A stretch of 64,000 nt of DNA from Flavobacteriales bacterium (lineage in GTDB: Bacteria; Bacteroidota; Bacteroidia; Palsa-965), in the NCBI GenBank assembly GCA_040377305.1, contig JBEIPA010000027.1:1-64000 (forward strand). Direction: 5' to 3'. This document shows positions 1 to 64,000 of this stretch, piece by piece. The notes under the pieces are model-generated. The model made no database searches, was not told the DNA's origin, and saw nothing but the letters and a program-made list of their open reading frames with translations. Made by a program: the position numbers and the translations under genes. Each line of letters opens with the position of its first letter. Position 1 is the first letter of the stretch.

Positions 1-1
1 C

Positions 2-157
2 GACCAAATATTTGTTGAACGAGCTTTTCTTTGAGAACCCTGTTTTTGGTTGCGCGCATTGCCGCGCCCCACTAACTCGCCAAAGGAGAGAACCCGGCAA
101 TGCGCGAAAACAAAAAAAGGTAGGGTGGTAATCTGCTCTTTCAACAAATATTTGGTC
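2..157. repeat. Nested long inverted repeat (extended hairpin, possibly MITE/REP-like)
   Basis: Perfect 18-bp outer IR gaccaaatatttgttgaa (2-19) / ttcaacaaatatttggtc (140-157). Perfect 12-bp inner IR cgcgcattgccg (53-64) / cggcaatgcgcg (95-106). Short intermediate pairings gagc/gctc and accct/agggt. Confidence 0.75.
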
Positions 158-175
158 CCCAACGGGACCGCTAAA

Positions 176-212
176 AGGAAAAGTCCTGCCAATCAGAGCC
201 AGGACTTTTCCT
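176..212 (-). terminator. Intrinsic terminator after M43 protease gene 1
   Basis: aggaaaagtcctg...caggacttttcct hairpin just past the stop at 229. Confidence 0.65.
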
Positions 213-228
213 CAATTATATATCGGAT

Positions 229-2367
229 TTATTCATGCGAAGCCGATACATACTTTTGCGTGCTGACCTTGTCGCCAATGGTCATTTGCACCATATAGGT
301 TCCCGGAGCGAGTGCTGCGGTTTCATTCAATGTCATTGTGTAATTGCCGGCAGCTTGTTCGCCTTTGTTTACCGAGGAAATCAAACGCCCGCTGATGTCG
401 AAAATATCCATTTGCACTTTTGCAGATTCTGTAAGCGAATATGCAATCGTGCTGTTTCCGTCACCGGGATTCGGATAGATGTTGAATCCGCCATTCACAC
501 TTGGATCTGTGATTCCAACATTCGTAGAGAGAATATTCAGATCGTCGATGTACAGGTTGTTTGCAATACCATCATCCGGTGAACCGAAAGTGAATTTGAA
601 CAACACATGATCTTCATTGGAGAACGACCCCGGCAGGTTGATTGTAACCTGTTCCCATTCATTCGCATTTTGCGGAACAAAGAACGAAGACGCAAATCCT
701 GCAGTGGGAACATTCATACCCAGGGAAACGTAGCGCGACTGCCATGAAATACCGCAATCAACGGAAGTGTACACACGGAAACACGCATCTGCATTTGAAG
801 ACGCATTGAGTGAGCGCGTTGCATAGGCATACTTGAACTGGAATTGCAATCCTGAATTGAATCGCAGGTCATAAGCTGGTGTAATGAATTCATCACTGTC
901 ACCCGCAATCGACAGTCCGTAGTTGTTGAGCAGTATCGAGCTCGTGCCGGTATACCCAACTCCGGTTGTGTGCTGGAAAATGCTTCCGTTTTGGTAACGA
1001 TCATTTGCAACATAACCCATAAACATCACATTCGCATTCTCAAAACTTTCCTGATACACAGCAGTGAGTGGTGACTGATTTGCACCTACGTAGAAGTAAT
1101 TGTTCTTCGTAACTGTTTGTGAACTGGTTGCGTTGCTTGAAGCGAGTGTTACGTTATACCATCCTGTTTGAGTTAGATTGGTGAACGTTGGATTTTGCTG
1201 TGTAGAGGTGAGTGTAGTTGCACCACATGTTGCAGTCCACGACCATGAAGTTGCAGCGCTTCCCCACGTAAGATCAGTGAGCGTAACACTTCCGCCTTCG
1301 CAAATCATTGTGCGATTTATGTCGAAGTCGGTGTTCGGTGCGCAAACAGGTTGCACATTCAGGCATCCGGTTGCTGTAAGATTCGCAGTGGTCCACAGGT
1401 TGTTTCTGTCGGCAACACTACTGTTCAATGCGTAGTGCATGGCTGCACGTTGTCCGTATGTAAACATGCGCTGGCAGAATGCATACTCCATGTAGTTCTG
1501 TACGTTCTCCGGTTGCCCAAACGTACAAACTGCATTGTTGGTGAGATTGCATGTAGTCCATCCTTTTGTTTGTGGCGTATCCAGAATTCCGTCATCGCCG
1601 CAAGCAACTCCCGGCGCATTGTTGAATCCCCAGGTATGAGGAACGCTGAGGTAGTGACCAACTTCGTGAGTCAATGAACGCGAGCTTGTTGGATTACTTG
1701 TTCCTATGCTTCCTGTTGCATCATGACGAATGATAATTCCATCGAATGGATAATAGAAGCCATCAGCAGCAGCTGGAAAATAAGCATAACCTCCAACTCC
1801 GTCGGCCATGTCTCTTACAACCCAAACGTTAAGATATTTGTCGCGTGGCCACTGATGCAACTTGGAGCCGTCATCACCAACATACGTTTCGAGTGAAGCA
1901 ATACGTTCGATACCATCTGTGCAGTTTCCTTCCGGATCAAGTTGTGCAAGACGGAATTCAATATTGCAATCTGCAGCAATAGAATCGAACGGAGCAACAA
2001 TCTGCGAAGTATCGGCATTCAGTTTTCTGAAATCGCGATTCAGAATATTCATCTGATCAAAAATCTGCGCATCAGAAATATTTTCTGTTCCGTAGTCGTG
2101 AATGATGTGAAACACCACCGGAATAATATAAGTAGGAGGAGAGCTGCTTCGATTGTTATCGAGATTCTCTTTTCCTTCCGTCCAGGAACGTAGGTGAAGA
2201 TCCATCACCTGTTGCTCCATCCCGGGATTTTGCTGGTAAATGTTCTGCATGTGTTCCGTCGAACCGCAGTGGTGTTGCTGCTCTTGTGCGAAAGCAGTGT
2301 TAGCTGACAACGTCGCTACAGCGAACGCCACAGACATAACAGTAGTTTTGGTAAACCCGTTTTTCAT
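229..2367 (-). CDS. T9SS-secreted M43 (pappalysin-type) zinc metalloprotease with PKD-like domain, paralog 1
   Basis: Signal peptide; propeptide Cys (HHCGS); IPVVFHII; zinc motif HEVGHYLSVPH; Met-turn NYMEY; PKD-like WSW/QNP segment; T9SS type A CTD (IYPNP...IFDISGR...GTYMVQ). Confidence 0.9.
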   Translation of the reverse strand: MKNGFTKTTVMSVAFAVATLSANTAFAQEQQHHCGSTEHMQNIYQQNPGMEQQVMDLHLRSWTEGKENLDNNRSSSPPTYIIPVVFHIIHDYGTENISDAQIFDQMNILNRDFRKLNADTSQIVAPFDSIAADCNIEFRLAQLDPEGNCTDGIERIASLETYVGDDGSKLHQWPRDKYLNVWVVRDMADGVGGYAYFPAAADGFYYPFDGIIIRHDATGSIGTSNPTSSRSLTHEVGHYLSVPHTWGFNNAPGVACGDDGILDTPQTKGWTTCNLTNNAVCTFGQPENVQNYMEYAFCQRMFTYGQRAAMHYALNSSVADRNNLWTTANLTATGCLNVQPVCAPNTDFDINRTMICEGGSVTLTDLTWGSAATSWSWTATCGATTLTSTQQNPTFTNLTQTGWYNVTLASSNATSSQTVTKNNYFYVGANQSPLTAVYQESFENANVMFMGYVANDRYQNGSIFQHTTGVGYTGTSSILLNNYGLSIAGDSDEFITPAYDLRFNSGLQFQFKYAYATRSLNASSNADACFRVYTSVDCGISWQSRYVSLGMNVPTAGFASSFFVPQNANEWEQVTINLPGSFSNEDHVLFKFTFGSPDDGIANNLYIDDLNILSTNVGITDPSVNGGFNIYPNPGDGNSTIAYSLTESAKVQMDIFDISGRLISSVNKGEQAAGNYTMTLNETAALAPGTYMVQMTIGDKVSTQKYVSASHE

Positions 2368-2390
2368 TGGTGTATTGGTTTTGATTGGAA

Positions 2391-2456
2391 ACTGATCCGG
2401 ACGGGGATGAACAACGTCGATGTTCCCGGACTTTCACGCCTGCGATGGCGTCAATT
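2391..2456 (-). ncRNA. Candidate structured cis-regulatory 5'-UTR motif, copy 1
   Basis: mRNA sense aattgacgccatcgcaggcgtgaaagtccgggaacatcgacgttgttcatccccgtccggatcagt. Lies between a TAAGTTTG promoter element (2466-2473) and the ATG. Homologous to 4820-4882 with compensatory changes. Confidence 0.55.
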
Positions 2457-2565
2457 CTGATTTAACAAACTTAGAGTTTGTGTTATCCGGATACCATAGA
2501 AAAGCGGGCGATTGCTGTTCTGGCTTTGCAAGTGGTCGACTTTACGGGTTAAGCGTAAAGGGCAT

Positions 2566-2603
2566 AAAAAAAGTCCAGACGATCCTAAAGGATGTCTGGA
2601 CTT
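2566..2603 (-). terminator. Intrinsic terminator after M43 protease gene 2
   Basis: aagtccagac...gtctggactt hairpin preceded by an A-run (U-tract on the minus strand). Confidence 0.75.
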
Positions 2604-2624
2604 AAACTTATTTGAACGGTAAGC

Positions 2625-4796
2625 TTATTCCTGTGCTGTAACTACGTATTTGCGTGTAGTTACGCGATCACCGATTGTCATCTGGATCATATACGTTCCA
2701 GGTGCAAGTGTTCCTTCAGCAACAGGAGCAGTGTAATTTCCTACACCTTGCTCGCCTTTGTTCTGTGAGCTCACTAAACGTCCACTTACATCGTAAACGT
2801 CGATCAATACTTTTGACTCTTCAGTCAATGAATAACCAATCGTGCTGTTTCCGTCGCCAGGGTTTGGATAAACGCTAAACCCGGAACCGTCGTTGATTTC
2901 ATCAACACCTACGTTAGTAGAAAGGATGTTGATATCATCAAGGAACAGGTTGTTTGCGATTCCGTCTTCACCAGAACCGAAGCAGAACTTGAAGCGAACA
3001 TTCGAAAAAGTCGAGTAGTTCGCAGGAAGATTGATTGTGATCAATTCCCATTGGTTCAGGTTAGCCGGAACATAGTAGTCAGTTGATAAACCAGCTGTCG
3101 CGATATTAGAGCCATAAAGTGACCAACGTTGTGTCCATGTCTGTCCGCAATCTGTTGAAGCCAGTAGGCGGAACGACTGAATGTTATTAGTCGCTGCAGT
3201 AGCACCTGTTGCGAAAGCATAGCGGAATGTAAACTGAAGTCCTGAGTTGAAACGTAAGTCGTAAGAAGGAGTAACGAACTCATCGCTGTCACCAGCCAGA
3301 GTTAAGCCGTAGTTGTTCAACATCATACAAGCAGAACCCGTATAAGCTGTTCCTGTAGTACGGTGCCAAGCGCTTCCGTTACCGTACATGTCCTCAGCAA
3401 AATAGCCGAGGTAGTGGTAGTTTGGATCTTCAAAGCTTTCACTGTAAAGTGGAGTAAGCGTCGCCTGATCAGCGCTTACAATGATATAATCAGTCTTGAT
3501 CTCTGTATCACTTCCAGCTGCGTTTGTTGCATCCAACTGTACGGTGTAAACACCAGGAGCCATGTTAGTAAACGATGGGTTCTGTTGAGTTGATGTCAAT
3601 GTTGTTGAACCGCTCGTCAAAGTCCATGACCATGAAGTTGCGCCACTTGACCAAGTGAGATCGGTTAACATCACGGAACTGCCTTCGCATACCATTTCGG
3701 TAGAGTTTGCAGTATTCGGCGGAATCGTCATCTTGAAATCAGCATTCGGTGCGCAAACGGGTTGTGTGTTCAGACATCCTGTAGCGGCAAGGTTATCAGG
3801 TGTCCAAAGATTGTTGCGGTCAGAAGTAGAACTGTTCAGTGCATATTGCATTGCATCTACTTGTCCGTAAGTGAACATTCTGGAGCAGTATGAATAGTCC
3901 ATATAGTTCTGAACGTTCTCTGGTTGTCCAACAGTACAAACTGCATTGTTCGTGAGATTGCACGTAGTCCATCCTTTTGTTTGTGGCGTATCCAGAATTC
4001 CGTCGTCACCGCATGCTACTCCAGGGCTGTTATTGCTTCCCCAAGGATGTGCAAGGTTGAGCCAGTGTCCAACTTCATGAGTAAGTGCACGTGAGGTACC
4101 AACAGAACTTGTTCCGATAGAACCGATGTAATCGTGCAAAATGATGATACCATCGAATGGTTCAAGAAAGCCATCTGTAGCACCAGGATAATATGCATAA
4201 CCTGCAACACCATCTCTCATTTTCTTAACCACCCAGATGTTCAGATACATGTCGCGCGGCCAGCGGTTGAGCTTCGATTCGTCATCCCCAACATACGTTT
4301 CCATAGATGCGATGCGATCGATACCATTAGTGCAATTTCCTTCTGGGTCAAGCTGTGCAAGACGGAACTCAATTTCCGCGTCCGCGTCCAACGTATCGAA
4401 CGGGGCTACGATCTGTGATGTATCAGCGTTGAGTTTGCGGTAATCGCGGTTCAGAATTGCTACCTGATCAAGAATCTGTGCGTCAGAAATATTTTCTGTT
4501 CCATAATCATGCACGATATGAAAAACCACAGGAATGATAAACGGCGTAGGTGTTGCGCTGCGACTGTTGTTCTCTTCGAGATTACGCTTACCTTCCAACA
4601 TCGACGCTGCGGCCTTGGCTTCCGCCTCAGCTTGCAAGCCAGGATATTTCTGATAGAGTTCGTGCAATGCCTGCGTCTGCCCGCACTGCCGATTTTCGTG
4701 CTGGTCAGCTTGTGCGAATGAAGTGTTCGCAGTCAATAAAGAGAACGCAGCCAGCGCGAAGGCTTTTACTGTTGTTTTAGTAATGCTGTTTTTCAT
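2625..4796 (-). CDS. T9SS-secreted M43 zinc metalloprotease with PKD-like domain, paralog 2
   Basis: Start moved to ATG 4796 (MKNSITKTT) to match paralog 1; HEVGHWLNLAH; NYMDY Met-turn; T9SS CTD (VYPNP...GTYMIQ). Confidence 0.9.
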   Translation of the reverse strand: MKNSITKTTVKAFALAAFSLLTANTSFAQADQHENRQCGQTQALHELYQKYPGLQAEAEAKAAASMLEGKRNLEENNSRSATPTPFIIPVVFHIVHDYGTENISDAQILDQVAILNRDYRKLNADTSQIVAPFDTLDADAEIEFRLAQLDPEGNCTNGIDRIASMETYVGDDESKLNRWPRDMYLNIWVVKKMRDGVAGYAYYPGATDGFLEPFDGIIILHDYIGSIGTSSVGTSRALTHEVGHWLNLAHPWGSNNSPGVACGDDGILDTPQTKGWTTCNLTNNAVCTVGQPENVQNYMDYSYCSRMFTYGQVDAMQYALNSSTSDRNNLWTPDNLAATGCLNTQPVCAPNADFKMTIPPNTANSTEMVCEGSSVMLTDLTWSSGATSWSWTLTSGSTTLTSTQQNPSFTNMAPGVYTVQLDATNAAGSDTEIKTDYIIVSADQATLTPLYSESFEDPNYHYLGYFAEDMYGNGSAWHRTTGTAYTGSACMMLNNYGLTLAGDSDEFVTPSYDLRFNSGLQFTFRYAFATGATAATNNIQSFRLLASTDCGQTWTQRWSLYGSNIATAGLSTDYYVPANLNQWELITINLPANYSTFSNVRFKFCFGSGEDGIANNLFLDDINILSTNVGVDEINDGSGFSVYPNPGDGNSTIGYSLTEESKVLIDVYDVSGRLVSSQNKGEQGVGNYTAPVAEGTLAPGTYMIQMTIGDRVTTRKYVVTAQE

Positions 4797-4819
4797 AGTG
4801 TAATTATAATAATCCTGGC

Positions 4820-4882
4820 ACTGATCCAAAGAGGGATGACACGTTTTGTCTCCGGATTTCCGCCTGCCACGACGGGTTAATT
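4820..4882 (-). ncRNA. Candidate structured cis-regulatory 5'-UTR motif, copy 2
   Basis: mRNA sense aattaacccgtcgtggcaggcggaaatccggagacaaaacgtgtcatccctctttggatcagt. Downstream of TAAATTTG (4916-4923) and 23 nt before the ATG, as in copy 1. Confidence 0.55.
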
Positions 4883-5015
4883 GTACGGTTAGTGTGGTGT
4901 GCGATTGTTAACTTTCAAATTTACACTTTTCCCAATACAATCGAAAATTGTTGTTAATAAAAAGCCTCGATTTTGGGCAAATTTTAAGGAGTTTTGTCAG
5001 GACTTTGTAAGTGGT

Positions 5016-6920
5016 TCAGTACCGGAAGTAATCGGTCGTCAAAGTCTGTAAAACGGACTGCCCTTTTTTGAGCAACTGGCTACTATCGGATTGCGGGTTA
5101 TGTTCCGGATCCTGCCAGAACTCGCGCTCGTTATAATCGGCACGGCCATCAATTGACCAGGTCAGCGAAGAGCGCGGTTCAACTATTCCAAATCCTTCTT
5201 CGAAAGAATAATATGCGGAACAATACGGAAGGATTGGAATTGCATTAGTAATACCAAAATAATTCCGGCTGTACCTGAAATCAGAATGGTCTATATTCAT
5301 CTGACCGAGTAACGTTGCAACAAGGTCCGTTTGAGAAATTGTTGGCTCTACCGCAACTCCAGCCCAAGCTGTGTCAATGACATTTCCATATAAAATAAAG
5401 GGAATGCGCCGATACTCCGGCGAAGTGAAGCCGTAACTCAGTGGAGTATTGTGGCTGTGATCGGAAATAAAAACAAACAACGTATTGTCAAACCACGGTT
5501 CCGTTTTCGCTTTTGCGATGAAATCTCCGATACAACTGTCGGCATAGTGGATTGAGTTTACATACTCCTTTTCTTTCCCTCCGAAATTCAAATCCGTGCC
5601 CGATGGAAAATCATACGGTCCATGTGTACTCAATGTAAACATAGCGGCGAAAAACGGTTGCTTTTGATTTTTTAATTCCAGCAATTGGCGTGCAAACAAG
5701 TACTCGTCGTGCACACCCAGCTTCCCCTTCGGAATATGATCATCGAAATGTTCCTGCTCCGTAATTTTATCAAACTCGTTGAAGTACATGTACGACCTGA
5801 TGTTACCATAACTCAATTGCCCGCCAAACATAAACGTCGTGTAGTATCCTGCGTCTTTGAGTTTTTTATTGATACACGGAAGTTTCGTGTATTTATCGGG
5901 TTGAGTAATGATGGAAGTGAGTGGTTGTGCCGGAAACGCAGAAAAAATTGCAGCCATACCCTGATCGGATAAGCTACCGCTGGCGTAACAATCGGTAAAA
6001 CGAACACCTTCTTCAGCCAACGCGTCCATGTGCGGTGCGATGTTGTGCCCTTTGATTCCGTGGAACGACTCGAGGATATCGGCTGACCATCCTTCCAGCA
6101 CCACCAGTACAATGTTTGGTCGCGTAGTGGTAAGAATTCGGGTGGTGCTATCGATTTTGTATTGATGGTAGACTGAATTAAAAAAACGCGTGTTCTCTTC
6201 TTCGCTTAAGAATTTGTAGGGCTCGTTCACTTTGGCATTTTCAATTACGCTGCTCGAAAGATTGAACATGGAATTTACCGAAGCAAGATTGAGTACGTTG
6301 TGCTGCGAGTAATAGGCGTCGCTCAACTGGATCGGAATGGTGTAAAATCCACCGCGAATGCCAATGAAAAGCACAAGCGGAACAATCAGAACAGAAACTG
6401 CAAATCGTCGGCTGCGACGCGCTTCATCAAACTGTTCGGTGAATAGTTTACGGTAGAACCATAGGCTAACCACTGTTCCGAGTGCAGTGAAGAGCAATAT
6501 GGAAATTGTTTGCGTCCAGCTTGCGCTCTGAAAAACTTCAGAAGGATTTCCGAAGAACCAAAGTGCTTTATAATTCAGCTTCGTGTGCCATTCATCATAT
6601 ATAGCGAGTTCGGAAAAAATGAGAATGAAGAAAGCGAAGAATAAAACTCCGTGCACATACGTGTTCACTTTCATAAGCTTTTGCTTACCCGTAAATACGT
6701 GAAGCGTAATGAGCAGGTACGGAAACACCAGCAGATAACAAGTCATCGCCGTGTCAACATACAATCCTTTGATGAATGAAAACAGAACGTGTCCCACAGG
6801 AATTTCTGCAAGCTCTTCCCGGTTCCAGATCAGAAACAGCATCCGTGAGAAAGCAAACAGCACAAGCCAAAACAAATAATGTTTCAGCATTGAAAGCAAC
6901 AGGCGCCGTGCCGACTGCAT
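5016..6920 (-). CDS. LTA synthase family / sulfatase-like membrane phosphoglycerol transferase
   Basis: About five N-terminal TM helices, then an alkaline-phosphatase-fold domain (PNIVLVVLEGW, TLSTHGPY, FISDH). Confidence 0.85.
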   Translation of the reverse strand: MQSARRLLLSMLKHYLFWLVLFAFSRMLFLIWNREELAEIPVGHVLFSFIKGLYVDTAMTCYLLVFPYLLITLHVFTGKQKLMKVNTYVHGVLFFAFFILIFSELAIYDEWHTKLNYKALWFFGNPSEVFQSASWTQTISILLFTALGTVVSLWFYRKLFTEQFDEARRSRRFAVSVLIVPLVLFIGIRGGFYTIPIQLSDAYYSQHNVLNLASVNSMFNLSSSVIENAKVNEPYKFLSEEENTRFFNSVYHQYKIDSTTRILTTTRPNIVLVVLEGWSADILESFHGIKGHNIAPHMDALAEEGVRFTDCYASGSLSDQGMAAIFSAFPAQPLTSIITQPDKYTKLPCINKKLKDAGYYTTFMFGGQLSYGNIRSYMYFNEFDKITEQEHFDDHIPKGKLGVHDEYLFARQLLELKNQKQPFFAAMFTLSTHGPYDFPSGTDLNFGGKEKEYVNSIHYADSCIGDFIAKAKTEPWFDNTLFVFISDHSHNTPLSYGFTSPEYRRIPFILYGNVIDTAWAGVAVEPTISQTDLVATLLGQMNIDHSDFRYSRNYFGITNAIPILPYCSAYYSFEEGFGIVEPRSSLTWSIDGRADYNEREFWQDPEHNPQSDSSQLLKKGQSVLQTLTTDYFRY

Positions 6921-6923
6921 GTA

Positions 6924-7571
6924 TTAACCCTTTATGAGTTCAATAGCTTTATTTCGATCAGGCGCACCGAAAACTGCATTGCCTGCAACGAGAATATCGG
7001 CACCGGCTTCTTCGAGGTTGCGTGCGTTGGAAGGATCACAACCGCCATCCACTTCAATGAGCGTTTCAAGAAAACGCGATTTGATCATCTGTTTCAGTTC
7101 ACGGACTTTCACGATCGTGTGTGGAATAAATTTCTGTCCGCCGAATCCGGGATTTACGCTCATCATCAACACCATGTCGAGTTCGTGAATGATATCTTCC
7201 AGAACATGTACCGGTGTAGCAGGATTGAGCACAACACTAGCCTTCATGCCCAGCGATTTGATCGTCTGAATTGTGCGGTGCAAATGTGTACATGCTTCAT
7301 AGTGAACCGAACACATATACGTTCCGTGCTTTGCGAATTCTTCGAGGTACAAATCTGCATTCTGAATCATCAGATGCACATCAAGTGGTTTCTTCGCTTC
7401 TTTCTGCAACGCTTTCATCACCGGAAATCCGAAAGAAATATTCGGTACGAAAACGCCGTCCATGATATCAACGTGAAACCAATCGGCTTTGCTGTTGTTG
7501 ATGAACTGAATATCTTCACTCAACTTACCGAAATCGGCAGAGAGTACAGATGGAGCAATTAGAACGGACAT
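6924..7571 (-). CDS. rpe: Ribulose-phosphate 3-epimerase
   Basis: IAPSVLSADF, HVDIMDGVFVPN, DVHLMI, MSVNPGFGGQKF, EVDGG. Confidence 0.97.
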   Translation of the reverse strand: MSVLIAPSVLSADFGKLSEDIQFINNSKADWFHVDIMDGVFVPNISFGFPVMKALQKEAKKPLDVHLMIQNADLYLEEFAKHGTYMCSVHYEACTHLHRTIQTIKSLGMKASVVLNPATPVHVLEDIIHELDMVLMMSVNPGFGGQKFIPHTIVKVRELKQMIKSRFLETLIEVDGGCDPSNARNLEEAGADILVAGNAVFGAPDRNKAIELIKG

Positions 7572-7649
7572 ACTTCAGATTTGAAAGCCAAAGTTAACAA
7601 GAACCACGCAATAGCGGGCAACGTAGAATAGGTTTACTTTTGATGCCAA

Positions 7650-8192
7650 ATGAAACAGACCAATCTTGTACTAGCATTTTGCTTCATGGCGCTCATGAGT
7701 TGCAAAAAAGGGAAGAACAACAGTGAAGCATGCAATGGCGACACGCGTCGCGATGTTAAACTGATGAACGATGTTCTTGCTGCGAATGTTGACACCGCTT
7801 CCGTATTTACCACCATTGAAGATTTGGGTGCGTTGGATGTACCGGAGGTGAAGAGTGAAACGGAAAGACAAGCTGTAGAAATGAAAGTGTATACTGTACG
7901 TTGTACCGTTGAGGAAGTTGATCGTAAGCGCGACGGCGATTATCACATACTGCTGAAGAGCGGAGATAAATATCTGATCGCGGAAGTTCCAAATCCAGAA
8001 TGTGATTACGCCTCCGTATCACCGTTTGTCAATCAGTTCACAGCTGCTTTGGATTTTGTTGAATCAAACGATCTGGAAGGACGTGAAGTGGAAATAACCG
8101 GAGTTGCATTCGTAGACATCGACCATCACTATTCGCGCAAGCAGGCAGACAATAACATTGAACTGCATCCTGTTCTCCGCATTCGTTTTTAG
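7650..8192 (+). CDS. Hypothetical lipoprotein, probable OB-fold
   Basis: Lipobox LMSC; DGDYHI / AEVP / ITGVAFVD / IELHPV motifs; TACTTTTG promoter element at 7635-7642. Confidence 0.6.
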   Translation: MKQTNLVLAFCFMALMSCKKGKNNSEACNGDTRRDVKLMNDVLAANVDTASVFTTIEDLGALDVPEVKSETERQAVEMKVYTVRCTVEEVDRKRDGDYHILLKSGDKYLIAEVPNPECDYASVSPFVNQFTAALDFVESNDLEGREVEITGVAFVDIDHHYSRKQADNNIELHPVLRIRF

Positions 8193-8208
8193 AAAGTGTG
8201 GCAAAATG

Positions 8209-8244
8209 GAAAACCCTCATCGTTGAATGGCGATGAGGGTTTTC
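8209..8244. terminator. Bidirectional terminator between convergent genes
   Basis: gaaaaccctcatcg / cgatgagggttttc 14-bp stem. Confidence 0.75.
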
Positions 8245-8265
8245 TATTGGCTTAAGATTTTGCCG

Positions 8266-10299
8266 TTAGTTACTCTTTACAATTCGGACAGTAGTTTTGC
8301 CGGTTGAAGTAGTATACTCGAGGAAATAGATTCCTGCAGCAAATGCTGTAGTATTTATTTCACCGCGCCCTGCTGTCATTTCCTTTTTATAAATGACTTC
8401 ACCGAGACTGTTGAAAATCGCCACGTTACCGTCAGCAGGTATTGACATCATGAGCAGATCGTTGAACGGATTCGGCATAACCCCGATCGTTGTATTTGTG
8501 TTATCCGCGATTGACATGCACAAATCAACTGTCACTGAAATTGAATCGTAGCCGATACAACCTGTTAACGAATCCATGTACGCATACATCAACGTGTGCG
8601 TGCCAGCCGTTGCAACAGAAGGATCAAACTGATTGCCTGTTACACCAGGACCACTGAACGTTCCGCCCGCCGGTGTTCCTGCTAGCGTGAATGGCGCATC
8701 GAGGTCGCAAGCCAGTGTTGGTCCCGACATTACTACCGTAGGAACTGAGTTTACTGTGATCATGATTGAATCCCAGTTGATACAACCGTACATGTCTGTT
8801 CCCGTTACGTGATACATTGCAGAACCAGCAGGCATGTGAGGCATGTTATCTGTGGCGCCATTATCCCAGATGTATGTTGCAGCGCCGCTTCCCATGAGTA
8901 CGATGCTATCGCCAGTACAAACTGTGGTAGCATTTGAATTGGCAACTACAGTCGGCAACGACAGCACTTCAACCGCAGCAATCGCAATGTTTGTGCAACC
9001 GTTTGCATCTGTACCTGTCACTGTGTAATTGTCAGTAACAGTAGGAGTGAAGGCAACGTTATCCGTCAATCCACCGCTCCAGGTATATGAAACAGCACCT
9101 CCGCCCATTGGGACGAATGATCCACCTATACAAACAGAATCGGTAGAAACACTTGCTGTTACCGTTGGCGGAGTGTTGATGGTTACATAAATAGAATCTA
9201 AGCCCGAGTTACCACACTGATCGGTAACAATGCAGTAATACATGCCGCTTGAAGGTGGAAGTACCATTGTACCTGCGGCGTTTGCATTCGCCATTCCGGT
9301 TGTTGGAATCCACTGATACGAATAAGTTCCGGTGCCACCGCTCGCGGCAAGGGAAACGTAAGCAGAATCACCCGGACAAACGTTGTTGATTCCGGATGTT
9401 GTAGTGATCAAAACTCCGCTTCCAAGCGAACCTGGAGTTACGGTTGGTGCAGTCAGGATGGTTTGTTTGGTGAAATACCACATGTCTGGATATCCGTAAT
9501 GGTAGTTCGTTAGCGTGTTTGTTGGAAAAGTGTTTTGTGTACACGAGTTGCAATAGCGCATATCGTAATAAGTAAGGTGCTGTCCGATTTGTGAGGATGT
9601 ACCAAAGTAATATCCATCACCTGCGCCCTGAAATAATTGCAACGTGTATTGAGTCCCAGTGGTAAGCCACACTGGATTTGGAAGCGGATTGTAGCTGTAC
9701 TGAGCGGCAGGTCCACCAACAGTTTGCTGGGAAAGAATTGCCTGAGTGGTAAAATCGAACAGGGTAACTGTACGTGTTGTTCCCGTTGGTTCCCGTTTCC
9801 CAACGTGTGTCATCAACACATCTTCATTGGGAGAAAATCGGAACCCGCGCTGACTGTTTGCCACTCCACCAGCTCCACCAGAAGCAACGCTGTCGGTTGA
9901 AGAGTGTGGTCCAATGAAAACACCCATTGGCGACGATCCCGCCGTAGCCAATGCATTTCCATAGAACATGTAGAACTGTATAATTCCGCTCGCCGGTAAC
10001 GTATCAATCTTTACCCAAATAACTGTAGAAGCGGTGTTGATTCCGGATTCAATCCAATAATTGAACAGTGTAGTTCCCGCACAATCTTTTCCGAAGCGAA
10101 TATCGTCTCCGTTCGCGAGCATCTCGCCGTTTAGGATTGGAGTAGCTGTATTGATGGTGAACTGCAGTTGATAATCGGTAACCTGCGATGCAATGTTGTT
10201 TTGAACCTGCAGTGGTTGCACGTAGCTCCAGCCTGCGGGCTGAGCGAATGCTGTGCATGCAATAAATGTCCCGGCAAGGACGGCGTAGAGTTTCTTCAT
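8266..10299 (-). CDS. T9SS-secreted protein with N-terminal DUF2341 domain and Ig/PKD-like repeats
   Basis: Signal peptide; DUF2341-like TDYQL...GDDIRF...WIES...IWVKI...YMFYGN; repeated YTW/YTVTGTDANGC modules; CTD (VMPNPF...GIYFL). Confidence 0.8.
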   Translation of the reverse strand: MKKLYAVLAGTFIACTAFAQPAGWSYVQPLQVQNNIASQVTDYQLQFTINTATPILNGEMLANGDDIRFGKDCAGTTLFNYWIESGINTASTVIWVKIDTLPASGIIQFYMFYGNALATAGSSPMGVFIGPHSSTDSVASGGAGGVANSQRGFRFSPNEDVLMTHVGKREPTGTTRTVTLFDFTTQAILSQQTVGGPAAQYSYNPLPNPVWLTTGTQYTLQLFQGAGDGYYFGTSSQIGQHLTYYDMRYCNSCTQNTFPTNTLTNYHYGYPDMWYFTKQTILTAPTVTPGSLGSGVLITTTSGINNVCPGDSAYVSLAASGGTGTYSYQWIPTTGMANANAAGTMVLPPSSGMYYCIVTDQCGNSGLDSIYVTINTPPTVTASVSTDSVCIGGSFVPMGGGAVSYTWSGGLTDNVAFTPTVTDNYTVTGTDANGCTNIAIAAVEVLSLPTVVANSNATTVCTGDSIVLMGSGAATYIWDNGATDNMPHMPAGSAMYHVTGTDMYGCINWDSIMITVNSVPTVVMSGPTLACDLDAPFTLAGTPAGGTFSGPGVTGNQFDPSVATAGTHTLMYAYMDSLTGCIGYDSISVTVDLCMSIADNTNTTIGVMPNPFNDLLMMSIPADGNVAIFNSLGEVIYKKEMTAGRGEINTTAFAAGIYFLEYTTSTGKTTVRIVKSN

Positions 10300-10360
10300 G
10301 ATGTTGGCTGGTGTTTAACGGCAGCTAATTTAGGAAAATTGCCATCCGTATAGACACGGA

Positions 10361-11464
10361 TTATGAAGCCAAATTAAGGCGTTCTGATTGTTTACGGGCA
10401 TTTTGGCGGATTCTCCAATACAGGAAACCGGTTACAGGTAAACTCGCCGCAATCAGTGACACGAAGAACATGATGAGTTTTCCGGCGAATCCGAATTTTC
10501 TTCCGGTGTGAATGTCAAGGTTGGAGGATTTCATCTTGTCACCAGCGGACCATTCTTCAAAATATTTTTCGGTGACGAGCGCACCTGTGTACTGATTGTA
10601 ATAGTATTGGTTCTGCTCTTTAAAAAAGCCACGTTGCGGTAAATACGCGTTCACCCGAATTGTACCAATAGAGTCATCGGGCAGACTGATAAAATACTCT
10701 TCTGCTGTTGGCTCTTCGTAGTAAACATCATTAAATACTTTGTCGATGGTGAATGCCGAGTCACGTTCACTTACTTCTGTGGTGATCTTGATGTTTTTCT
10801 TTTCTGATCCAACGAGCGCATACATTCCACCTTCAAACCATTTGAATGACCAAACCAATCCGGTAACAACAGAGAATATGAGAATCCACGATGCGTAGAA
10901 GCCCAACACGCTGTGTAAATCAAATATCTTTCTTGCCTTCGGAGCTTTAAGCGCAATTTTCAAACGCTGTTTACGCAAACTCTTGCTTCTTGGCCACCAG
11001 AGATACATTCCGGAAATGAGCATGAACGCAAAAATCAAACATGAAATTCCAGTGATCATCTCTCCGACATCACCGAGCATTAAGCGTCTGTGAATTTGTT
11101 GTACAACTCCAAAAAAATCTCCGTCGCGATTGAAGCTACCAAGAACTTCTTTCGTGTCGTAGTTTACAAATACGGATTCTTTGTCCTTGAATCCAAATTC
11201 AACACTGCGCAGGCTATCGGGAAATATGCGTATGAACCTCACTTTTTGTTTCGGATGCGCTTCCTTCGCAATCTTCATCAGTTCGTCGAACGTGAAGTTG
11301 TTCGTTCCGCTATCGGGATTTACGGCGTACAAATCGCTGTAAACAAAATCCCGAACATCTTCTTCCCAACAGTAAATAGCGCCGGTGAGACCGACTATAA
11401 ATACTACGAGCCCACTAGTGAGCCCGAGTATTAAGTGAAGTTTTCTGAAAACCTTTCTGAGCAT
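10361..11464 (-). CDS. PepSY-associated TM helix domain protein (iron-uptake inner-membrane partner)
   Basis: FRKLHLILGL, IHRRL, SGMYLWWP, DLHSVLG, IHTG motifs; start overlaps the receptor stop codon. Confidence 0.88.
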   Translation of the reverse strand: MLRKVFRKLHLILGLTSGLVVFIVGLTGAIYCWEEDVRDFVYSDLYAVNPDSGTNNFTFDELMKIAKEAHPKQKVRFIRIFPDSLRSVEFGFKDKESVFVNYDTKEVLGSFNRDGDFFGVVQQIHRRLMLGDVGEMITGISCLIFAFMLISGMYLWWPRSKSLRKQRLKIALKAPKARKIFDLHSVLGFYASWILIFSVVTGLVWSFKWFEGGMYALVGSEKKNIKITTEVSERDSAFTIDKVFNDVYYEEPTAEEYFISLPDDSIGTIRVNAYLPQRGFFKEQNQYYYNQYTGALVTEKYFEEWSAGDKMKSSNLDIHTGRKFGFAGKLIMFFVSLIAASLPVTGFLYWRIRQNARKQSERLNLAS

Positions 11465-13830
11465 CAGAACTTCAAGCCGAAAGTTGCAGAGAAAATACGC
11501 GGAGCAATCGGATTCACACTGTTGTCGTCGTGAACCTGATAGTTAAGTACATCTGTAACGTTTGAGCAACGCACACGAACCGAGAAATTGTTATTCGCGT
11601 ATCCTGCGCCAATGTCAATCTGACTGAAGCCTTCAACAAAAATCAGTTTGTAGGTGTCGTTCGTTACCTGAACACGTGTTGAGCGACCTGCATAACGGTT
11701 ACCGAAGTAGAGGTAGCTTGTGGTCATGGAGAAACCTTTCAATGCCGGAATTGCCTGTGCAAAACTATAGGTCAAAGATGCATTCATTGTGTGTGCAGGA
11801 TTATAACGCAGCTTGCTTCCAACAATGTAGGTGTTACTCTTTGTGTAGCGGGTTTCGTTAAAGCTGTAACCCCCATTCATTACGAAGCCGTTCCACGTTT
11901 TTGAATTCACATCTACTTCAATACCACGACTTGTAACTTCTCCCGCCATCTCTTTGATGTTCGAGTTCGTGTTTCCGTCTGCAAGACTGATTTGAGCAAG
12001 GTTACTGTTCTTGATCTGGTAGGCAACTACGTTTACAGAAAGCAATCCGCCGAATAAATCTGTTTTCACGCCACCTTCGTACTGATCAATGATAGAAGCT
12101 TCGAGGGCATTTCCGTCAACATCAACACCGGTGTTAGGGGTGAATGAGTTTGTGTAGCTCGTGAAAATAGAAACCGTTTTCAATGGCTGATAAACAACAC
12201 CGAAACGTGGAGAGATTGCGTCATCATACAAGGCACTGCTTGTTGTGTTGCCGGAGTTGTAAGAGTATTGGTTGCTGAACGTTTCGATGTACGAAACGCG
12301 TGCACCAACAAGTATTTTCAGTTTCTCACAAACGGATAGAAGATCCTGTGCATAGAAACCTGCACGTTTGATCGGAGCAGTTGTCAGCGTGTTTTTGTTT
12401 AGCTGTGGAATATCTTCGCGCTGCGTGTACATTTCAGGATCGAATACATTGATGGTGTCGTAAGAAGTGAGTGGTGAGTATGCAAGTGTCTTTGTGTCGT
12501 ACTTGTCGACGTCAGCGCCAACGATAAGAATGTGTTTCACAGGACCTGTTGCGAAAGTTCCGATCAGGTCGAGTTGAGAAACGTAATACTGCTCATCAAC
12601 TTGTGTGCGTTGAATTCCGCGTTTCCACATCCCGTCGGGCTTCACAAAGTTGCCGTTTGAGTTAGGGCGTGTTGTTCCGAAAAGCTCACTCGAAAAATCC
12701 GACATGCCAGTCATGCTGCGAATTGTCCACGTGTCGTTGAACTTGTGCGTGATAGTTGCAGCAACATATTGCTGCTCGGATGCGAAGTACTGCCATGAAG
12801 TTCCAAGAAAGCGTGTACGTGGAATGTCGATCAGTTCATAGTCAATTGCACCAACACCGTTGTCGAGTGTACGCTTGTCTTTCAGGTAATCGCCTTCGAC
12901 AAGTACTTCTGTTTTCGAACCGAGCTTCCAAAGCATAGAGGGATTCACATAGAAACGGTTTGACGTTACCGACTCTCGGAAGCTTCCTGCTTTTTCATAC
13001 GTAGTATTCAGGCGGAACCCAACGGTGCGTTTTGCATTCATCGGTCCGTACACATCAATGGTTGGCTTGTATAATCCGTAGCTACCAACGCGCATTGTAA
13101 CTTCTCCACCCTGATTGAAAATAGGTTTCTTCGTTACAATATTCAGCACGCCACCCGCAGCAACGTTACCGAAGAGAATTGCGTTACCGCCTTTCAATAG
13201 TTCTACCCGCTCTAATGCACTTACTTCAGGCATTGCCGCGTTGTTGAAGCGCATTCCATTCTTGAACGTATTGCTGCTACCATAAGCAAAACCACGTCCC
13301 GCAATTTCTTCCTGGTAACCGCCACTTGCACCCATTTGATATACACCGTTTGCATTGCGCAACACATCACTCATGTGAAGCATCTGCTGATCTTTAATTT
13401 GAGCGTTGTCAATTACTGCAGTTGCCTGCGGAAGATCCAACGGCTTGATCGGTGCTTTACCAATAGCGACCGGCGTTTCATTCACTGTTTTATTCGCGAG
13501 AATGACAACTTCCTTCAGCATGGCACTGCTTTCCGCAAGTTTGATCGTAATACTTGTGTTATTTCCTGCAGTAACAGTAATGGATTGCTGCGTTGGTGTG
13601 ATTCCCGTGAAGGATACCATCAAAGTATATTCTCCGGGTTTGATGTTGTTCAGGATGAATTCACCTTTATCATTCGAAGAAGTGCCGATGGAAGTACCCA
13701 CAAGACCCACATTAACGAACTCAGCAGGCATTCCATCGGATGTTGTGATTGTACCAGAGATTGATCCCGTTTGTCCGAAGCTAACGGTGTATATGGCGAG
13801 CAGTAAAAGAGTAGCAAGAAGTGATTTCAT
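11464..13830 (-). CDS. TonB-dependent siderophore receptor
   Basis: Carboxypeptidase-regulatory-like N-domain, plug (LERVELLKG...GGVLNIVTKKP), barrel ending in F; paired with a PepSY-TM gene. Confidence 0.9.
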   Translation of the reverse strand: MKSLLATLLLLAIYTVSFGQTGSISGTITTSDGMPAEFVNVGLVGTSIGTSSNDKGEFILNNIKPGEYTLMVSFTGITPTQQSITVTAGNNTSITIKLAESSAMLKEVVILANKTVNETPVAIGKAPIKPLDLPQATAVIDNAQIKDQQMLHMSDVLRNANGVYQMGASGGYQEEIAGRGFAYGSSNTFKNGMRFNNAAMPEVSALERVELLKGGNAILFGNVAAGGVLNIVTKKPIFNQGGEVTMRVGSYGLYKPTIDVYGPMNAKRTVGFRLNTTYEKAGSFRESVTSNRFYVNPSMLWKLGSKTEVLVEGDYLKDKRTLDNGVGAIDYELIDIPRTRFLGTSWQYFASEQQYVAATITHKFNDTWTIRSMTGMSDFSSELFGTTRPNSNGNFVKPDGMWKRGIQRTQVDEQYYVSQLDLIGTFATGPVKHILIVGADVDKYDTKTLAYSPLTSYDTINVFDPEMYTQREDIPQLNKNTLTTAPIKRAGFYAQDLLSVCEKLKILVGARVSYIETFSNQYSYNSGNTTSSALYDDAISPRFGVVYQPLKTVSIFTSYTNSFTPNTGVDVDGNALEASIIDQYEGGVKTDLFGGLLSVNVVAYQIKNSNLAQISLADGNTNSNIKEMAGEVTSRGIEVDVNSKTWNGFVMNGGYSFNETRYTKSNTYIVGSKLRYNPAHTMNASLTYSFAQAIPALKGFSMTTSYLYFGNRYAGRSTRVQVTNDTYKLIFVEGFSQIDIGAGYANNNFSVRVRCSNVTDVLNYQVHDDNSVNPIAPRIFSATFGLKF

Positions 13831-13871
13831 AATTCAGCGTAATCGTTATAGTGATTGACGCTGCAAAAGTG

Positions 13872-13894
13872 TTGTTTAGAATAAGTCTAAACAA
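13872..13894. promoter_or_regulatory. Palindromic operator (putative iron-responsive repressor site) next to the promoter
   Basis: Perfect 9-5-9 palindrome TTGTTTAGA-ataag-TCTAAACAA adjacent to a CACTTTTG -7-like element on the minus strand. Confidence 0.7.
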
Positions 13895-13909
13895 TACCTA
13901 CAACAGGGT

Positions 13910-13946
13910 AAAAAGAAAAGTCCCGGCGATTTTACTCACCGGGACT
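13910..13946 (-). terminator. Intrinsic terminator
   Basis: agtcccgg...ccgggact hairpin with an A-rich 5' flank. Confidence 0.6.
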
Positions 13947-13968
13947 ACCCTCTTTTAGGTATTCAATG

Positions 13969-16101
13969 CTACTTCGCGATAATGAATTTACCGTTACCGC
14001 TTTGATCACCTGAATTGATCGTATAGTAATAAGAACCGGCTGCGAATCCATCGAGATCGATCGTGATTACTGAACCGGATGCAATTGTAGCGAATTGCTG
14101 TGTGTACAAAACACGACCTGTAACATCATGGATTGAAATGATTGTTGTTTCATTCAACGCATTTTCAAATCCGAAGCTCACCGATTCTTTCGCAGGAACA
14201 GGATAGATGCTGACTCCATTCATCGGTGTGTACTCATCGATGCCGACAAGATTTACCGTAACGGATGCTGTATCGTTGCTGAGAATTGCATCACTGGCTT
14301 TCGAAGTCCACACTAACAGATTTTCTTGTCCTGTGAACGGAGCAGTAAGTTGTGTGGAGAATGTGAAGTAAGCCGAATCGCCAGGTTGAATCAATGCACC
14401 CGTGTATGGCTGAGAAACAATCGTTGGGTTGTTCGTGAGCTTGTAATTCACGGTGATGTTGTAGTTATCTGCATAGTTTCCGTAGTTCTCGATCCACACA
14501 GAAACGTTTGATGGTCCTGCAATCGTAGACATACTTGTTGGAGATACGATCGAAGTAACACCTACATCTTCCGGATTTGCTTTCTGGTAATCGCAACCGA
14601 TGAAGAAATCTGTGAACTGGTAATCGCGATACGTTGACCAGTAGATCGAGAATACTTCGTACGATTGGCGGCTGAACGGTGGAGTCAAATCAGTTGCAAT
14701 TGAAACCAACGTTGTTGCCATTTCCCATTCGATGTAAACACCACCGCTGTTAATTGTAACCGGACTTGAAAGCGGAACGGTAAGTACAGAATATGGAATA
14801 ATGTTTTGTCCCATAACCGCAACTGAATCAAGCAATGTTCCCGGAGTTCCGTTTGGACCATCATCATCGAATACTTTCGCATAGAATGCAATTCCGGATG
14901 CAGGTGCAGTTGCAAGAATGAAATTCGTACTCACAATTCGTGCAGGGTAGGATGGAGGAGCAATGAAAACTCCCACACCACCGGCACCGCCATTCCACGA
15001 AATGCTTCCCATCACAGGATTCAGATTGTTATTCGTGTATGTAAGCGTCATCGTTTGCTGAGTTGTATCGATCACAACAATTTCCTGGATTATGGAATCG
15101 TTCACCGGAATTGAATCCATGAAGATGGGAGCAATCGTTGTCACGAATTTTTTCGTTCCTGTCGCGGTTGGAGAAAACTGCGCGTTCGGGTAATTGATGA
15201 GCACGGGTTGTCCCGGAGGTAATCCTGCAGGAACCTGATAAAGATCGCTGACGAGAACGTTGTTGTTAATGTCAGTGACTTTACCAGTCACATTCAATTG
15301 GGGAAGGTTCACATTGCCCTGGTTCATTACTTCTGTCCACAATGCATACGGACCGGAGTTATTAGGAACGAAGATTGCGCCATCGTCGTCGTTACCATTC
15401 CATGATACGCTCGCGTCAACAACGAGGTACGTTGAATTCGGCGGATAGTAATAACGGATCGTGTAGTTCGCAGGTGGCTGATACTGGATTGGCTGTAATC
15501 CCATGTTACCGCTTACGTTTTCAATTCCTGTGCTGAAGTTCGATTGTGATGTTCCAGTACACGACATAAAATTGATCGTGATACAGGAATCGGCACGGCT
15601 GATGATAATTTCAAACGTGTTGCTTCCGGTATAACCCGGTGCATTTGGGCTCCAATACGGAACGTTCACGTACTCGATGCAGAAGCTATCGGCATTCGCA
15701 TAGAAGTAAACTTCGCCGGGATTATTATTACCGAGGAAAGTCAGATCGGCCATGTGACCGGTAACGTAGTTGTTTACACCGGTCGGAGTTGGAATCACCG
15801 GAAAGTTTGCCGCGAGGTTTCCTGGTCCGAAAGAAATGTATCCGTTTGATCCAACCCAGCATTTTGAAACGTTGTACCAGTAATACGGATAAAGATTTCC
15901 GAGAGAAACTGGTCCAATGAAGTTATCGTCACCGAGTCCGTTGAGTTGTGTTCCGATTTGTGTGATGTCCCACCAACTGTATGATGGTCCGCCGGATTCG
16001 TTGCTGTCTTTCCATGTATAACCGAATTGATCGGGTCCGCCTTGAAGGGCGAAAACATTCATGGATGAGAGTAGGGTAATTGCGAGTATAATTCGTTTCA
16101 T
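13969..16101 (-). CDS. T9SS type A sorting domain-containing protein (beta-sandwich/CARDB-like domains)
   Basis: Start moved to ATG 16101 (MKRIILAITLL signal peptide); GGPDQFGYTWKDSN N-terminal motif; CTD (IYPVPA...HDVTGR...GSYYY). Confidence 0.8.
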   Translation of the reverse strand: MKRIILAITLLSSMNVFALQGGPDQFGYTWKDSNESGGPSYSWWDITQIGTQLNGLGDDNFIGPVSLGNLYPYYWYNVSKCWVGSNGYISFGPGNLAANFPVIPTPTGVNNYVTGHMADLTFLGNNNPGEVYFYANADSFCIEYVNVPYWSPNAPGYTGSNTFEIIISRADSCITINFMSCTGTSQSNFSTGIENVSGNMGLQPIQYQPPANYTIRYYYPPNSTYLVVDASVSWNGNDDDGAIFVPNNSGPYALWTEVMNQGNVNLPQLNVTGKVTDINNNVLVSDLYQVPAGLPPGQPVLINYPNAQFSPTATGTKKFVTTIAPIFMDSIPVNDSIIQEIVVIDTTQQTMTLTYTNNNLNPVMGSISWNGGAGGVGVFIAPPSYPARIVSTNFILATAPASGIAFYAKVFDDDGPNGTPGTLLDSVAVMGQNIIPYSVLTVPLSSPVTINSGGVYIEWEMATTLVSIATDLTPPFSRQSYEVFSIYWSTYRDYQFTDFFIGCDYQKANPEDVGVTSIVSPTSMSTIAGPSNVSVWIENYGNYADNYNITVNYKLTNNPTIVSQPYTGALIQPGDSAYFTFSTQLTAPFTGQENLLVWTSKASDAILSNDTASVTVNLVGIDEYTPMNGVSIYPVPAKESVSFGFENALNETTIISIHDVTGRVLYTQQFATIASGSVITIDLDGFAAGSYYYTINSGDQSGNGKFIIAK

Positions 16102-16155
16102 GAGGGATTTATTTACGTATCCGAAAATACGAAAAAGCGCCCTCAATAAAACCCG

Positions 16156-16773
16156 TTATTTCCACGAATCCTTGCGATCCCGCAATTCTGGTGCTTGTTT
16201 CCTCATCATCTTGCGCACAAAATTGAGCATAAACGAAGGCGCGTATCCATAACCTTTCGTGGCGAGTCGAACGCCCATTCCGTTGTATTCTTCCGGAGAA
16301 ACCGGAAGCTGTGTATTCAATCCGTCGACATAACGGTTGTACATGCAGAAAGCTGCGGCAATAAGAACCGTGTCGTGAATTTCTTCGTCCGTAGCACCAA
16401 GACGTTTTGCTTCGTCTATATCCTGTTGGGTCACTGCGCGACCGCTTTGCTGAACTTTTCCTGCAACGTGAAGCAGTGCTTTCATCTTCGCAGAAACCGT
16501 TGCAGTATCAATATTTGTGATGATGGAGTCCATGGTCATTCCGTTATCCTGCAAGTGTTCGCTTGCCGCTGCTTTGTGCGACAAGTGACAGAACTCACAA
16601 TTATTAAGATAAGAAACGTGAGCTGCGATTAGTTCCCGTTCCCCTGAAGAAAGAGATGAAGGTCCGTGAAGCAATGCCTGCGCCAAATTCGAAAGCGCTT
16701 TTCCCGATGAGCTCTTATAGTAGAGCAAGCTGATAATACCGGGTTGTGGAATGTTTGTGTTGATGTATGACAT
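16156..16773 (-). CDS. Peroxidase-related / carboxymuconolactone decarboxylase (AhpD-like) protein
   Basis: ERELIAAHVSYLNNCEFCHLSH (CxxC..H), AFCMYNRYVDGL; start moved to ATG 16773. Confidence 0.85.
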   Translation of the reverse strand: MSYINTNIPQPGIISLLYYKSSSGKALSNLAQALLHGPSSLSSGERELIAAHVSYLNNCEFCHLSHKAAASEHLQDNGMTMDSIITNIDTATVSAKMKALLHVAGKVQQSGRAVTQQDIDEAKRLGATDEEIHDTVLIAAAFCMYNRYVDGLNTQLPVSPEEYNGMGVRLATKGYGYAPSFMLNFVRKMMRKQAPELRDRKDSWK

Positions 16774-16898
16774 AACAAGTTTGTTTATGTCATTAAGATG
16801 CAATGGGTGACGTGATTGCATAAAACCGACGTGACATGAACTAATCAACTAACTGGCACATCAACTAACTATTTTCCGGGGTCATTTAAGTCACAAAT

Positions 16899-16931
16899 AA
16901 AAAAAGGAAGTCTCTTTCGAAACTTCCTTTT
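16899..16931 (-). terminator. rpoD terminator
   Basis: aaaaggaagt...acttcctttt hairpin with A-run. Confidence 0.7.
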
Positions 16932-16954
16932 GGCTTATTAACTCTGAGGACGAC

Positions 16955-17827
16955 TTATCCGAGATAAGTCTTCAGCAATTTGCTTCTTGATGTATGCTTC
17001 AGGCGACGAATCGCTTTCTCTTTGATCTGACGAACGCGTTCGCGTGTGAGATCAAAACGCTCTCCGATTTCTTCGAGCGTGAGTGCATGTTCTCCATTCA
17101 ATCCGAAGTACAAACGAACTACGTCGGCTTCGCGGGCAGTGAGCGTAGAAAGTGCGCGCTCAATTTCACGACGAAGTGATTCGCTGATCAAAGTGTTCTC
17201 AGGACTCGGCGTGTCGTCGTTCGTCATCACATCGTACATGTTGCTCGTGTTCTCGTCTGTTGTAGCGAGCGGAGCATCCATAGAAACGTGACGGCCTGTA
17301 TTGCGCATTGCTTCCTTGATGTCTTCCGGAGAAAGCTCGAGTGCCGCGCCGATTTCGTCAGCAGTCGGTTCGCGCTCATACTCCTGTTCAAGGCGTGCGA
17401 AAGTTTTATTGATCTTGTTGATCGAGCCAATCTTGTTCAGGGGCAGACGAACGATACGCGACTGTTCGGCTAAAGCCTGAAGAATAGACTGACGGATCCA
17501 CCATACGGCATAAGAGATGAATTTGAATCCGCGGGTTTCGTCAAATCGCTGAGCGGCTTTGATAAGACCGAGGTTTCCTTCATTGATCAGATCGGGAAGA
17601 CTGAGTCCCTGATTCTGGTATTGTTTTGACACCGACACTACGAAACGTAGGTTGGCGTTTACCATCTTCGCCAGAGCGAGCTGGTCACCTTTTCGGATCA
17701 AACCGGCCAGGCTTACTTCTTCTTCTGCGGTAATAAGGTCAACACGACCAATTTCCTGAAGGTATTTGTCCAGGGAAGCCGTTTCACGATTCGTTACTTG
17801 CTTTGAAATCTTTAACTGACGCATCAT
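16955..17827 (-). CDS. rpoD: Primary RNA polymerase sigma factor (Bacteroidota short SigA)
   Basis: [59 protein letters not shown]. Confidence 0.95.
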
Positions 17828-18060
17828 AGGGGTATAAAGTAATTAGTGGTTCATTCTTGTTTGCTAAAACGGGTGTAGTATCGTTATCTGGATGGTAAAC
17901 GGATCAAATACTAAAAGGTTACAGAACAGACGGAAACGAAAGCGTTAAGGAATGCTATTAACAGTCCCAATAACATGCCTTTGCGGGAAACCAGCAATGA
18001 ACGTGCAGCGGTGGAGGGGGGTGGTAGAAATGGGAACCTGTTGAAAACTCGCGGTCGAAT

Positions 18061-18175
18061 AACCCTGCAAGCGTTTAACTCCTGCAGGGTGGTTGAGAGA
18101 GTTGCGCGTTGGACACCCTTCAAGGGTTAAACCCTTGCGGGGTATACCCTGCAGGAGTTAAACGCTTGCGGGGTT
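18061..18175. repeat. Cluster of three ~30-nt REP-like palindromes (BIME-like)
   Basis: A 18061-18090 aaccctgcaagcgtttaactcctgcagggt; C 18146-18175 is the reverse complement of A with 1 mismatch; B 18115-18143 is a degenerate copy. Confidence 0.8.
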
Positions 18176-18178
18176 GAC

Positions 18179-18215
18179 AAAAAAAAGTCCCGCCTGATTG
18201 CTCAAACGGGACTTT
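18179..18215 (-). terminator. pnp terminator
   Basis: aaagtcccg...cgggacttt hairpin with an A8 run. Confidence 0.75.
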
Positions 18216-18233
18216 CATATTTCGACTTTCTAA

Positions 18234-20441
18234 TTAGTCATTCTTCTCAGAAGGCGCATTCTCCTTTTTCTCAGGACGTGGTCCGCGTGGTCCGCGATCT
18301 TCACGTGGAGGACGCTCTGTATAACCTTCAGGCTTCGGCAAAAGTGCTTTGCGTGAAAGACGGAATTTGCCGGTCTTAGGATCAACCTCGAGCAATTTCA
18401 CTTTCACGATATCACCTTGCTTCAATACACCTTCGAGGGTATCGAGACGCTTGTAGTCTACTTCTGAAATGTGAAGCAGTCCGTCTTTTCCTGGCAGGAA
18501 TTCAACGAATGCACCAAATGCCATGATGCTCTTCACTTTTCCTTCGTACTCAGTTCCAACTTCAGGTACCGCAACAATTCCACGTATGCGTGATACTGCC
18601 TTGTCGATGTCGTCTTTGTTTGCAGAAACGATATCCACGATTCCGAATTCACCTTTCTCTTCGATAACGATGATGGTGTTCGTTTCACGCTGCATCTCCT
18701 GGATGATCTTTCCTCCTGGTCCGATGATCGCACCAATGAACTCGCGCGGGATCGTAAGCTGAACAACACGTGGTGCGTGGTCTTTCAGATCTGCTGCCGG
18801 TTCGCTGATGGTCTTCATCATTTCACCAAGAATATGTGCTCGTCCTTGTTTCGCCTGCTCAAGAGCCTGCGCCATTACTTCGTAAGGAAGTCCGTCTACT
18901 TTCAAATCCATCTGCACAGCAGTGATACCATCACGTGTTCCGCAAACTTTGAAGTCCATGTCACCCAGATGATCTTCATCACCAAGAATGTCTGACAACA
19001 CCGCGTACTTACCGTCTTTGGTAATCAAGCCCATTGCAATTCCTGAAACTGGTTTCTTCATCTTGATACCGGTGTCGAGCAATGCAAGTGTTCCTGCACA
19101 TACTGTTGCCATTGATGATGAACCGTTTGATTCAAGGATATCAGAAACGATACGAATCGTGTAGCTGTTATCGTCTGGCAATTGGTTCTTCAAAGCACGA
19201 AGAGCCAGGTTACCGTGACCAACTTCGCGACGACCAGTTCCGCGCATTGGCTTTGCTTCGCCAGTCGAGAACGGCGGGAAGTTGTAATGCAACAGGAATG
19301 TTGCGTCGCCCTGGATAATCGGTGTGTCGATCATCTGCGCATCACGCTTTGTTCCGAGAGTTACTGTTGTCAACGATTGTGTTTCTCCACGTGTGAAGAT
19401 TGCAGAACCGTGTGCCATTGGAAGGTAATTTACTTCCGACCAGATCGGACGAATCTCGTCAAGCTTACGCCCGTCAAGACGTGTGCGCTTGTCAAGCATC
19501 ATGTTGCGGATTGCGTCCTTCTCAACATCGTGGTAATATACTTTCGCCATTTGCTTATTCGCGTCAGTCTGTTCTTCCACAGGAAGTGAATTCCAGAACT
19601 CTTCGAATACCGCTTTGAAATCTGCTTTACGTTGCGCTTTGTTCGGATTGCCTTTAGAAGCAACTGCGTATACTTTATCGTAAGTAGCCGTTTTCACTTT
19701 CGCGCGAAGCTCTTCGTTATGTGTCTCGTGCGAGTACGTACGCTTCACTTTTGATTTCTCAACCTGTGCAGCGAGTTCGTTGATCGCGTTGATCATAATC
19801 TTGATTCCTTCATGCGCAAACTTAATTGCAGTGAGCATGTCGGCTTCGGATACTTCTTTGAATTCGCCTTCCACCATCATGATGTCTTTCGCATTCGCAG
19901 CAACCATCATGTCAACATCAGACTGAGTCATCTGTTCAACAGTTGGATTGAGAATGAATTTTCCATCAACACGGCCTACGCGAACTTCTGATACAGGTCC
20001 GTTGAACGGAATATCAGACATTGCAATTGCAGCTGATGCCGCGAAACCTGCAAGGCAATCGGGCATAATGGTTTTATCGGAAGAGATCAGGTAAATGAGA
20101 ACCTGTGTATCTGCGTGATAATCGTCTGGGAAAAGTGGACGAAGTGCGCGGTCAACCAAGCGGCTGCTGAGTACTTCGAGGTCAGAAAGTTTTGCTTCAC
20201 GACGGAAGAAACTTCCCGGGATGCGTCCTGTTGATGCGAACATTTCGCGGTAGTCAACAGTGAGTGGCATAAAATCAACTCCAGGTTTTGCATCGGGTGC
20301 AGAAACTGCAGTTGCGAGCAACATCGTGTTGCCCATACGTACTACTACCGAACCATCAGCTTGTTTAGCCAATTTTCCGGTTTCGACTGTGATGGTACGT
20401 CCATCACCAAGGTCGAATGATTTTGAAATTCCTAATTGCAT
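18234..20441 (-). CDS. pnp: Polyribonucleotide nucleotidyltransferase (PNPase)
   Basis: [39 protein letters not shown] and S1 domains; downstream of rpsO. Confidence 0.98.
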
Positions 20442-20489
20442 AGTTGTTTTTCTTCTTGTTTACAGCTTGTCAGCGGGTCGCATAAAAAG

Positions 20490-20528
20490 CGAAAAGCATC
20501 CCTGCTGACTTGAAGGGATGCCTTTCGT
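20490..20528 (-). other. rpsO-pnp intergenic hairpin (terminator or processing site)
   Basis: cgaaaagcatccct...agggatgcctttcg stem. Confidence 0.5.
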
Positions 20529-20550
20529 ATTCGAGATTATTTGGAAATCA

Positions 20551-20823
20551 TTATTTACGGATTTCAAGCTTCTTGAGGATCGCGCGGTAACGCTCGATGT
20601 CGTTCTTACGCAGGTAATCCAAAAGTGCTTTACGTTTTCCTACGAGAAGTACGAGTGAACGCTCAGTGCTTTTGTCTTTTGGCTTACGCTTCAAATGCTC
20701 AGTAAGGTGAGAAATGCGGTGCGTGAAAAGTGCAATCTGCCCTTCAGAAGAACCGGTGTCTTTTTCAGATTTACCGTGCTTCTTGAAAAGGTCTTTCTTA
20801 ATTTCCGACGTCAGGTATGACAT
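20551..20823 (-). CDS. rpsO: 30S ribosomal protein S15
   Basis: DTGSSEGQIALFT...LVGKRKALLDYL; TATCTTTG promoter element at 20877-20884. Confidence 0.98.
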   Translation of the reverse strand: MSYLTSEIKKDLFKKHGKSEKDTGSSEGQIALFTHRISHLTEHLKRKPKDKSTERSLVLLVGKRKALLDYLRKNDIERYRAILKKLEIRK

Positions 20824-20982
20824 GCTGTTTGTGGATTAAGATTAATACTTGGTTTTGTCCCGCTAATTCGGGAGGGCAAAGATACTCAATTATCGGTGTG
20901 TCGATATACCTATATGCCGATTTTCCAAGTGAAACTCTGGATTCTGGCATTATTCTGCATAGAATTCTCAGATTAAGGAGAT

Positions 20983-21342
20983 TTATAGACTTGATTGGCG
21001 GTTATGCCAGTCGTAACCGCAGTGGCGGCATTGCTGAGAGTTAGGTGTGCGAGCCAATTTCCCGCACGACGGACAAAGATTGATGATCTCATTTTTGTGC
21101 TGATCGTAAACTCTTTGAGCGATTCGTCGCATTGCAACATCTCCACCCAATGCTACGAGTTCATTCGCTGCCGGATTCGTGAAACCATACATCTTTTCCA
21201 CTTTCCAATCCGCAAGTGCACTTTTTTCACAGGTAACTTTCCCTTCCTCCGTCATGCTAAGCTGCATAAGAGCCTGACGTTCTTCTTTCAGAAAGTATTG
21301 GCGGCAATGACCTATGATGTATTCCTGCAATTCACCGTCCAT
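20983..21342 (-). CDS. Hypothetical protein with C-terminal zinc ribbon
   Basis: CPSCGKLARTPNSQQCRHCGYDWH (two CxxC). Confidence 0.7.
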   Translation of the reverse strand: MDGELQEYIIGHCRQYFLKEERQALMQLSMTEEGKVTCEKSALADWKVEKMYGFTNPAANELVALGGDVAMRRIAQRVYDQHKNEIINLCPSCGKLARTPNSQQCRHCGYDWHNRQSSL

Positions 21343-21415
21343 AACAGAGAAAGTATAGAATTCAATTCAGAAATCCGGGTAATCTCTGCCTAAGCGTGCA
21401 TTAACGGAACTAAAT

Positions 21416-22261
21416 CTAAGACTTGAACATCACGAGCAAGCGGGATACCGTTGCTTTGAGTTCTTTGCGGCTCACAATCGCATCCAGGAATCCGTGATCG
21501 AGTACAAACTCTGCAGTCTGGAATCCTTTCGGAAGGTCTTTTCCGATGGTCTCTTTCACGACACGAGGGCCAGCAAAACCGATGAGCGCACCGGGTTCAG
21601 CAATGTTCAGATCGCCGAGCATTGCGTACGATGCAGTTACCCCACCTGTGGTTGGATCAGTGAGCAACGAGATGAATGGAATTCCTGCTTCATCGAGTTG
21701 TGCAAGACGCGCAGAAGTTTTGGCCATCTGCATCAATGAATGTGCAGCTTCCATCATTCGTGCACCGCCCGATTTCGAAATGATCATCAACGGGATTCTG
21801 TGCTCGAGTGAATATTTCGTAGCACGCGCAATTTTTTCTCCGACAACAGATCCCATTGATCCACCGATGAACGTAAAGTCCATACAGGCTACAACAAGAT
21901 CATTGCCGTTACATTTTCCGTGTGCAGAACGAAGCGCATCTTTCAATCCTGTCTTCTTCTGGGAATCAATCAGACGAGCAGGATATTTTTTTGTGTCTTC
22001 GAATGTCAACGGATCGCCTGAAGTCAGATTTGCATCGAGTTCAGTGAATTGATTATCATCAAACAGAACAGAGAAATATTCTTCAGAACCAATACGATCG
22101 TGGTACTCACAATTCGGACAAGTCCAAACGTTCGCTGCCCAGTCGTTGGTGGTAAATACCTTCTTGCACTCATCACATTTATGCCACAAACCTTCAGGAG
22201 TTTCTTTCTTCTCCTTCGTGCTTGTAGTAATGCCTTCTTTAATCCTCTTGAACCAACTCAT
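21416..22261 (-). CDS. accD: Acetyl-CoA carboxylase carboxyltransferase beta subunit
   Basis: GLWHKC..C zinc finger, [35 protein letters not shown]. Confidence 0.97.
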
Positions 22262-22301
22262 TGATCTGGTTTATTCGTTCAATAACTCTGTGACGATTCG
22301 C

Positions 22302-23369
22302 TTACGCGATAGTTACAGCTTTGTCGAGGTATACGTCCTGAATTGAATTCAACAACGCCACACCTGTCTTCATGTCTTTCTGGAACGCTTTACGCCCTGA
22401 AATCAATCCTTGTCCGCCTCCGCGTTTGTTGATCACTGCAGTGGTTACTGCTTCTGCCAAATCTGTTGCGCCTTTTGATTCGCCACCAGAGTTGATGAGT
22501 CCATTACGACCCATATAACATGTTGCAACCTGATAACGACACAAATCAATCGGGTTGTCGGAACTCAAATCCGAATAAACTTTCGGGTTCGTTTTTCCGT
22601 GACCTGTTGCGTTGTATCCGCCGTTATTCGTTGGCAATTTCTGTTTAATGATGTCTGCCTGAATAGTCACACCTAAGTGGTTTGCTTGACCGGTCAAATC
22701 AGCTGAAGCATGATAATCTATTCCGCCAACTTTGAATCCAGGATTACGCAGGTAGCACCACAAAACGGTTGCCATTCCAAGTTCATGCGCGCGCTCGAAA
22801 GCTTGCGACACTTCAACAATCTGACGCGCCGATTCTTCAGAACCGAAATAGATTGTAGCACCTACTGCAACTGCACCAAGGTTCCATGCTTCGTCTACTG
22901 AACCAAACATGTTTTGGTCGTATTTATTCGGCATGGACAAAAATTCATTGTGATTGATTTTTACAATGAATGGAATTTTGTGCGCGTATTTTCTTGAAAC
23001 CGATCCTAGCACACCGAAAGTTGTTGCAACAGCATTGCATCCGCCTTCAACGGCAAGCTTCACGATGTTTTCACCGTCGAAGTAAATCGGATTTGGCGCG
23101 AATGAAGCACCCGCTGAATGTTCGATTCCCTGGTCAACAGGAAGGATCGACATGTAGCCTGTATTTGCGAGCCGACCGTGTCCGTAAAGTGCCTGAAGGC
23201 TACGGAGTACTTGCGGACTGCGGTTTGAGTTTCCGAAGCAACGATCTACGAAATCGGCACCGGGAAGGTGAATTTGTTCTTTGGTGATGGTTTTGCAGGT
23301 ATGATTCAGGAGTGAATCGGCCTGGTTTCCAAGAAGTTCGCTTATTTTATCGAGCGCCATAACTGACAT
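22302..23369 (-). CDS. fbaB: Class I fructose-bisphosphate aldolase
   Basis: [41 protein letters not shown]. Confidence 0.95.
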
Positions 23370-23411
23370 AGTATGGAATTGAGTTTAAAATGGACGGCAA
23401 AGCTAACAAAT

Positions 23412-23550
23412 AGTCGGGAGACGACAGACGGGAGACGGGAGTAGATTGAGGATCAATCCATTAAAAGTGACAACTTTACAACGAGCAAGGTGAGAAACGA
23501 AAAAATAACAACGATTGTACTCCCGTCTCCTGACTCCCGCCTGTCGTCTC
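23412..23550. repeat. Intergenic element bracketed by inverted heptamer-like (GGGAGAC/GGGAGTC) repeats
   Basis: Left arm agtcgggagacgacagacgggagacgggagta; right arm tactcccgtctcctgactcccgcctgtcgtctc. Confidence 0.7.
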
Positions 23551-26179
23551 AGAAAGGATAGCCGATACCAAAATTCAAATTACTCGGCATTGGCCCATCA
23601 CCAAACTGCCACCACCGATCGCCAAACGGTTTTGCCGGATCGCGCATCTTGAATCCCCAATCGAGTCGGACGATGAAAAAGCTGAGATCGTATCGCAAAC
23701 CGAACCCGGGTCCGAATGCCAGGTCTTTATAGAACGAGTTGAATCTGAATTTCGCATCTTCCTCTGCCTGATACGCATTAGGCAGCAGCCAGATGTTTCC
23801 ACCATCAGCGAACAATGCACCGAACAACGATTTTGTAATCCGGAAACGCAATTCAACGTTGTACTCAATCTGCACCTCGCCGAATTGTGCAAACTGTTCT
23901 TCAGCGCCAACGTTGCGTGAACCGGGTCCAAGACTTCTCGCCTCCCATGCACGGATTCCGTTTGCACCGCCACCATAAAATGACTTCTCCAACGGCAACG
24001 TGCGGAAATTTTTCTGAGGTAATCCGGTACCGAGTGCAAGTCGTGCAACAAACATCTGGTGATCGCCAAAGTCTTTGTAAGCGCGCATGTCTACGAAGAA
24101 ACGCAGGTAGTGCGAGAACGGAATTCCTGCAATCTGGTAAGAACCGAATGTGTCTTTGGGCGCATCTAACGCTTTCATGATCTGGTAGGTTCCGAATCCC
24201 GACATTTCAGCATCAAATTTCAGATAGGGTTTCCACTGCTGCTTTTCCGTCTTCTTGTTATTCGCAGACTGATTGTGGATGAAACTAATCCGAAGATCAT
24301 TGATCAGGTGATCCGTGAAACGATAGCGTAAGAGAATATCACCATTCGCCAATAGGTTCTCCAGTCCTTCACGTGGATTCACTCCAACGACGTTCAGTTC
24401 TATCGGATAGATTCCGATGCGCGTCCAATCTCCGCGTTTGAACTGATAGCCATAAGAAAGATTGAGAAGTGCGCGATCAAAGTCAACACGTCGCTGGTAA
24501 TTGAACGAAGTCGAGAAAATTGTTCTTCGTCCTTCTGCTCGATTTATTTTCAGAAGTGAGAATGGAAAATACGCACGTGGAATGTTCAGCGAAAGTTCAG
24601 CGCCGAACTCAATCGTGTTGAAGGTGATCTGGTCGCCCGCAGTGCTTTGTGTAGTTTGTGCGAGTGGTTGTTGTGCTTCTGTTCCGCCCTTTACTCTGAA
24701 TTCGAGAAGCTCCGCTCCGCGATCTAAGTTGTTGTTCTGATAAGCAAAACTTCCTCCAATACCGAGATAACCGCCGGTGTTTGTTCCTTCGACCTGCGCG
24801 GTGAAGTTTTGTTTCGGAATTGCGAACAGGAGAATCTCCACATCGAGATCGTTGCCTTCTGCAGTGGTCGGCTCAATTACAACCTGACGGAATACACGCA
24901 AGCTGGTAATCTGGTTGTAGGTCTGATCAAATTTTTCCTGGCGATACAAAGAATCATCGCGGAAGAAAATACGTTCTGTAAAAACTTTCGGACGGAAGCG
25001 TAATTCCGATTCACGTTCTGTATTACGTAAGAAAGCAATTCCTTCCTGCATCAGCGTATCATATTTCACTTCATCATTCTTCAGCTGTTTTGCGTCGTAA
25101 ATAGTTTTTACAGTGATGTTGCGCACGTAATATTTTTTGTGTGCAATTTCTGTGAACTCAGAATCGTTAATCGCCTGACGGTTTTTACGAATCGTGATCG
25201 TCACATTTACATCGTGATTGCCAACCGTACTATCGGCCTTGAAGATTACGTTGTCTCGCGTGAATGTAAAATATCCTCTGTTGCGGCCGGCATTCACAAT
25301 ACGATCGCGTTCTGCTTCAAACACATCCAGATCGTAATTTTCTCCGCTCTGTATCAGGCATCCAACGGAGTCGGCGAAGATGTCATCAGTCATCACCGAA
25401 TCACTTACATTCCATTTTATATTGCGTATGGTATAAACGTGAGCAGGAGTTGCGATGTAATACACGATCACTTTTTTCTTCGGCTTTCCGAAAATGTTCA
25501 GTGAGTCCGGAGATTTTTTCAGAATGTGATTCTTAAACAAGGATGGATATCCAATACTATCGTAGACGTCGCTCCGGAAATATCCTTTATTGTCGAGATA
25601 TTTTTCCAGCTGCTGCGTTGAGCGATTCATAATGGATGTATCGAGTAACACAGGCGGTTCTCCAATGTTCAGTAGGATCTCGCCCATCAGCTTGCGGCGG
25701 TCCTTGCGCGGCTTCTTTCGCAGTGCATTCCGTCTTTTAAAGCGCGCGTCGGCCGAATCCTGTTTCTCCTTGAGACGTGTGGAGTCTACGAAGTTGTGCA
25801 GCGTCAGGTACAGCGGATAACCAGCCCCTGTTTTGTAGGTGCGTTTTTCAACACGTTGCCATTTACCTTTTACTTTAATGGTATCACCTACTGAATCGAT
25901 TTTGTACGGGACTTTATGCCAGCGGAAAATACTTTTAGGATTCAGACCAAACAATTTTCGGTTAGGTTTCTGTTTAACGTAGCTGAACATATCCGACTGG
26001 TTGATGTCATCACCGTATGCCTCCGCAGAATCTTTTATGGTGTTCACCTTATTCACGATGAACACCTTCTTCACCATTTTCTGCCCTGCCGGAACCCGTC
26101 GCGCTGTACAGCTTGCAAGTACCAGCAAAAGGGTGCCGATAAGCAGTGCAAAAAAATGCGATTGGGTATTACGAATCAC
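23549..26179 (-). CDS. BamA/TamA (Omp85) family outer-membrane lipoprotein, TamL-like
   Basis: Lipobox LASC; POTRA motif YLDNKGYF; FYGGGANGIRAW, FADGGNIW, RLDWG; C-terminal FGIGYPF. Confidence 0.88.
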   Translation of the reverse strand: MIRNTQSHFFALLIGTLLLVLASCTARRVPAGQKMVKKVFIVNKVNTIKDSAEAYGDDINQSDMFSYVKQKPNRKLFGLNPKSIFRWHKVPYKIDSVGDTIKVKGKWQRVEKRTYKTGAGYPLYLTLHNFVDSTRLKEKQDSADARFKRRNALRKKPRKDRRKLMGEILLNIGEPPVLLDTSIMNRSTQQLEKYLDNKGYFRSDVYDSIGYPSLFKNHILKKSPDSLNIFGKPKKKVIVYYIATPAHVYTIRNIKWNVSDSVMTDDIFADSVGCLIQSGENYDLDVFEAERDRIVNAGRNRGYFTFTRDNVIFKADSTVGNHDVNVTITIRKNRQAINDSEFTEIAHKKYYVRNITVKTIYDAKQLKNDEVKYDTLMQEGIAFLRNTERESELRFRPKVFTERIFFRDDSLYRQEKFDQTYNQITSLRVFRQVVIEPTTAEGNDLDVEILLFAIPKQNFTAQVEGTNTGGYLGIGGSFAYQNNNLDRGAELLEFRVKGGTEAQQPLAQTTQSTAGDQITFNTIEFGAELSLNIPRAYFPFSLLKINRAEGRRTIFSTSFNYQRRVDFDRALLNLSYGYQFKRGDWTRIGIYPIELNVVGVNPREGLENLLANGDILLRYRFTDHLINDLRISFIHNQSANNKKTEKQQWKPYLKFDAEMSGFGTYQIMKALDAPKDTFGSYQIAGIPFSHYLRFFVDMRAYKDFGDHQMFVARLALGTGLPQKNFRTLPLEKSFYGGGANGIRAWEARSLGPGSRNVGAEEQFAQFGEVQIEYNVELRFRITKSLFGALFADGGNIWLLPNAYQAEEDAKFRFNSFYKDLAFGPGFGLRYDLSFFIVRLDWGFKMRDPAKPFGDRWWQFGDGPMPSNLNFGIGYPF

Positions 26180-26236
26180 GAAGTGTTTCTTTAAAGAAGC
26201 CGTAAGTTTGCAAATATAATGCCCTGAGCACCCATT

Positions 26237-26992
26237 ATGCTTTCGAACAACAGGATTTCATTCGTTAAGTCGCTTCAGCAAAAGAAATACAGAGCTGAAG
26301 AAGGATTGTTCGTTGCGGAAGGCGACAAGCTGGTGCGTGAATACCTACAGTCTGGGTTCGAAGTTGATTCGGTTTATGCAAGTACAGATTGGCTGCAACG
26401 TAACGGAACTTTAATCAAACAGCCCACCGAATCGGCAGGGGTTGCAGAAAAGGATCTTACCCGTATGTCCTCTCTGGTGAACGCTTCCGAAGTGCTCGCT
26501 GTGGTGAAAATTCCTCAATACAACATTGAGACGACTGATCTGGAGAAAGGTTTGGTGTTGGTTCTTGATGGAATCCGTGATCCGGGCAATCTGGGAACGA
26601 TCATTCGTACAGCAGATTGGTTCGGCGTTCAGCATATCCTGGCATCGGAAGACACTGCAGAACATTGGAATCCCAAAGTGGTGCAAGCTTCCATGGGATC
26701 TTTGACGCGAGTGAAAATCGTAAACCGCAATCTCGAGGAATTTTTCACAGAGCTTAAGAGTGAAAATGTGTTCGGAACTTTCATGGATGGGGAGAACGTT
26801 TACACGTCGGAGCTTCCGAAAAATGGACTCATTGTCATTGGCAACGAAGCAAACGGAATTCGCGACGCAACTGAAAAATTCATTTCCAGAAAGCTCACAA
26901 TTCCATCCTTCAGTCTCGGTTCTCACAAAGCAGAATCGTTGAACGCTGCAATTGCAACAGCACTTGTCCTGGCCGAGTTTCGCCGGCGGTAA
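26237..26992 (+). CDS. TrmH/SpoU family RNA methyltransferase
   Basis: LDGIRDPGNLGTIIRT, IGNEANGI, ESLNAAIA. Confidence 0.93.
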   Translation: MLSNNRISFVKSLQQKKYRAEEGLFVAEGDKLVREYLQSGFEVDSVYASTDWLQRNGTLIKQPTESAGVAEKDLTRMSSLVNASEVLAVVKIPQYNIETTDLEKGLVLVLDGIRDPGNLGTIIRTADWFGVQHILASEDTAEHWNPKVVQASMGSLTRVKIVNRNLEEFFTELKSENVFGTFMDGENVYTSELPKNGLIVIGNEANGIRDATEKFISRKLTIPSFSLGSHKAESLNAAIATALVLAEFRRR

Positions 26993-27142
26993 CGGATTTA
27001 GGTTCTCTGTAAATCAGTGTTTTACGACTATATTTACGATTCGGTTTAAACTAAAGACGGTTGCGAGTGGTCATAGAACTGAACCGCGGGAAGTACTTCG
27101 GAAAAAAACGTAAATAGAACGCACTCACATAAACTCAATACG

Positions 27143-27997
27143 ATGAAGAATACAGGATTTTTATTCGGATCACTCACAATTCTTGCTGTTGCATCGCTAA
27201 CATTCACTGGATGTCGCCGCGATGAAGAAGATGCAGATACAAGTGCTGCATCAGACAACGCGCTGGCAGAAGCAATCTTTAGCGATGTGACAAATATTTC
27301 TGACGAAGCTGGCCGCACCGGCGGACTTACGAACTACCGCATCGGTGATCCTGCAAACGGCGGTGTTCTGTCAACCTGCGCTACCGTTTCCGTGAATGCA
27401 ATTAACACAGCCGATCAGGACACGATTACTGTTGACTTCGGTTCTGTGAATTGCACGTGCAATGATGGACGCAATCGTCGCGGCCAGGTCATTGTTTACT
27501 ACACAGGAAATTACATTGACTCTGCGTCAACACATACGATAACGTTCAACAATTACTATGTGAACGATCACCAGGTGCTTGGAACAAAAACAGTAACTAA
27601 TCTTGGTCACAACGCGGCTGGTAATCTCGTTTATGACATCGATGTGAACGGTACAATTCATCTCGCGAGTAACGCAGGTACAATCAATTGGATTTCTGAT
27701 CGCCAGCGCGAATGGACAGCGGGCGAGAATACGCCTGCAATGTGGTCTGATGATCTGTATTCAATCACTGGAACTGCTAGCGGAACAAGTGCAGCAGGAG
27801 AAAATTTTACTGTCACGATCACATCTCCACTCATTCGTAACATGGCCATTGGCTGTCGCCGCCACTTCACACAAGGAACAGTTGAAGTAACTCCGGGAAC
27901 TCGTCCGGTACGCAGCATAGATTTTGGTTCAGGTGCTTGCGATGATGTTGCTATCGTTACAATCAACAACCGCACTTACACGATTCACTTGCGTTAG
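27143..27997 (+). CDS. Hypothetical lipoprotein
   Basis: Lipobox FTGC; ITVDFG..CTCNDGRNRRG and IDFGSGACD motifs typical of Bacteroidota lipoproteins. Confidence 0.75.
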   Translation: MKNTGFLFGSLTILAVASLTFTGCRRDEEDADTSAASDNALAEAIFSDVTNISDEAGRTGGLTNYRIGDPANGGVLSTCATVSVNAINTADQDTITVDFGSVNCTCNDGRNRRGQVIVYYTGNYIDSASTHTITFNNYYVNDHQVLGTKTVTNLGHNAAGNLVYDIDVNGTIHLASNAGTINWISDRQREWTAGENTPAMWSDDLYSITGTASGTSAAGENFTVTITSPLIRNMAIGCRRHFTQGTVEVTPGTRPVRSIDFGSGACDDVAIVTINNRTYTIHLR

Positions 27998-28034
27998 TCC
28001 AGCGAATATGGTCTGGACATCAACTAAGAATTGC

Positions 28035-28089
28035 ATCACGAAAAATCCCGGTCACGTCAAGAAGTTGACAGACCGGGATTTTTTGTGAT
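28035..28089. terminator. Bidirectional terminator
   Basis: aaaaatcccggtc...gaccgggattttt between convergent genes. Confidence 0.8.
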
Positions 28090-28110
28090 CAATACTTTTG
28101 ACTTCCCTGC

Positions 28111-28518
28111 TTACTTTTCCTTCTTAGCCTGCTTCTCTTTCATCAACTGAATAATTTCCTTGAGGTAATTATTCTCTTGCTTCAACGATTCGTGCTCTTT
28201 CTTCAAACGATCAAGTTCACGCTGAAGATCCAATGCCGTAAGTACTTTCTCTTTTCCGTATGTCGGACGATCTTCATTTACGTACAGCGCTCCCGAGCCA
28301 TAGTATTGAAAAAAATCAAAGTTCAGAACGCTGCCAATGTGTTTCAGCAACTCTGTGTCGATCGATTTCCGCTTGAAGATTCCGTAAATGTTTTGAGGTG
28401 AAGTATCGAGGCGACGGGCGAATTCGCTTTTCGTCATTCCAAGTTCTTCGAGATGTTTTCTCACCAGCTTCCCAATGTGGAGTGCTGCAACTGCTTTACT
28501 GTTTTTCTCTGCTTTCAT
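28111..28518 (-). CDS. XRE-type helix-turn-helix regulator with C-terminal coiled coil
   Basis: HIGKLVR...GMTKSEFARRLDTSPQNIYGIFKRKSIDTELL; coiled coil LQRELDRLKKEHESLKQENNYLK. Confidence 0.85.
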   Translation of the reverse strand: MKAEKNSKAVAALHIGKLVRKHLEELGMTKSEFARRLDTSPQNIYGIFKRKSIDTELLKHIGSVLNFDFFQYYGSGALYVNEDRPTYGKEKVLTALDLQRELDRLKKEHESLKQENNYLKEIIQLMKEKQAKKEK

Positions 28519-28821
28519 AACATGTTTCTATGCGCGCACGTGTACGCCAATACACTCGCACGCGGTGTGAATACCGGGGTTTATTCCTTGACTAAATAGT
28601 GGCTGTCTTACGAACGAAGTGAGAGAACAAGGTGCAATTAGTACAACTTGTTTTTGAACTCATCACAAAACAGCATCTTGCATACACTTCAGAGGGGGCG
28701 ATGCTGCTTCCGTAGGACTAAACAAAAGTATCAAAATTCCTCATCTTTTTGTTAAAGGAAGGAAAAAGAGATATCATACGCTCGGAATTCCGGCGGAGAC
28801 TAATGCCTAAATGTCTTATAA

Positions 28822-30453
28822 CTAGTCGTTTGCGAGAAAAGGGTAGCGGTAGTCGCCAGGTGGAACGAAAGTCTCTTTTATCGTTCTCGGAGAAACCCAA
28901 CGTAACAAATTGATCATTGCACCGGCTTTGTCGTTTGTTCCGGATCCGCGAGCACCCCCGAAAGGTTGCTGACCAACAACTGCACCAGTAGGTTTATCGT
29001 TGATGTAGAAATTTCCCGCAGCGTGTTCAAGTGCTTTCGTTGCAACTTCAATAGCATATCGATCTTGTGAAATGATCGCACCGGTTAGCGCATAGATAGA
29101 AGTTGAATCAACAAGCTTCAGCGTTTCTTCGAACTTGTTCTCATCGTATACATGAATGGTAAGTACCGGTCCGAACAACTCTTCGCACATCGTTACATAC
29201 TTCGGATCGTTTGCGCGAATTACTGTTGGCTGTATGAAATATCCTTTCGACTTGTCGTATGTTCCGCCTGCAACAATTTCAACATTCTTATCTGCTTTTG
29301 CAGCATCAATATATTTCGCAAGCTTGTCGAATGATTTTTCATCGATCACTGCATTCACGAAATTGCTGAAGTCTTCGGTTGGTCCAACTTTGAACGAAGC
29401 AAGATCACGCTGCAAACCGGCTTTCACTTCTTCCCACATATTGGAAGGGATATATGCACGCGAAGCAGCAGAGCATTTTTGTCCCTGGTATTCGAATGCA
29501 CCACGGGATAGCGCTGTGATTACTGCAGAAACATCAGCAGACTTGTGAACCATTACAAAATCTTTTCCACCTGTTTCTCCAACAATGCGTGGATACGATT
29601 TGTACTTGTGAATATTATTACCAATCGATTGCCAGATGTTCTGGAAAACTTCTGTTGATCCTGTGAAGTGAATTCCTGCGAAGTCGCGGTGATTGAAAAC
29701 TACTTCGGCAGCATCCGGTCCTGAAGGATAAATCAAATTGATCACACCATCAGGAACTCCGGCTTTCATGAAAATTTCCATCAGCACATTCGCGGCATAC
29801 ACTTGTGTATTCGAAGGTTTCCAAACGACCACGTTACCCATCATTGCACACGATGTTGGAAGGTTTCCTGCAATCGCTGTGAAGTTGAATGGAGTCAGCG
29901 CGTAAATGAATCCTTCGAGTGGACGCCATTCCAAACGATTCCACATTCCCGGAGCAGAAGCAGGTTGTTGCTTGTAAATTTCCTGCATGAAGTGAACATT
30001 GAAGCGCAGGAAGTCGATGATTTCACAAGCCGAATCAATCTCCGCCTGAAAAGCATTTTTACTTTGACCCAGCATTGTTGCTGCATTCAGTTTCGCGCGG
30101 TATGGACCCGCAATGAGTTCAGCCGCTTTCAGGAAAATACTGGCGCGGTGTTCCCACGAAAGTTTCACCCAATTTTCGCGAGCAGCAAGTGCAGCGTCAA
30201 TAGCTTGCTGAACATGTTCTTTACCGCTCTTGTGAAAATATCCGAGTGTGTGTTTGTGATCGTGAGGCGGTGCAATGCGTGAAGTATTGTTACTGCGAAC
30301 TTCTTTACCACCAATGTACATCGGAATGTCCATCTCATACGAGCGAAGCTTGGCAAGCATGGCCTGCAACTCTGCACGTTCAGGTGATTTCGGTGCGTAC
30401 GACTTTATCGGTTCGTTAATCGGCGTGGGAACGTTGAATACTCCTTTTGGCAT
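28822..30453 (-). CDS. pruA: L-glutamate gamma-semialdehyde (P5C) dehydrogenase
   Basis: PFNFTAI, FTGST, GETGGKD, EYQGQKCSA, EELFGPVL, PFGGARGSGTNDK. Confidence 0.96.
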   Translation of the reverse strand: MPKGVFNVPTPINEPIKSYAPKSPERAELQAMLAKLRSYEMDIPMYIGGKEVRSNNTSRIAPPHDHKHTLGYFHKSGKEHVQQAIDAALAARENWVKLSWEHRASIFLKAAELIAGPYRAKLNAATMLGQSKNAFQAEIDSACEIIDFLRFNVHFMQEIYKQQPASAPGMWNRLEWRPLEGFIYALTPFNFTAIAGNLPTSCAMMGNVVVWKPSNTQVYAANVLMEIFMKAGVPDGVINLIYPSGPDAAEVVFNHRDFAGIHFTGSTEVFQNIWQSIGNNIHKYKSYPRIVGETGGKDFVMVHKSADVSAVITALSRGAFEYQGQKCSAASRAYIPSNMWEEVKAGLQRDLASFKVGPTEDFSNFVNAVIDEKSFDKLAKYIDAAKADKNVEIVAGGTYDKSKGYFIQPTVIRANDPKYVTMCEELFGPVLTIHVYDENKFEETLKLVDSTSIYALTGAIISQDRYAIEVATKALEHAAGNFYINDKPTGAVVGQQPFGGARGSGTNDKAGAMINLLRWVSPRTIKETFVPPGDYRYPFLAND

Positions 30454-30484
30454 GGTGCTTTAATTTGGAGTACAAATATAGCAC

Positions 30485-30643
30485 AGTAGGCAGTTGGGCA
30501 GTAGGGCAGTTGGCAGTCAAAGGCCCTAAGTACTGGATTATTGCAAAGTCACCTCACGGAAAACCAATAAAAAAGGATCGCATTTCGCGATCCTCGGAAT
30601 ATTTTTTCTGACTGCCTACCGGAAGACTGCCAAACTGCCTACT
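30485..30643. repeat. Intergenic element bracketed by inverted GGCAGT-based 7-8-mer repeats
   Basis: Left arm agtaggcagttgggcagtagggcagttggcagtc; right arm gactgcctaccggaagactgccaaactgcctact; encloses an aggatcgc/gcgatcct terminator-like hairpin. Confidence 0.7.
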
Positions 30644-31079
30644 AATCCTGCGGTGGCTCCGGCGCACTCGAATAGCCAACTTTCTTCGGCTTCAAAGTCT
30701 TAGGAAAAATTACGTTGATCAATTCATCGTCGGCACCAAGCATCGACTTCGAAATACCATTTACGATTGTAATTGGTACATCGAATTTCAGTTTCGGCTT
30801 GTATTCTTCGTAAGTACCATCCTGCAGTTTGCGCCACATGTGAATAATTGCACCGCCTTTAACTTCAACTTTTCCGGTCCAGCACGCAGCGTCCGCTCCA
30901 TTGCGAACAGTGATAATCACATCGTCGTGAATTCCATCGGCTACATCTTCCGCACCGCGTTCTTCAAATTTTTGTTCCCATTTCGTATAGCAGTTATTCG
31001 GAGCAGGCGTAGTCGTTGTTTGTGCGTACAGCGAAGCACAAAGAAGGAGTCCCGCAAATGCAGTGTAAAATTTGTTCAT
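30642..31079 (-). CDS. Hypothetical secreted protein
   Basis: Signal peptide ending LYA-Q; two Cys; no family recognised. Confidence 0.7.
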   Translation of the reverse strand: MNKFYTAFAGLLLCASLYAQTTTTPAPNNCYTKWEQKFEERGAEDVADGIHDDVIITVRNGADAACWTGKVEVKGGAIIHMWRKLQDGTYEEYKPKLKFDVPITIVNGISKSMLGADDELINVIFPKTLKPKKVGYSSAPEPPQD

Positions 31080-31271
31080 CTGGTCTTGGTTTGGATGATT
31101 CTAAAGATAACAAAATCCATACCGGAACCGGAGGTGTGCAAAAATCTGCAGAATGAAAATAGTTGCTAATATGTCATATAAATGAAAACTTTATATATTT
31201 GTGCCTGTAAGTATATATGCGCAACAGTACGTTTATATCGGTTTTTATCATTTATTCTAATCATTTGAACT

Positions 31272-32810
31272 ATGTCACTCGTCAGAACTTTTGGATGTGC
31301 CGTATTCGGCATTGATGCAACGATTGTTACTATTGAAGTAAACATCGACACCGGAATCAATTTTCATCTTGTTGGATTGCCCGACTCGGCAATCAAAGAA
31401 TCGCAGCAAAGAATTGATGCTGCATTGCGGAATAACGGCTACCGCATTCCAGGAAAAAAAATCACTGTGAATCTTGCACCTGCCGATGTACGCAAGGAAG
31501 GATCTGCATACGATCTTCCGATTGCAGTGGCGATGCTGTCTGCATCCGAACAGCTTACCAGTGATTTTCTGGAAAGCAGCATCGTCATGGGTGAACTTGC
31601 GCTCGATGGAACTTTGCGCCCTGTTCGTGGAGCATTGCTCATGGCAGTACGTGCACGCGAAGCTGGTTTTGCGCGCGTAATTCTTCCTTCAGAGAACGCA
31701 GACGAAGCAGCAGTAGTTGAAGGCGTCGAAGTTTTCGGAATGAGTCATCTTACTGATGTGCTCGAATTTCTTCGTGGTGAAATCGTTCGCGAACCTGCTT
31801 CTTCTGCTCCGCGATTGCTCGAAGGAATTCCGGATGCAGACGAATACGATTTCTCTGATGTGTGCGGACAGGAGAATATCAAACGCGCATTGGAGATTGC
31901 GGCAGCTGGCGGACACAACATTCTCATGATCGGACCTCCGGGTGCTGGGAAGACCATGCTCGCGCGAAGACTGCCTGGAATTCTTCCTCCGATGACAATC
32001 AACGAAGCACTCGAGACAACGAAGATTCATTCTGTCGCTGGAAAAACCGGAAAGAACAAAGGATTGATTACTACACGCCCGTTTCGTGCACCGCATCATA
32101 CGATCAGCGATGTGGCTCTGGTAGGAGGCGGCCAAAATCCACAACCCGGAGAAATTTCACTCGCGCACAACGGCGTTTTATTTCTCGATGAACTTCCGGA
32201 ATACAAACGCACGGTGCTTGAGGTAATGCGTCAGCCTTTAGAGGATCGCGTTGTGACGATTTCACGCGCAAAATTTTCCGTGAATTATCCTGCAGGTTTT
32301 ATGCTCGTGTCTTCAATGAATCCTTGTCCTTGTGGATACTATAACCATCCGGATAAAGAGTGCGTTTGTATTCCCGGCACTGTACAAAAATACATCAACC
32401 GGATTTCGGGACCCTTATTGGATCGCATCGATATTCACATCGAAGTGACCCCGGTTAGTTTCAGTGAACTCACGAAAAAAGCACGTGCAGAAAAAAGCAC
32501 ACTCATTCGCGAACGTGTGATCCGCGCACGTAACCTGCAACTAAAGCGCTACGAGAAGTTCGACGGCATTCACTGCAATGCACAAATGAGTTCAGGTATT
32601 CTTCGCAACATTTGTCGCATCGACGACGCCGGTATGGCATTGCTCAAAACTGCGATGGAAAAACTCGGATTGTCTGCACGCGCATATGATCGTATTCTGA
32701 AAGTCTCAAGAACAATTGCTGATCTGGACGGAGCAACAGAAATTGAAGCCACGCATCTAGCAGAAGCAATACAGTACCGTAGTCTGGATAGAGACAATTG
32801 GGCGGCATGA
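31272..32810 (+). CDS. comM: YifB/ComM Mg-chelatase-like AAA+ ATPase
   Basis: NLAPADVRKEGSAYDL, GPPGAGKT, PFRAPHHT, GVLFLDELPE, MNPCPCG, LSARAYDRILKVSRTIAD. Confidence 0.93.
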   Translation: MSLVRTFGCAVFGIDATIVTIEVNIDTGINFHLVGLPDSAIKESQQRIDAALRNNGYRIPGKKITVNLAPADVRKEGSAYDLPIAVAMLSASEQLTSDFLESSIVMGELALDGTLRPVRGALLMAVRAREAGFARVILPSENADEAAVVEGVEVFGMSHLTDVLEFLRGEIVREPASSAPRLLEGIPDADEYDFSDVCGQENIKRALEIAAAGGHNILMIGPPGAGKTMLARRLPGILPPMTINEALETTKIHSVAGKTGKNKGLITTRPFRAPHHTISDVALVGGGQNPQPGEISLAHNGVLFLDELPEYKRTVLEVMRQPLEDRVVTISRAKFSVNYPAGFMLVSSMNPCPCGYYNHPDKECVCIPGTVQKYINRISGPLLDRIDIHIEVTPVSFSELTKKARAEKSTLIRERVIRARNLQLKRYEKFDGIHCNAQMSSGILRNICRIDDAGMALLKTAMEKLGLSARAYDRILKVSRTIADLDGATEIEATHLAEAIQYRSLDRDNWAA

Positions 32811-32843
32811 TTAGGAAGAAGCTTGCGCTTCACTTCGTATCGG

Positions 32844-34226
32844 TTAATTTCCCAGCAATCCCGGAGCTACCTGATCGCCTTCAGGCAAGTGACCGTATAT
32901 TTCTTCAAATGAGTATTTGCAAAATTCTGCATCTGGATATTCTTTCGCTCGATCTCTCACAAAATGAAGGAACTTGTCGTAAGAACGGCCTGTATTCATT
33001 TCGTCCAGAAATGCAGAGTATTTTTCAGGTTGGGAGAAAAAATCTCCGGATAACAGGTAGTGAAATATTTCATACGCACTTACGAATTTCCCGTAGTCGT
33101 CATCGCTGGCATCAGCATGCGAAAAATTCAAAAGTTCAGGCTGGTAGAAGAGCCGGATGAATTTCTCGATTAAATCGTATCCCTTTTCAATGTGTCCGTA
33201 TTGAAGTGCAAATGCCTCTTCTCCTGCGGCATTTCCATTCCTGAACTTAGCATCAAGACACTGTGCAACCCGATCAGCAGTTTCCATAGCTACATAAACA
33301 CCGCTTGAAAAAATAGGATCAAGAAAAGCAGCGGCATCTCCCACAATTGCATAGTTCGATCCATACTTTTTCGGAATGCGGTACGAATAATCACCAACCA
33401 TCTGGATTTCATGTTCGATCTGCGCTCCGTTCAGAATGCTCTTCAGATTAACGGCTTGTTCAATTTCACTTCTATACAATTTCTCTTTCCAGTTCTCTCC
33501 CAGTATTTTTTTCTGGTCGCGAACGTAAGAGTTATTCAGTGTTACACCAATACTCAGATGGTTTCTGCCGACAGGAATAACCCACAACCAACCAAGTTTT
33601 TCCCCACCTAAATAAATAATCTTGATCAATCCACCGGCTAAAGCAGCATCATACGTAGTATTAATCCAATGACTGAATAGGGCTACGCGATCGAGATCTT
33701 CGTAAGGGACACGCAGTTTAAGTTTGCTGCCTAAGAAAGAATTTTGCCCTGTTGCATCGATTAAAAACCGCGCCTTGATTTCCGGTACTTCAGTCGATTC
33801 AGTGTGAACAGTAACCGAATCCGGATCACTCAGATCAACGTTTTTTACTTTCACGCCTTCGTGGACGTGCGCACCTACTGTTGCCGCTCGTTTCAGAATC
33901 GCATGGTCGAATGGAGCGCGAAGCGTGTGTACTGACATTTGTGCATTGTCACTCAGGATGCGATCGAAGCACCAAACTGACTGGCGGATACCGTCCCGAT
34001 CAACAAAATTTACTCCCGGTTTTTTTGTGGCGAACGCCAGGATATCTTCCCAAACACCGAGGTCCTGTAGTTTGTAATACGTAAAAGGAATGAGCGATTC
34101 TCCCACGTGGTCGCGCGGGAATATCTCCTTTTCGAGTAGGACCACTGAATAACCTTTTTGTCGAAGATAGATTGCAGTACTGGATCCACCAGGACCGCCA
34201 CCAATAATTGCTACGTCGTATTTCAT
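32844..34226 (-). CDS. FAD-dependent oxidoreductase, probable flavin-dependent halogenase
   Basis: GGGPGG, FPRDHVGESL, Lys in TKKPG, WLWVIP (WxWxIP), GDAAAFLDPIFSSG. Confidence 0.75.
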   Translation of the reverse strand: MKYDVAIIGGGPGGSSTAIYLRQKGYSVVLLEKEIFPRDHVGESLIPFTYYKLQDLGVWEDILAFATKKPGVNFVDRDGIRQSVWCFDRILSDNAQMSVHTLRAPFDHAILKRAATVGAHVHEGVKVKNVDLSDPDSVTVHTESTEVPEIKARFLIDATGQNSFLGSKLKLRVPYEDLDRVALFSHWINTTYDAALAGGLIKIIYLGGEKLGWLWVIPVGRNHLSIGVTLNNSYVRDQKKILGENWKEKLYRSEIEQAVNLKSILNGAQIEHEIQMVGDYSYRIPKKYGSNYAIVGDAAAFLDPIFSSGVYVAMETADRVAQCLDAKFRNGNAAGEEAFALQYGHIEKGYDLIEKFIRLFYQPELLNFSHADASDDDYGKFVSAYEIFHYLLSGDFFSQPEKYSAFLDEMNTGRSYDKFLHFVRDRAKEYPDAEFCKYSFEEIYGHLPEGDQVAPGLLGN

Positions 34227-34283
34227 GCTGTGTAAAAGGTAAGATTTTTTCTCCGCGCCACCGATTTCTCGACACTGAGGCGT

Positions 34284-34318
34284 AAAAAAAAATCCCGGCG
34301 TAGGATATTCGCCGGGAT
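34284..34318 (-). terminator. atpDC terminator
   Basis: atcccggcg/cgccgggat stem with an A9 run. Confidence 0.8.
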
Positions 34319-34341
34319 CAAGAAATCAGGAACTAAAAAAA

Positions 34342-34578
34342 CTATTCTGCGAGTACGGTGAGTTTGTTCGCATGAACTTCGGCAACTCCACCATTGATCT
34401 CAAACGTGTGAGTCTGCTGTTGAACGTCGATAACTTTGATCTTTCCTTTTTTCAAAGTTGAGATCATCGACGCGTGTTTATTCAAAACACCGAAACGCCC
34501 TTCAGCGCCTGGCAACACAGCCGACTTAATTTCGCCGCTGTAAACCTTTTTGTCCGGTGTGATTATTTCTAGATGCAT
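34342..34578 (-). CDS. atpC: ATP synthase F1 epsilon subunit (short form)
   Basis: LEIITPDK...LPGAEGRFGVLNKHA...GGVAEV...VLAE. Confidence 0.95.
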   Translation of the reverse strand: MHLEIITPDKKVYSGEIKSAVLPGAEGRFGVLNKHASMISTLKKGKIKVIDVQQQTHTFEINGGVAEVHANKLTVLAE

Positions 34579-34601
34579 TTCAGTTTTCGTTATAAGTGAT
34601 T

Positions 34602-34644
34602 GTCAGACTGAGCGTATCCCGATAACTATCGGGAGAAGGCTGAC
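34602..34644. repeat. REP-like palindrome between atpD and atpC
   Basis: Core tcccgata-ac-tatcggga (34617-34634) with outer gtcag/ctgac. Confidence 0.6.
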
Positions 34645-34646
34645 GA

Positions 34647-36173
<1,527 letters not shown>

Positions 36174-36350
36174 TTAAAAACCGGTGCAAAAATAGGAAGT
36201 TTTCGGGCTAAAATTCACCCCTATGTTGATAATTGGAGGACAACTTTACCTTATCCGTCCGGCGGCCCATTTCGCCCGACGAAGTGTTGGTCCTTCAACG
36301 TTTTTAAATCATTGAACGTCTTAACGGAGCCGAAAACTATCTTTGGAGCC

Positions 36351-37289
36351 GTGCAGGTCTCCCACAATATCTCTGATTTCAGCCCGAACAAAGACACCGT
36401 CGTCACAATCGGCACCTTCGATGGCGTTCACCTCGGCCATCGTCGCGTAATCGAACAGGTGAAAGCAACAGCGGCAAAAATCGACGGTGAGTCGGTCTTG
36501 CTTACTTTCTTCCCGCATCCACGCATGGTATTGTTTCCAGACGCACAGCAGCTTCTTCTGAATAATCAGGATGAAAAAATTGCGTTGCTACGCAATTTGG
36601 GAATTGACCATCTGGTGATTCATCCGTTTACACGCGAGTTTTCCATGCTTAGTTCAGCCGAATTCATTGAGAAAATACTCGTGAAGGGGCTGCGCACAAA
36701 ACGACTTGTTATCGGGTACGACCATCATTTTGGAAAGGACCGCGAAGGCAGTTTCGATAACCTGAAAAAGTCTGGACCACAGTTTGGATTTGAAGTAGAA
36801 GAAATACCGGCACATGAAACGGATCACATTAAAGTGAGTTCGACCCGAATTCGCGAAGCCTTGAATTCGGGCAAAGTAGACGTGGCAAACAATTTGCTTG
36901 GTTATGACTACCGATTGACCGGGACGGTGGTGAAGGGACAGCAACTGGGAAGAAAGCTAGGCTATCCAACAGCAAATATCATTTCACCTGAACCTTATAA
37001 GCTTATACCAGGCAACGGAGTGTATGCTGTGAACGTCTATAGTGCGGGAAGGAAGTTTGGCGGAATGATGAATATAGGTGTGCGGCCAACTGTTAATGGA
37101 TTAGATCGCACATCGGAAGTCAATATATTCGATTTCAATGCTGATATTTATGGAGAAACGCTGACGGTGGAATTTGTGAAGTGGGTGAGGGGTGAAAAGA
37201 AATTCGCAGGTCTCGATGAATTGAAATCGCAACTTGCAGCCGATAAAATCGTAGTAGAGGATATACTGAATGAAACCGCTGATAAATAG
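36351..37289 (+). CDS. ribF: Bifunctional riboflavin kinase / FAD synthetase
   Basis: IGTFDGVHLGH, GYDHHFG, VSSTRIR, GRKLGYPTAN, NIGVRPT; start moved to GTG 36351, just after TATCTTTG (36338-36345). Confidence 0.95.
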   Translation: MQVSHNISDFSPNKDTVVTIGTFDGVHLGHRRVIEQVKATAAKIDGESVLLTFFPHPRMVLFPDAQQLLLNNQDEKIALLRNLGIDHLVIHPFTREFSMLSSAEFIEKILVKGLRTKRLVIGYDHHFGKDREGSFDNLKKSGPQFGFEVEEIPAHETDHIKVSSTRIREALNSGKVDVANNLLGYDYRLTGTVVKGQQLGRKLGYPTANIISPEPYKLIPGNGVYAVNVYSAGRKFGGMMNIGVRPTVNGLDRTSEVNIFDFNADIYGETLTVEFVKWVRGEKKFAGLDELKSQLAADKIVVEDILNETADK

Positions 37290-37902
37290 TTTTGTTGTTT
37301 TAATGATCGCCTTGTGCAGCACGAAAGTGAATGCACAAGTGAATCCGCTTGCAACTATTCCTCTGTACGATTCGCTCACACTGGATACGATGGTTGGCTA
37401 TACCGATCTCGCCACAGCTCTGAAAGAACCGGAAAAAGTCGTTAAGCTCACGTTGCGTAAACAGAAATATGAAGCGTTTCCTGCCGAGTTATGGAAGTTT
37501 CCTAATCTTCAATACCTCGATCTCGGAAAAAACAAAATCACGGAGGTTCCGGATTCAATCAAGTTCTTCACCAACCTTCAGGTATTGCACCTTTCAAAAA
37601 ACGAAATTGAATTCCTTCCTCGTGAGATTGGAGATCTGTCGAATCTGATGATTCTTGATATTAATCAGAATGAATTGACTTCATTGCCACCGCAAATCGG
37701 TAAGCTTAAAAAGCTGAAGTATCTCGATCTGTGGAGTAACAACCTTTCGATTTTTCCGGAGGAACTCGGCGATCTTGCAGAAACTCTCCAGGTACTTGAT
37801 CTGCGCGTAATCCTCATCAACGCAGATCAGCAAGACAAGATTCGTCTCATGCTGCCCAAGACAACAATTTTCATGTCCCCGCCTTGTAAGTGTGACCAGT
37901 AG
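37270..37902 (+). CDS. Secreted leucine-rich repeat protein
   Basis: Signal peptide; LxxLxLxxNxIxxLPxxIxxL repeats. Confidence 0.85.
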   Translation: MKPLINSFVVLMIALCSTKVNAQVNPLATIPLYDSLTLDTMVGYTDLATALKEPEKVVKLTLRKQKYEAFPAELWKFPNLQYLDLGKNKITEVPDSIKFFTNLQVLHLSKNEIEFLPREIGDLSNLMILDINQNELTSLPPQIGKLKKLKYLDLWSNNLSIFPEELGDLAETLQVLDLRVILINADQQDKIRLMLPKTTIFMSPPCKCDQ

Positions 37903-38033
37903 GCAGGATTGCTGTCAGCAGTAAAAAAAACAAACCCAGTTCAAACTACAAGCCCTTCCCCCAGGAAGTTGTAATCAATTTGAGATTCGTTCTGTTACTG
38001 CCAGACAGCCTTCGTGTTATCCAGTGCACCAGC

Positions 38034-40466
38034 TTACTGTTTACCGAATTTCATCACAACCATCCCCATCACATTCACACCAGCCTGGGGATAGTAATAG
38101 TTATAGCGATTCATTCCCCCATAAACGTAGCCGAATGTATAGCCATTCGCTGAATACATCGTGTTCAGCAGATTGTTCACTTGAAGCCCAAAAGTCAATT
38201 CAGACATCATACTCTGCTTGCGCTTCTCGTTTGGAGCAGGCTGTGAATATTTTATCGGCGACCACGATGCACCGAAGTTCAAAGTGAAGTACGGATCGAT
38301 TTGTCGTGATGATTGCTGCGTATTGTCGAGATATTGCACACCTATGTATTTTCCGGCGAGGGACGCACCAAATCCTTTTTTGTGTTTCCAGGAAATAATT
38401 CCTGCGCTGATTACTGAAGGAGAGAATGCAATGTCGGTGTTCTTGTAAATATTGTGCAGTTGACCACCATTGTCGTAATCATCGACGTACTCATCAAACT
38501 GTTCAATCTTATTCTGGCTCAATGTTACATTGCCTGAAAAGTTGAATTGTTTCGTGATGTTATATCCAACCGTTACTTCAACTCCACGACGGAAACTGCT
38601 TGCAACATTTTCTCGTGTATACGCGCCGACGTTATTGACCTTTCCGGTTAATACGAGTTGATCTTTATACATCATGTAGTAGAAGTTCACTTCAATGGCA
38701 GCGGCAGTACTTGCAACTTTCCATCCTGCTTCAAGGTCACTGAGCTGCTCATGTTTTGGACGGCTTTCAGGCGATGAATTTGTAAAGTCATCACGATTCG
38801 GCTCTTTGTTGCCCATGCCGAATGATGCATATGCAACGTGCCTGTCATTCAGTGAATAGAAAATCCCTGCTTTCGGATTCACAAACGCGAATGAAACATC
38901 TTGTGGCAATTGTGAACCGGTAGAATCAAATCCAGTGAATGAATAGTTTACCGCACGTACCTGAACATCTGCAAATACGTTTATTTTTTTCCCGATGGAC
39001 TGATTCACTTTAATGTATCCGTTGTTGTCCATCTTCTGTGCACTGTCGCGATAATAATTGCCACCATACGCGTAACCTGCAGGAATTCCGGTTGCCCAAA
39101 TCAATTCACCGTAATGCTTGCCATTGTAGTTTGCACTGGCTCCACCAAACGTAACCTGAGTTCCTTTACCACTATTGTATCTCGCGGCGAAGGTTGCCCC
39201 ATAGTACCAGTTGTTCAGCCAGCGACGACGCACAACATCATTCACAGATCCCGCACTGTCATTCACACCGTAGTTCGCAAGATCATCCCACTGACGGTAT
39301 TCTTCGTAATAGCCTTTTCCTTTTGTAGCGAATAAAGACCAGTTGAAAAACCAGTTCGGATTCGATTGATAGGTGAAATGTAGCTGATAATAATCCTGAC
39401 CGTAATTATCAACCTGGTCTTTGTAGAATGCTTCCTTGCCCGCGGAGTCAATGTACATTCCGGCAGGGTTGTAAGTATAATTTCCGGCTTTGATCGAATC
39501 TTGAGGAACCCCATTCCAACATTGATACGTTCTTTCGCGACCAGAGAAGGTAATCGCTTTTACAGTGAGTTTCTCTCCGTAATATCCTCCCGACAAATAC
39601 CACGAACGCAAATCAGATGCACCCCGATCGATGAAACCATCAGAACCCAGTTGTGACATCCGAACATCAAAGCTCCAGCGATTGTTGATGATTCCCGTTC
39701 CTGCTTTTGCAGTAGCACGCCAGGAATTGAATGAACCACCTGAAAGAAGAAGTTCACTGTAAGGATTAGCATGTACTGTTTCGGTTTGAAGGTTCAGCGA
39801 TCCTCCGAATGCACCTGCGCCATTTGTAGAGGTTCCAACTCCGCGTTGAATTTGAATATTATCAGTCGACGAAGCAATGTCCGGAATATCCACCCAGAAA
39901 GTTCCCTGCGACTCTGCGTCATTAACCGGAATGCCGTTGATCGTTACATTGATTCTGTTCGCATCAGATCCGCGAATACGCAGACCAGTGTAACCCATAC
40001 CATTCCCCGCATCAGAGGTGGTAACAACCGAAGTTTGCGTACCTAATATATAAGGTAAGTCTTGCCCGAAATTCTGTGCTTCGATTTCGGACTTATTCAC
40101 GTTTGTAAAAGCCGTACCCGATTTATCATCCACTCGTGTTGAGCTTACCACTACTTCGTCACGAACAAAGGATGAAGAGTGCATTACAATTACAGTGTTC
40201 GTTTCTGCATTACTATTACAGATAAGCGCATCTGTATACCCGAGAACGTGAACACGAACACAATAGGGTAACGTGTTCACAGTTAATTTGTACGTTCCGT
40301 CATCTGAGGTTTGTGTGTGCAGATATGTTCCATCAACGGTCACCAACGCAAATGCCATTGGAGCACCTGTCGTGTCTCTTACTGTACCACCTATTTCATG
40401 GGGTTGCGCTAATGCAAATACCGGCAGAATAAGTGCTGCAATCAAAGCGCGTAAAGCGTAATTCAT
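38034..40466 (-). CDS. TonB-dependent receptor, probable thiamine importer
   Basis: Plug SDAGNGMGYTGLRIRGSD...IQIQRGVGTSTNGAGAFG; C-terminal YYYPQAG; directly downstream of a TPP riboswitch. Confidence 0.88.
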   Translation of the reverse strand: MNYALRALIAALILPVFALAQPHEIGGTVRDTTGAPMAFALVTVDGTYLHTQTSDDGTYKLTVNTLPYCVRVHVLGYTDALICNSNAETNTVIVMHSSSFVRDEVVVSSTRVDDKSGTAFTNVNKSEIEAQNFGQDLPYILGTQTSVVTTSDAGNGMGYTGLRIRGSDANRINVTINGIPVNDAESQGTFWVDIPDIASSTDNIQIQRGVGTSTNGAGAFGGSLNLQTETVHANPYSELLLSGGSFNSWRATAKAGTGIINNRWSFDVRMSQLGSDGFIDRGASDLRSWYLSGGYYGEKLTVKAITFSGRERTYQCWNGVPQDSIKAGNYTYNPAGMYIDSAGKEAFYKDQVDNYGQDYYQLHFTYQSNPNWFFNWSLFATKGKGYYEEYRQWDDLANYGVNDSAGSVNDVVRRRWLNNWYYGATFAARYNSGKGTQVTFGGASANYNGKHYGELIWATGIPAGYAYGGNYYRDSAQKMDNNGYIKVNQSIGKKINVFADVQVRAVNYSFTGFDSTGSQLPQDVSFAFVNPKAGIFYSLNDRHVAYASFGMGNKEPNRDDFTNSSPESRPKHEQLSDLEAGWKVASTAAAIEVNFYYMMYKDQLVLTGKVNNVGAYTRENVASSFRRGVEVTVGYNITKQFNFSGNVTLSQNKIEQFDEYVDDYDNGGQLHNIYKNTDIAFSPSVISAGIISWKHKKGFGASLAGKYIGVQYLDNTQQSSRQIDPYFTLNFGASWSPIKYSQPAPNEKRKQSMMSELTFGLQVNNLLNTMYSANGYTFGYVYGGMNRYNYYYPQAGVNVMGMVVMKFGKQ

Positions 40467-40521
40467 TTTATTTCCTTTTGCGATCAGAACAATCAGTGCT
40501 TTCGCCTGTTGTTTTGATCTG

Positions 40522-40638
40522 TTTCCCTACGCAGGTACTAACCTGATCAGGTGTGCGGTTAACAAGAAATTTTCATCGCTTGTCTCCGCAGGGTATTCTC
40601 TCAGCCCGTCCCGAAAAAAATCGAGAGGGCACCCCTTT
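40522..40638 (-). ncRNA. TPP (thi-box) riboswitch
   Basis: Minus strand GGGGTGC...GGCTGAGA..ATACCC...ACCTGATCAGGTTAGTACCTGCGTAGGGA; TACTTTTG promoter element at 40650-40657. Confidence 0.93.
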
Positions 40639-40713
40639 TTGGATCGCAGCAAAAGTAAAAAAATAATGATGTGATTACTCAACGGTTTGCAGGATGTCCG
40701 ATTTTTCTATCTA

Positions 40714-40769
40714 ATCGGCACATCGGCACATCGGCACATCGGCACATCGGCACATCGGCACATCGGCAC
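40714..40769. repeat. Perfect tandem repeat (ATCGGCAC)x7
   Basis: Seven exact 8-nt units directly after the stop of the NadR-like gene. Confidence 0.95.
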
Positions 40770-40771
40770 GC

Positions 40772-41314
40772 CTAATCGAAATGTCCGAAGTGCTTTCTCA
40801 ACGATGTAATCGCACTCAGCAGTCTTGCCTCATAACGACCAGTCACAATCTCATACGGTAGATTATGACTATCCAGTTCGCGCTTATACCAGTTGAAAAA
40901 GTAATCGCGTCGTTGTGCATTCACCCGAACAGGATCTGCAACCCACGGCAAATCATTCGCAGTGAGTAGATACAAATCATACTTGTGAGATCGAATGTCT
41001 TCTTCAATCCAATCCGGACAATTACCAAAAACATCCAGACACCAAACCTTCGAGATGATCAGTTCCGTATCGACAAACAGAAACTCTGTGGCCGATGATT
41101 CGAGTCGTTTCTCTTGTGCAAGCTGCTCCTTCGAAATCTCTTCAATGTCGTTTATCGTGTATTCGCCGGGATGAACATTCATGTATTCACGAGCATTCTC
41201 CGGTACCCACACCGTCTGAAAACGTAATGCGAGCGAACGTGCAAGCGTAGTTTTCCCTGTGCTCTCTGCACCTAACACTGCAATCTTCTTTATGCCTTCA
41301 GACTTTTTTTCCAT
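40772..41314 (-). CDS. NadR-type AAA/P-loop kinase
   Basis: IAVLGAESTGKT, VPENAREY, FVDT, YDLYLL...PWVADPVR. Confidence 0.88.
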   Translation of the reverse strand: MEKKSEGIKKIAVLGAESTGKTTLARSLALRFQTVWVPENAREYMNVHPGEYTINDIEEISKEQLAQEKRLESSATEFLFVDTELIISKVWCLDVFGNCPDWIEEDIRSHKYDLYLLTANDLPWVADPVRVNAQRRDYFFNWYKRELDSHNLPYEIVTGRYEARLLSAITSLRKHFGHFD

Positions 41315-41913
41315 GAAACGTAGCCAGCCACGGCCATAAAGGTGTAAAAAATAAACAGCACTGCAGCGAGGTACATGGTTGGACCTTTAACCAGGTATAA
41401 AGCTGCACTGCACGCATCAATCACGATCCAGAACAACCAGTTCTCGAGGTATTTTCGTGCGGTCATCCATGTCGCAACCACACTGAAGGATGCAATGAGT
41501 GCATCACTATAAGCAAAAGAATTATCACTGATTGCACTGGAAATAAATCCCAGAATTATTCCGGATACAACGGCTACGCTAACACAAATGAACAGTATGT
41601 TGGATGGCATTCTGGTAATCGAAAGCTCAGCTATACTTTCGTTTCCGTCTGTATTCTTTTTTTCTTTTGACCACGAAATCCATCCGTAAACACCAAGCAC
41701 AACATAGAATATACTAAGGAGCGATTCATACCACAGCCGCTCGTTGAAGTACACACTAACCCACAAGGCAGAACTCACAATTCCAAAACTCCAGCACCAG
41801 ATGTTTTCCTTCAGCGCGAGTACAACATAAACTACTGCAGTAACAGTGGCTATCCACGTGATGACGTCGGTTTCCTGAATACAGTCTACTAAGGCCTCTG
41901 TGAAATTTGACAT
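41290..41913 (-). CDS. pnuC: PnuC-family vitamin (nicotinamide riboside/thiamine) transporter
   Basis: ENIWCW, YGWISW, SVVATWMTARKYLENWLFWIVID. Confidence 0.9.
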   Translation of the reverse strand: MSNFTEALVDCIQETDVITWIATVTAVVYVVLALKENIWCWSFGIVSSALWVSVYFNERLWYESLLSIFYVVLGVYGWISWSKEKKNTDGNESIAELSITRMPSNILFICVSVAVVSGIILGFISSAISDNSFAYSDALIASFSVVATWMTARKYLENWLFWIVIDACSAALYLVKGPTMYLAAVLFIFYTFMAVAGYVSWKKSLKA

Positions 41914-41918
41914 GGTTA

Positions 41919-42548
41919 TTATTCGAATGGAATTGATTGCTCACGACATTTGTCGACGATATTCTTCCATGCCTGCACTGGGGAATCTGAATCCCAAACG
42001 GCACTACCAAACGCAACTCCTGTAAATCCAAGTTCTGCACATTTCGTGATCAAAAGTCCATTGGTACCACCCCGGGCTACAAGCGGCACTGAAGATTTCG
42101 AAGTAGCAGCAAGTACGCTGTGTTCACTATAACCGGCGTGAAATTTACTGCTTAACCTGTCGAAGATGGTGCCGAGAAAAATATATGAAAATTCACTTTT
42201 GTTGGTGTACACGTTCGACAACTTGTGAAAGGATGTGGAAACGGTAAGCGCATCATTTTTCATCTGCAGCATCCGTAAGCGCAGCCACGTAGAAAATTTT
42301 CGGCGACGATGAACAGCAGTAAGATGCACACCGCGAAGCTTGAATTTTGAAGCGAGCTTGTGATGGCTATGAATAACGATACGGTCGTGAAAGTGTTCCG
42401 GAATCTGCTCAATTATTTTGCGCATATCCTGCGTGCTCATCGAAGGCTTGCGGAGGTGAAGTAGATTCAATCCACATTCAAAAAGCTCGGTAATAATCTT
42501 GGGATCTTCCGGTCTGTTTTTCGAAGACGAAATAACGATTAACTTCAT
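41919..42548 (-). CDS. Thiamine phosphate synthase-like (ThiE/TenI family) protein
   Basis: LFECGLNLLHLRKP, RIVIHSH, STSFH, YIFLGTIFD, ARGG, GFTGVAFGSAVW. Confidence 0.8.
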   Translation of the reverse strand: MKLIVISSSKNRPEDPKIITELFECGLNLLHLRKPSMSTQDMRKIIEQIPEHFHDRIVIHSHHKLASKFKLRGVHLTAVHRRRKFSTWLRLRMLQMKNDALTVSTSFHKLSNVYTNKSEFSYIFLGTIFDRLSSKFHAGYSEHSVLAATSKSSVPLVARGGTNGLLITKCAELGFTGVAFGSAVWDSDSPVQAWKNIVDKCREQSIPFE

Positions 42549-43291
42549 TGGGGGTTATGCTTGTTTCGCACAGCTGCAAATTGCGAAAATAATTCGGGAT
42601 TGGCTTCAAATTTATTACCTATCACCGCCACGTCGGCACCCGCTTTGTAACAAGTATCGAGTTGTTCGGGTTCTGTAATGCCTCCCCCGGTAAAAAGTAT
42701 ACAACGCACAGATTGGTTCACCGCAGAAATCATCTCGGCCGGCACAACGTGTTCAGCACCACTGCCTGCTTCCAGATAAATTGCTTTCATTCCCAACTGT
42801 TCACCCGCCAAAGCCGTAGCAGCCGCGAGTTCTGGTTTCGTATTCGGCACGGGCATCGATTGGCTGATATAATGAACAGAAGTTAATCTTCCGCTTTCGA
42901 CCAGGATGTATCCGGTAGGAATAATTTCCAGCCCGGATTGCTTCACTTTCAGCGCTGCTTCCACATGTTTGCCAATCAAAAGATCAGCATTGCGCGAAGA
43001 AATTACAGAGAGCAACAATAGTGCATCAGCTTCTGATACAACCTGGCTCATGTTGCCCGGAAAAAGAACAACCGGAACGCTCAGTGCTGATTTCAGTTTA
43101 TTGACACACTTCGAAACGGAATCATCACCCTGGAAAGAACTTCCTACTAAGAACAGATCCGGTGGATCGTTTTTGCAATGGGCAAGTAGTTGTTCAACTT
43201 GTTCAGTTTTATCGGGATCAACTAACACCGCAAGGCTTTTTAGCTTACGGTTTTTTCGCTCAGTAAAATGGTGAAGAATTTTATGATCCAT
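42545..43291 (-). CDS. Geranylgeranylglyceryl/heptaprenylglyceryl phosphate synthase (GGGPS/PcrB family)
   Basis: VLVDPDK, LVGSS, PVVLFPG, IPTGYILV, YLEAGSGA, GGGI, VIGN; start at ATG 43291 assumed. Confidence 0.9.
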   Translation of the reverse strand: MDHKILHHFTERKNRKLKSLAVLVDPDKTEQVEQLLAHCKNDPPDLFLVGSSFQGDDSVSKCVNKLKSALSVPVVLFPGNMSQVVSEADALLLLSVISSRNADLLIGKHVEAALKVKQSGLEIIPTGYILVESGRLTSVHYISQSMPVPNTKPELAAATALAGEQLGMKAIYLEAGSGAEHVVPAEMISAVNQSVRCILFTGGGITEPEQLDTCYKAGADVAVIGNKFEANPELFSQFAAVRNKHNPQ

Positions 43292-43895
43292 GTGTTGTTT
43301 CGGTCCAGGCAAGCATCATGTCGTTGATGACGCGATACTGAATCGATCTACGTAAAGTTAGTGCTCCATCGGTTAATGCAGCTTCAGCGTTAAACGAAGT
43401 TACGCGGTCTATAAAAATATTACTCTTCATAAACACCGCTTCACTTCCGTAAACCTTGAACATGGCTTCTTTCGCCGTCCAATAGCGAACAAGTTCTTCT
43501 GTTGGTGCAGACTCAATTCGTAAAAGCTCTTCATCATTAAGAAACTTATGCTTCACCTTTTCTACACGCGGATGAATACGTTCAATATCAATTCCACATG
43601 CAACTTCAGATTTCATCATTACAACTGTATTCCCGCAATGTGAAATGGAAACGTGCATTGCAGAATTGGTAACTGGCTTGCCCGTTGATTCATATGTGAG
43701 TTGATCGCCCGGGAATAATTCCGCAAACAACAACTGGGTCACCATGTATTGCTGGTAACGTGTTTCAAGTGTAAAGCTGTTGACCGGATTAATCTTAGAC
43801 AAGCGACAAGCCGATTCAAGCAATATTGTCGACTCTGTGATTGTCCAACACCTTATGTTGCAACCATTCCCCTGGATCAGCTCAATTACAGGCAT
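43281..43895 (-). CDS. 4'-phosphopantetheinyl transferase family protein
   Basis: [21 protein letters not shown]. Confidence 0.88.
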
Positions 43896-43972
43896 TTCTT
43901 TTCGCTATCAGGGTTCGGACAATAACAGGATTTCTCGTAATTTTGCAGTCCATAAATTTAACGACAAACAAA

Positions 43973-45292
43973 ATGACCAAGACTGCCGTGGAATCAAAAG
44001 TTCGCTACAAGGTTAAAGATATTTCTCTCGCTGCGTGGGGAAGAAAAGAAATTATGCTGGCTGAGGCCGAAATGCCGGGCTTAATGTCGCTTCGAAAAGA
44101 ATACGGACCGTCACAACCGCTGAAAGGTGCTCGCATCGCAGGTTGTCTGCACATGACAATCCAGACGGCCGTTCTCATCGAGACACTTACTGCTCTGGGT
44201 GCTGAAGTAACGTGGTCATCCTGCAATATTTTCTCGACACAAGATCACGCTGCTGCTGCAATTGCTGCGGCGGGAATTCCGGTTTATGCCTGGAAGGGAA
44301 TGAACAACGAAGAGTTCGACTGGTGTATTGAACAAACACTTTTCGCATTCGAAGGCGACAAGCCATTGAACATGATTCTGGATGATGGTGGTGATTTGAC
44401 CAACATGGTATTCGACAAGTTCCCTGAGCTTGCCAAAGATATCCGTGGCCTCTCTGAAGAAACAACTACAGGTGTTCACCGCCTGTACGAGCGCATGAAA
44501 AACGGAACACTAATGGTTCCCGCAATCAACATCAACGACTCGGTTACAAAGTCCAAATTCGACAACAAATACGGATGCCGCGAATCACTCGTTGATGCAA
44601 TTCGCCGCGCAACAGATCTTATGCTTGCAGGTAAAGTTGCTGTTGTTGCTGGTTATGGCGACGTAGGAAAAGGTTCGGCACAGTCACTCAGCTCACAAGG
44701 CGTGCGTGTGATCGTGACAGAGATCGATCCGATTTGCGCGCTTCAGGCAGCAATGGACGGTTACGAAGTGAAGAAGATGGACGACGCTGTAAAACGCGCA
44801 GACATTATTGTAACTGCAACAGGAAACAAAGACATCGTAACTGAGCGTCACTTCCGTTCTATGAAACACAATGCTGTTGTTTGTAACATCGGTCACTTCG
44901 ATACTGAAATTGACATGGCATGGTTGAATAACAACTACGGTAAGTCGAAAGACGAAATCAAACCACAAGTTGATAAATACACAATTGAAGGAAAAGACAT
45001 TATCGTTCTTGCAGAAGGGCGTCTTGTGAACCTCGGTTGTGCTACCGGCCACCCGTCTTTCGTAATGTCAAATTCGTTCACGAACCAAACACTTGCTCAG
45101 CTTGAATTGTGGACGAACACAAAATCATACGAGAAGAAAGTTTACGTGTTGCCGAAACATCTTGATGAGAAGGTTGCTCACTTACACCTTGCAAAAATTG
45201 GTGTTGAACTTGACATCCTCACTGAAGATCAGGCGAACTATATTGGAGTAAATGTTGCAGGTCCATTCAAACCGGAACTGTACCGCTACTAG
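43973..45292 (+). CDS. ahcY: Adenosylhomocysteinase
   Basis: [47 protein letters not shown]; start moved to ATG 43973 after TAATTTTG. Confidence 0.98.
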
Positions 45293-45316
45293 AATTTCGC
45301 AGGAAATATTTGTGAT

Positions 45317-45345
45317 AAGCCTCGGTAGAAATACCGGGGCTTTTT
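45317..45345 (+). terminator. ahcY terminator
   Basis: aagcctcggta-gaaa-taccggggc-ttttt. Confidence 0.8.
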
Positions 45346-45374
45346 CATGCTTAACATGGTTGTAACAGGAATAG

Positions 45375-45809
45375 CTAATTCACAACCCGGAGCGTTGTCC
45401 CGTCGAACGTATTTACATAAACAGTAACCGGAACAACAGAAGGCCCACCTATTGTCGTGCCATTACTCAATAGAAATTGTGATCCGCACACATCGTCAAC
45501 CAGAACGATATTATTCGAGTCAACTTCGATTTGTGTTCCTGCTTCGCCCGGATGCACGGGACATGCGCGATCGTACACCATGAATTCGCCCTGCGATTTT
45601 CTGAATACGAGTAAACCGTGGTATCCACCGGGAAAATATTTCCACCCTCCAATGGTTGTGAGTGCCATGTTTTGCGGATCATTCACATAAACCGTTAGAT
45701 TCACATACACATACGGCACACCTTGTTGCTCATTTTTGCACCCTGAAATCAGAGCGGAAACGATAAGAGCTGTAATGACTGTGCTGATTTTTCTCAAGGA
45801 AATATTCAA
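45375..45809 (-). CDS. Rieske-like / ferredoxin-subunit lipoprotein
   Basis: Lipobox ISGC; YDRACPVH and CGSQF..NG..GP motifs; start uncertain (TTG 45809 assumed). Confidence 0.7.
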   Translation of the reverse strand: MNISLRKISTVITALIVSALISGCKNEQQGVPYVYVNLTVYVNDPQNMALTTIGGWKYFPGGYHGLLVFRKSQGEFMVYDRACPVHPGEAGTQIEVDSNNIVLVDDVCGSQFLLSNGTTIGGPSVVPVTVYVNTFDGTTLRVVN

Positions 45810-45881
45810 TGTCGTGCGATGATAGGTTAACAAATTTACGAAATGCACTTTTTGCGGCACTGTTTTCGTTATAAGTTTGTA

Positions 45882-46223
45882 ATGATGTTGTATTGGAGAA
45901 AAATAGTGATGTTAATGCTAGTTCTGGTTTTCACCGGAATGGGTGATGTATACGCTCAAGACGGAGGAAATTCAAATGGTGGCTCCGGAACCGGCACCGA
46001 ACAAGAACCTACAGGTAGAGCTGCTCGCCGTAAAGCTAAGCGCGACTGGAAGAAACAGCGCAAAACCGAAATGGAGACTGAGCAGTCTAAGAAGGACTAC
46101 AATAAGAAGCACAATACGAAGAAGACACGCAAGAGAATGAAGAGGGCAGAGAAGGAAGCGAACCGAAACAATTCCCACAAGAGGGAATTCTTCCTCAAAC
46201 GTTGGTTCAAGAAGCGGAAATAG
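45882..46223 (+). CDS. Small secreted, highly basic hypothetical protein
   Basis: Signal peptide ending VYA-Q; Gly-rich linker; K/R-rich helix ending FFLKRWFKKRK; TAAGTTTG immediately upstream. Confidence 0.65.
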   Translation: MMLYWRKIVMLMLVLVFTGMGDVYAQDGGNSNGGSGTGTEQEPTGRAARRKAKRDWKKQRKTEMETEQSKKDYNKKHNTKKTRKRMKRAEKEANRNNSHKREFFLKRWFKKRK

Positions 46224-46652
46224 CTGCCACTTATCTGCGCGAGTCGACCACCTATTAGATTTTATGCGTTTTCCTGCGATTTTAACGCACAATCATTGTT
46301 TTTACCGATAAGGTTTCGTTAAGTTTGTATAACGTTCTTTAACGGGTCAAACTCCCGAACCTGCCCGGTTTTATTACCGGAAATCCTGGCGCTTTTTGTC
46401 AGGTCGAAACACCATTTCACTGGTTTGTTTTGTGCTCCGCTCCAACGTCCCCTCGGTAGCGGGTTGAAATCTGGAAGTATCTGTAAATTAGTTAGTTATA
46501 GTTGATGTCTTTTGACATTTCTCAGACATTTTTGTGCCGTCTGGAAGTGTCAATTATTGTTAATAGTTTATTTGTTGGACAGAAATAAAACTATCTATAT
46601 TTACCGACTTCAAACGCACGACCAATTTTATTTTAACACAAACAGAATCATT

Positions 46653-49600
46653 ATGCTGCGAAAAATTTACGTTGCAATCTTATTGCTGCTTGTTACTACC
46701 GTTGTAGTAAAAGCGCAAGGCGAGATTAAGGGGCAAGTCGTAGATAAGTCAACACGCGAGGGTATTCCTTTCGCTGTAGTTACTTGTTCTAAAGGTGGAG
46801 TTAACGCCGGAGGAACGACGACAGATTTGGATGGAAACTTTACGATCAAGCCGTTGGGCGCCGGTACGTACACTATCAAGGTACAGTACACAGGTTACCA
46901 GACTACGGAAGTACAGAACGTAATTGTTTCGGAAGGGAAAACAACTTACTTCACTACAACTCCGATCGAGCTGAATCCAACTTCAGTTCAGATCAACGAA
47001 GTTGTAATCGTGAGCTACAAAGAGCCACTCATTGACCCGGATACAAAATCGGGCGGTACAGTGACTCGTGAAGAGTTCCTCGCGATGCCATCTAAAAACA
47101 TCAATTCAGTTGCTGCGACAACTGCTGGTGTTTATCAGTCGGATGAAGGTGAGGGAATCCAGATGCGTGGTCAGCGTGATGCAGGTACAGCGTACTTCAT
47201 CGACGGTCAGCGTGTAATTGGTTCAGCTGGACTTCCACAACAATCAATCGAACAAGTAAGCGTAATCACTGGTGGTGTTCCTGCACAATTCGGTGACGCG
47301 ATGGGTGGTGTTGTAAACATCACTACACGTGGACCACAGAGCCAGTACTTCGGCGGTGTCGAGCTTATCTCTTCGGAGATTCTTGATTCTTACGGATACA
47401 ACTTCGTTGGATTCAGCGTAGGTGGCCCGATCTGGATGAAGCCTGACTCAGTTTATGGAAAGAAGCCTGTTCTTGGTTTCATTCTCTCTGGTGAGGGTGT
47501 TGTAGAAGACGATCCGGATCCATCTGCAATCGGAACTTACAAAGTAAAACAAGACAAGCTTTATGAACTCGAAGCAAATCCGCTTCGTCCGGCTCCAAAC
47601 GGATCTGGTTTCGTACGTAACTCTGAGTATGTTACTATGGACGACCTCGAGCCAATTAAAGCACGTCAGAATGTAGCATCAAAAGCATTGCGTCTCAACT
47701 TGAAAATCGATTTCAAACCAACCGATAACCTGAACTTTACATTCGGTGGTTCTATGGATTACGGTTCCAAGCACAATTACATTTACGAGTACGCAATGTT
47801 CAACCCGGTTAACAACCCGCAGATCAACACGAATACATGGCGTGTTTATGCGCGTGTTACGCAACGTTTCGGCGCTACAAGTGCTGATGAGAATGCAACG
47901 TCTAACATCAAAAACGCGTTCTACACTTTGCAGGTTGGTTATACCTCATATAAGGAGACTACGCAAGACGATACGCACAAAGAGAATCACTTCAGCTATG
48001 GTCACGTTGGTACGTTCAACCAGTATAAGAGCCGTGTACTTGTTCCCGGACAAACAGTTTATCAGGGTGACACGGTACTTGGATTTGTACAGGCAGCGTT
48101 CGCTGACTCAGCAATCACTTACTCTCCTTTCTATACTGATGCTAACGGAAACATCATCACTGCAAACCCGTTGATGTCGAACTACACTACTTATGTGTTC
48201 AACAACCTCGGTACTTATTCAAATCCTGACGGTAGCTCTGATATTACTGGAGATGAGATGTACTCTATGACTGGTAACTCGGATCTTATCCTGGCTAACC
48301 TCGGTTTGCCAAATGGTTACCGTCCAACAGACGTTTACTCTTTGTGGTATAACACAGGACGTCAATACGGTGGTTATGCAATCGACGACAAGACTCAGTT
48401 CCGCGTTTTCACCAGCTTCTCTGCTGACATCAAGAACCACGCGATCCAGGTTGGTTTCGAATTCGAGCAGCGTACAGAGCGTGGTTACAACATGTCGTCA
48501 CTCGGTCTTTGGACTCGTATGCGCCAGTTGGCTAACTACCACCTTACGCAGCTTGACGTAAACAATCCAACTCAAGTTGACTTCGGAACATTCGATGCTT
48601 ATTATTTCGAGCGTTATGTTGATACAACTCAACAGCGTTGGTTTGACCACGAAATGCGCGAAGCTCTCGGCATGAATCCTTACGGTAGCGAATGGATCGA
48701 CGTTGATGCTTATTCACCTGACTTCTACAGTCTGGATATGTTCTCTCCGGATGACCTTCTTCTGGATGGTAATAACATGGTGAGCTACTTCGGTTACGAC
48801 CACACTGGTAAGCGTACTTCTGGTAAAGAATCTTTCGATGATTTCTTTACTGCGAAAGACGGTAACGGAAATTTCACACGTGGTATACCTGCATTCCGTC
48901 CTATCTACATGGCGGGTTACATCCAGGATAAATTTGACTTCAAAGACATCAAGTTCAACGTGGGTGTTCGTATCGACCGTTTCGATGCTAACCAGCCGGT
49001 GTTGAAGAACAGGTATTTGTTCTATGAAGCAAAAACTGTAGCTGAAGCAACAGACTTTACACACCCTGAGAACATGGGCAACGATTACGTTGTATATGTA
49101 AACGACGCACAAAACCCAACTGAAGTTGTAGGTTACATGAACGACGGAACCTGGTTTGATGCGGACGGTAACGAGATTGCTGACCCGGGCGTAATTGCTC
49201 AGCAAACAAACACAGGTCGTATCACGCCTTACCTCGTTGATCCTAATGAAACCCAAGTAACTTCTAAGGCTTTCAAAGATTACGAGCCTCAGTTGATTTT
49301 CATGCCACGTATCGCGTTCGCGTTCCCTATTTCTGAAGAAGCAAACTTCTTCGCTCACTACGATGTACTTACACAGCGTCCTACAAGCGGTTACCGTTTG
49401 GATCCGTTGCAGTACTACTACATCGAGAACCGTGTTGGTTTGTTCAACAACAACCCTGACCTGAAGCCACAGCGCACCACAGATTACGAGCTTGGATTCA
49501 CACAGACTTTGAACGAACGTAAGAATGCAGCACTTACACTTTCTGCTTTCTACCGTGAGATGCGTAACCTTATTCAGGTTGTATCTGTGAACTATGCTTA

Positions 49601-50378
49601 CCCGGTTAACTACCTTACTTATGGTAACATTGACTTCGGTACAGTAAAAGGATTCACAGTTGCTTATGACCTTCGCCGTACTGGTGGTGTTCAGTTGACA
49701 GCTTCTTATACTCTTCAGTTCGCTGATGGTACAGGATCTGGTGCTACTGAAGCAGCTAACCTCGTTTCTAATGGTCAGCCTAACCTTCGTACAACAGTTC
49801 CTCTGGATTTCGATCAGCGCCATGCAATCGTTTGTAACATTGACTACCGTTTCGGTTCAGGTTCAAATTACAACGGACCAGTATGGACTTCTAAGTCTGG
49901 TAAAGAAATCAAGTGGTTGGATAACGTAGGTGCTAACATGGTTATCCGTGCTGGTTCTGGTACTCCTTACACTCGTCAGTCGAACGTAACTCCTGAAGCA
50001 CAGTTTGGTGTTCAGAAGCGTCAGGTTCTTGACGGATCTGTAAACGGTTCACGTTTGCCTTGGCAGGTTCGTGCTGACCTTCGTGTTGACAAGAACGTTG
50101 ATCTTTCATGGGGAACTGGCGACAACAAGAAAGCTGCTAACCTCAACATCTACCTTCAGGTTCTTAACGTGTTGAACACGAAAAACATTCAGAACGTTTA
50201 CCGTTACACTGGAAACCCTGATGACGATGGTTACTTGTATGCTGCACAAACTCAGAACTCAATTGCTGGTTCTAACAGCGAGCAGTCATTCCGCGACCTT
50301 TACACAATCAAAGTGAATAACCCATCGAACTACAGCATCCCTCGCCGTATTCGTATTGGTGTAATGCTTGACTTTTAA
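46653..50378 (+). CDS. Very large TonB-dependent receptor (about 1240 aa) with carboxypeptidase-regulatory-like N-domain
   Basis: Start moved to ATG 46653; plug (MRGQR...YFIDG...VITGGVPAQFGDAMGGVVNITT); barrel NPDLKPQRTTDYELG; ends PRRIRIGVMLDF. Confidence 0.88.
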   Translation: MLRKIYVAILLLLVTTVVVKAQGEIKGQVVDKSTREGIPFAVVTCSKGGVNAGGTTTDLDGNFTIKPLGAGTYTIKVQYTGYQTTEVQNVIVSEGKTTYFTTTPIELNPTSVQINEVVIVSYKEPLIDPDTKSGGTVTREEFLAMPSKNINSVAATTAGVYQSDEGEGIQMRGQRDAGTAYFIDGQRVIGSAGLPQQSIEQVSVITGGVPAQFGDAMGGVVNITTRGPQSQYFGGVELISSEILDSYGYNFVGFSVGGPIWMKPDSVYGKKPVLGFILSGEGVVEDDPDPSAIGTYKVKQDKLYELEANPLRPAPNGSGFVRNSEYVTMDDLEPIKARQNVASKALRLNLKIDFKPTDNLNFTFGGSMDYGSKHNYIYEYAMFNPVNNPQINTNTWRVYARVTQRFGATSADENATSNIKNAFYTLQVGYTSYKETTQDDTHKENHFSYGHVGTFNQYKSRVLVPGQTVYQGDTVLGFVQAAFADSAITYSPFYTDANGNIITANPLMSNYTTYVFNNLGTYSNPDGSSDITGDEMYSMTGNSDLILANLGLPNGYRPTDVYSLWYNTGRQYGGYAIDDKTQFRVFTSFSADIKNHAIQVGFEFEQRTERGYNMSSLGLWTRMRQLANYHLTQLDVNNPTQVDFGTFDAYYFERYVDTTQQRWFDHEMREALGMNPYGSEWIDVDAYSPDFYSLDMFSPDDLLLDGNNMVSYFGYDHTGKRTSGKESFDDFFTAKDGNGNFTRGIPAFRPIYMAGYIQDKFDFKDIKFNVGVRIDRFDANQPVLKNRYLFYEAKTVAEATDFTHPENMGNDYVVYVNDAQNPTEVVGYMNDGTWFDADGNEIADPGVIAQQTNTGRITPYLVDPNETQVTSKAFKDYEPQLIFMPRIAFAFPISEEANFFAHYDVLTQRPTSGYRLDPLQYYYIENRVGLFNNNPDLKPQRTTDYELGFTQTLNERKNAALTLSAFYREMRNLIQVVSVNYAYPVNYLTYGNIDFGTVKGFTVAYDLRRTGGVQLTASYTLQFADGTGSGATEAANLVSNGQPNLRTTVPLDFDQRHAIVCNIDYRFGSGSNYNGPVWTSKSGKEIKWLDNVGANMVIRAGSGTPYTRQSNVTPEAQFGVQKRQVLDGSVNGSRLPWQVRADLRVDKNVDLSWGTGDNKKAANLNIYLQVLNVLNTKNIQNVYRYTGNPDDDGYLYAAQTQNSIAGSNSEQSFRDLYTIKVNNPSNYSIPRRIRIGVMLDF

Positions 50379-50429
50379 AAGCACCGCGTGATTTCCAAAT
50401 ACAAAAAACAAGGAAGTAGAAACATTTAA

Positions 50430-53400
50430 ATGAATGCAACAATGAAAATCACTCGTAAAATATTTCTCCCTGCATTTGCAATTCTTGCCTTCACGGCAAC
50501 GGCAGATGCACGAGAGAACGGGGCTCTTGGCAATCGCGTTTCCAATGGAAACCGATACCAGTCTGGTGAAGATGTAGCGGCAACTTGTACGCCTGCTGCA
50601 GCTAAAACCGACCTCGACGTAAACAACGTTCGCACCACAATTATGACTGGTGGCGATATGTGGTGGGATTTGACCACTGCTCGCTATGAGATTCCAAAAG
50701 GTGGTGATGCTCACTCAATCTTCGCTGGTGCTCTTTGGATCGGCGGACTTGACGCGGGTGGATCACTGAAGGTTGCTGGTATGACTTATCGTCAAACTGG
50801 TAATGACTTCTGGCCAGGTCCGCTTGATACACTTGCAGTTTCTATCGAAGGTGCTGTGTGTAACGAGTTTGACCGCCACTGGAAAATCACGCGTAAAGAA
50901 GTTGATGACTTCGTTGCGTGGACTCAGTCTCCATCAAGTTTCCCGACCTACTCGGTACCAAACGTAATTCAGTCGTGGCCGGGGAACGGTAATGCTTCTG
51001 ATGGACAAGGTCGTTACCTTGCTCCGTTTGTTGACGTTGACGGTGATGGATACTACAACTATCAGGCAGGTGACTATCCTGGATATGACGTAACCGGCTC
51101 TATGGGCTGTACGCGTTTCCAGCTTTTCGGTGACCAGACTTTGTGGTGGGTATTTAATGACAAAGGAAACGTTCACTCGGAAACAGGTGCTGCTTCTATC
51201 GGTCTTGAAATTCACGCTCAGGCGTTCGGATTTACAACGAACGATGAGATCAATAACATGACGTTCTACTCTTACAAAATCATCAACCGTTCAACTGTAC
51301 AGATGAACGACACATACTTCGGTCAGTGGACAGACGCTGACTTGGGTGATGCTTTTGATGACTATGTTGGTTGCGACGTTGCACGTGGACTTGGTTATAC
51401 TTACAATGGTGATGCGAATGACGGTGCTACAGCACAGGCTGGCGCTGGTACTTATGGAGCTAATCCTCCTGCTGTTGGTATGGACTTCTTTGAAGGACCA
51501 ATTGCTGATACTGGTGACTTAATCGACAATAACCGCAACGGAGTTACTGACGAGCCGGGTGAGCAAATCATCATGTCTAAGTTCGTATACTACGATAACA
51601 ACTTTACTGTAACTGGTAACCCGGAGAATGCAACTCACTTCTACAACTACCTTGGTGGTTTCTGGAAAGATGGTTCGCCACTCACCTACGGTGGAACAGC
51701 TTACGGCGGAACTACAGTTTCTGACTTCATGTTCCCTGGTGATACTGACCCGCTCGGTTGGGGAACAAACTTCGTACCTCAAGCATATTGGGATGAAGTA
51801 GCTTCAGGAAACTTACCGAATGACCGTCGTATGCTTCAGTCTGCTGGACCATTCACATTGCAGCCGGGTGCTATTAACTACATCACCGTTGGTGCAGTTT
51901 GGGCGCGCGCAGGTAATGGTGGACCAACAGCTTCTGTAGCATTGTTGCGTACTACTGATGACAAAGCACAACGTCTATTCAACAACTGTTTCCGTACACT
52001 TGACGGACCTACAGCTCCGGATTTAACTATTCAGGAATTGGATAAAGAGGTAACTATTTACCTGACTAACAAAGAAGGTACAAATAACTACCTCGAGCGT
52101 TACGAAGCATACGATCCAGCGATCGTTTACACTACGCTTCACCCTGCACTTCAGAACATTGACACTACTTTCAATTTCGAAGGTTATCAATTGTTCCAGT
52201 TGAAGGACATCACGGTTACAACTGCTGATTTGTACAACCCTGACAAGGCGCGTATGATTGGTCAGTGCGATGTACAAAATGGAGTTGCACAACTTGTGAA
52301 TAGCGAATTCGATCAGTCACTTGGAACTGACGTTCCTCAAGACATGACGATTGATGCAGGTGATGACGGAATCGTTCACTCTTTCTCTGTGAAGACAGAC
52401 GCATTTGCAACGGGCGACAACCGCCTGATCAACCACAAGACTTACTATTTCCTTGTGATTGCATACGCGCACAACCGTTACCTGACTTATGATGATGTAT
52501 CGTTTGACACGCTTCAGCCTACAACTCCTTCTAACATTGGTCAGAAGAAACCATATCTGGCAGGTCGTAAGAACGTAAGAGTTTACTCTGCAATTCCACA
52601 CATCACTTCTCCTGAAGCGGGTGGAACTGATCAGCCGGCAAATTACGGTTCAGGTCCTAAGCTTACTCGTATCGAGGGTTCTGGAAATGGAACGAACATT
52701 GTTGAATTAACACAGGCATCAGAAGATGCAATTGTTGCAGCTGTACCTGTTCACAACGGAGGCACTGCGCGTGTAGATCAGATTCAGTATGAAGGCGGAT
52801 ATGGTCCGGTGAATATTAAAGTAATCGACCCGCTTAACGTACCTGAAGGTGATTTCACAATTCAGTTGCTGAACAATCCTTCTGCACAAATTACTGTAGT
52901 TGGAACTGCAACTTGGTTGATGAATCAAACGAGTGGTGTTGGTTCACCGCGTTCATGGGCTGCTGATACTTCTATCAATTTCCAGTCGGTATACGCGAAC
53001 GAACAGATCATTCCTGAAATCGGAATGTCGGTTACATGGAGCCAGACTCAGAACCCGGGTTATGGAAACAATCCTGACCGTAACGGTTACCTTGCTTCTT
53101 CTATGACTTTCGATGATCCTACAAAAGACTTCCTTACAGGAATTGTAGATCAGGATGGCAATGACGAGTACAACTGGATTCGCGGTGGATCACAAACCGG
53201 TACTGGAGTTTGCGTAGCAGACTTTAATGACCGTCACAATGGTCTTAACCCGATTGATCCGGAGGGTGACTATGAGAAACTGGTTAACGGAATCTGGGGA
53301 CCTTACCGTATTACGTCTTACAACCCGTATCCGAATCAGGCAACGGTATGTTATCCTGCTGGTCCGGCTTGGTTCCCAAGTCCTCCATCTGCAACAGTTG

Positions 53401-54545
53401 CAAACCGTTTCGAAAACATCTCAAACGTTAACATCGTAATCACTAACGATCGTTCTAAGTGGACGCGTTGTCCGGTACTTGAAGTAGGTCCTACACACTT
53501 GCTCAATGAAGGTCAGCGTGAACCTTTCCACCTGCGTGATCATGCTTCGGTTGACCAATACGGTCGCACTGGAGACGGTGTTGTATCAAATGATCCTAAC
53601 GACGCAGATTACATTGGTGCTAACGGCATGGGCTGGTTCCCGGGTTACGCAATTAACCTTGAAACCGGAGAGCGTCTGAACATGGCTTTTGGAGAGAACT
53701 CAGCTCTTGCTGCTGATAATGGCCGCGATATGTTGTTCAATCCGAATTCACGTGATCAGGTCAACGGTAACACGATCTGGGGCGGTATGCACTTCGTGTA
53801 CGTATTCGGTCACAATGGTAACACGCGCTTTACTACTGGCGTACTCACCAATGAACTGAAAGACGTTCCTGCTTATGATGCGGGTACAGCTATCTACAAG
53901 ATTCTGAATGCTGACGCTACGGCAAACGCTGAGCTTCGTGAAGTTTATTCAGATGCTATGTGGACAAGCATTCCGGTGCTGACAAGTGATTTTGACAATC
54001 ACACATGGGGTAACAACTATGCAGGTTCGGATGTAATTCCTTCGACTTGTAAGATCCGTCTGCGCGTTGCAAAACCATACAAACGTTTCTTCAATGGTAT
54101 CACAACAGCATCGGGTGTCATGGCATCTGACTCTGCAGCGAATCCGGTGAACACGAATAATCCGATGTATGCGTTCAACACTGCAGATCTGAAGACTTCA
54201 ACTGATCACGCCCTTTCTGCACAGGAAGCATTGGAAATAATTAACGTTGTTCCGAACCCTTACTATGCATACTCTGGATACGAAACGAACCAGTTCGATA
54301 ACCGCGTGAAGTTCACGAACCTCCCTGAAAAGTGCGAGATCAAGATCTACACGGTTAACGGTACACTCGTTCGCAGGTTCACGAAGGATTCACCTCAAAC
54401 TTCCCTCGACTGGGATCTGAAGAATCAGGCCGGCATCCCTGTGGCTAGTGGTCTTTACATCATCCACGTTAATGTTGAAGGAGTAGGAGAGAAAATCCTG
54501 AAGTGGTTTGGCGTAATGCGTCCGATTGACCTCGATTCGTATTAA
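50430..54545 (+). CDS. Large T9SS C-terminal target domain protein (1371 aa)
   Basis: Signal peptide; LDVNNVR...IFAGALWIGG N-domain; Ca-binding-like DVDGDG and DNNRNGVTDE motifs; CTD VVPNPY...FTNLP...IYTVNG...WDL...VASGLYIIHV. Confidence 0.85.
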   Translation: MNATMKITRKIFLPAFAILAFTATADARENGALGNRVSNGNRYQSGEDVAATCTPAAAKTDLDVNNVRTTIMTGGDMWWDLTTARYEIPKGGDAHSIFAGALWIGGLDAGGSLKVAGMTYRQTGNDFWPGPLDTLAVSIEGAVCNEFDRHWKITRKEVDDFVAWTQSPSSFPTYSVPNVIQSWPGNGNASDGQGRYLAPFVDVDGDGYYNYQAGDYPGYDVTGSMGCTRFQLFGDQTLWWVFNDKGNVHSETGAASIGLEIHAQAFGFTTNDEINNMTFYSYKIINRSTVQMNDTYFGQWTDADLGDAFDDYVGCDVARGLGYTYNGDANDGATAQAGAGTYGANPPAVGMDFFEGPIADTGDLIDNNRNGVTDEPGEQIIMSKFVYYDNNFTVTGNPENATHFYNYLGGFWKDGSPLTYGGTAYGGTTVSDFMFPGDTDPLGWGTNFVPQAYWDEVASGNLPNDRRMLQSAGPFTLQPGAINYITVGAVWARAGNGGPTASVALLRTTDDKAQRLFNNCFRTLDGPTAPDLTIQELDKEVTIYLTNKEGTNNYLERYEAYDPAIVYTTLHPALQNIDTTFNFEGYQLFQLKDITVTTADLYNPDKARMIGQCDVQNGVAQLVNSEFDQSLGTDVPQDMTIDAGDDGIVHSFSVKTDAFATGDNRLINHKTYYFLVIAYAHNRYLTYDDVSFDTLQPTTPSNIGQKKPYLAGRKNVRVYSAIPHITSPEAGGTDQPANYGSGPKLTRIEGSGNGTNIVELTQASEDAIVAAVPVHNGGTARVDQIQYEGGYGPVNIKVIDPLNVPEGDFTIQLLNNPSAQITVVGTATWLMNQTSGVGSPRSWAADTSINFQSVYANEQIIPEIGMSVTWSQTQNPGYGNNPDRNGYLASSMTFDDPTKDFLTGIVDQDGNDEYNWIRGGSQTGTGVCVADFNDRHNGLNPIDPEGDYEKLVNGIWGPYRITSYNPYPNQATVCYPAGPAWFPSPPSATVANRFENISNVNIVITNDRSKWTRCPVLEVGPTHLLNEGQREPFHLRDHASVDQYGRTGDGVVSNDPNDADYIGANGMGWFPGYAINLETGERLNMAFGENSALAADNGRDMLFNPNSRDQVNGNTIWGGMHFVYVFGHNGNTRFTTGVLTNELKDVPAYDAGTAIYKILNADATANAELREVYSDAMWTSIPVLTSDFDNHTWGNNYAGSDVIPSTCKIRLRVAKPYKRFFNGITTASGVMASDSAANPVNTNNPMYAFNTADLKTSTDHALSAQEALEIINVVPNPYYAYSGYETNQFDNRVKFTNLPEKCEIKIYTVNGTLVRRFTKDSPQTSLDWDLKNQAGIPVASGLYIIHVNVEGVGEKILKWFGVMRPIDLDSY

Positions 54546-54588
54546 CCAAAAAGGATCCATGAATTTTCAATTCAATTAGCACGATACT

Positions 54589-55662
54589 ATGAAAACAACA
54601 TATAAAATAGCTGCAGCGTTCATCACGGCATCAATGATTGCCGGATCAACAGGTACTGCGATCGCTGGTAACGGAGACCGTGCAGGTCAGGCCGGAGCCA
54701 CCGAGTTGTTGATCAATCCTTATGCGCGCAGCTCAGGATGGGGAGGAGCTAACGCTGCTTCTATTCGCGGACTGGAGGCAATGTACATGAACGTTGCTGG
54801 TACCGCATTCACAAAGCGTACAGAGCTCATGTTCTGCCACACCAACTGGTTAGGCGGAACAGGAATCGGAATCAACGCGTTCGGATTTACGCAACGCGTG
54901 GGTGAAACAGGAGCAATTGGTTTGGGTGTAATGTCAATGGATTTCGGCGACATCCAGATCACTACTGTGGATCTTCCGGAAGGCGGAATCGGAACTTATC
55001 ATCCGACTTATACGAACATCGGGTTGTCGTATGCGAAAGGTTTCTCTGAGAACATTTATGGCGGTATCGTTATAAAAGCAATCTCTGAATCGATCGCTGA
55101 CGTTGCAGCACGCGGAGTCTGCCTCGATGCAGGCATCCAGTACGTAACGGGTAAAATGGAACAGGTACACTTTGGAATCTCTCTCCGTAACGTAGGACCG
55201 CGTATGCGTTTCTCTGGTGACGGTTTGTCGTTCCGTGGTACTTCACCAACAGGTGCATATGCGATGACACTCGAACAGCGTACAGCTGATTTCGATATGC
55301 CAACGCTGATTAACATCTCTGGTGCATACGATTTCTATTTTGCTAAAGACAGCACGAACCGTAAGAACCACCGTGTTACAATGGCAGGGACATTCACTTC
55401 AAACTCTTTCTCTAAAGATGAGTTCCGTGTAGGTGTTGAGTACGCTTGGCGTTCTATGCTCATGATTCGTGGAGGTTATACCTACGAGGAAGGAATTTCA
55501 AAAGTGGAGACACGTACAACGGCATTTACAGGCCCGAATGCAGGTCTTTCATTAGAGCTTCCTTTTGGCAAAAAAGGTTCAACTTTCGCAGTAGACTATT
55601 CTTATCGTTTTACGAACCCATTTACGGGGGTTCACAGCTTCGGAGCGCGTCTGAACCTCTGA
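54589..55662 (+). CDS. PorV/PorQ family outer-membrane beta-barrel
   Basis: Signal peptide; ELLINPYARSSGWGGA N-terminal PorV-family motif; amphipathic strands; GVEY, RGGY, VDYSY. Confidence 0.85.
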   Translation: MKTTYKIAAAFITASMIAGSTGTAIAGNGDRAGQAGATELLINPYARSSGWGGANAASIRGLEAMYMNVAGTAFTKRTELMFCHTNWLGGTGIGINAFGFTQRVGETGAIGLGVMSMDFGDIQITTVDLPEGGIGTYHPTYTNIGLSYAKGFSENIYGGIVIKAISESIADVAARGVCLDAGIQYVTGKMEQVHFGISLRNVGPRMRFSGDGLSFRGTSPTGAYAMTLEQRTADFDMPTLINISGAYDFYFAKDSTNRKNHRVTMAGTFTSNSFSKDEFRVGVEYAWRSMLMIRGGYTYEEGISKVETRTTAFTGPNAGLSLELPFGKKGSTFAVDYSYRFTNPFTGVHSFGARLNL

Positions 55663-55701
55663 TCCTGACCTAAGGGATTTTTTTACTACATTTGAATTAA
55701 C

Positions 55702-55749
55702 AGGAGAGTCCCTGTCTGCTTCGGCAGACAGGGATTCTCCTTCTGTTTT
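55702..55749 (+). terminator. Strong hairpin (operon terminator and/or greA leader attenuator)
   Basis: aggagagtccctgtctgc-ttcg-gcagacagggattctcct followed by tctgtttt. Confidence 0.65.
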
Positions 55750-55775
55750 AAGTCACAACACCAAACACGCCTAAA

Positions 55776-56249
55776 ATGTCACAGATCGTCTATTTTACCG
55801 AAGAAGGGCTCCAGAAGCTGAAGGATGAGCTGCATTTCCTGAAAACGAAGGAAAGGCCATCTATTTCGCGGCAAATTGCGGAAGCAAGGGACAAGGGAGA
55901 TTTGTCGGAAAACGCTGAATACGACGCCGCAAAAGAGGCTCAGGGCTTACTTGAACTGAAGATATCTAAGATGGAAGGTACACTGAGCAATGCCCGTATT
56001 GTCGACCAGTCTCAGCTTGATACATCCAAAGTGCTCATTTTGTCTAAAGTCACTATCAAAAACGTGAAAACCGGGCAAAAAATGAGCTATACATTGGTGC
56101 CTGAAAACGAAGCCGACCTGAAGTCAGGCAAGCTCTCGATTACATCCCCAATTGCAAAAGGACTGCTTGGCTGCGAGAAAGGCGACAAGACGGAAGTGAC
56201 AGTTCCAAGCGGTAAGATGACTTTCGAAATCATCGAGATCAGCAGGTAA
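55776..56249 (+). CDS. greA: Transcription elongation factor GreA
   Basis: EARDKGDLSENAEYDAAKE, SPIAKGLLG. Confidence 0.97.
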   Translation: MSQIVYFTEEGLQKLKDELHFLKTKERPSISRQIAEARDKGDLSENAEYDAAKEAQGLLELKISKMEGTLSNARIVDQSQLDTSKVLILSKVTIKNVKTGQKMSYTLVPENEADLKSGKLSITSPIAKGLLGCEKGDKTEVTVPSGKMTFEIIEISR

Positions 56250-56644
56250 TGGCGAGCATCTTTTCGAAAATTGTTGCCGGCGAAATCCCGTGTTATAAAA
56301 TTGCCGAAACAGAAAACTGTCTGGCATTTCTGGATGTTTCACCTCTTGTGCACGGACATGTACTCGTGATTCCGAAAAAGGAAATCGACTACATTTTTGA
56401 TCTCGGAGATGACCAGTTCAGCGAACTGCATTTATTCGCGAAGAAAATAGCGAAGGCAATCGGTAAAGCAATTCCGTGTAAGCGGGTTGGTATTGCGGTT
56501 ATCGGACTTGAAGTTCCGCATGCCCACATTCACCTGGTGCCGATGAATACGATTGGTGATATAACATTCACGAGAGAGAAATTGAAACCAACTTCTGAGG
56601 AACTGGAGCGTGTTGCGGAAAAAATTCGCGCAGCGCTTGCATAA
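56249..56644 (+). CDS. HIT family protein
   Basis: SIFSKIVAGEIP, GHVLVIPK, VPHAHIHLVP. Confidence 0.95.
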   Translation: MASIFSKIVAGEIPCYKIAETENCLAFLDVSPLVHGHVLVIPKKEIDYIFDLGDDQFSELHLFAKKIAKAIGKAIPCKRVGIAVIGLEVPHAHIHLVPMNTIGDITFTREKLKPTSEELERVAEKIRAALA

Positions 56645-56676
56645 ACCTTAAAGGTTTTAAAAACCTTTAAGGTTTA
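56642..56676. repeat. Perfect 17-bp inverted repeat spanning two convergent stop codons
   Basis: taaaccttaaaggtttt-a-aaaacctttaaggttta; each arm is itself near-palindromic. Confidence 0.85.
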
Positions 56677-57263
56677 GAGCGACGCTTCACTTCACGTTCG
56701 GGATTTCCGCTCAGAAAGGTTTCCCAGCTCCCATATTTTTTATCGGTAGTTCCCGGAGTTTTCATCTGGAAAAAATGGCACACGGCAGCTGCAAGTCCAT
56801 CGGTTGCATCGAGATATTTCGGCATGTCCTTTATCCCGAGCAGTTGCTGCAACATTTTCGCAACCTGTTCTTTAGAGGCGTTTCCGTTGCCGGTAATCGA
56901 CATCTTTATTTTTTTCGGACTGTATTCGTGAACCGGAATATCACGATTTAATGCCGCGGCCAGAGCCACGCCTTGTGCACGTCCAAGCTTGAGCATTGAT
57001 TGTACATTCTTTCCGAAGAACGGAGCTTCAACGGCAAACTCATCGGGCAAATGTTTCGTGGCTAACTCGGTAGTTGTTTCGAAAATCTTTTTGAGCTTGA
57101 GCGCGTGGTTCTCGAGTTTGTCGAGTTTGATTACGCCAAGATCAATCAGTTCCATTTTTTGTCCACGGCAAATAATCACACCGAATCCCATGATGTTGGT
57201 TCCAGGATCGATTCCGAGAATGATTTTCTCTTTTTGCGTGGCAGTTCTTTTCAGTGCGTTCAC
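56667..57263 (-). CDS. ruvC: Crossover junction endodeoxyribonuclease RuvC
   Basis: [40 protein letters not shown]. Confidence 0.96.
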
Positions 57264-57296
57264 AGTGTCTTTTGCTACATTTACTGAACCGGCGTA

Positions 57297-58223
57297 ATGG
57301 AGAATTCCAATCGTATTCTTGTTGGCAGAGTTTTAAAGGTAGCAATAGTTTTGGTCGCTGCCGTGCTGTTGTATTTCGCGATGCATAAGTTCTTCAGCAA
57401 TCACGAAGCGCGCGCTTTTCTCACCGTGATTTGGCTGGAGTCGTGGCACGTACTGCTTATTGTGCTTGTACTGGTGCCATTTAATTGGTTCCTGGAAACA
57501 GCGAAATGGAAAAGGCTCATTTCTGCTTCTGAAAAAATTTCATGGGTTGAAGCCTGGAGCGCAGTTCTCGCCGGACTCGCAATTGGTTCAGCAACACCAA
57601 ACCGTGTAGGAGAGTTTGCCGGAAGAATCTTTCAGTTGAAGTCAACTCCTTTACGCGATGGAATTGTTTTCACTTTCGTAAGCTCTATCATGCAGGTTGC
57701 GGTTACGGTCGTATTCGGGGTGCTTGGCTTGCTGATGACTGATCCTGATAAATATCTGCACAGCGGAAAAGCATTTATATGGACAGTGGTTGTTGTTGGA
57801 GCAGGGTGCGCCTTGATCGCTTACGCAAAAACTGCCCGCGGAAAAATCGGAGAATATCTTTCGGCGCTCAAGAAAATAGACGGCAATATTCTTGGGGTTG
57901 TATTCGGATTATCTGCCCTACGTTATTGCGTTTATTCGCTGCAGTTCTATCTCATGCTTCGCTTGTGCGGAATTGAATCGGGTGGTATGGAATTGTTTTG
58001 GGCAATCGCGGTAAACTATCTTGCAGTTACCATCATACCTTCCGTCATGTTTACAGAAATGATTGTACGCGGAGCGGTTGCAACAGGTGTAATCGGTGGT
58101 CTATGCGGAAATCCAGGAGCAGCAGCTGGAGCAGCCGTTATACTGTGGCTCATTAATGTAGGTGTTCCCGCGGTGATCGGATTGTTTTTCGTGAAAAACA
58201 TTTCATTCTTCAGGAGGCGATGA
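57297..58223 (+). CDS. Lysylphosphatidylglycerol synthase TM-domain (flippase-like) membrane protein
   Basis: Multi-TM; [25 protein letters not shown] motifs. Confidence 0.8.
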
Positions 58224-59350
58224 TGGACGAGGTCTTCAGTGGTATCGTAATCATGGCAACGTTAGCATATGGAGTGTTGCTGTTCATTTCGTATTTCAAA
58301 TTCAGAAAGCTGAATACGGAAGTGCCGGCTCAGGATGTGAAAAAAACAGTTGCTGTAATTGTGGCCGCAAGGAACGAAGAACACAACATTCAACCTTTGC
58401 TGAATGCGCTCGAAGCTCAGCAATGTTCATTCATCTTCGAGGTAATAATTGTGGACGATCGTTCGGAAGACGGAACGATAACGGCTGTGCAGTCATATTG
58501 GGCGAAAAGAATACAGCTTCGGGTTATTCCAAGTCACGGTATAGGCAAGAAGGATGCGATTACCACAGGAGTGCAGGGAACCGCCGCCGATATTATTCTG
58601 GTTACGGATGCAGACTGTATTCCTGATGCGAAATGGGTCCAGAAAATGACTGAACAATTCAATGATCAGGCTTGCGTTTTTGTGGGCGGGATGATTCGTC
58701 CTTATGATGCAGATGGTGCAATTGCCAAAGCGTTGGAGACGGAAGCAATATTTCTCCAGGTGGAGTCGGCGGGAATGTATGCGATGCGTTCACCCAGTAT
58801 GTGTAACGGGGCGAGTATGGCATTTACACGTGCACTGTTCACACAGGTTAACGGTTTCTCCAATGATATTTATGTTTCAGGTGATGATGTGCTCTTGCTG
58901 CAAAAAGCAAAATGGCATCATCCTACAGGCATTCGCTGGGTGAAAGACGAGGAGGCAATGGTAGAAACGAAGGTGGCGGAAACTCTTGACCAGGCAATTA
59001 CCCAACGTGCGCGCTGGTTGTCGAAAAGCAAGGCGTATAGCGACACGGCTGTTACAGTGAAGGGAATTCTGTTCCTGTTTATGCAATTGTTACTACCTCT
59101 GGCGGTTGTGTGTTCGTTCGTTCTGGACTTTGACGATAATCCTTTTTGGATAGGAGTTGGTCTGAAAATTATAGTTGAGCTATTGTTGTTATCTTTAGCT
59201 GCCTCTTTTTTCAGGGTATCAAACGCAGTTCTTATGTTACCGGTTTCCTTCGTGATGTATTGTATTATTTCCGTAGGTGCAGTTATCAGAATGATGCAGG
59301 GTAATATTGTATGGAAAGGACGAACCTGGAGAAACGGTCGAGTGCGATGA
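58220..59350 (+). CDS. Glycosyltransferase family 2 (membrane-bound)
   Basis: AARNEE, VDDRSED, GKKDA, TDADC, SGDD, QRARW. Confidence 0.9.
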   Translation: MMDEVFSGIVIMATLAYGVLLFISYFKFRKLNTEVPAQDVKKTVAVIVAARNEEHNIQPLLNALEAQQCSFIFEVIIVDDRSEDGTITAVQSYWAKRIQLRVIPSHGIGKKDAITTGVQGTAADIILVTDADCIPDAKWVQKMTEQFNDQACVFVGGMIRPYDADGAIAKALETEAIFLQVESAGMYAMRSPSMCNGASMAFTRALFTQVNGFSNDIYVSGDDVLLLQKAKWHHPTGIRWVKDEEAMVETKVAETLDQAITQRARWLSKSKAYSDTAVTVKGILFLFMQLLLPLAVVCSFVLDFDDNPFWIGVGLKIIVELLLLSLAASFFRVSNAVLMLPVSFVMYCIISVGAVIRMMQGNIVWKGRTWRNGRVR

Positions 59351-60589
59351 AAGAAACGCAGGATAAACCATTTTCACTTGCATCATTTGCATGGCAGCGC
59401 ATCAAGCGCAATCGCCTTGCGATGTTCGGCATTTTTATCATCGCGTTGTTGATGATCATGTCGATATTGGGTTATCTCATCACACCAGATCAGAGTCCGG
59501 ATGCTGCCACTCACATTGAGGAAATCAGTATTCGTAAGCCTGGTTTCTCATGCCAGATCATTGAGCTCAGGAAGAATACTCCGGATGTCGATCAGAACAT
59601 CTTTACCACGATGATTTTCGGTAAAGCAAACGAGTACGAATACCACGCGATCAAGAAATACTGGTTCAAAGGCAACGATATTCTTTGGGAAGAATACCCG
59701 GAGGATGATATTTCTCAGGGACGAATCTGGAAATACAATATCGCTGATGCGATTTATGCGATTAATCCTGCGTTTCCGATAGTGAATGATACGATCAGCG
59801 GGACCATGGATTTTTACGCATACGGTAACAGCACGAAGATGCACAAGACCGTTGATGAGTTACGTGCAGAAGTTGTAGCAAACATCAGCATGCATCGGTT
59901 TGTTCTTGGCACCGACCATTTCGGAAGAGATCTGCTTAGCCGTCTGATGATTGGTTCCCGCATTTCACTTTTCGTAGGAACCGTTTCTGTTTTGATTTCT
60001 GTTGTGATCGGAATTCTGATGGGCGCACTCGCAGGATTTTTTCCGCGGCTGGGTTGATGATGTGGTGATGTGGATCATCAATGTTGTGTGGTCAATTCCT
60101 ACATTACTTCTCGTCATTGCTGTTGCGCTTGTTCTTGGTCGTGGCATCTTCCCGATTTTCGTTGCGGTGGGATTGACGATGTGGGTTGAAACAGCGCGTC
60201 TCGTTCGCGGACAAATTTTAAGTGTGCGCGAAAAGGAATACGTAGAAGCGGGCCGGGCGCTCGGTTTCTCCAATAGCCGTTTGATCATCAAGCATATTCT
60301 TCCGAATGTAATGGGACCGGTAATTGTGGTTTCTGCTAACAATTTTGCGTCTGCAATTCTGATTGAAGCCGGTTTGAGTTACCTCGGAATTGGCGTGATG
60401 CGTCCAACTCCATCCTGGGGAATGATGATCAGCGAATACAAAGGATATATGCTTACCGGTGATGCTTATCTCGCAGTACTTCCCGGGTTGGCGATTGCGA
60501 TTGTTGTGATGGCGTTTAAATTTCTCGGCGATGGATTGCGTGATGCAATTGATACGAAAATGGCCGAGGATGATAAAATCATGACCTAG
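59347..60589 (+). pseudogene. Peptide ABC transporter permease (DppC/OppC-like) split by a +1 frameshift (real or sequencing error)
   Basis: ORF1 has LGTDHFGRDLLSR; ORF2 has EYVEAGRALG...HILPN...GDGLRDA. Removing one T from the T6 run at 60037-60042 restores AGFFRGWVDDVVMW. Confidence 0.85.
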
Positions 60590-60808
60590 CATGCCTGCGG
60601 CGCTTACCACGGCGACGCGGCGAGCACAGCGAAAAATTTTTGACGTACTAAGCCCATTCGGCGGTAACGGAGTGATCGCTAAAGCGATCTCGGTGAGTGG
60701 GAATCGAGTTGTGAACAAAGGTTGACCACTGACGGGTATTTTTCTAATTTTACGAAACACACACCGTCCTGACGAGCTACGCTGTCCTGACGAACTAAAT
60801 TACACACT

Positions 60809-61423
60809 ATGCATATTGCAATTGCCGGAAATATCGGATCCGGTAAAACCACGCTTACAACCCTTCTCTCCAAGCATTACGGTTGGCAGGCTTTGTATGA
60901 AGACGCGGATGAGAATCCTTACCTGAGCGATTTTTACGAAGACATGCAACGTTGGTCATTCAACCTGCAGATTTACTTCCTGAATAGCCGCTTCGCGCAA
61001 GTGCAGGAAATCCGCAACAACGGAAAGAGCGTTGTGCAAGACAGAACTATTTTCGAAGACGCGCATATTTTCGCACCGAACCTGCACGCTATGGGTTTGA
61101 TGACGACGCGTGATTTCGAAAACTATTTTTCGCTTTTCCGTTTGATGGACTCGCTCGTGAAGGCACCTGATCTAATTATCTACCTGCGTGCATCTGTTCC
61201 TATTCTCGTTCAGAATATTCAGAAACGTGGACGTGATTACGAGAACGCAATCCGTATTGATTATCTCAAGCGTTTGAACGAACGTTATGAAGCGTGGATA
61301 TCAACGTATGATGCCGGCAAGCTGCTGATCATTGATGTGGATGAGAATAAATTCCACGAAGACCCGGAACATCTCGGAAAGATTATTCAGAAGATTGATT
61401 CGAATATTAACGGGTTGTTTTAG
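60809..61423 (+). CDS. Deoxynucleoside kinase
   Basis: IAGNIGSGKTT, LQIYFLNSR, QDRTIFED, IQKRGRDYE. Confidence 0.93.
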   Translation: MHIAIAGNIGSGKTTLTTLLSKHYGWQALYEDADENPYLSDFYEDMQRWSFNLQIYFLNSRFAQVQEIRNNGKSVVQDRTIFEDAHIFAPNLHAMGLMTTRDFENYFSLFRLMDSLVKAPDLIIYLRASVPILVQNIQKRGRDYENAIRIDYLKRLNERYEAWISTYDAGKLLIIDVDENKFHEDPEHLGKIIQKIDSNINGLF

Positions 61424-61523
61424 TCAGTCCTCGGTATAGCGGTAACAGTTAGACAAGCTGCTCCGCAGATTTTCAAGCTTACTCGGACTGACAAGCACAA
61501 CGTCTACAATAAATTCCGATACA

Positions 61524-61562
61524 AAATAAAAATCCCGACTCACTGAGCCGGGATTTTTATTT
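61524..61562. terminator. Bidirectional terminator
   Basis: aaataaaaatcccg...cgggatttttattt between convergent genes. Confidence 0.8.
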
Positions 61563-61577
61563 ATGAATTCTTGTTCC

Positions 61578-63977
61578 TTAGTGAGCGTGATCACTGCAAC
61601 CATGCCCGGAAGCATCAGCAGTTTTGCATTTGCCTTCACACTTGCCATCAGCACCCATTACACAAATACCAGCGTGAGAAACGCATTCTGCTTTCTGTTC
61701 TGCAGTGCACCCCTTCTCGTCGCATTTCTTTGCGCACGCTTCTTTTGTCATGTGTGCGCATGCGGTCATATCGCAAGTGCCTGCTTTGTCTTTGCAGCAC
61801 GATGGAGCACCAGCAACACATTCTGTTGCGCAATTCGGATCTGCGCTCGCTGTAGCCATGCGGTCTATACCAACGATGTACGGAGCGATTACCAGTGATA
61901 CGATTGACATCAACTTGATGAGGATGTTCATTGAAGGACCAGAAGTGTCTTTGAATGGATCACCAACTGTGTCACCTGTAACAGATGCTTTGTGCGGCTC
62001 AGACTTCTTGTAGAACATCTCACCGTTGATCATTACACCTTTTTCGAATGACTTCTTCGCGTTGTCCCATGCACCACCTGCGTTCGACTGGAAGATTCCC
62101 ATCAATACGCCGGATACGGTTACACCTGCAAGAAGACCACCGAGAACCTCAGGACCCATTGCGAATCCAACGATAACCGGAGTAAGCAGAGCGATTGCTC
62201 CCGGCATCATCATCTCGCGAATAGAAGCCTTTGTAGAAATTGCAACGCACTTCTCGTATTCAGGCTTCGCTTTGTATTCCATGATACCCGGAATCTCGCG
62301 GAACTGACGACGAACTTCCTGCACCATATCCATTGCCGCTTTACCAACCGCCTGGATACACAATGCTGAGAAGATGAATGGAATCATTCCACCAACAAAC
62401 AATCCTGCAAGTACAGGCGCTTTGTAAATGTCAATTGCATCGATACCTGCGATACCCACGAACGCTGCGAAGAGCGCAAGTGATGTCAAAGCTGCAGAAG
62501 CGATTGCGAAACCTTTTCCTGTTGCTGCTGTTGTGTTACCAACTGCATCGAGGTTATCTGTACGCTCACGAACTTCCGGAGGAAGCTGACTCATTTCTGC
62601 AATACCACCTGCGTTATCTGCGATAGGACCGAAAGCATCGATAGCCAACTGCATTGCTGTAGTTGCCATCATACCTGCTGCTGCAATTGCAACACCGTAC
62701 AGGCCTGCACAGTAATAAGAAGCGACGATACCACCAGCCAGAGTAAGGATTGGAATAACAGTTGATTTCATCCCAACTGAAAGTCCACCGATAATGTTAG
62801 TAGCGTGACCCGTAGATGATTGCTGAATAATTGACAACACAGGTTTCTTGCCCATTGCTGTGTAGTATTCAGTAACGATACTCATGATTGCACCAACGAT
62901 AGTTCCAACGAGGATTGCCATGAATACGCCCATCTTCGTGAATGTAGTATTGCGAAGGACGATATCACCTTCCGGCAACATCCACATTACAATAAAGTAA
63001 GATGCGATAACTGTGAGTGCCATCGATGCCCAGTTGCCCAGGTTCAGTGCGTTCTGCACGTTTGATTTTTCGTCTTTAATTGTAACGAACCATGTTCCAA
63101 CAATTGAGAATACGATTCCAAGACCGCAGATCACCATTGGAAGAAGGATAGGAGACATGCCACCGAAATTATCTGTGAGCACGATCTCTTGTCCAAGAAC
63201 CATTGTAGCAAGGATGGTTGCAACATAAGAACCGAAAAGATCGGCACCCATTCCAGCAACGTCACCTACGTTATCACCTACGTTATCGGCGATAGTTGCA
63301 GGGTTACGTACGTCGTCTTCAGGAATTCCTGCTTCCACTTTACCTACAAGATCAGCACCAACGTCAGCAGCTTTGGTATAGATACCACCGCCTACGCGAG
63401 CAAACAATGCGATTGATTCAGCACCGAGAGAGAAACCAGTAAGTACTTCGATTGAAGTTTTCACTGTGTCAGCTCCGAGGTCGTTGAAGTATGCAAGGAA
63501 CACGATGAATAATCCACCGAGTCCGAGAACTGCAAGACCAGCAACACCAAGACCCATTACTGTTCCACCAGTGAATGATACTTTAAGTGCTTGCTTAAGA
63601 CTTGTACGAGCTGCTTGTGTTGTGCGGACGTTTGCTTTAGTTGCCACTTTCATTCCGATGTATCCTGCAGTTGCAGAGAATACAGCACCGATAATGAAAG
63701 AGATGGAAATGATCCAGCTGGAGTGAATAGGTTTTCCATTCACTTCGTGGATTGTTCCTGAATAGGCGAGGAGAGCTGCTGCGAACAAAACGAAAATGCT
63801 GAGCACTTTCCATTCTGCTTTCAGGAATGCCATTGCGCCGTCGGCAATGTATCCTGCGAGTTCCTGCATATTTTTATCGCCAGCATCTTGTTTGCTAACC
63901 CAAGCCGACTTGATTGCCATTACGAGCAATCCTAATACGCCCAGAGCGGGTACGAGGTAGATAACGTAATCGTTCAT
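61578..63977 (-). CDS. hppA: K+-dependent membrane pyrophosphatase (sodium-translocating type) with Cys-rich C-terminal tail
   Basis: GGIYTKAADVGADLVGKVE, DNVGDNVGD, GNTTAA (Ala = K+-dependent class), GDTVGDPFKDTSGP. Confidence 0.93.
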   Translation of the reverse strand: MNDYVIYLVPALGVLGLLVMAIKSAWVSKQDAGDKNMQELAGYIADGAMAFLKAEWKVLSIFVLFAAALLAYSGTIHEVNGKPIHSSWIISISFIIGAVFSATAGYIGMKVATKANVRTTQAARTSLKQALKVSFTGGTVMGLGVAGLAVLGLGGLFIVFLAYFNDLGADTVKTSIEVLTGFSLGAESIALFARVGGGIYTKAADVGADLVGKVEAGIPEDDVRNPATIADNVGDNVGDVAGMGADLFGSYVATILATMVLGQEIVLTDNFGGMSPILLPMVICGLGIVFSIVGTWFVTIKDEKSNVQNALNLGNWASMALTVIASYFIVMWMLPEGDIVLRNTTFTKMGVFMAILVGTIVGAIMSIVTEYYTAMGKKPVLSIIQQSSTGHATNIIGGLSVGMKSTVIPILTLAGGIVASYYCAGLYGVAIAAAGMMATTAMQLAIDAFGPIADNAGGIAEMSQLPPEVRERTDNLDAVGNTTAATGKGFAIASAALTSLALFAAFVGIAGIDAIDIYKAPVLAGLFVGGMIPFIFSALCIQAVGKAAMDMVQEVRRQFREIPGIMEYKAKPEYEKCVAISTKASIREMMMPGAIALLTPVIVGFAMGPEVLGGLLAGVTVSGVLMGIFQSNAGGAWDNAKKSFEKGVMINGEMFYKKSEPHKASVTGDTVGDPFKDTSGPSMNILIKLMSIVSLVIAPYIVGIDRMATASADPNCATECVAGAPSCCKDKAGTCDMTACAHMTKEACAKKCDEKGCTAEQKAECVSHAGICVMGADGKCEGKCKTADASGHGCSDHAH

Positions 63978-64000
63978 AATAGTTCTTAAGTGTTTATTTT

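Follow-up and report, generated by a model that had tools for sequence, protein, structure and literature searches.

A conserved outer-membrane gene trio with a T9SS-type cargo as a candidate SusD-independent importer

Three adjacent genes in a 64,000-nucleotide stretch of Flavobacteriales DNA (contig JBEIPA010000027.1, positions 1 to 64,000; hereafter the window) encode a TonB-dependent transporter, a large secreted-type cargo and a barrel of the PorV/PorQ family, which we call R, C and V. We propose that the trio is probably an importer in which a protein exported by the T9SS and anchored on a dedicated barrel would take the place of the SusD lipoprotein as capture partner. Relatives of the trio have sugar- and peptide-degrading enzymes as neighbours, so its likely task is the capture of nutrients, as performed by SusC/SusD in gut Bacteroides. 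The original prediction, a three-gene module without SusD, is confirmed overall, and its reading as a SusCD-independent uptake or adhesion machine is partly supported. No description of the trio turned up in the literature open to our search, and the accessible parts of PMC12296878 and PMC13543919 held nothing relevant to it. The locus has the following features:

46320..46327, + strand: weak candidate for a -7 promoter box of the Bacteroidota type, TAAGTTTG, roughly 330 nt 5' of the R start
46653-50378, + strand: R, TonB-dependent transporter, 1241 aa (Pfam, AlphaFold model)
47967..49289, + strand: three enlarged R loops, residues 439-573, 616-750 and 779-879, predicted extracellular by topology (model, DSSP)
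50430-54545, + strand: C, secreted-type protein, 1371 aa (signal peptide, no lipoprotein cysteine)
50562..52004, + strand: C N-terminal domain, residues 45-525, predicted galactose-mutarotase-like beta-supersandwich plus linker helix (fold search of the model)
52020..52601, + strand: C middle region, about residues 531-724, putative fibronectin-III-like beta-sandwich (strand pattern)
52650..54149, + strand: C third region, residues 741-1240, mostly limited to Bacteroidia-type members
54213..54542, + strand: C tail, PorZ-like T9SS C-terminal domain (CTD), about residues 1262-1363, plus an 8-residue extension (profiles)
54589-55662, + strand: V, PorV/PorQ-family outer-membrane barrel, 357 aa (NF033709, profile hits, tree)
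55702-55741, + strand: intrinsic terminator-like hairpin between V and greA (greA by Pfam)

The three genes lie on one strand with gaps of 51 nt (R-C) and 43 nt (C-V), as first described. The strong hairpin noted at their end is also present: with 18 pairs and a T-rich tail, it exceeds by a wide margin the length of every other one of the 12 terminator-like sites between 45000 and 57500. For the start of R, the ORF caller picks a TTG at 46512; the MLRK methionine is the start in most relatives. The candidate promoter box was sought with TAnnTTTG, which we take to be the Bacteroidota -7 consensus. Of 63 upstream regions, 31 contain this motif, at variable distances, where shuffles predict 13, and the box stays a weak candidate. 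A sigma-70 promoter scan stayed at chance level (13 sites, 15.7 expected), and Rfam gave no match within 45800-56000.

R consists of a signal peptide, a CarboxypepD_reg-like domain (25-119), a plug (136-220) and a barrel (233-1240), as delimited by Pfam and the model. PF07715 scores above its cut-off, and PF00593 reaches 26.1 against a cut-off of 27. In the AlphaFold model of residues 120-1241 (pLDDT 91, pTM 0.87), DSSP and the sequence together give 22 strands with the plug inside, and all top Foldseek rows are TonB-dependent transporters. The plug, seated in a modelled 22-strand barrel with an aromatic last residue, places R among these transporters. We rejected a count of 24, in which strands 454-470 and 473-491 would belong to the barrel: they form a hairpin within loop 4 that has no counterpart in shorter relatives. 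Just before the plug, EVVIVS (116-121) resembles a TonB box, as judged by eye against the TonB-box consensus. R is, as had been pointed out, much longer than the other two receptors in the window (1241 versus 810 and 788 aa), and most of its extra length sits in the three enlarged loops of 135, 135 and 101 aa, which are mostly 25-100 aa long in shorter relatives of other classes. R does not belong to the SusC/RagA family: TIGR04056 gives 57 bits, over positions 2-207 only, against a cut-off of 368.25.

C carries a signal peptide, recognised by eye, and no cysteine within its first 40 residues. It matched no Pfam or enzyme family above cut-off and, searched as a single sequence, no solved structure. 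The AlphaFold model of residues 45-1240 (pLDDT 89, pTM 0.77) places at the N-terminus a predicted beta-supersandwich that lacks a catalytic barrel. Its best match (VIA-align) is residues 158-463 of dextran dextrinase 9ju0 (Z 19.1, rmsd 3.1, 250 aligned), followed within 2 Z by supersandwich domains of GH94 and GH15 in rows 2-5. These matches span the supersandwich and linker only, and the model has scattered short helices and no (alpha/alpha)6 barrel. Most fold-search rows covered model residues 9-555, and the third region was barely probed.

C might instead act as an enzyme at the cell surface, cleaving a polymer and passing the product to R, with its active site in the supersandwich or the third region. 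The N-terminal domain has invariant acidic residues (D244, E260, D302, D304, D311, D331 and D465), catalytic supersandwiches, that of GH174 among them, match its fold as well (Z 13.2, rmsd 3.6, 234 aligned for GH174), and residues 741-1240 have no assigned fold. However, the top-scoring matches (Z 17-19) are N-terminal domains that are not catalytic, the model lacks the (alpha/alpha)6 barrel, C has no enzyme family hit, and loci for substrates as different as starch, beta-glucan, xylan and peptides all have this domain. We consider an enzymatic role distinctly improbable. Every trio-type cargo examined has the middle region, which orphan paralogues with a canonical CTD lack. Calcium-binding-like DxDxDG motifs had been reported in C; one strict copy stands (D202), and the plural was overstated, the only other being a looser DNNRNG at 366.

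The tail of C, in which VVPNPY...WDL...ASGLY had been read and is present, resembles that of PorZ. NF052228 matches residues 1262-1348 with E 1.3e-9, at 37 bits against a cut-off of 260 and in the tail only, so C is not a full-length PorZ; a profile search hit residues 660-757 of PorZ 5m11 (E 1.7e-4). Against type A CTD models the tail scores 21.3 (TIGR04183, cut-off 23) and 14.5 (PF18962, cut-off 27), and these scores under the cut-offs would count against a T9SS-anchored importer. C extends 8 residues past the usual CTD end to an aromatic last residue, and F or Y is last in 105 of 119 aligned relatives.

V is a member of the PorV/PorQ family (NF033709, 138 bits, cut-off 90) that falls below the equivalog cut-offs for PorV (56 versus 250), PorQ (64 versus 220) and PorV2 (48.5 versus 325). 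A profile search hit PorV 6h3i (E 2e-11), and V as a single sequence hit no solved structure in a sequence search. In a quick tree, in which the positions of PorQ-like and PorV2-like rows are unsure, V forms its own subfamily apart from the genome's PorV and PorQ-like proteins. The canonical porV lies elsewhere (C11:123911, 501 bits), which answers the concern that V might be the genome's sole PorV; together with the scores and the tree it rules out V as the canonical protein. V is also unlikely to be the BAM subunit BamG, as the PDB profile search returned PorV and no BAM chain.

The absence of SusD extends beyond the locus: neither there nor in the genome, which is 99.99% complete, did PF07980, PF14322 or PF12771 match, and no genomic protein matched TIGR04056 above cut-off. 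The T9SS is present, with its translocon SprA (2611 bits at C49) and the PorV at C11. Codon choice had been likened by eye to that of pnp and atpD, and the calculated CAI bears this out: among 1954 genes of at least 300 aa, R ranks 5, C 24 and V 70, next to atpD at 18 and a pnp-like gene at 20. The high expression guessed from it is thus upheld at the level of codon usage.

The trio is conserved. Of 80 loci fetched, 48 were full-length, that is with at least 9 kb of upstream sequence, and all 48, from Bacteroidia, have the order R-C-V, in agreement with the conservation first suggested as a check. The order recurs in other classes of the phylum, where the trio occurs in several copies per genome and the three genes are passed on together as a cassette; R-C-V follow one another directly in 31 of 40 further loci picked by V paralogues. 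In 44 of 57 trios R and C have the same nearest neighbour, and in 41 of them R and V do. Among the 38 trios whose genomes carry several copies, just 2 have their nearest R in the same genome. Beyond the phylum, the range of the family rests on few labels: V-family hits with KSB1 and Ignavibacteriales names, and a Fidelibacterota-labelled Atlas cluster (0.93) for the C N-terminal domain.

This co-inheritance bears on whether C is an adhesin or surface coat anchored on V, in the way that PorP/SprF barrels display type B cargos, with R importing independently. C is large, multi-domain and beta-rich with acidic calcium-type motifs, and orphan C paralogues with canonical CTDs occur without R or V. 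But R, C and V are inherited as matched sets across paralogues, and all full-length loci have R upstream of C, so we hold the adhesin reading to be quite unlikely.

SprA occurs in 112 of 112 V-bearing genomes (201 sampled), and no V hit appeared in the 39 without SprA; since nearly every genome outside lineage f29 has SprA, this co-occurrence rests on one lineage. The observation bears on another arrangement, in which R would export C as Myxococcus Oar does and V would then anchor it, so that the three genes would form a secretion module complete in itself. Protein secretion that requires a TonB-dependent transporter has a precedent in the accessible text of PMC6434023, and R and C are always encoded together. 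Yet no V-bearing genome among the 201 lacks SprA, the C tail is T9SS-type, and a 150-kDa protein of several domains would have little room to pass through a plugged 22-strand barrel. We regard export through R as very improbable.

The window copy belongs to a core subfamily that is single-copy in the sampled Bacteroidia, with a fixed position before greA, often after a serA-like gene. This setting, without catabolic neighbours, and the very high CAI would also suit an envelope or T9SS accessory machine acting in a PorF-like manner, from which only the paralogues were recruited for feeding; in the available part of PMC8564354, a PorF-like TonB receptor co-purified with PorV in Cytophaga hutchinsonii. 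However, 39 of 49 sampled Bacteroidia have SprA and no V orthologue, so the T9SS does not need V, and the same architecture is found in catabolic loci. On balance, an accessory machine seems to us unlikely.

The paralogous loci point to importer function. Of 40 such loci, Pfam shows 19 to have a glycoside hydrolase or CBM domain (a raw count, without a random-locus baseline), 8 a peptidase or amidase and 7 a LacI-type regulator, and the supersandwich domain accompanies loci for all four substrate types named above. None of the 146 flanking proteins scanned (of 224) matched a SusD family. These PUL-like, enzyme-rich clusters and the SusD- and SusC-free genome add support for the proposed SusCD-independent uptake. 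Around core-type loci, none of 61 neighbours is a glycoside hydrolase; the PUL context is therefore that of the paralogues, which are 24-29% identical. The window's own subfamily thus gives no substrate clue, which counts against the importer.

SusD is also scarcer where V occurs. The median number of SusD matches is 2 in 10 Bacteroidia with V versus 8 in 39 without (phylum sample), and in family f36 it is 2 in 25 genomes with V-family hits versus 7 in 8 without, where counts near 11 or above are lower bounds and the genomes are kin, not independent. Of 27 relatives, 2 have PF07980, and susCD genes are missing from many of the environmental Bacteroidia in the sample. There are exceptions both ways: G019 and G170 combine the trio with at least 17 and at least 11 SusD matches, and in G021 (99% complete) and G024 (91%) we found neither a SusD match nor a V orthologue.

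Taken as an importer, the trio would work as follows. C would be exported through SprA, its uncleaved tail would be retained on V as PorZ is on PorQ, C would contact the loops of R, and R would import the substrate, driven by TonB. Synteny, co-inheritance and homology point to the docking of C on V and to its role as a lid or capture subunit. One review (PMC10202324, accessible part) puts forward that CTDs are shielded from cleavage by their cognate PorV-like barrels. For L191, a compact relative, a complex prediction of receptor barrel 226-820 with cargo 46-396 returned 'no answer' (0.00 against a mark of 0.32), which is neutral on binding. An orphan copy of C, 78% identical and with the same tail, may be an exchangeable capture subunit for the single R and single V. 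Against a lid, SusD-free TonB transporters in other phyla work without one (see also PMC13543919). If the import model holds, peptides or protein fragments would be the likeliest substrate, because the genome is glycosidase-poor and protease-rich (0 GH2, 1 GH3, 9 S8 proteases); we place somewhat less than even confidence in this assignment. No carbohydrate-active enzymes adjoin the window trio. More tentatively, the trio could be the original lidded importer of Bacteroidota and sister phyla, with a T9SS-built lid, a private PorV-like hinge and one substrate class per paralogous trio. SusC/SusD would later have displaced it in Bacteroides, Flavobacterium and their kin, and in a SusCD-free lineage the window copy would serve as the dominant importer of the outer membrane, with orphan paralogues supplying interchangeable lids.

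The trio parallels SusC/SusD (RagA/RagB) in several respects: R is a large TonB-dependent transporter with an N-terminal CarboxypepD-like domain, its gene precedes that of a dedicated surface partner, and matched sets occur in multiple copies near glycosidases, peptidases and LacI regulators. By contrast, R is not a SusC, and its partner is neither a lipoprotein nor of the SusD family. Rather, it is a protein of 830-1400 aa, mostly beta, with a T9SS-type tail and its own barrel gene.

C and V also resemble the PorZ-PorQ and PorU-PorV pairs of the Porphyromonas gingivalis T9SS attachment complex: a cargo with a PorZ-like CTD goes with a cognate PorV-family barrel, which would hold the uncleaved tail (PMC10202324, available text). 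C, however, resembles PorZ in its tail only and has no peptidase C25 hit, V lies below the PorV and PorQ cut-offs, and the C-V pair is tied to a transporter gene. SprB-SprF, a type B cargo with a PorP/SprF barrel, shares the scheme of one barrel gene per cargo gene and anchoring after export (PMC10994853 and PMC10202324, accessible parts). Its differences are that the C tail is type A/PorZ-like and that V is of the PorV/PorQ family, not PorP. We know of no TonB transporter in the SprB-SprF arrangement.

SusC/SusD is treated as the hallmark of Bacteroidota polymer feeding, and PUL prediction depends on it. In the accessible part of one survey, susCD are scarce in Ignavibacteriales CAZyme clusters and absent from those of Kapabacteria (PMC10576277). 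A three-gene signature marking importer loci in susCD-free genomes would fill this gap in PUL prediction, give the T9SS a new role in assembling nutrient importers and define a new class of tail-barrel pairing.

One published locus probably contains such a trio, judging by gene order. For the Rhodothermus marinus xylan locus Rmar_1070-1072, Table 1 of PMC6987092 prints a TonB-dependent receptor, a hypothetical protein with a Por CTD, a hypothetical protein, a second CTD protein and a GH10, with no role given and no PorV-like barrel named. This order matches that of our locus L180 (R, C, V, a 909-aa protein, GH10). PUL-type trios are also carried by cultured thermophiles and halophiles.

The three genes lie in the window as predicted, separated by 51- and 43-nt gaps and closed by a terminal hairpin:

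46653-50378, R, TonB-dependent transporter (1241 amino acids) with CarboxypepD_reg, Plug and TonB barrel matches
50430-54545, C, candidate T9SS cargo (1371 amino acids) without any family over cut-off; PorZ, TIGR04183 and FlgD_ig match its tail weakly
54589-55662, V, PorV/PorQ-family barrel (357 amino acids) that passes the PorV/PorQ family model (138 bits) and fails the PorV, PorQ and PorV2 models

Where several DxDxDG motifs had been claimed for C, its sequence holds one strict DxDxDG. The proposed likeness of codon choice to pnp and atpD is borne out by a CAI ranking of 1954 genes against 25 ribosomal-cluster and elongation-factor genes, which places R at 5, C at 24 and V at 70 and reports codon bias, not expression.

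The trio R-C-V is a real, conserved outer-membrane module, and apparently an undescribed one. Using a V alignment, we found at least 557 V relatives in GTDB (557 among the first 600 pattern hits) and fetched the best 80 loci. R, C and V follow in order in all 48 Bacteroidia loci with at least 9 kb upstream; 13 of the other 32, though shorter, also hold all three, and in the last 19 a contig end truncates the locus or the ORF caller missed a gene. In Bacteroidia, greA is usually the next gene after the trio, and a V orthologue occurs in 10 of 49 evenly drawn genomes, one copy each. At loci L024 and L028, from two Bacteroidia families, a LytTR response regulator and a sensor-like gene stand directly upstream of R; no such pair precedes R at the window locus. 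The main texts of the open literature searched yielded no description of the trio. One table in PMC6987092, for a Rhodothermus xylan locus, lists without comment three genes in the same order: one for a TonB receptor, one for a hypothetical protein with a CTD and one for a further hypothetical protein.

In the 201-genome phylum sample, V-family hits extend to 101 of 151 genomes of other classes, often several each (labels outside Bacteroidia include Ignavibacteriales and KSB1), and are absent from all 39 genomes of family f29. The best non-Bacteroidia hits again lie in R-C-V trios, with shorter R (930-1130 amino acids) and shorter C (1000-1280). Among 40 further loci fetched around V paralogues in 10 genomes, 31 are direct R-C-V, 5 have one gene masked by the ORF caller, and 4 carry the CTD protein farther upstream of R-V. 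L157, L169, L175 and L178 run from a 590-700-amino-acid CTD protein through two other genes to R-V; at L032 only a V of this variant-arrangement subfamily is visible. Because a cargo profile built without the cargos of the V-paralogue loci matches the full-size ones in N-terminal, middle and tail regions at 110-202 bits, these cargos and the window's C form one family, and by sequence the Bacteroidia and PUL-type trios are likewise assigned to one family. A quick tree places the window's V in a Bacteroidia clade of 16 rows (SH-aLRT 99), itself part of a 'core' group of 43 rows that is separate from paralogue-type V proteins and from PorV.

The window's own genome (5.18 Mb, 99.99% complete) has one copy each of R and V. 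In line with the original prediction, V is not its canonical PorV: three tandem genes at C11:123911-127886 score 501, 328 and 320 bits, all over the cut-off of the PorV equivalog model, the first score marking canonical porV, and stand behind a 1295-amino-acid porU-like gene that we take to be porU from its position and size. PorQ-like and PorV2-like genes, so labelled by resemblance only, lie elsewhere, and SprA is present. The predicted lack of SusD seems to extend genome-wide, three Pfam models having found no match; SusC likewise gave no match over cut-off, and both searches gave matches in the control, Bacteroides thetaiotaomicron.

Trio counts tend to be lower where SusD counts are higher. 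PF07980 occurs in 2 of 27 relatives, a set without G012, G029 and G030 (the latter two scored in the phylum-sample SusD count). In the even draw, the median SusD count among matches listed is 2 for Bacteroidia with V (10 genomes) versus 8 for those without (39 genomes), and within family f36 it is 2 with V hits versus 7 without, kin not being independent in either comparison. All 13 genomes of families f28, f39 and f41 gave V hits, and none gave a SusD match. As exceptions, G019 and G170 carry both, and G021 and G024 apparently neither. Of the 201 genomes, 162 gave an SprA match, among them every one of the 112 that carry V; the remaining 39 all belong to f29, which we infer to be Chlorobiota, and this fits the lack of SprA, alongside that of SusCD, described for Chlorobiota in PMC12611786. 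The trio could be an envelope or T9SS accessory machine, a reading we consider unlikely, though foremost among the alternatives.

We think it probable that the trio is instead a TonB-energised importer, a variant of the lidded type, in which SprA-exported C, tethered on V, captures substrate for R. Beyond gene content, we infer the following steps. R and V would be inserted in the outer membrane, and C would cross it through SprA; V would take over or carry the C tail, which would stay uncleaved. Tethered C would then sit over R, bind substrate and hand it to the TonB-energised channel. The trio would work like SusCD, yet it is not SusCD. Uncleaved-tail retention is proposed for PorZ on PorQ in PMC10202324; the C-V pair resembles that pair, but C is not PorZ and V is not PorQ. 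Genome content (0 GH2, 1 GH3 and 9 S8 protease matches) makes peptides our best guess for the substrate of the window's copy.

Scanning 146 of 224 flanking ORFs (at least 270 amino acids) at the 40 paralogue loci, we found glycoside hydrolase or CBM domains in 19 loci (GH2, 3, 10, 13, 16, 31, 94, 106, glycoamylase, GHL10, CBM9, CBM20) and no SusD family. Other neighbours include LacI-type regulators (7 loci), SurA-like isomerases (7), peptidases or amidases (8) and sodium:solute symporters (2). Subfamilies pair recurrently with matched enzymes, for example L154, L163 and L189 with GH2; L160, L168 and L183 with glycoamylase. Core-type loci, by contrast, have no glycosidase among 61 neighbours, which include 11 serA-like dehydrogenases and a few peptidases or response regulators; the window's copy therefore shares the common architecture without the enzyme context.

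Compared pair by pair between trios, the identities of R, C and V correlate at 0.81, and in 40-44 of 57 trios two of the genes share their nearest neighbour. Of the 38 trios that come from multi-copy genomes, only 2 have their nearest R in the same genome. By these sequence measures R, C and V move as a set; SusCD pairs likewise move as matched sets. That C is an adhesin and R an independent transporter ranks next, as rather improbable; this co-inheritance speaks against it, and the existence of orphan paralogues of C speaks for it. The window's genome has three such orphans. One (C10:151161-155264) is 78% identical over its full length, has the same unusual tail and lies near no R or V; it is possibly an exchangeable subunit. 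The other two (C10:69293-72703 and C50:108409-110112), one without the middle region and one reduced to the N-terminal domain, fuse that domain, either alone or together with the third region, to canonical-looking T9SS CTDs, and similar forms occur across the genus; the supersandwich of C is a mobile module. CAI ranks of the three are 448, 868 and 1299 of 1954. At L023 and L042, a second C copy directly follows V.

C (45-1240) was predicted at pLDDT 89, its N-terminal domain modelled as a beta-supersandwich plus linker helix. In fold it resembles the N-terminal domains, themselves non-catalytic, of enzymes from GH15, GH94 and GH116 (Z 19.1, rmsd 3.1, 250 aligned; Foldseek E 7e-5), a comparison that chiefly covers the N-terminal part of C and whose fold likeness alone is no evidence of function. 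No catalytic helical barrel follows the supersandwich in this model, and that C is a surface enzyme seems to us slightly more doubtful than an adhesin role. The C tail is PorZ-like, with an almost invariant lysine near its end, of a kind that type A CTDs have according to PMC10994853; its 8-residue extension is missing from paralogue-type cargos. R (120-1241) is predicted as a plugged 22-strand barrel (pLDDT 91), its extra length placed by the model mostly in three loops (135, 135 and 101 residues long). An Oar-like exporter is the least probable reading of R, and a very unlikely one.

Core-type R is preceded, one or two genes back, by a gene for a serA-like 2-hydroxyacid dehydrogenase at L026, L116, L121, L128, L137, L138, L141, L143, L151, L152 and L153, a deep synteny across classes. 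Paralogue-type L155, L159, L176, L177, L180, L182 and L192 have a gene for a SurA-like peptidyl-prolyl isomerase, in most cases right before R, which is perhaps a dedicated chaperone. The window holds further genes of note:

45375-45860 (-), small lipoprotein-like ORF upstream of R, kept across the genus; no NCBIfam family matched
45843-46223 (+), small, very basic signal-peptide protein upstream of R, kept across the genus; no Pfam family over cut-off and no NCBIfam family
38034-43895 (-), 810-amino-acid TonB receptor, then four ORFs that by eye resemble a NadR-type ATPase, a PnuC-like transporter, and thiamine-phosphate-synthase-like and geranylgeranylglyceryl-phosphate-synthase-like genes
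61578-63977 (-), presumably membrane pyrophosphatase-like, its C-terminal tail rich in Cys and His; CAI rank 8 of 1954
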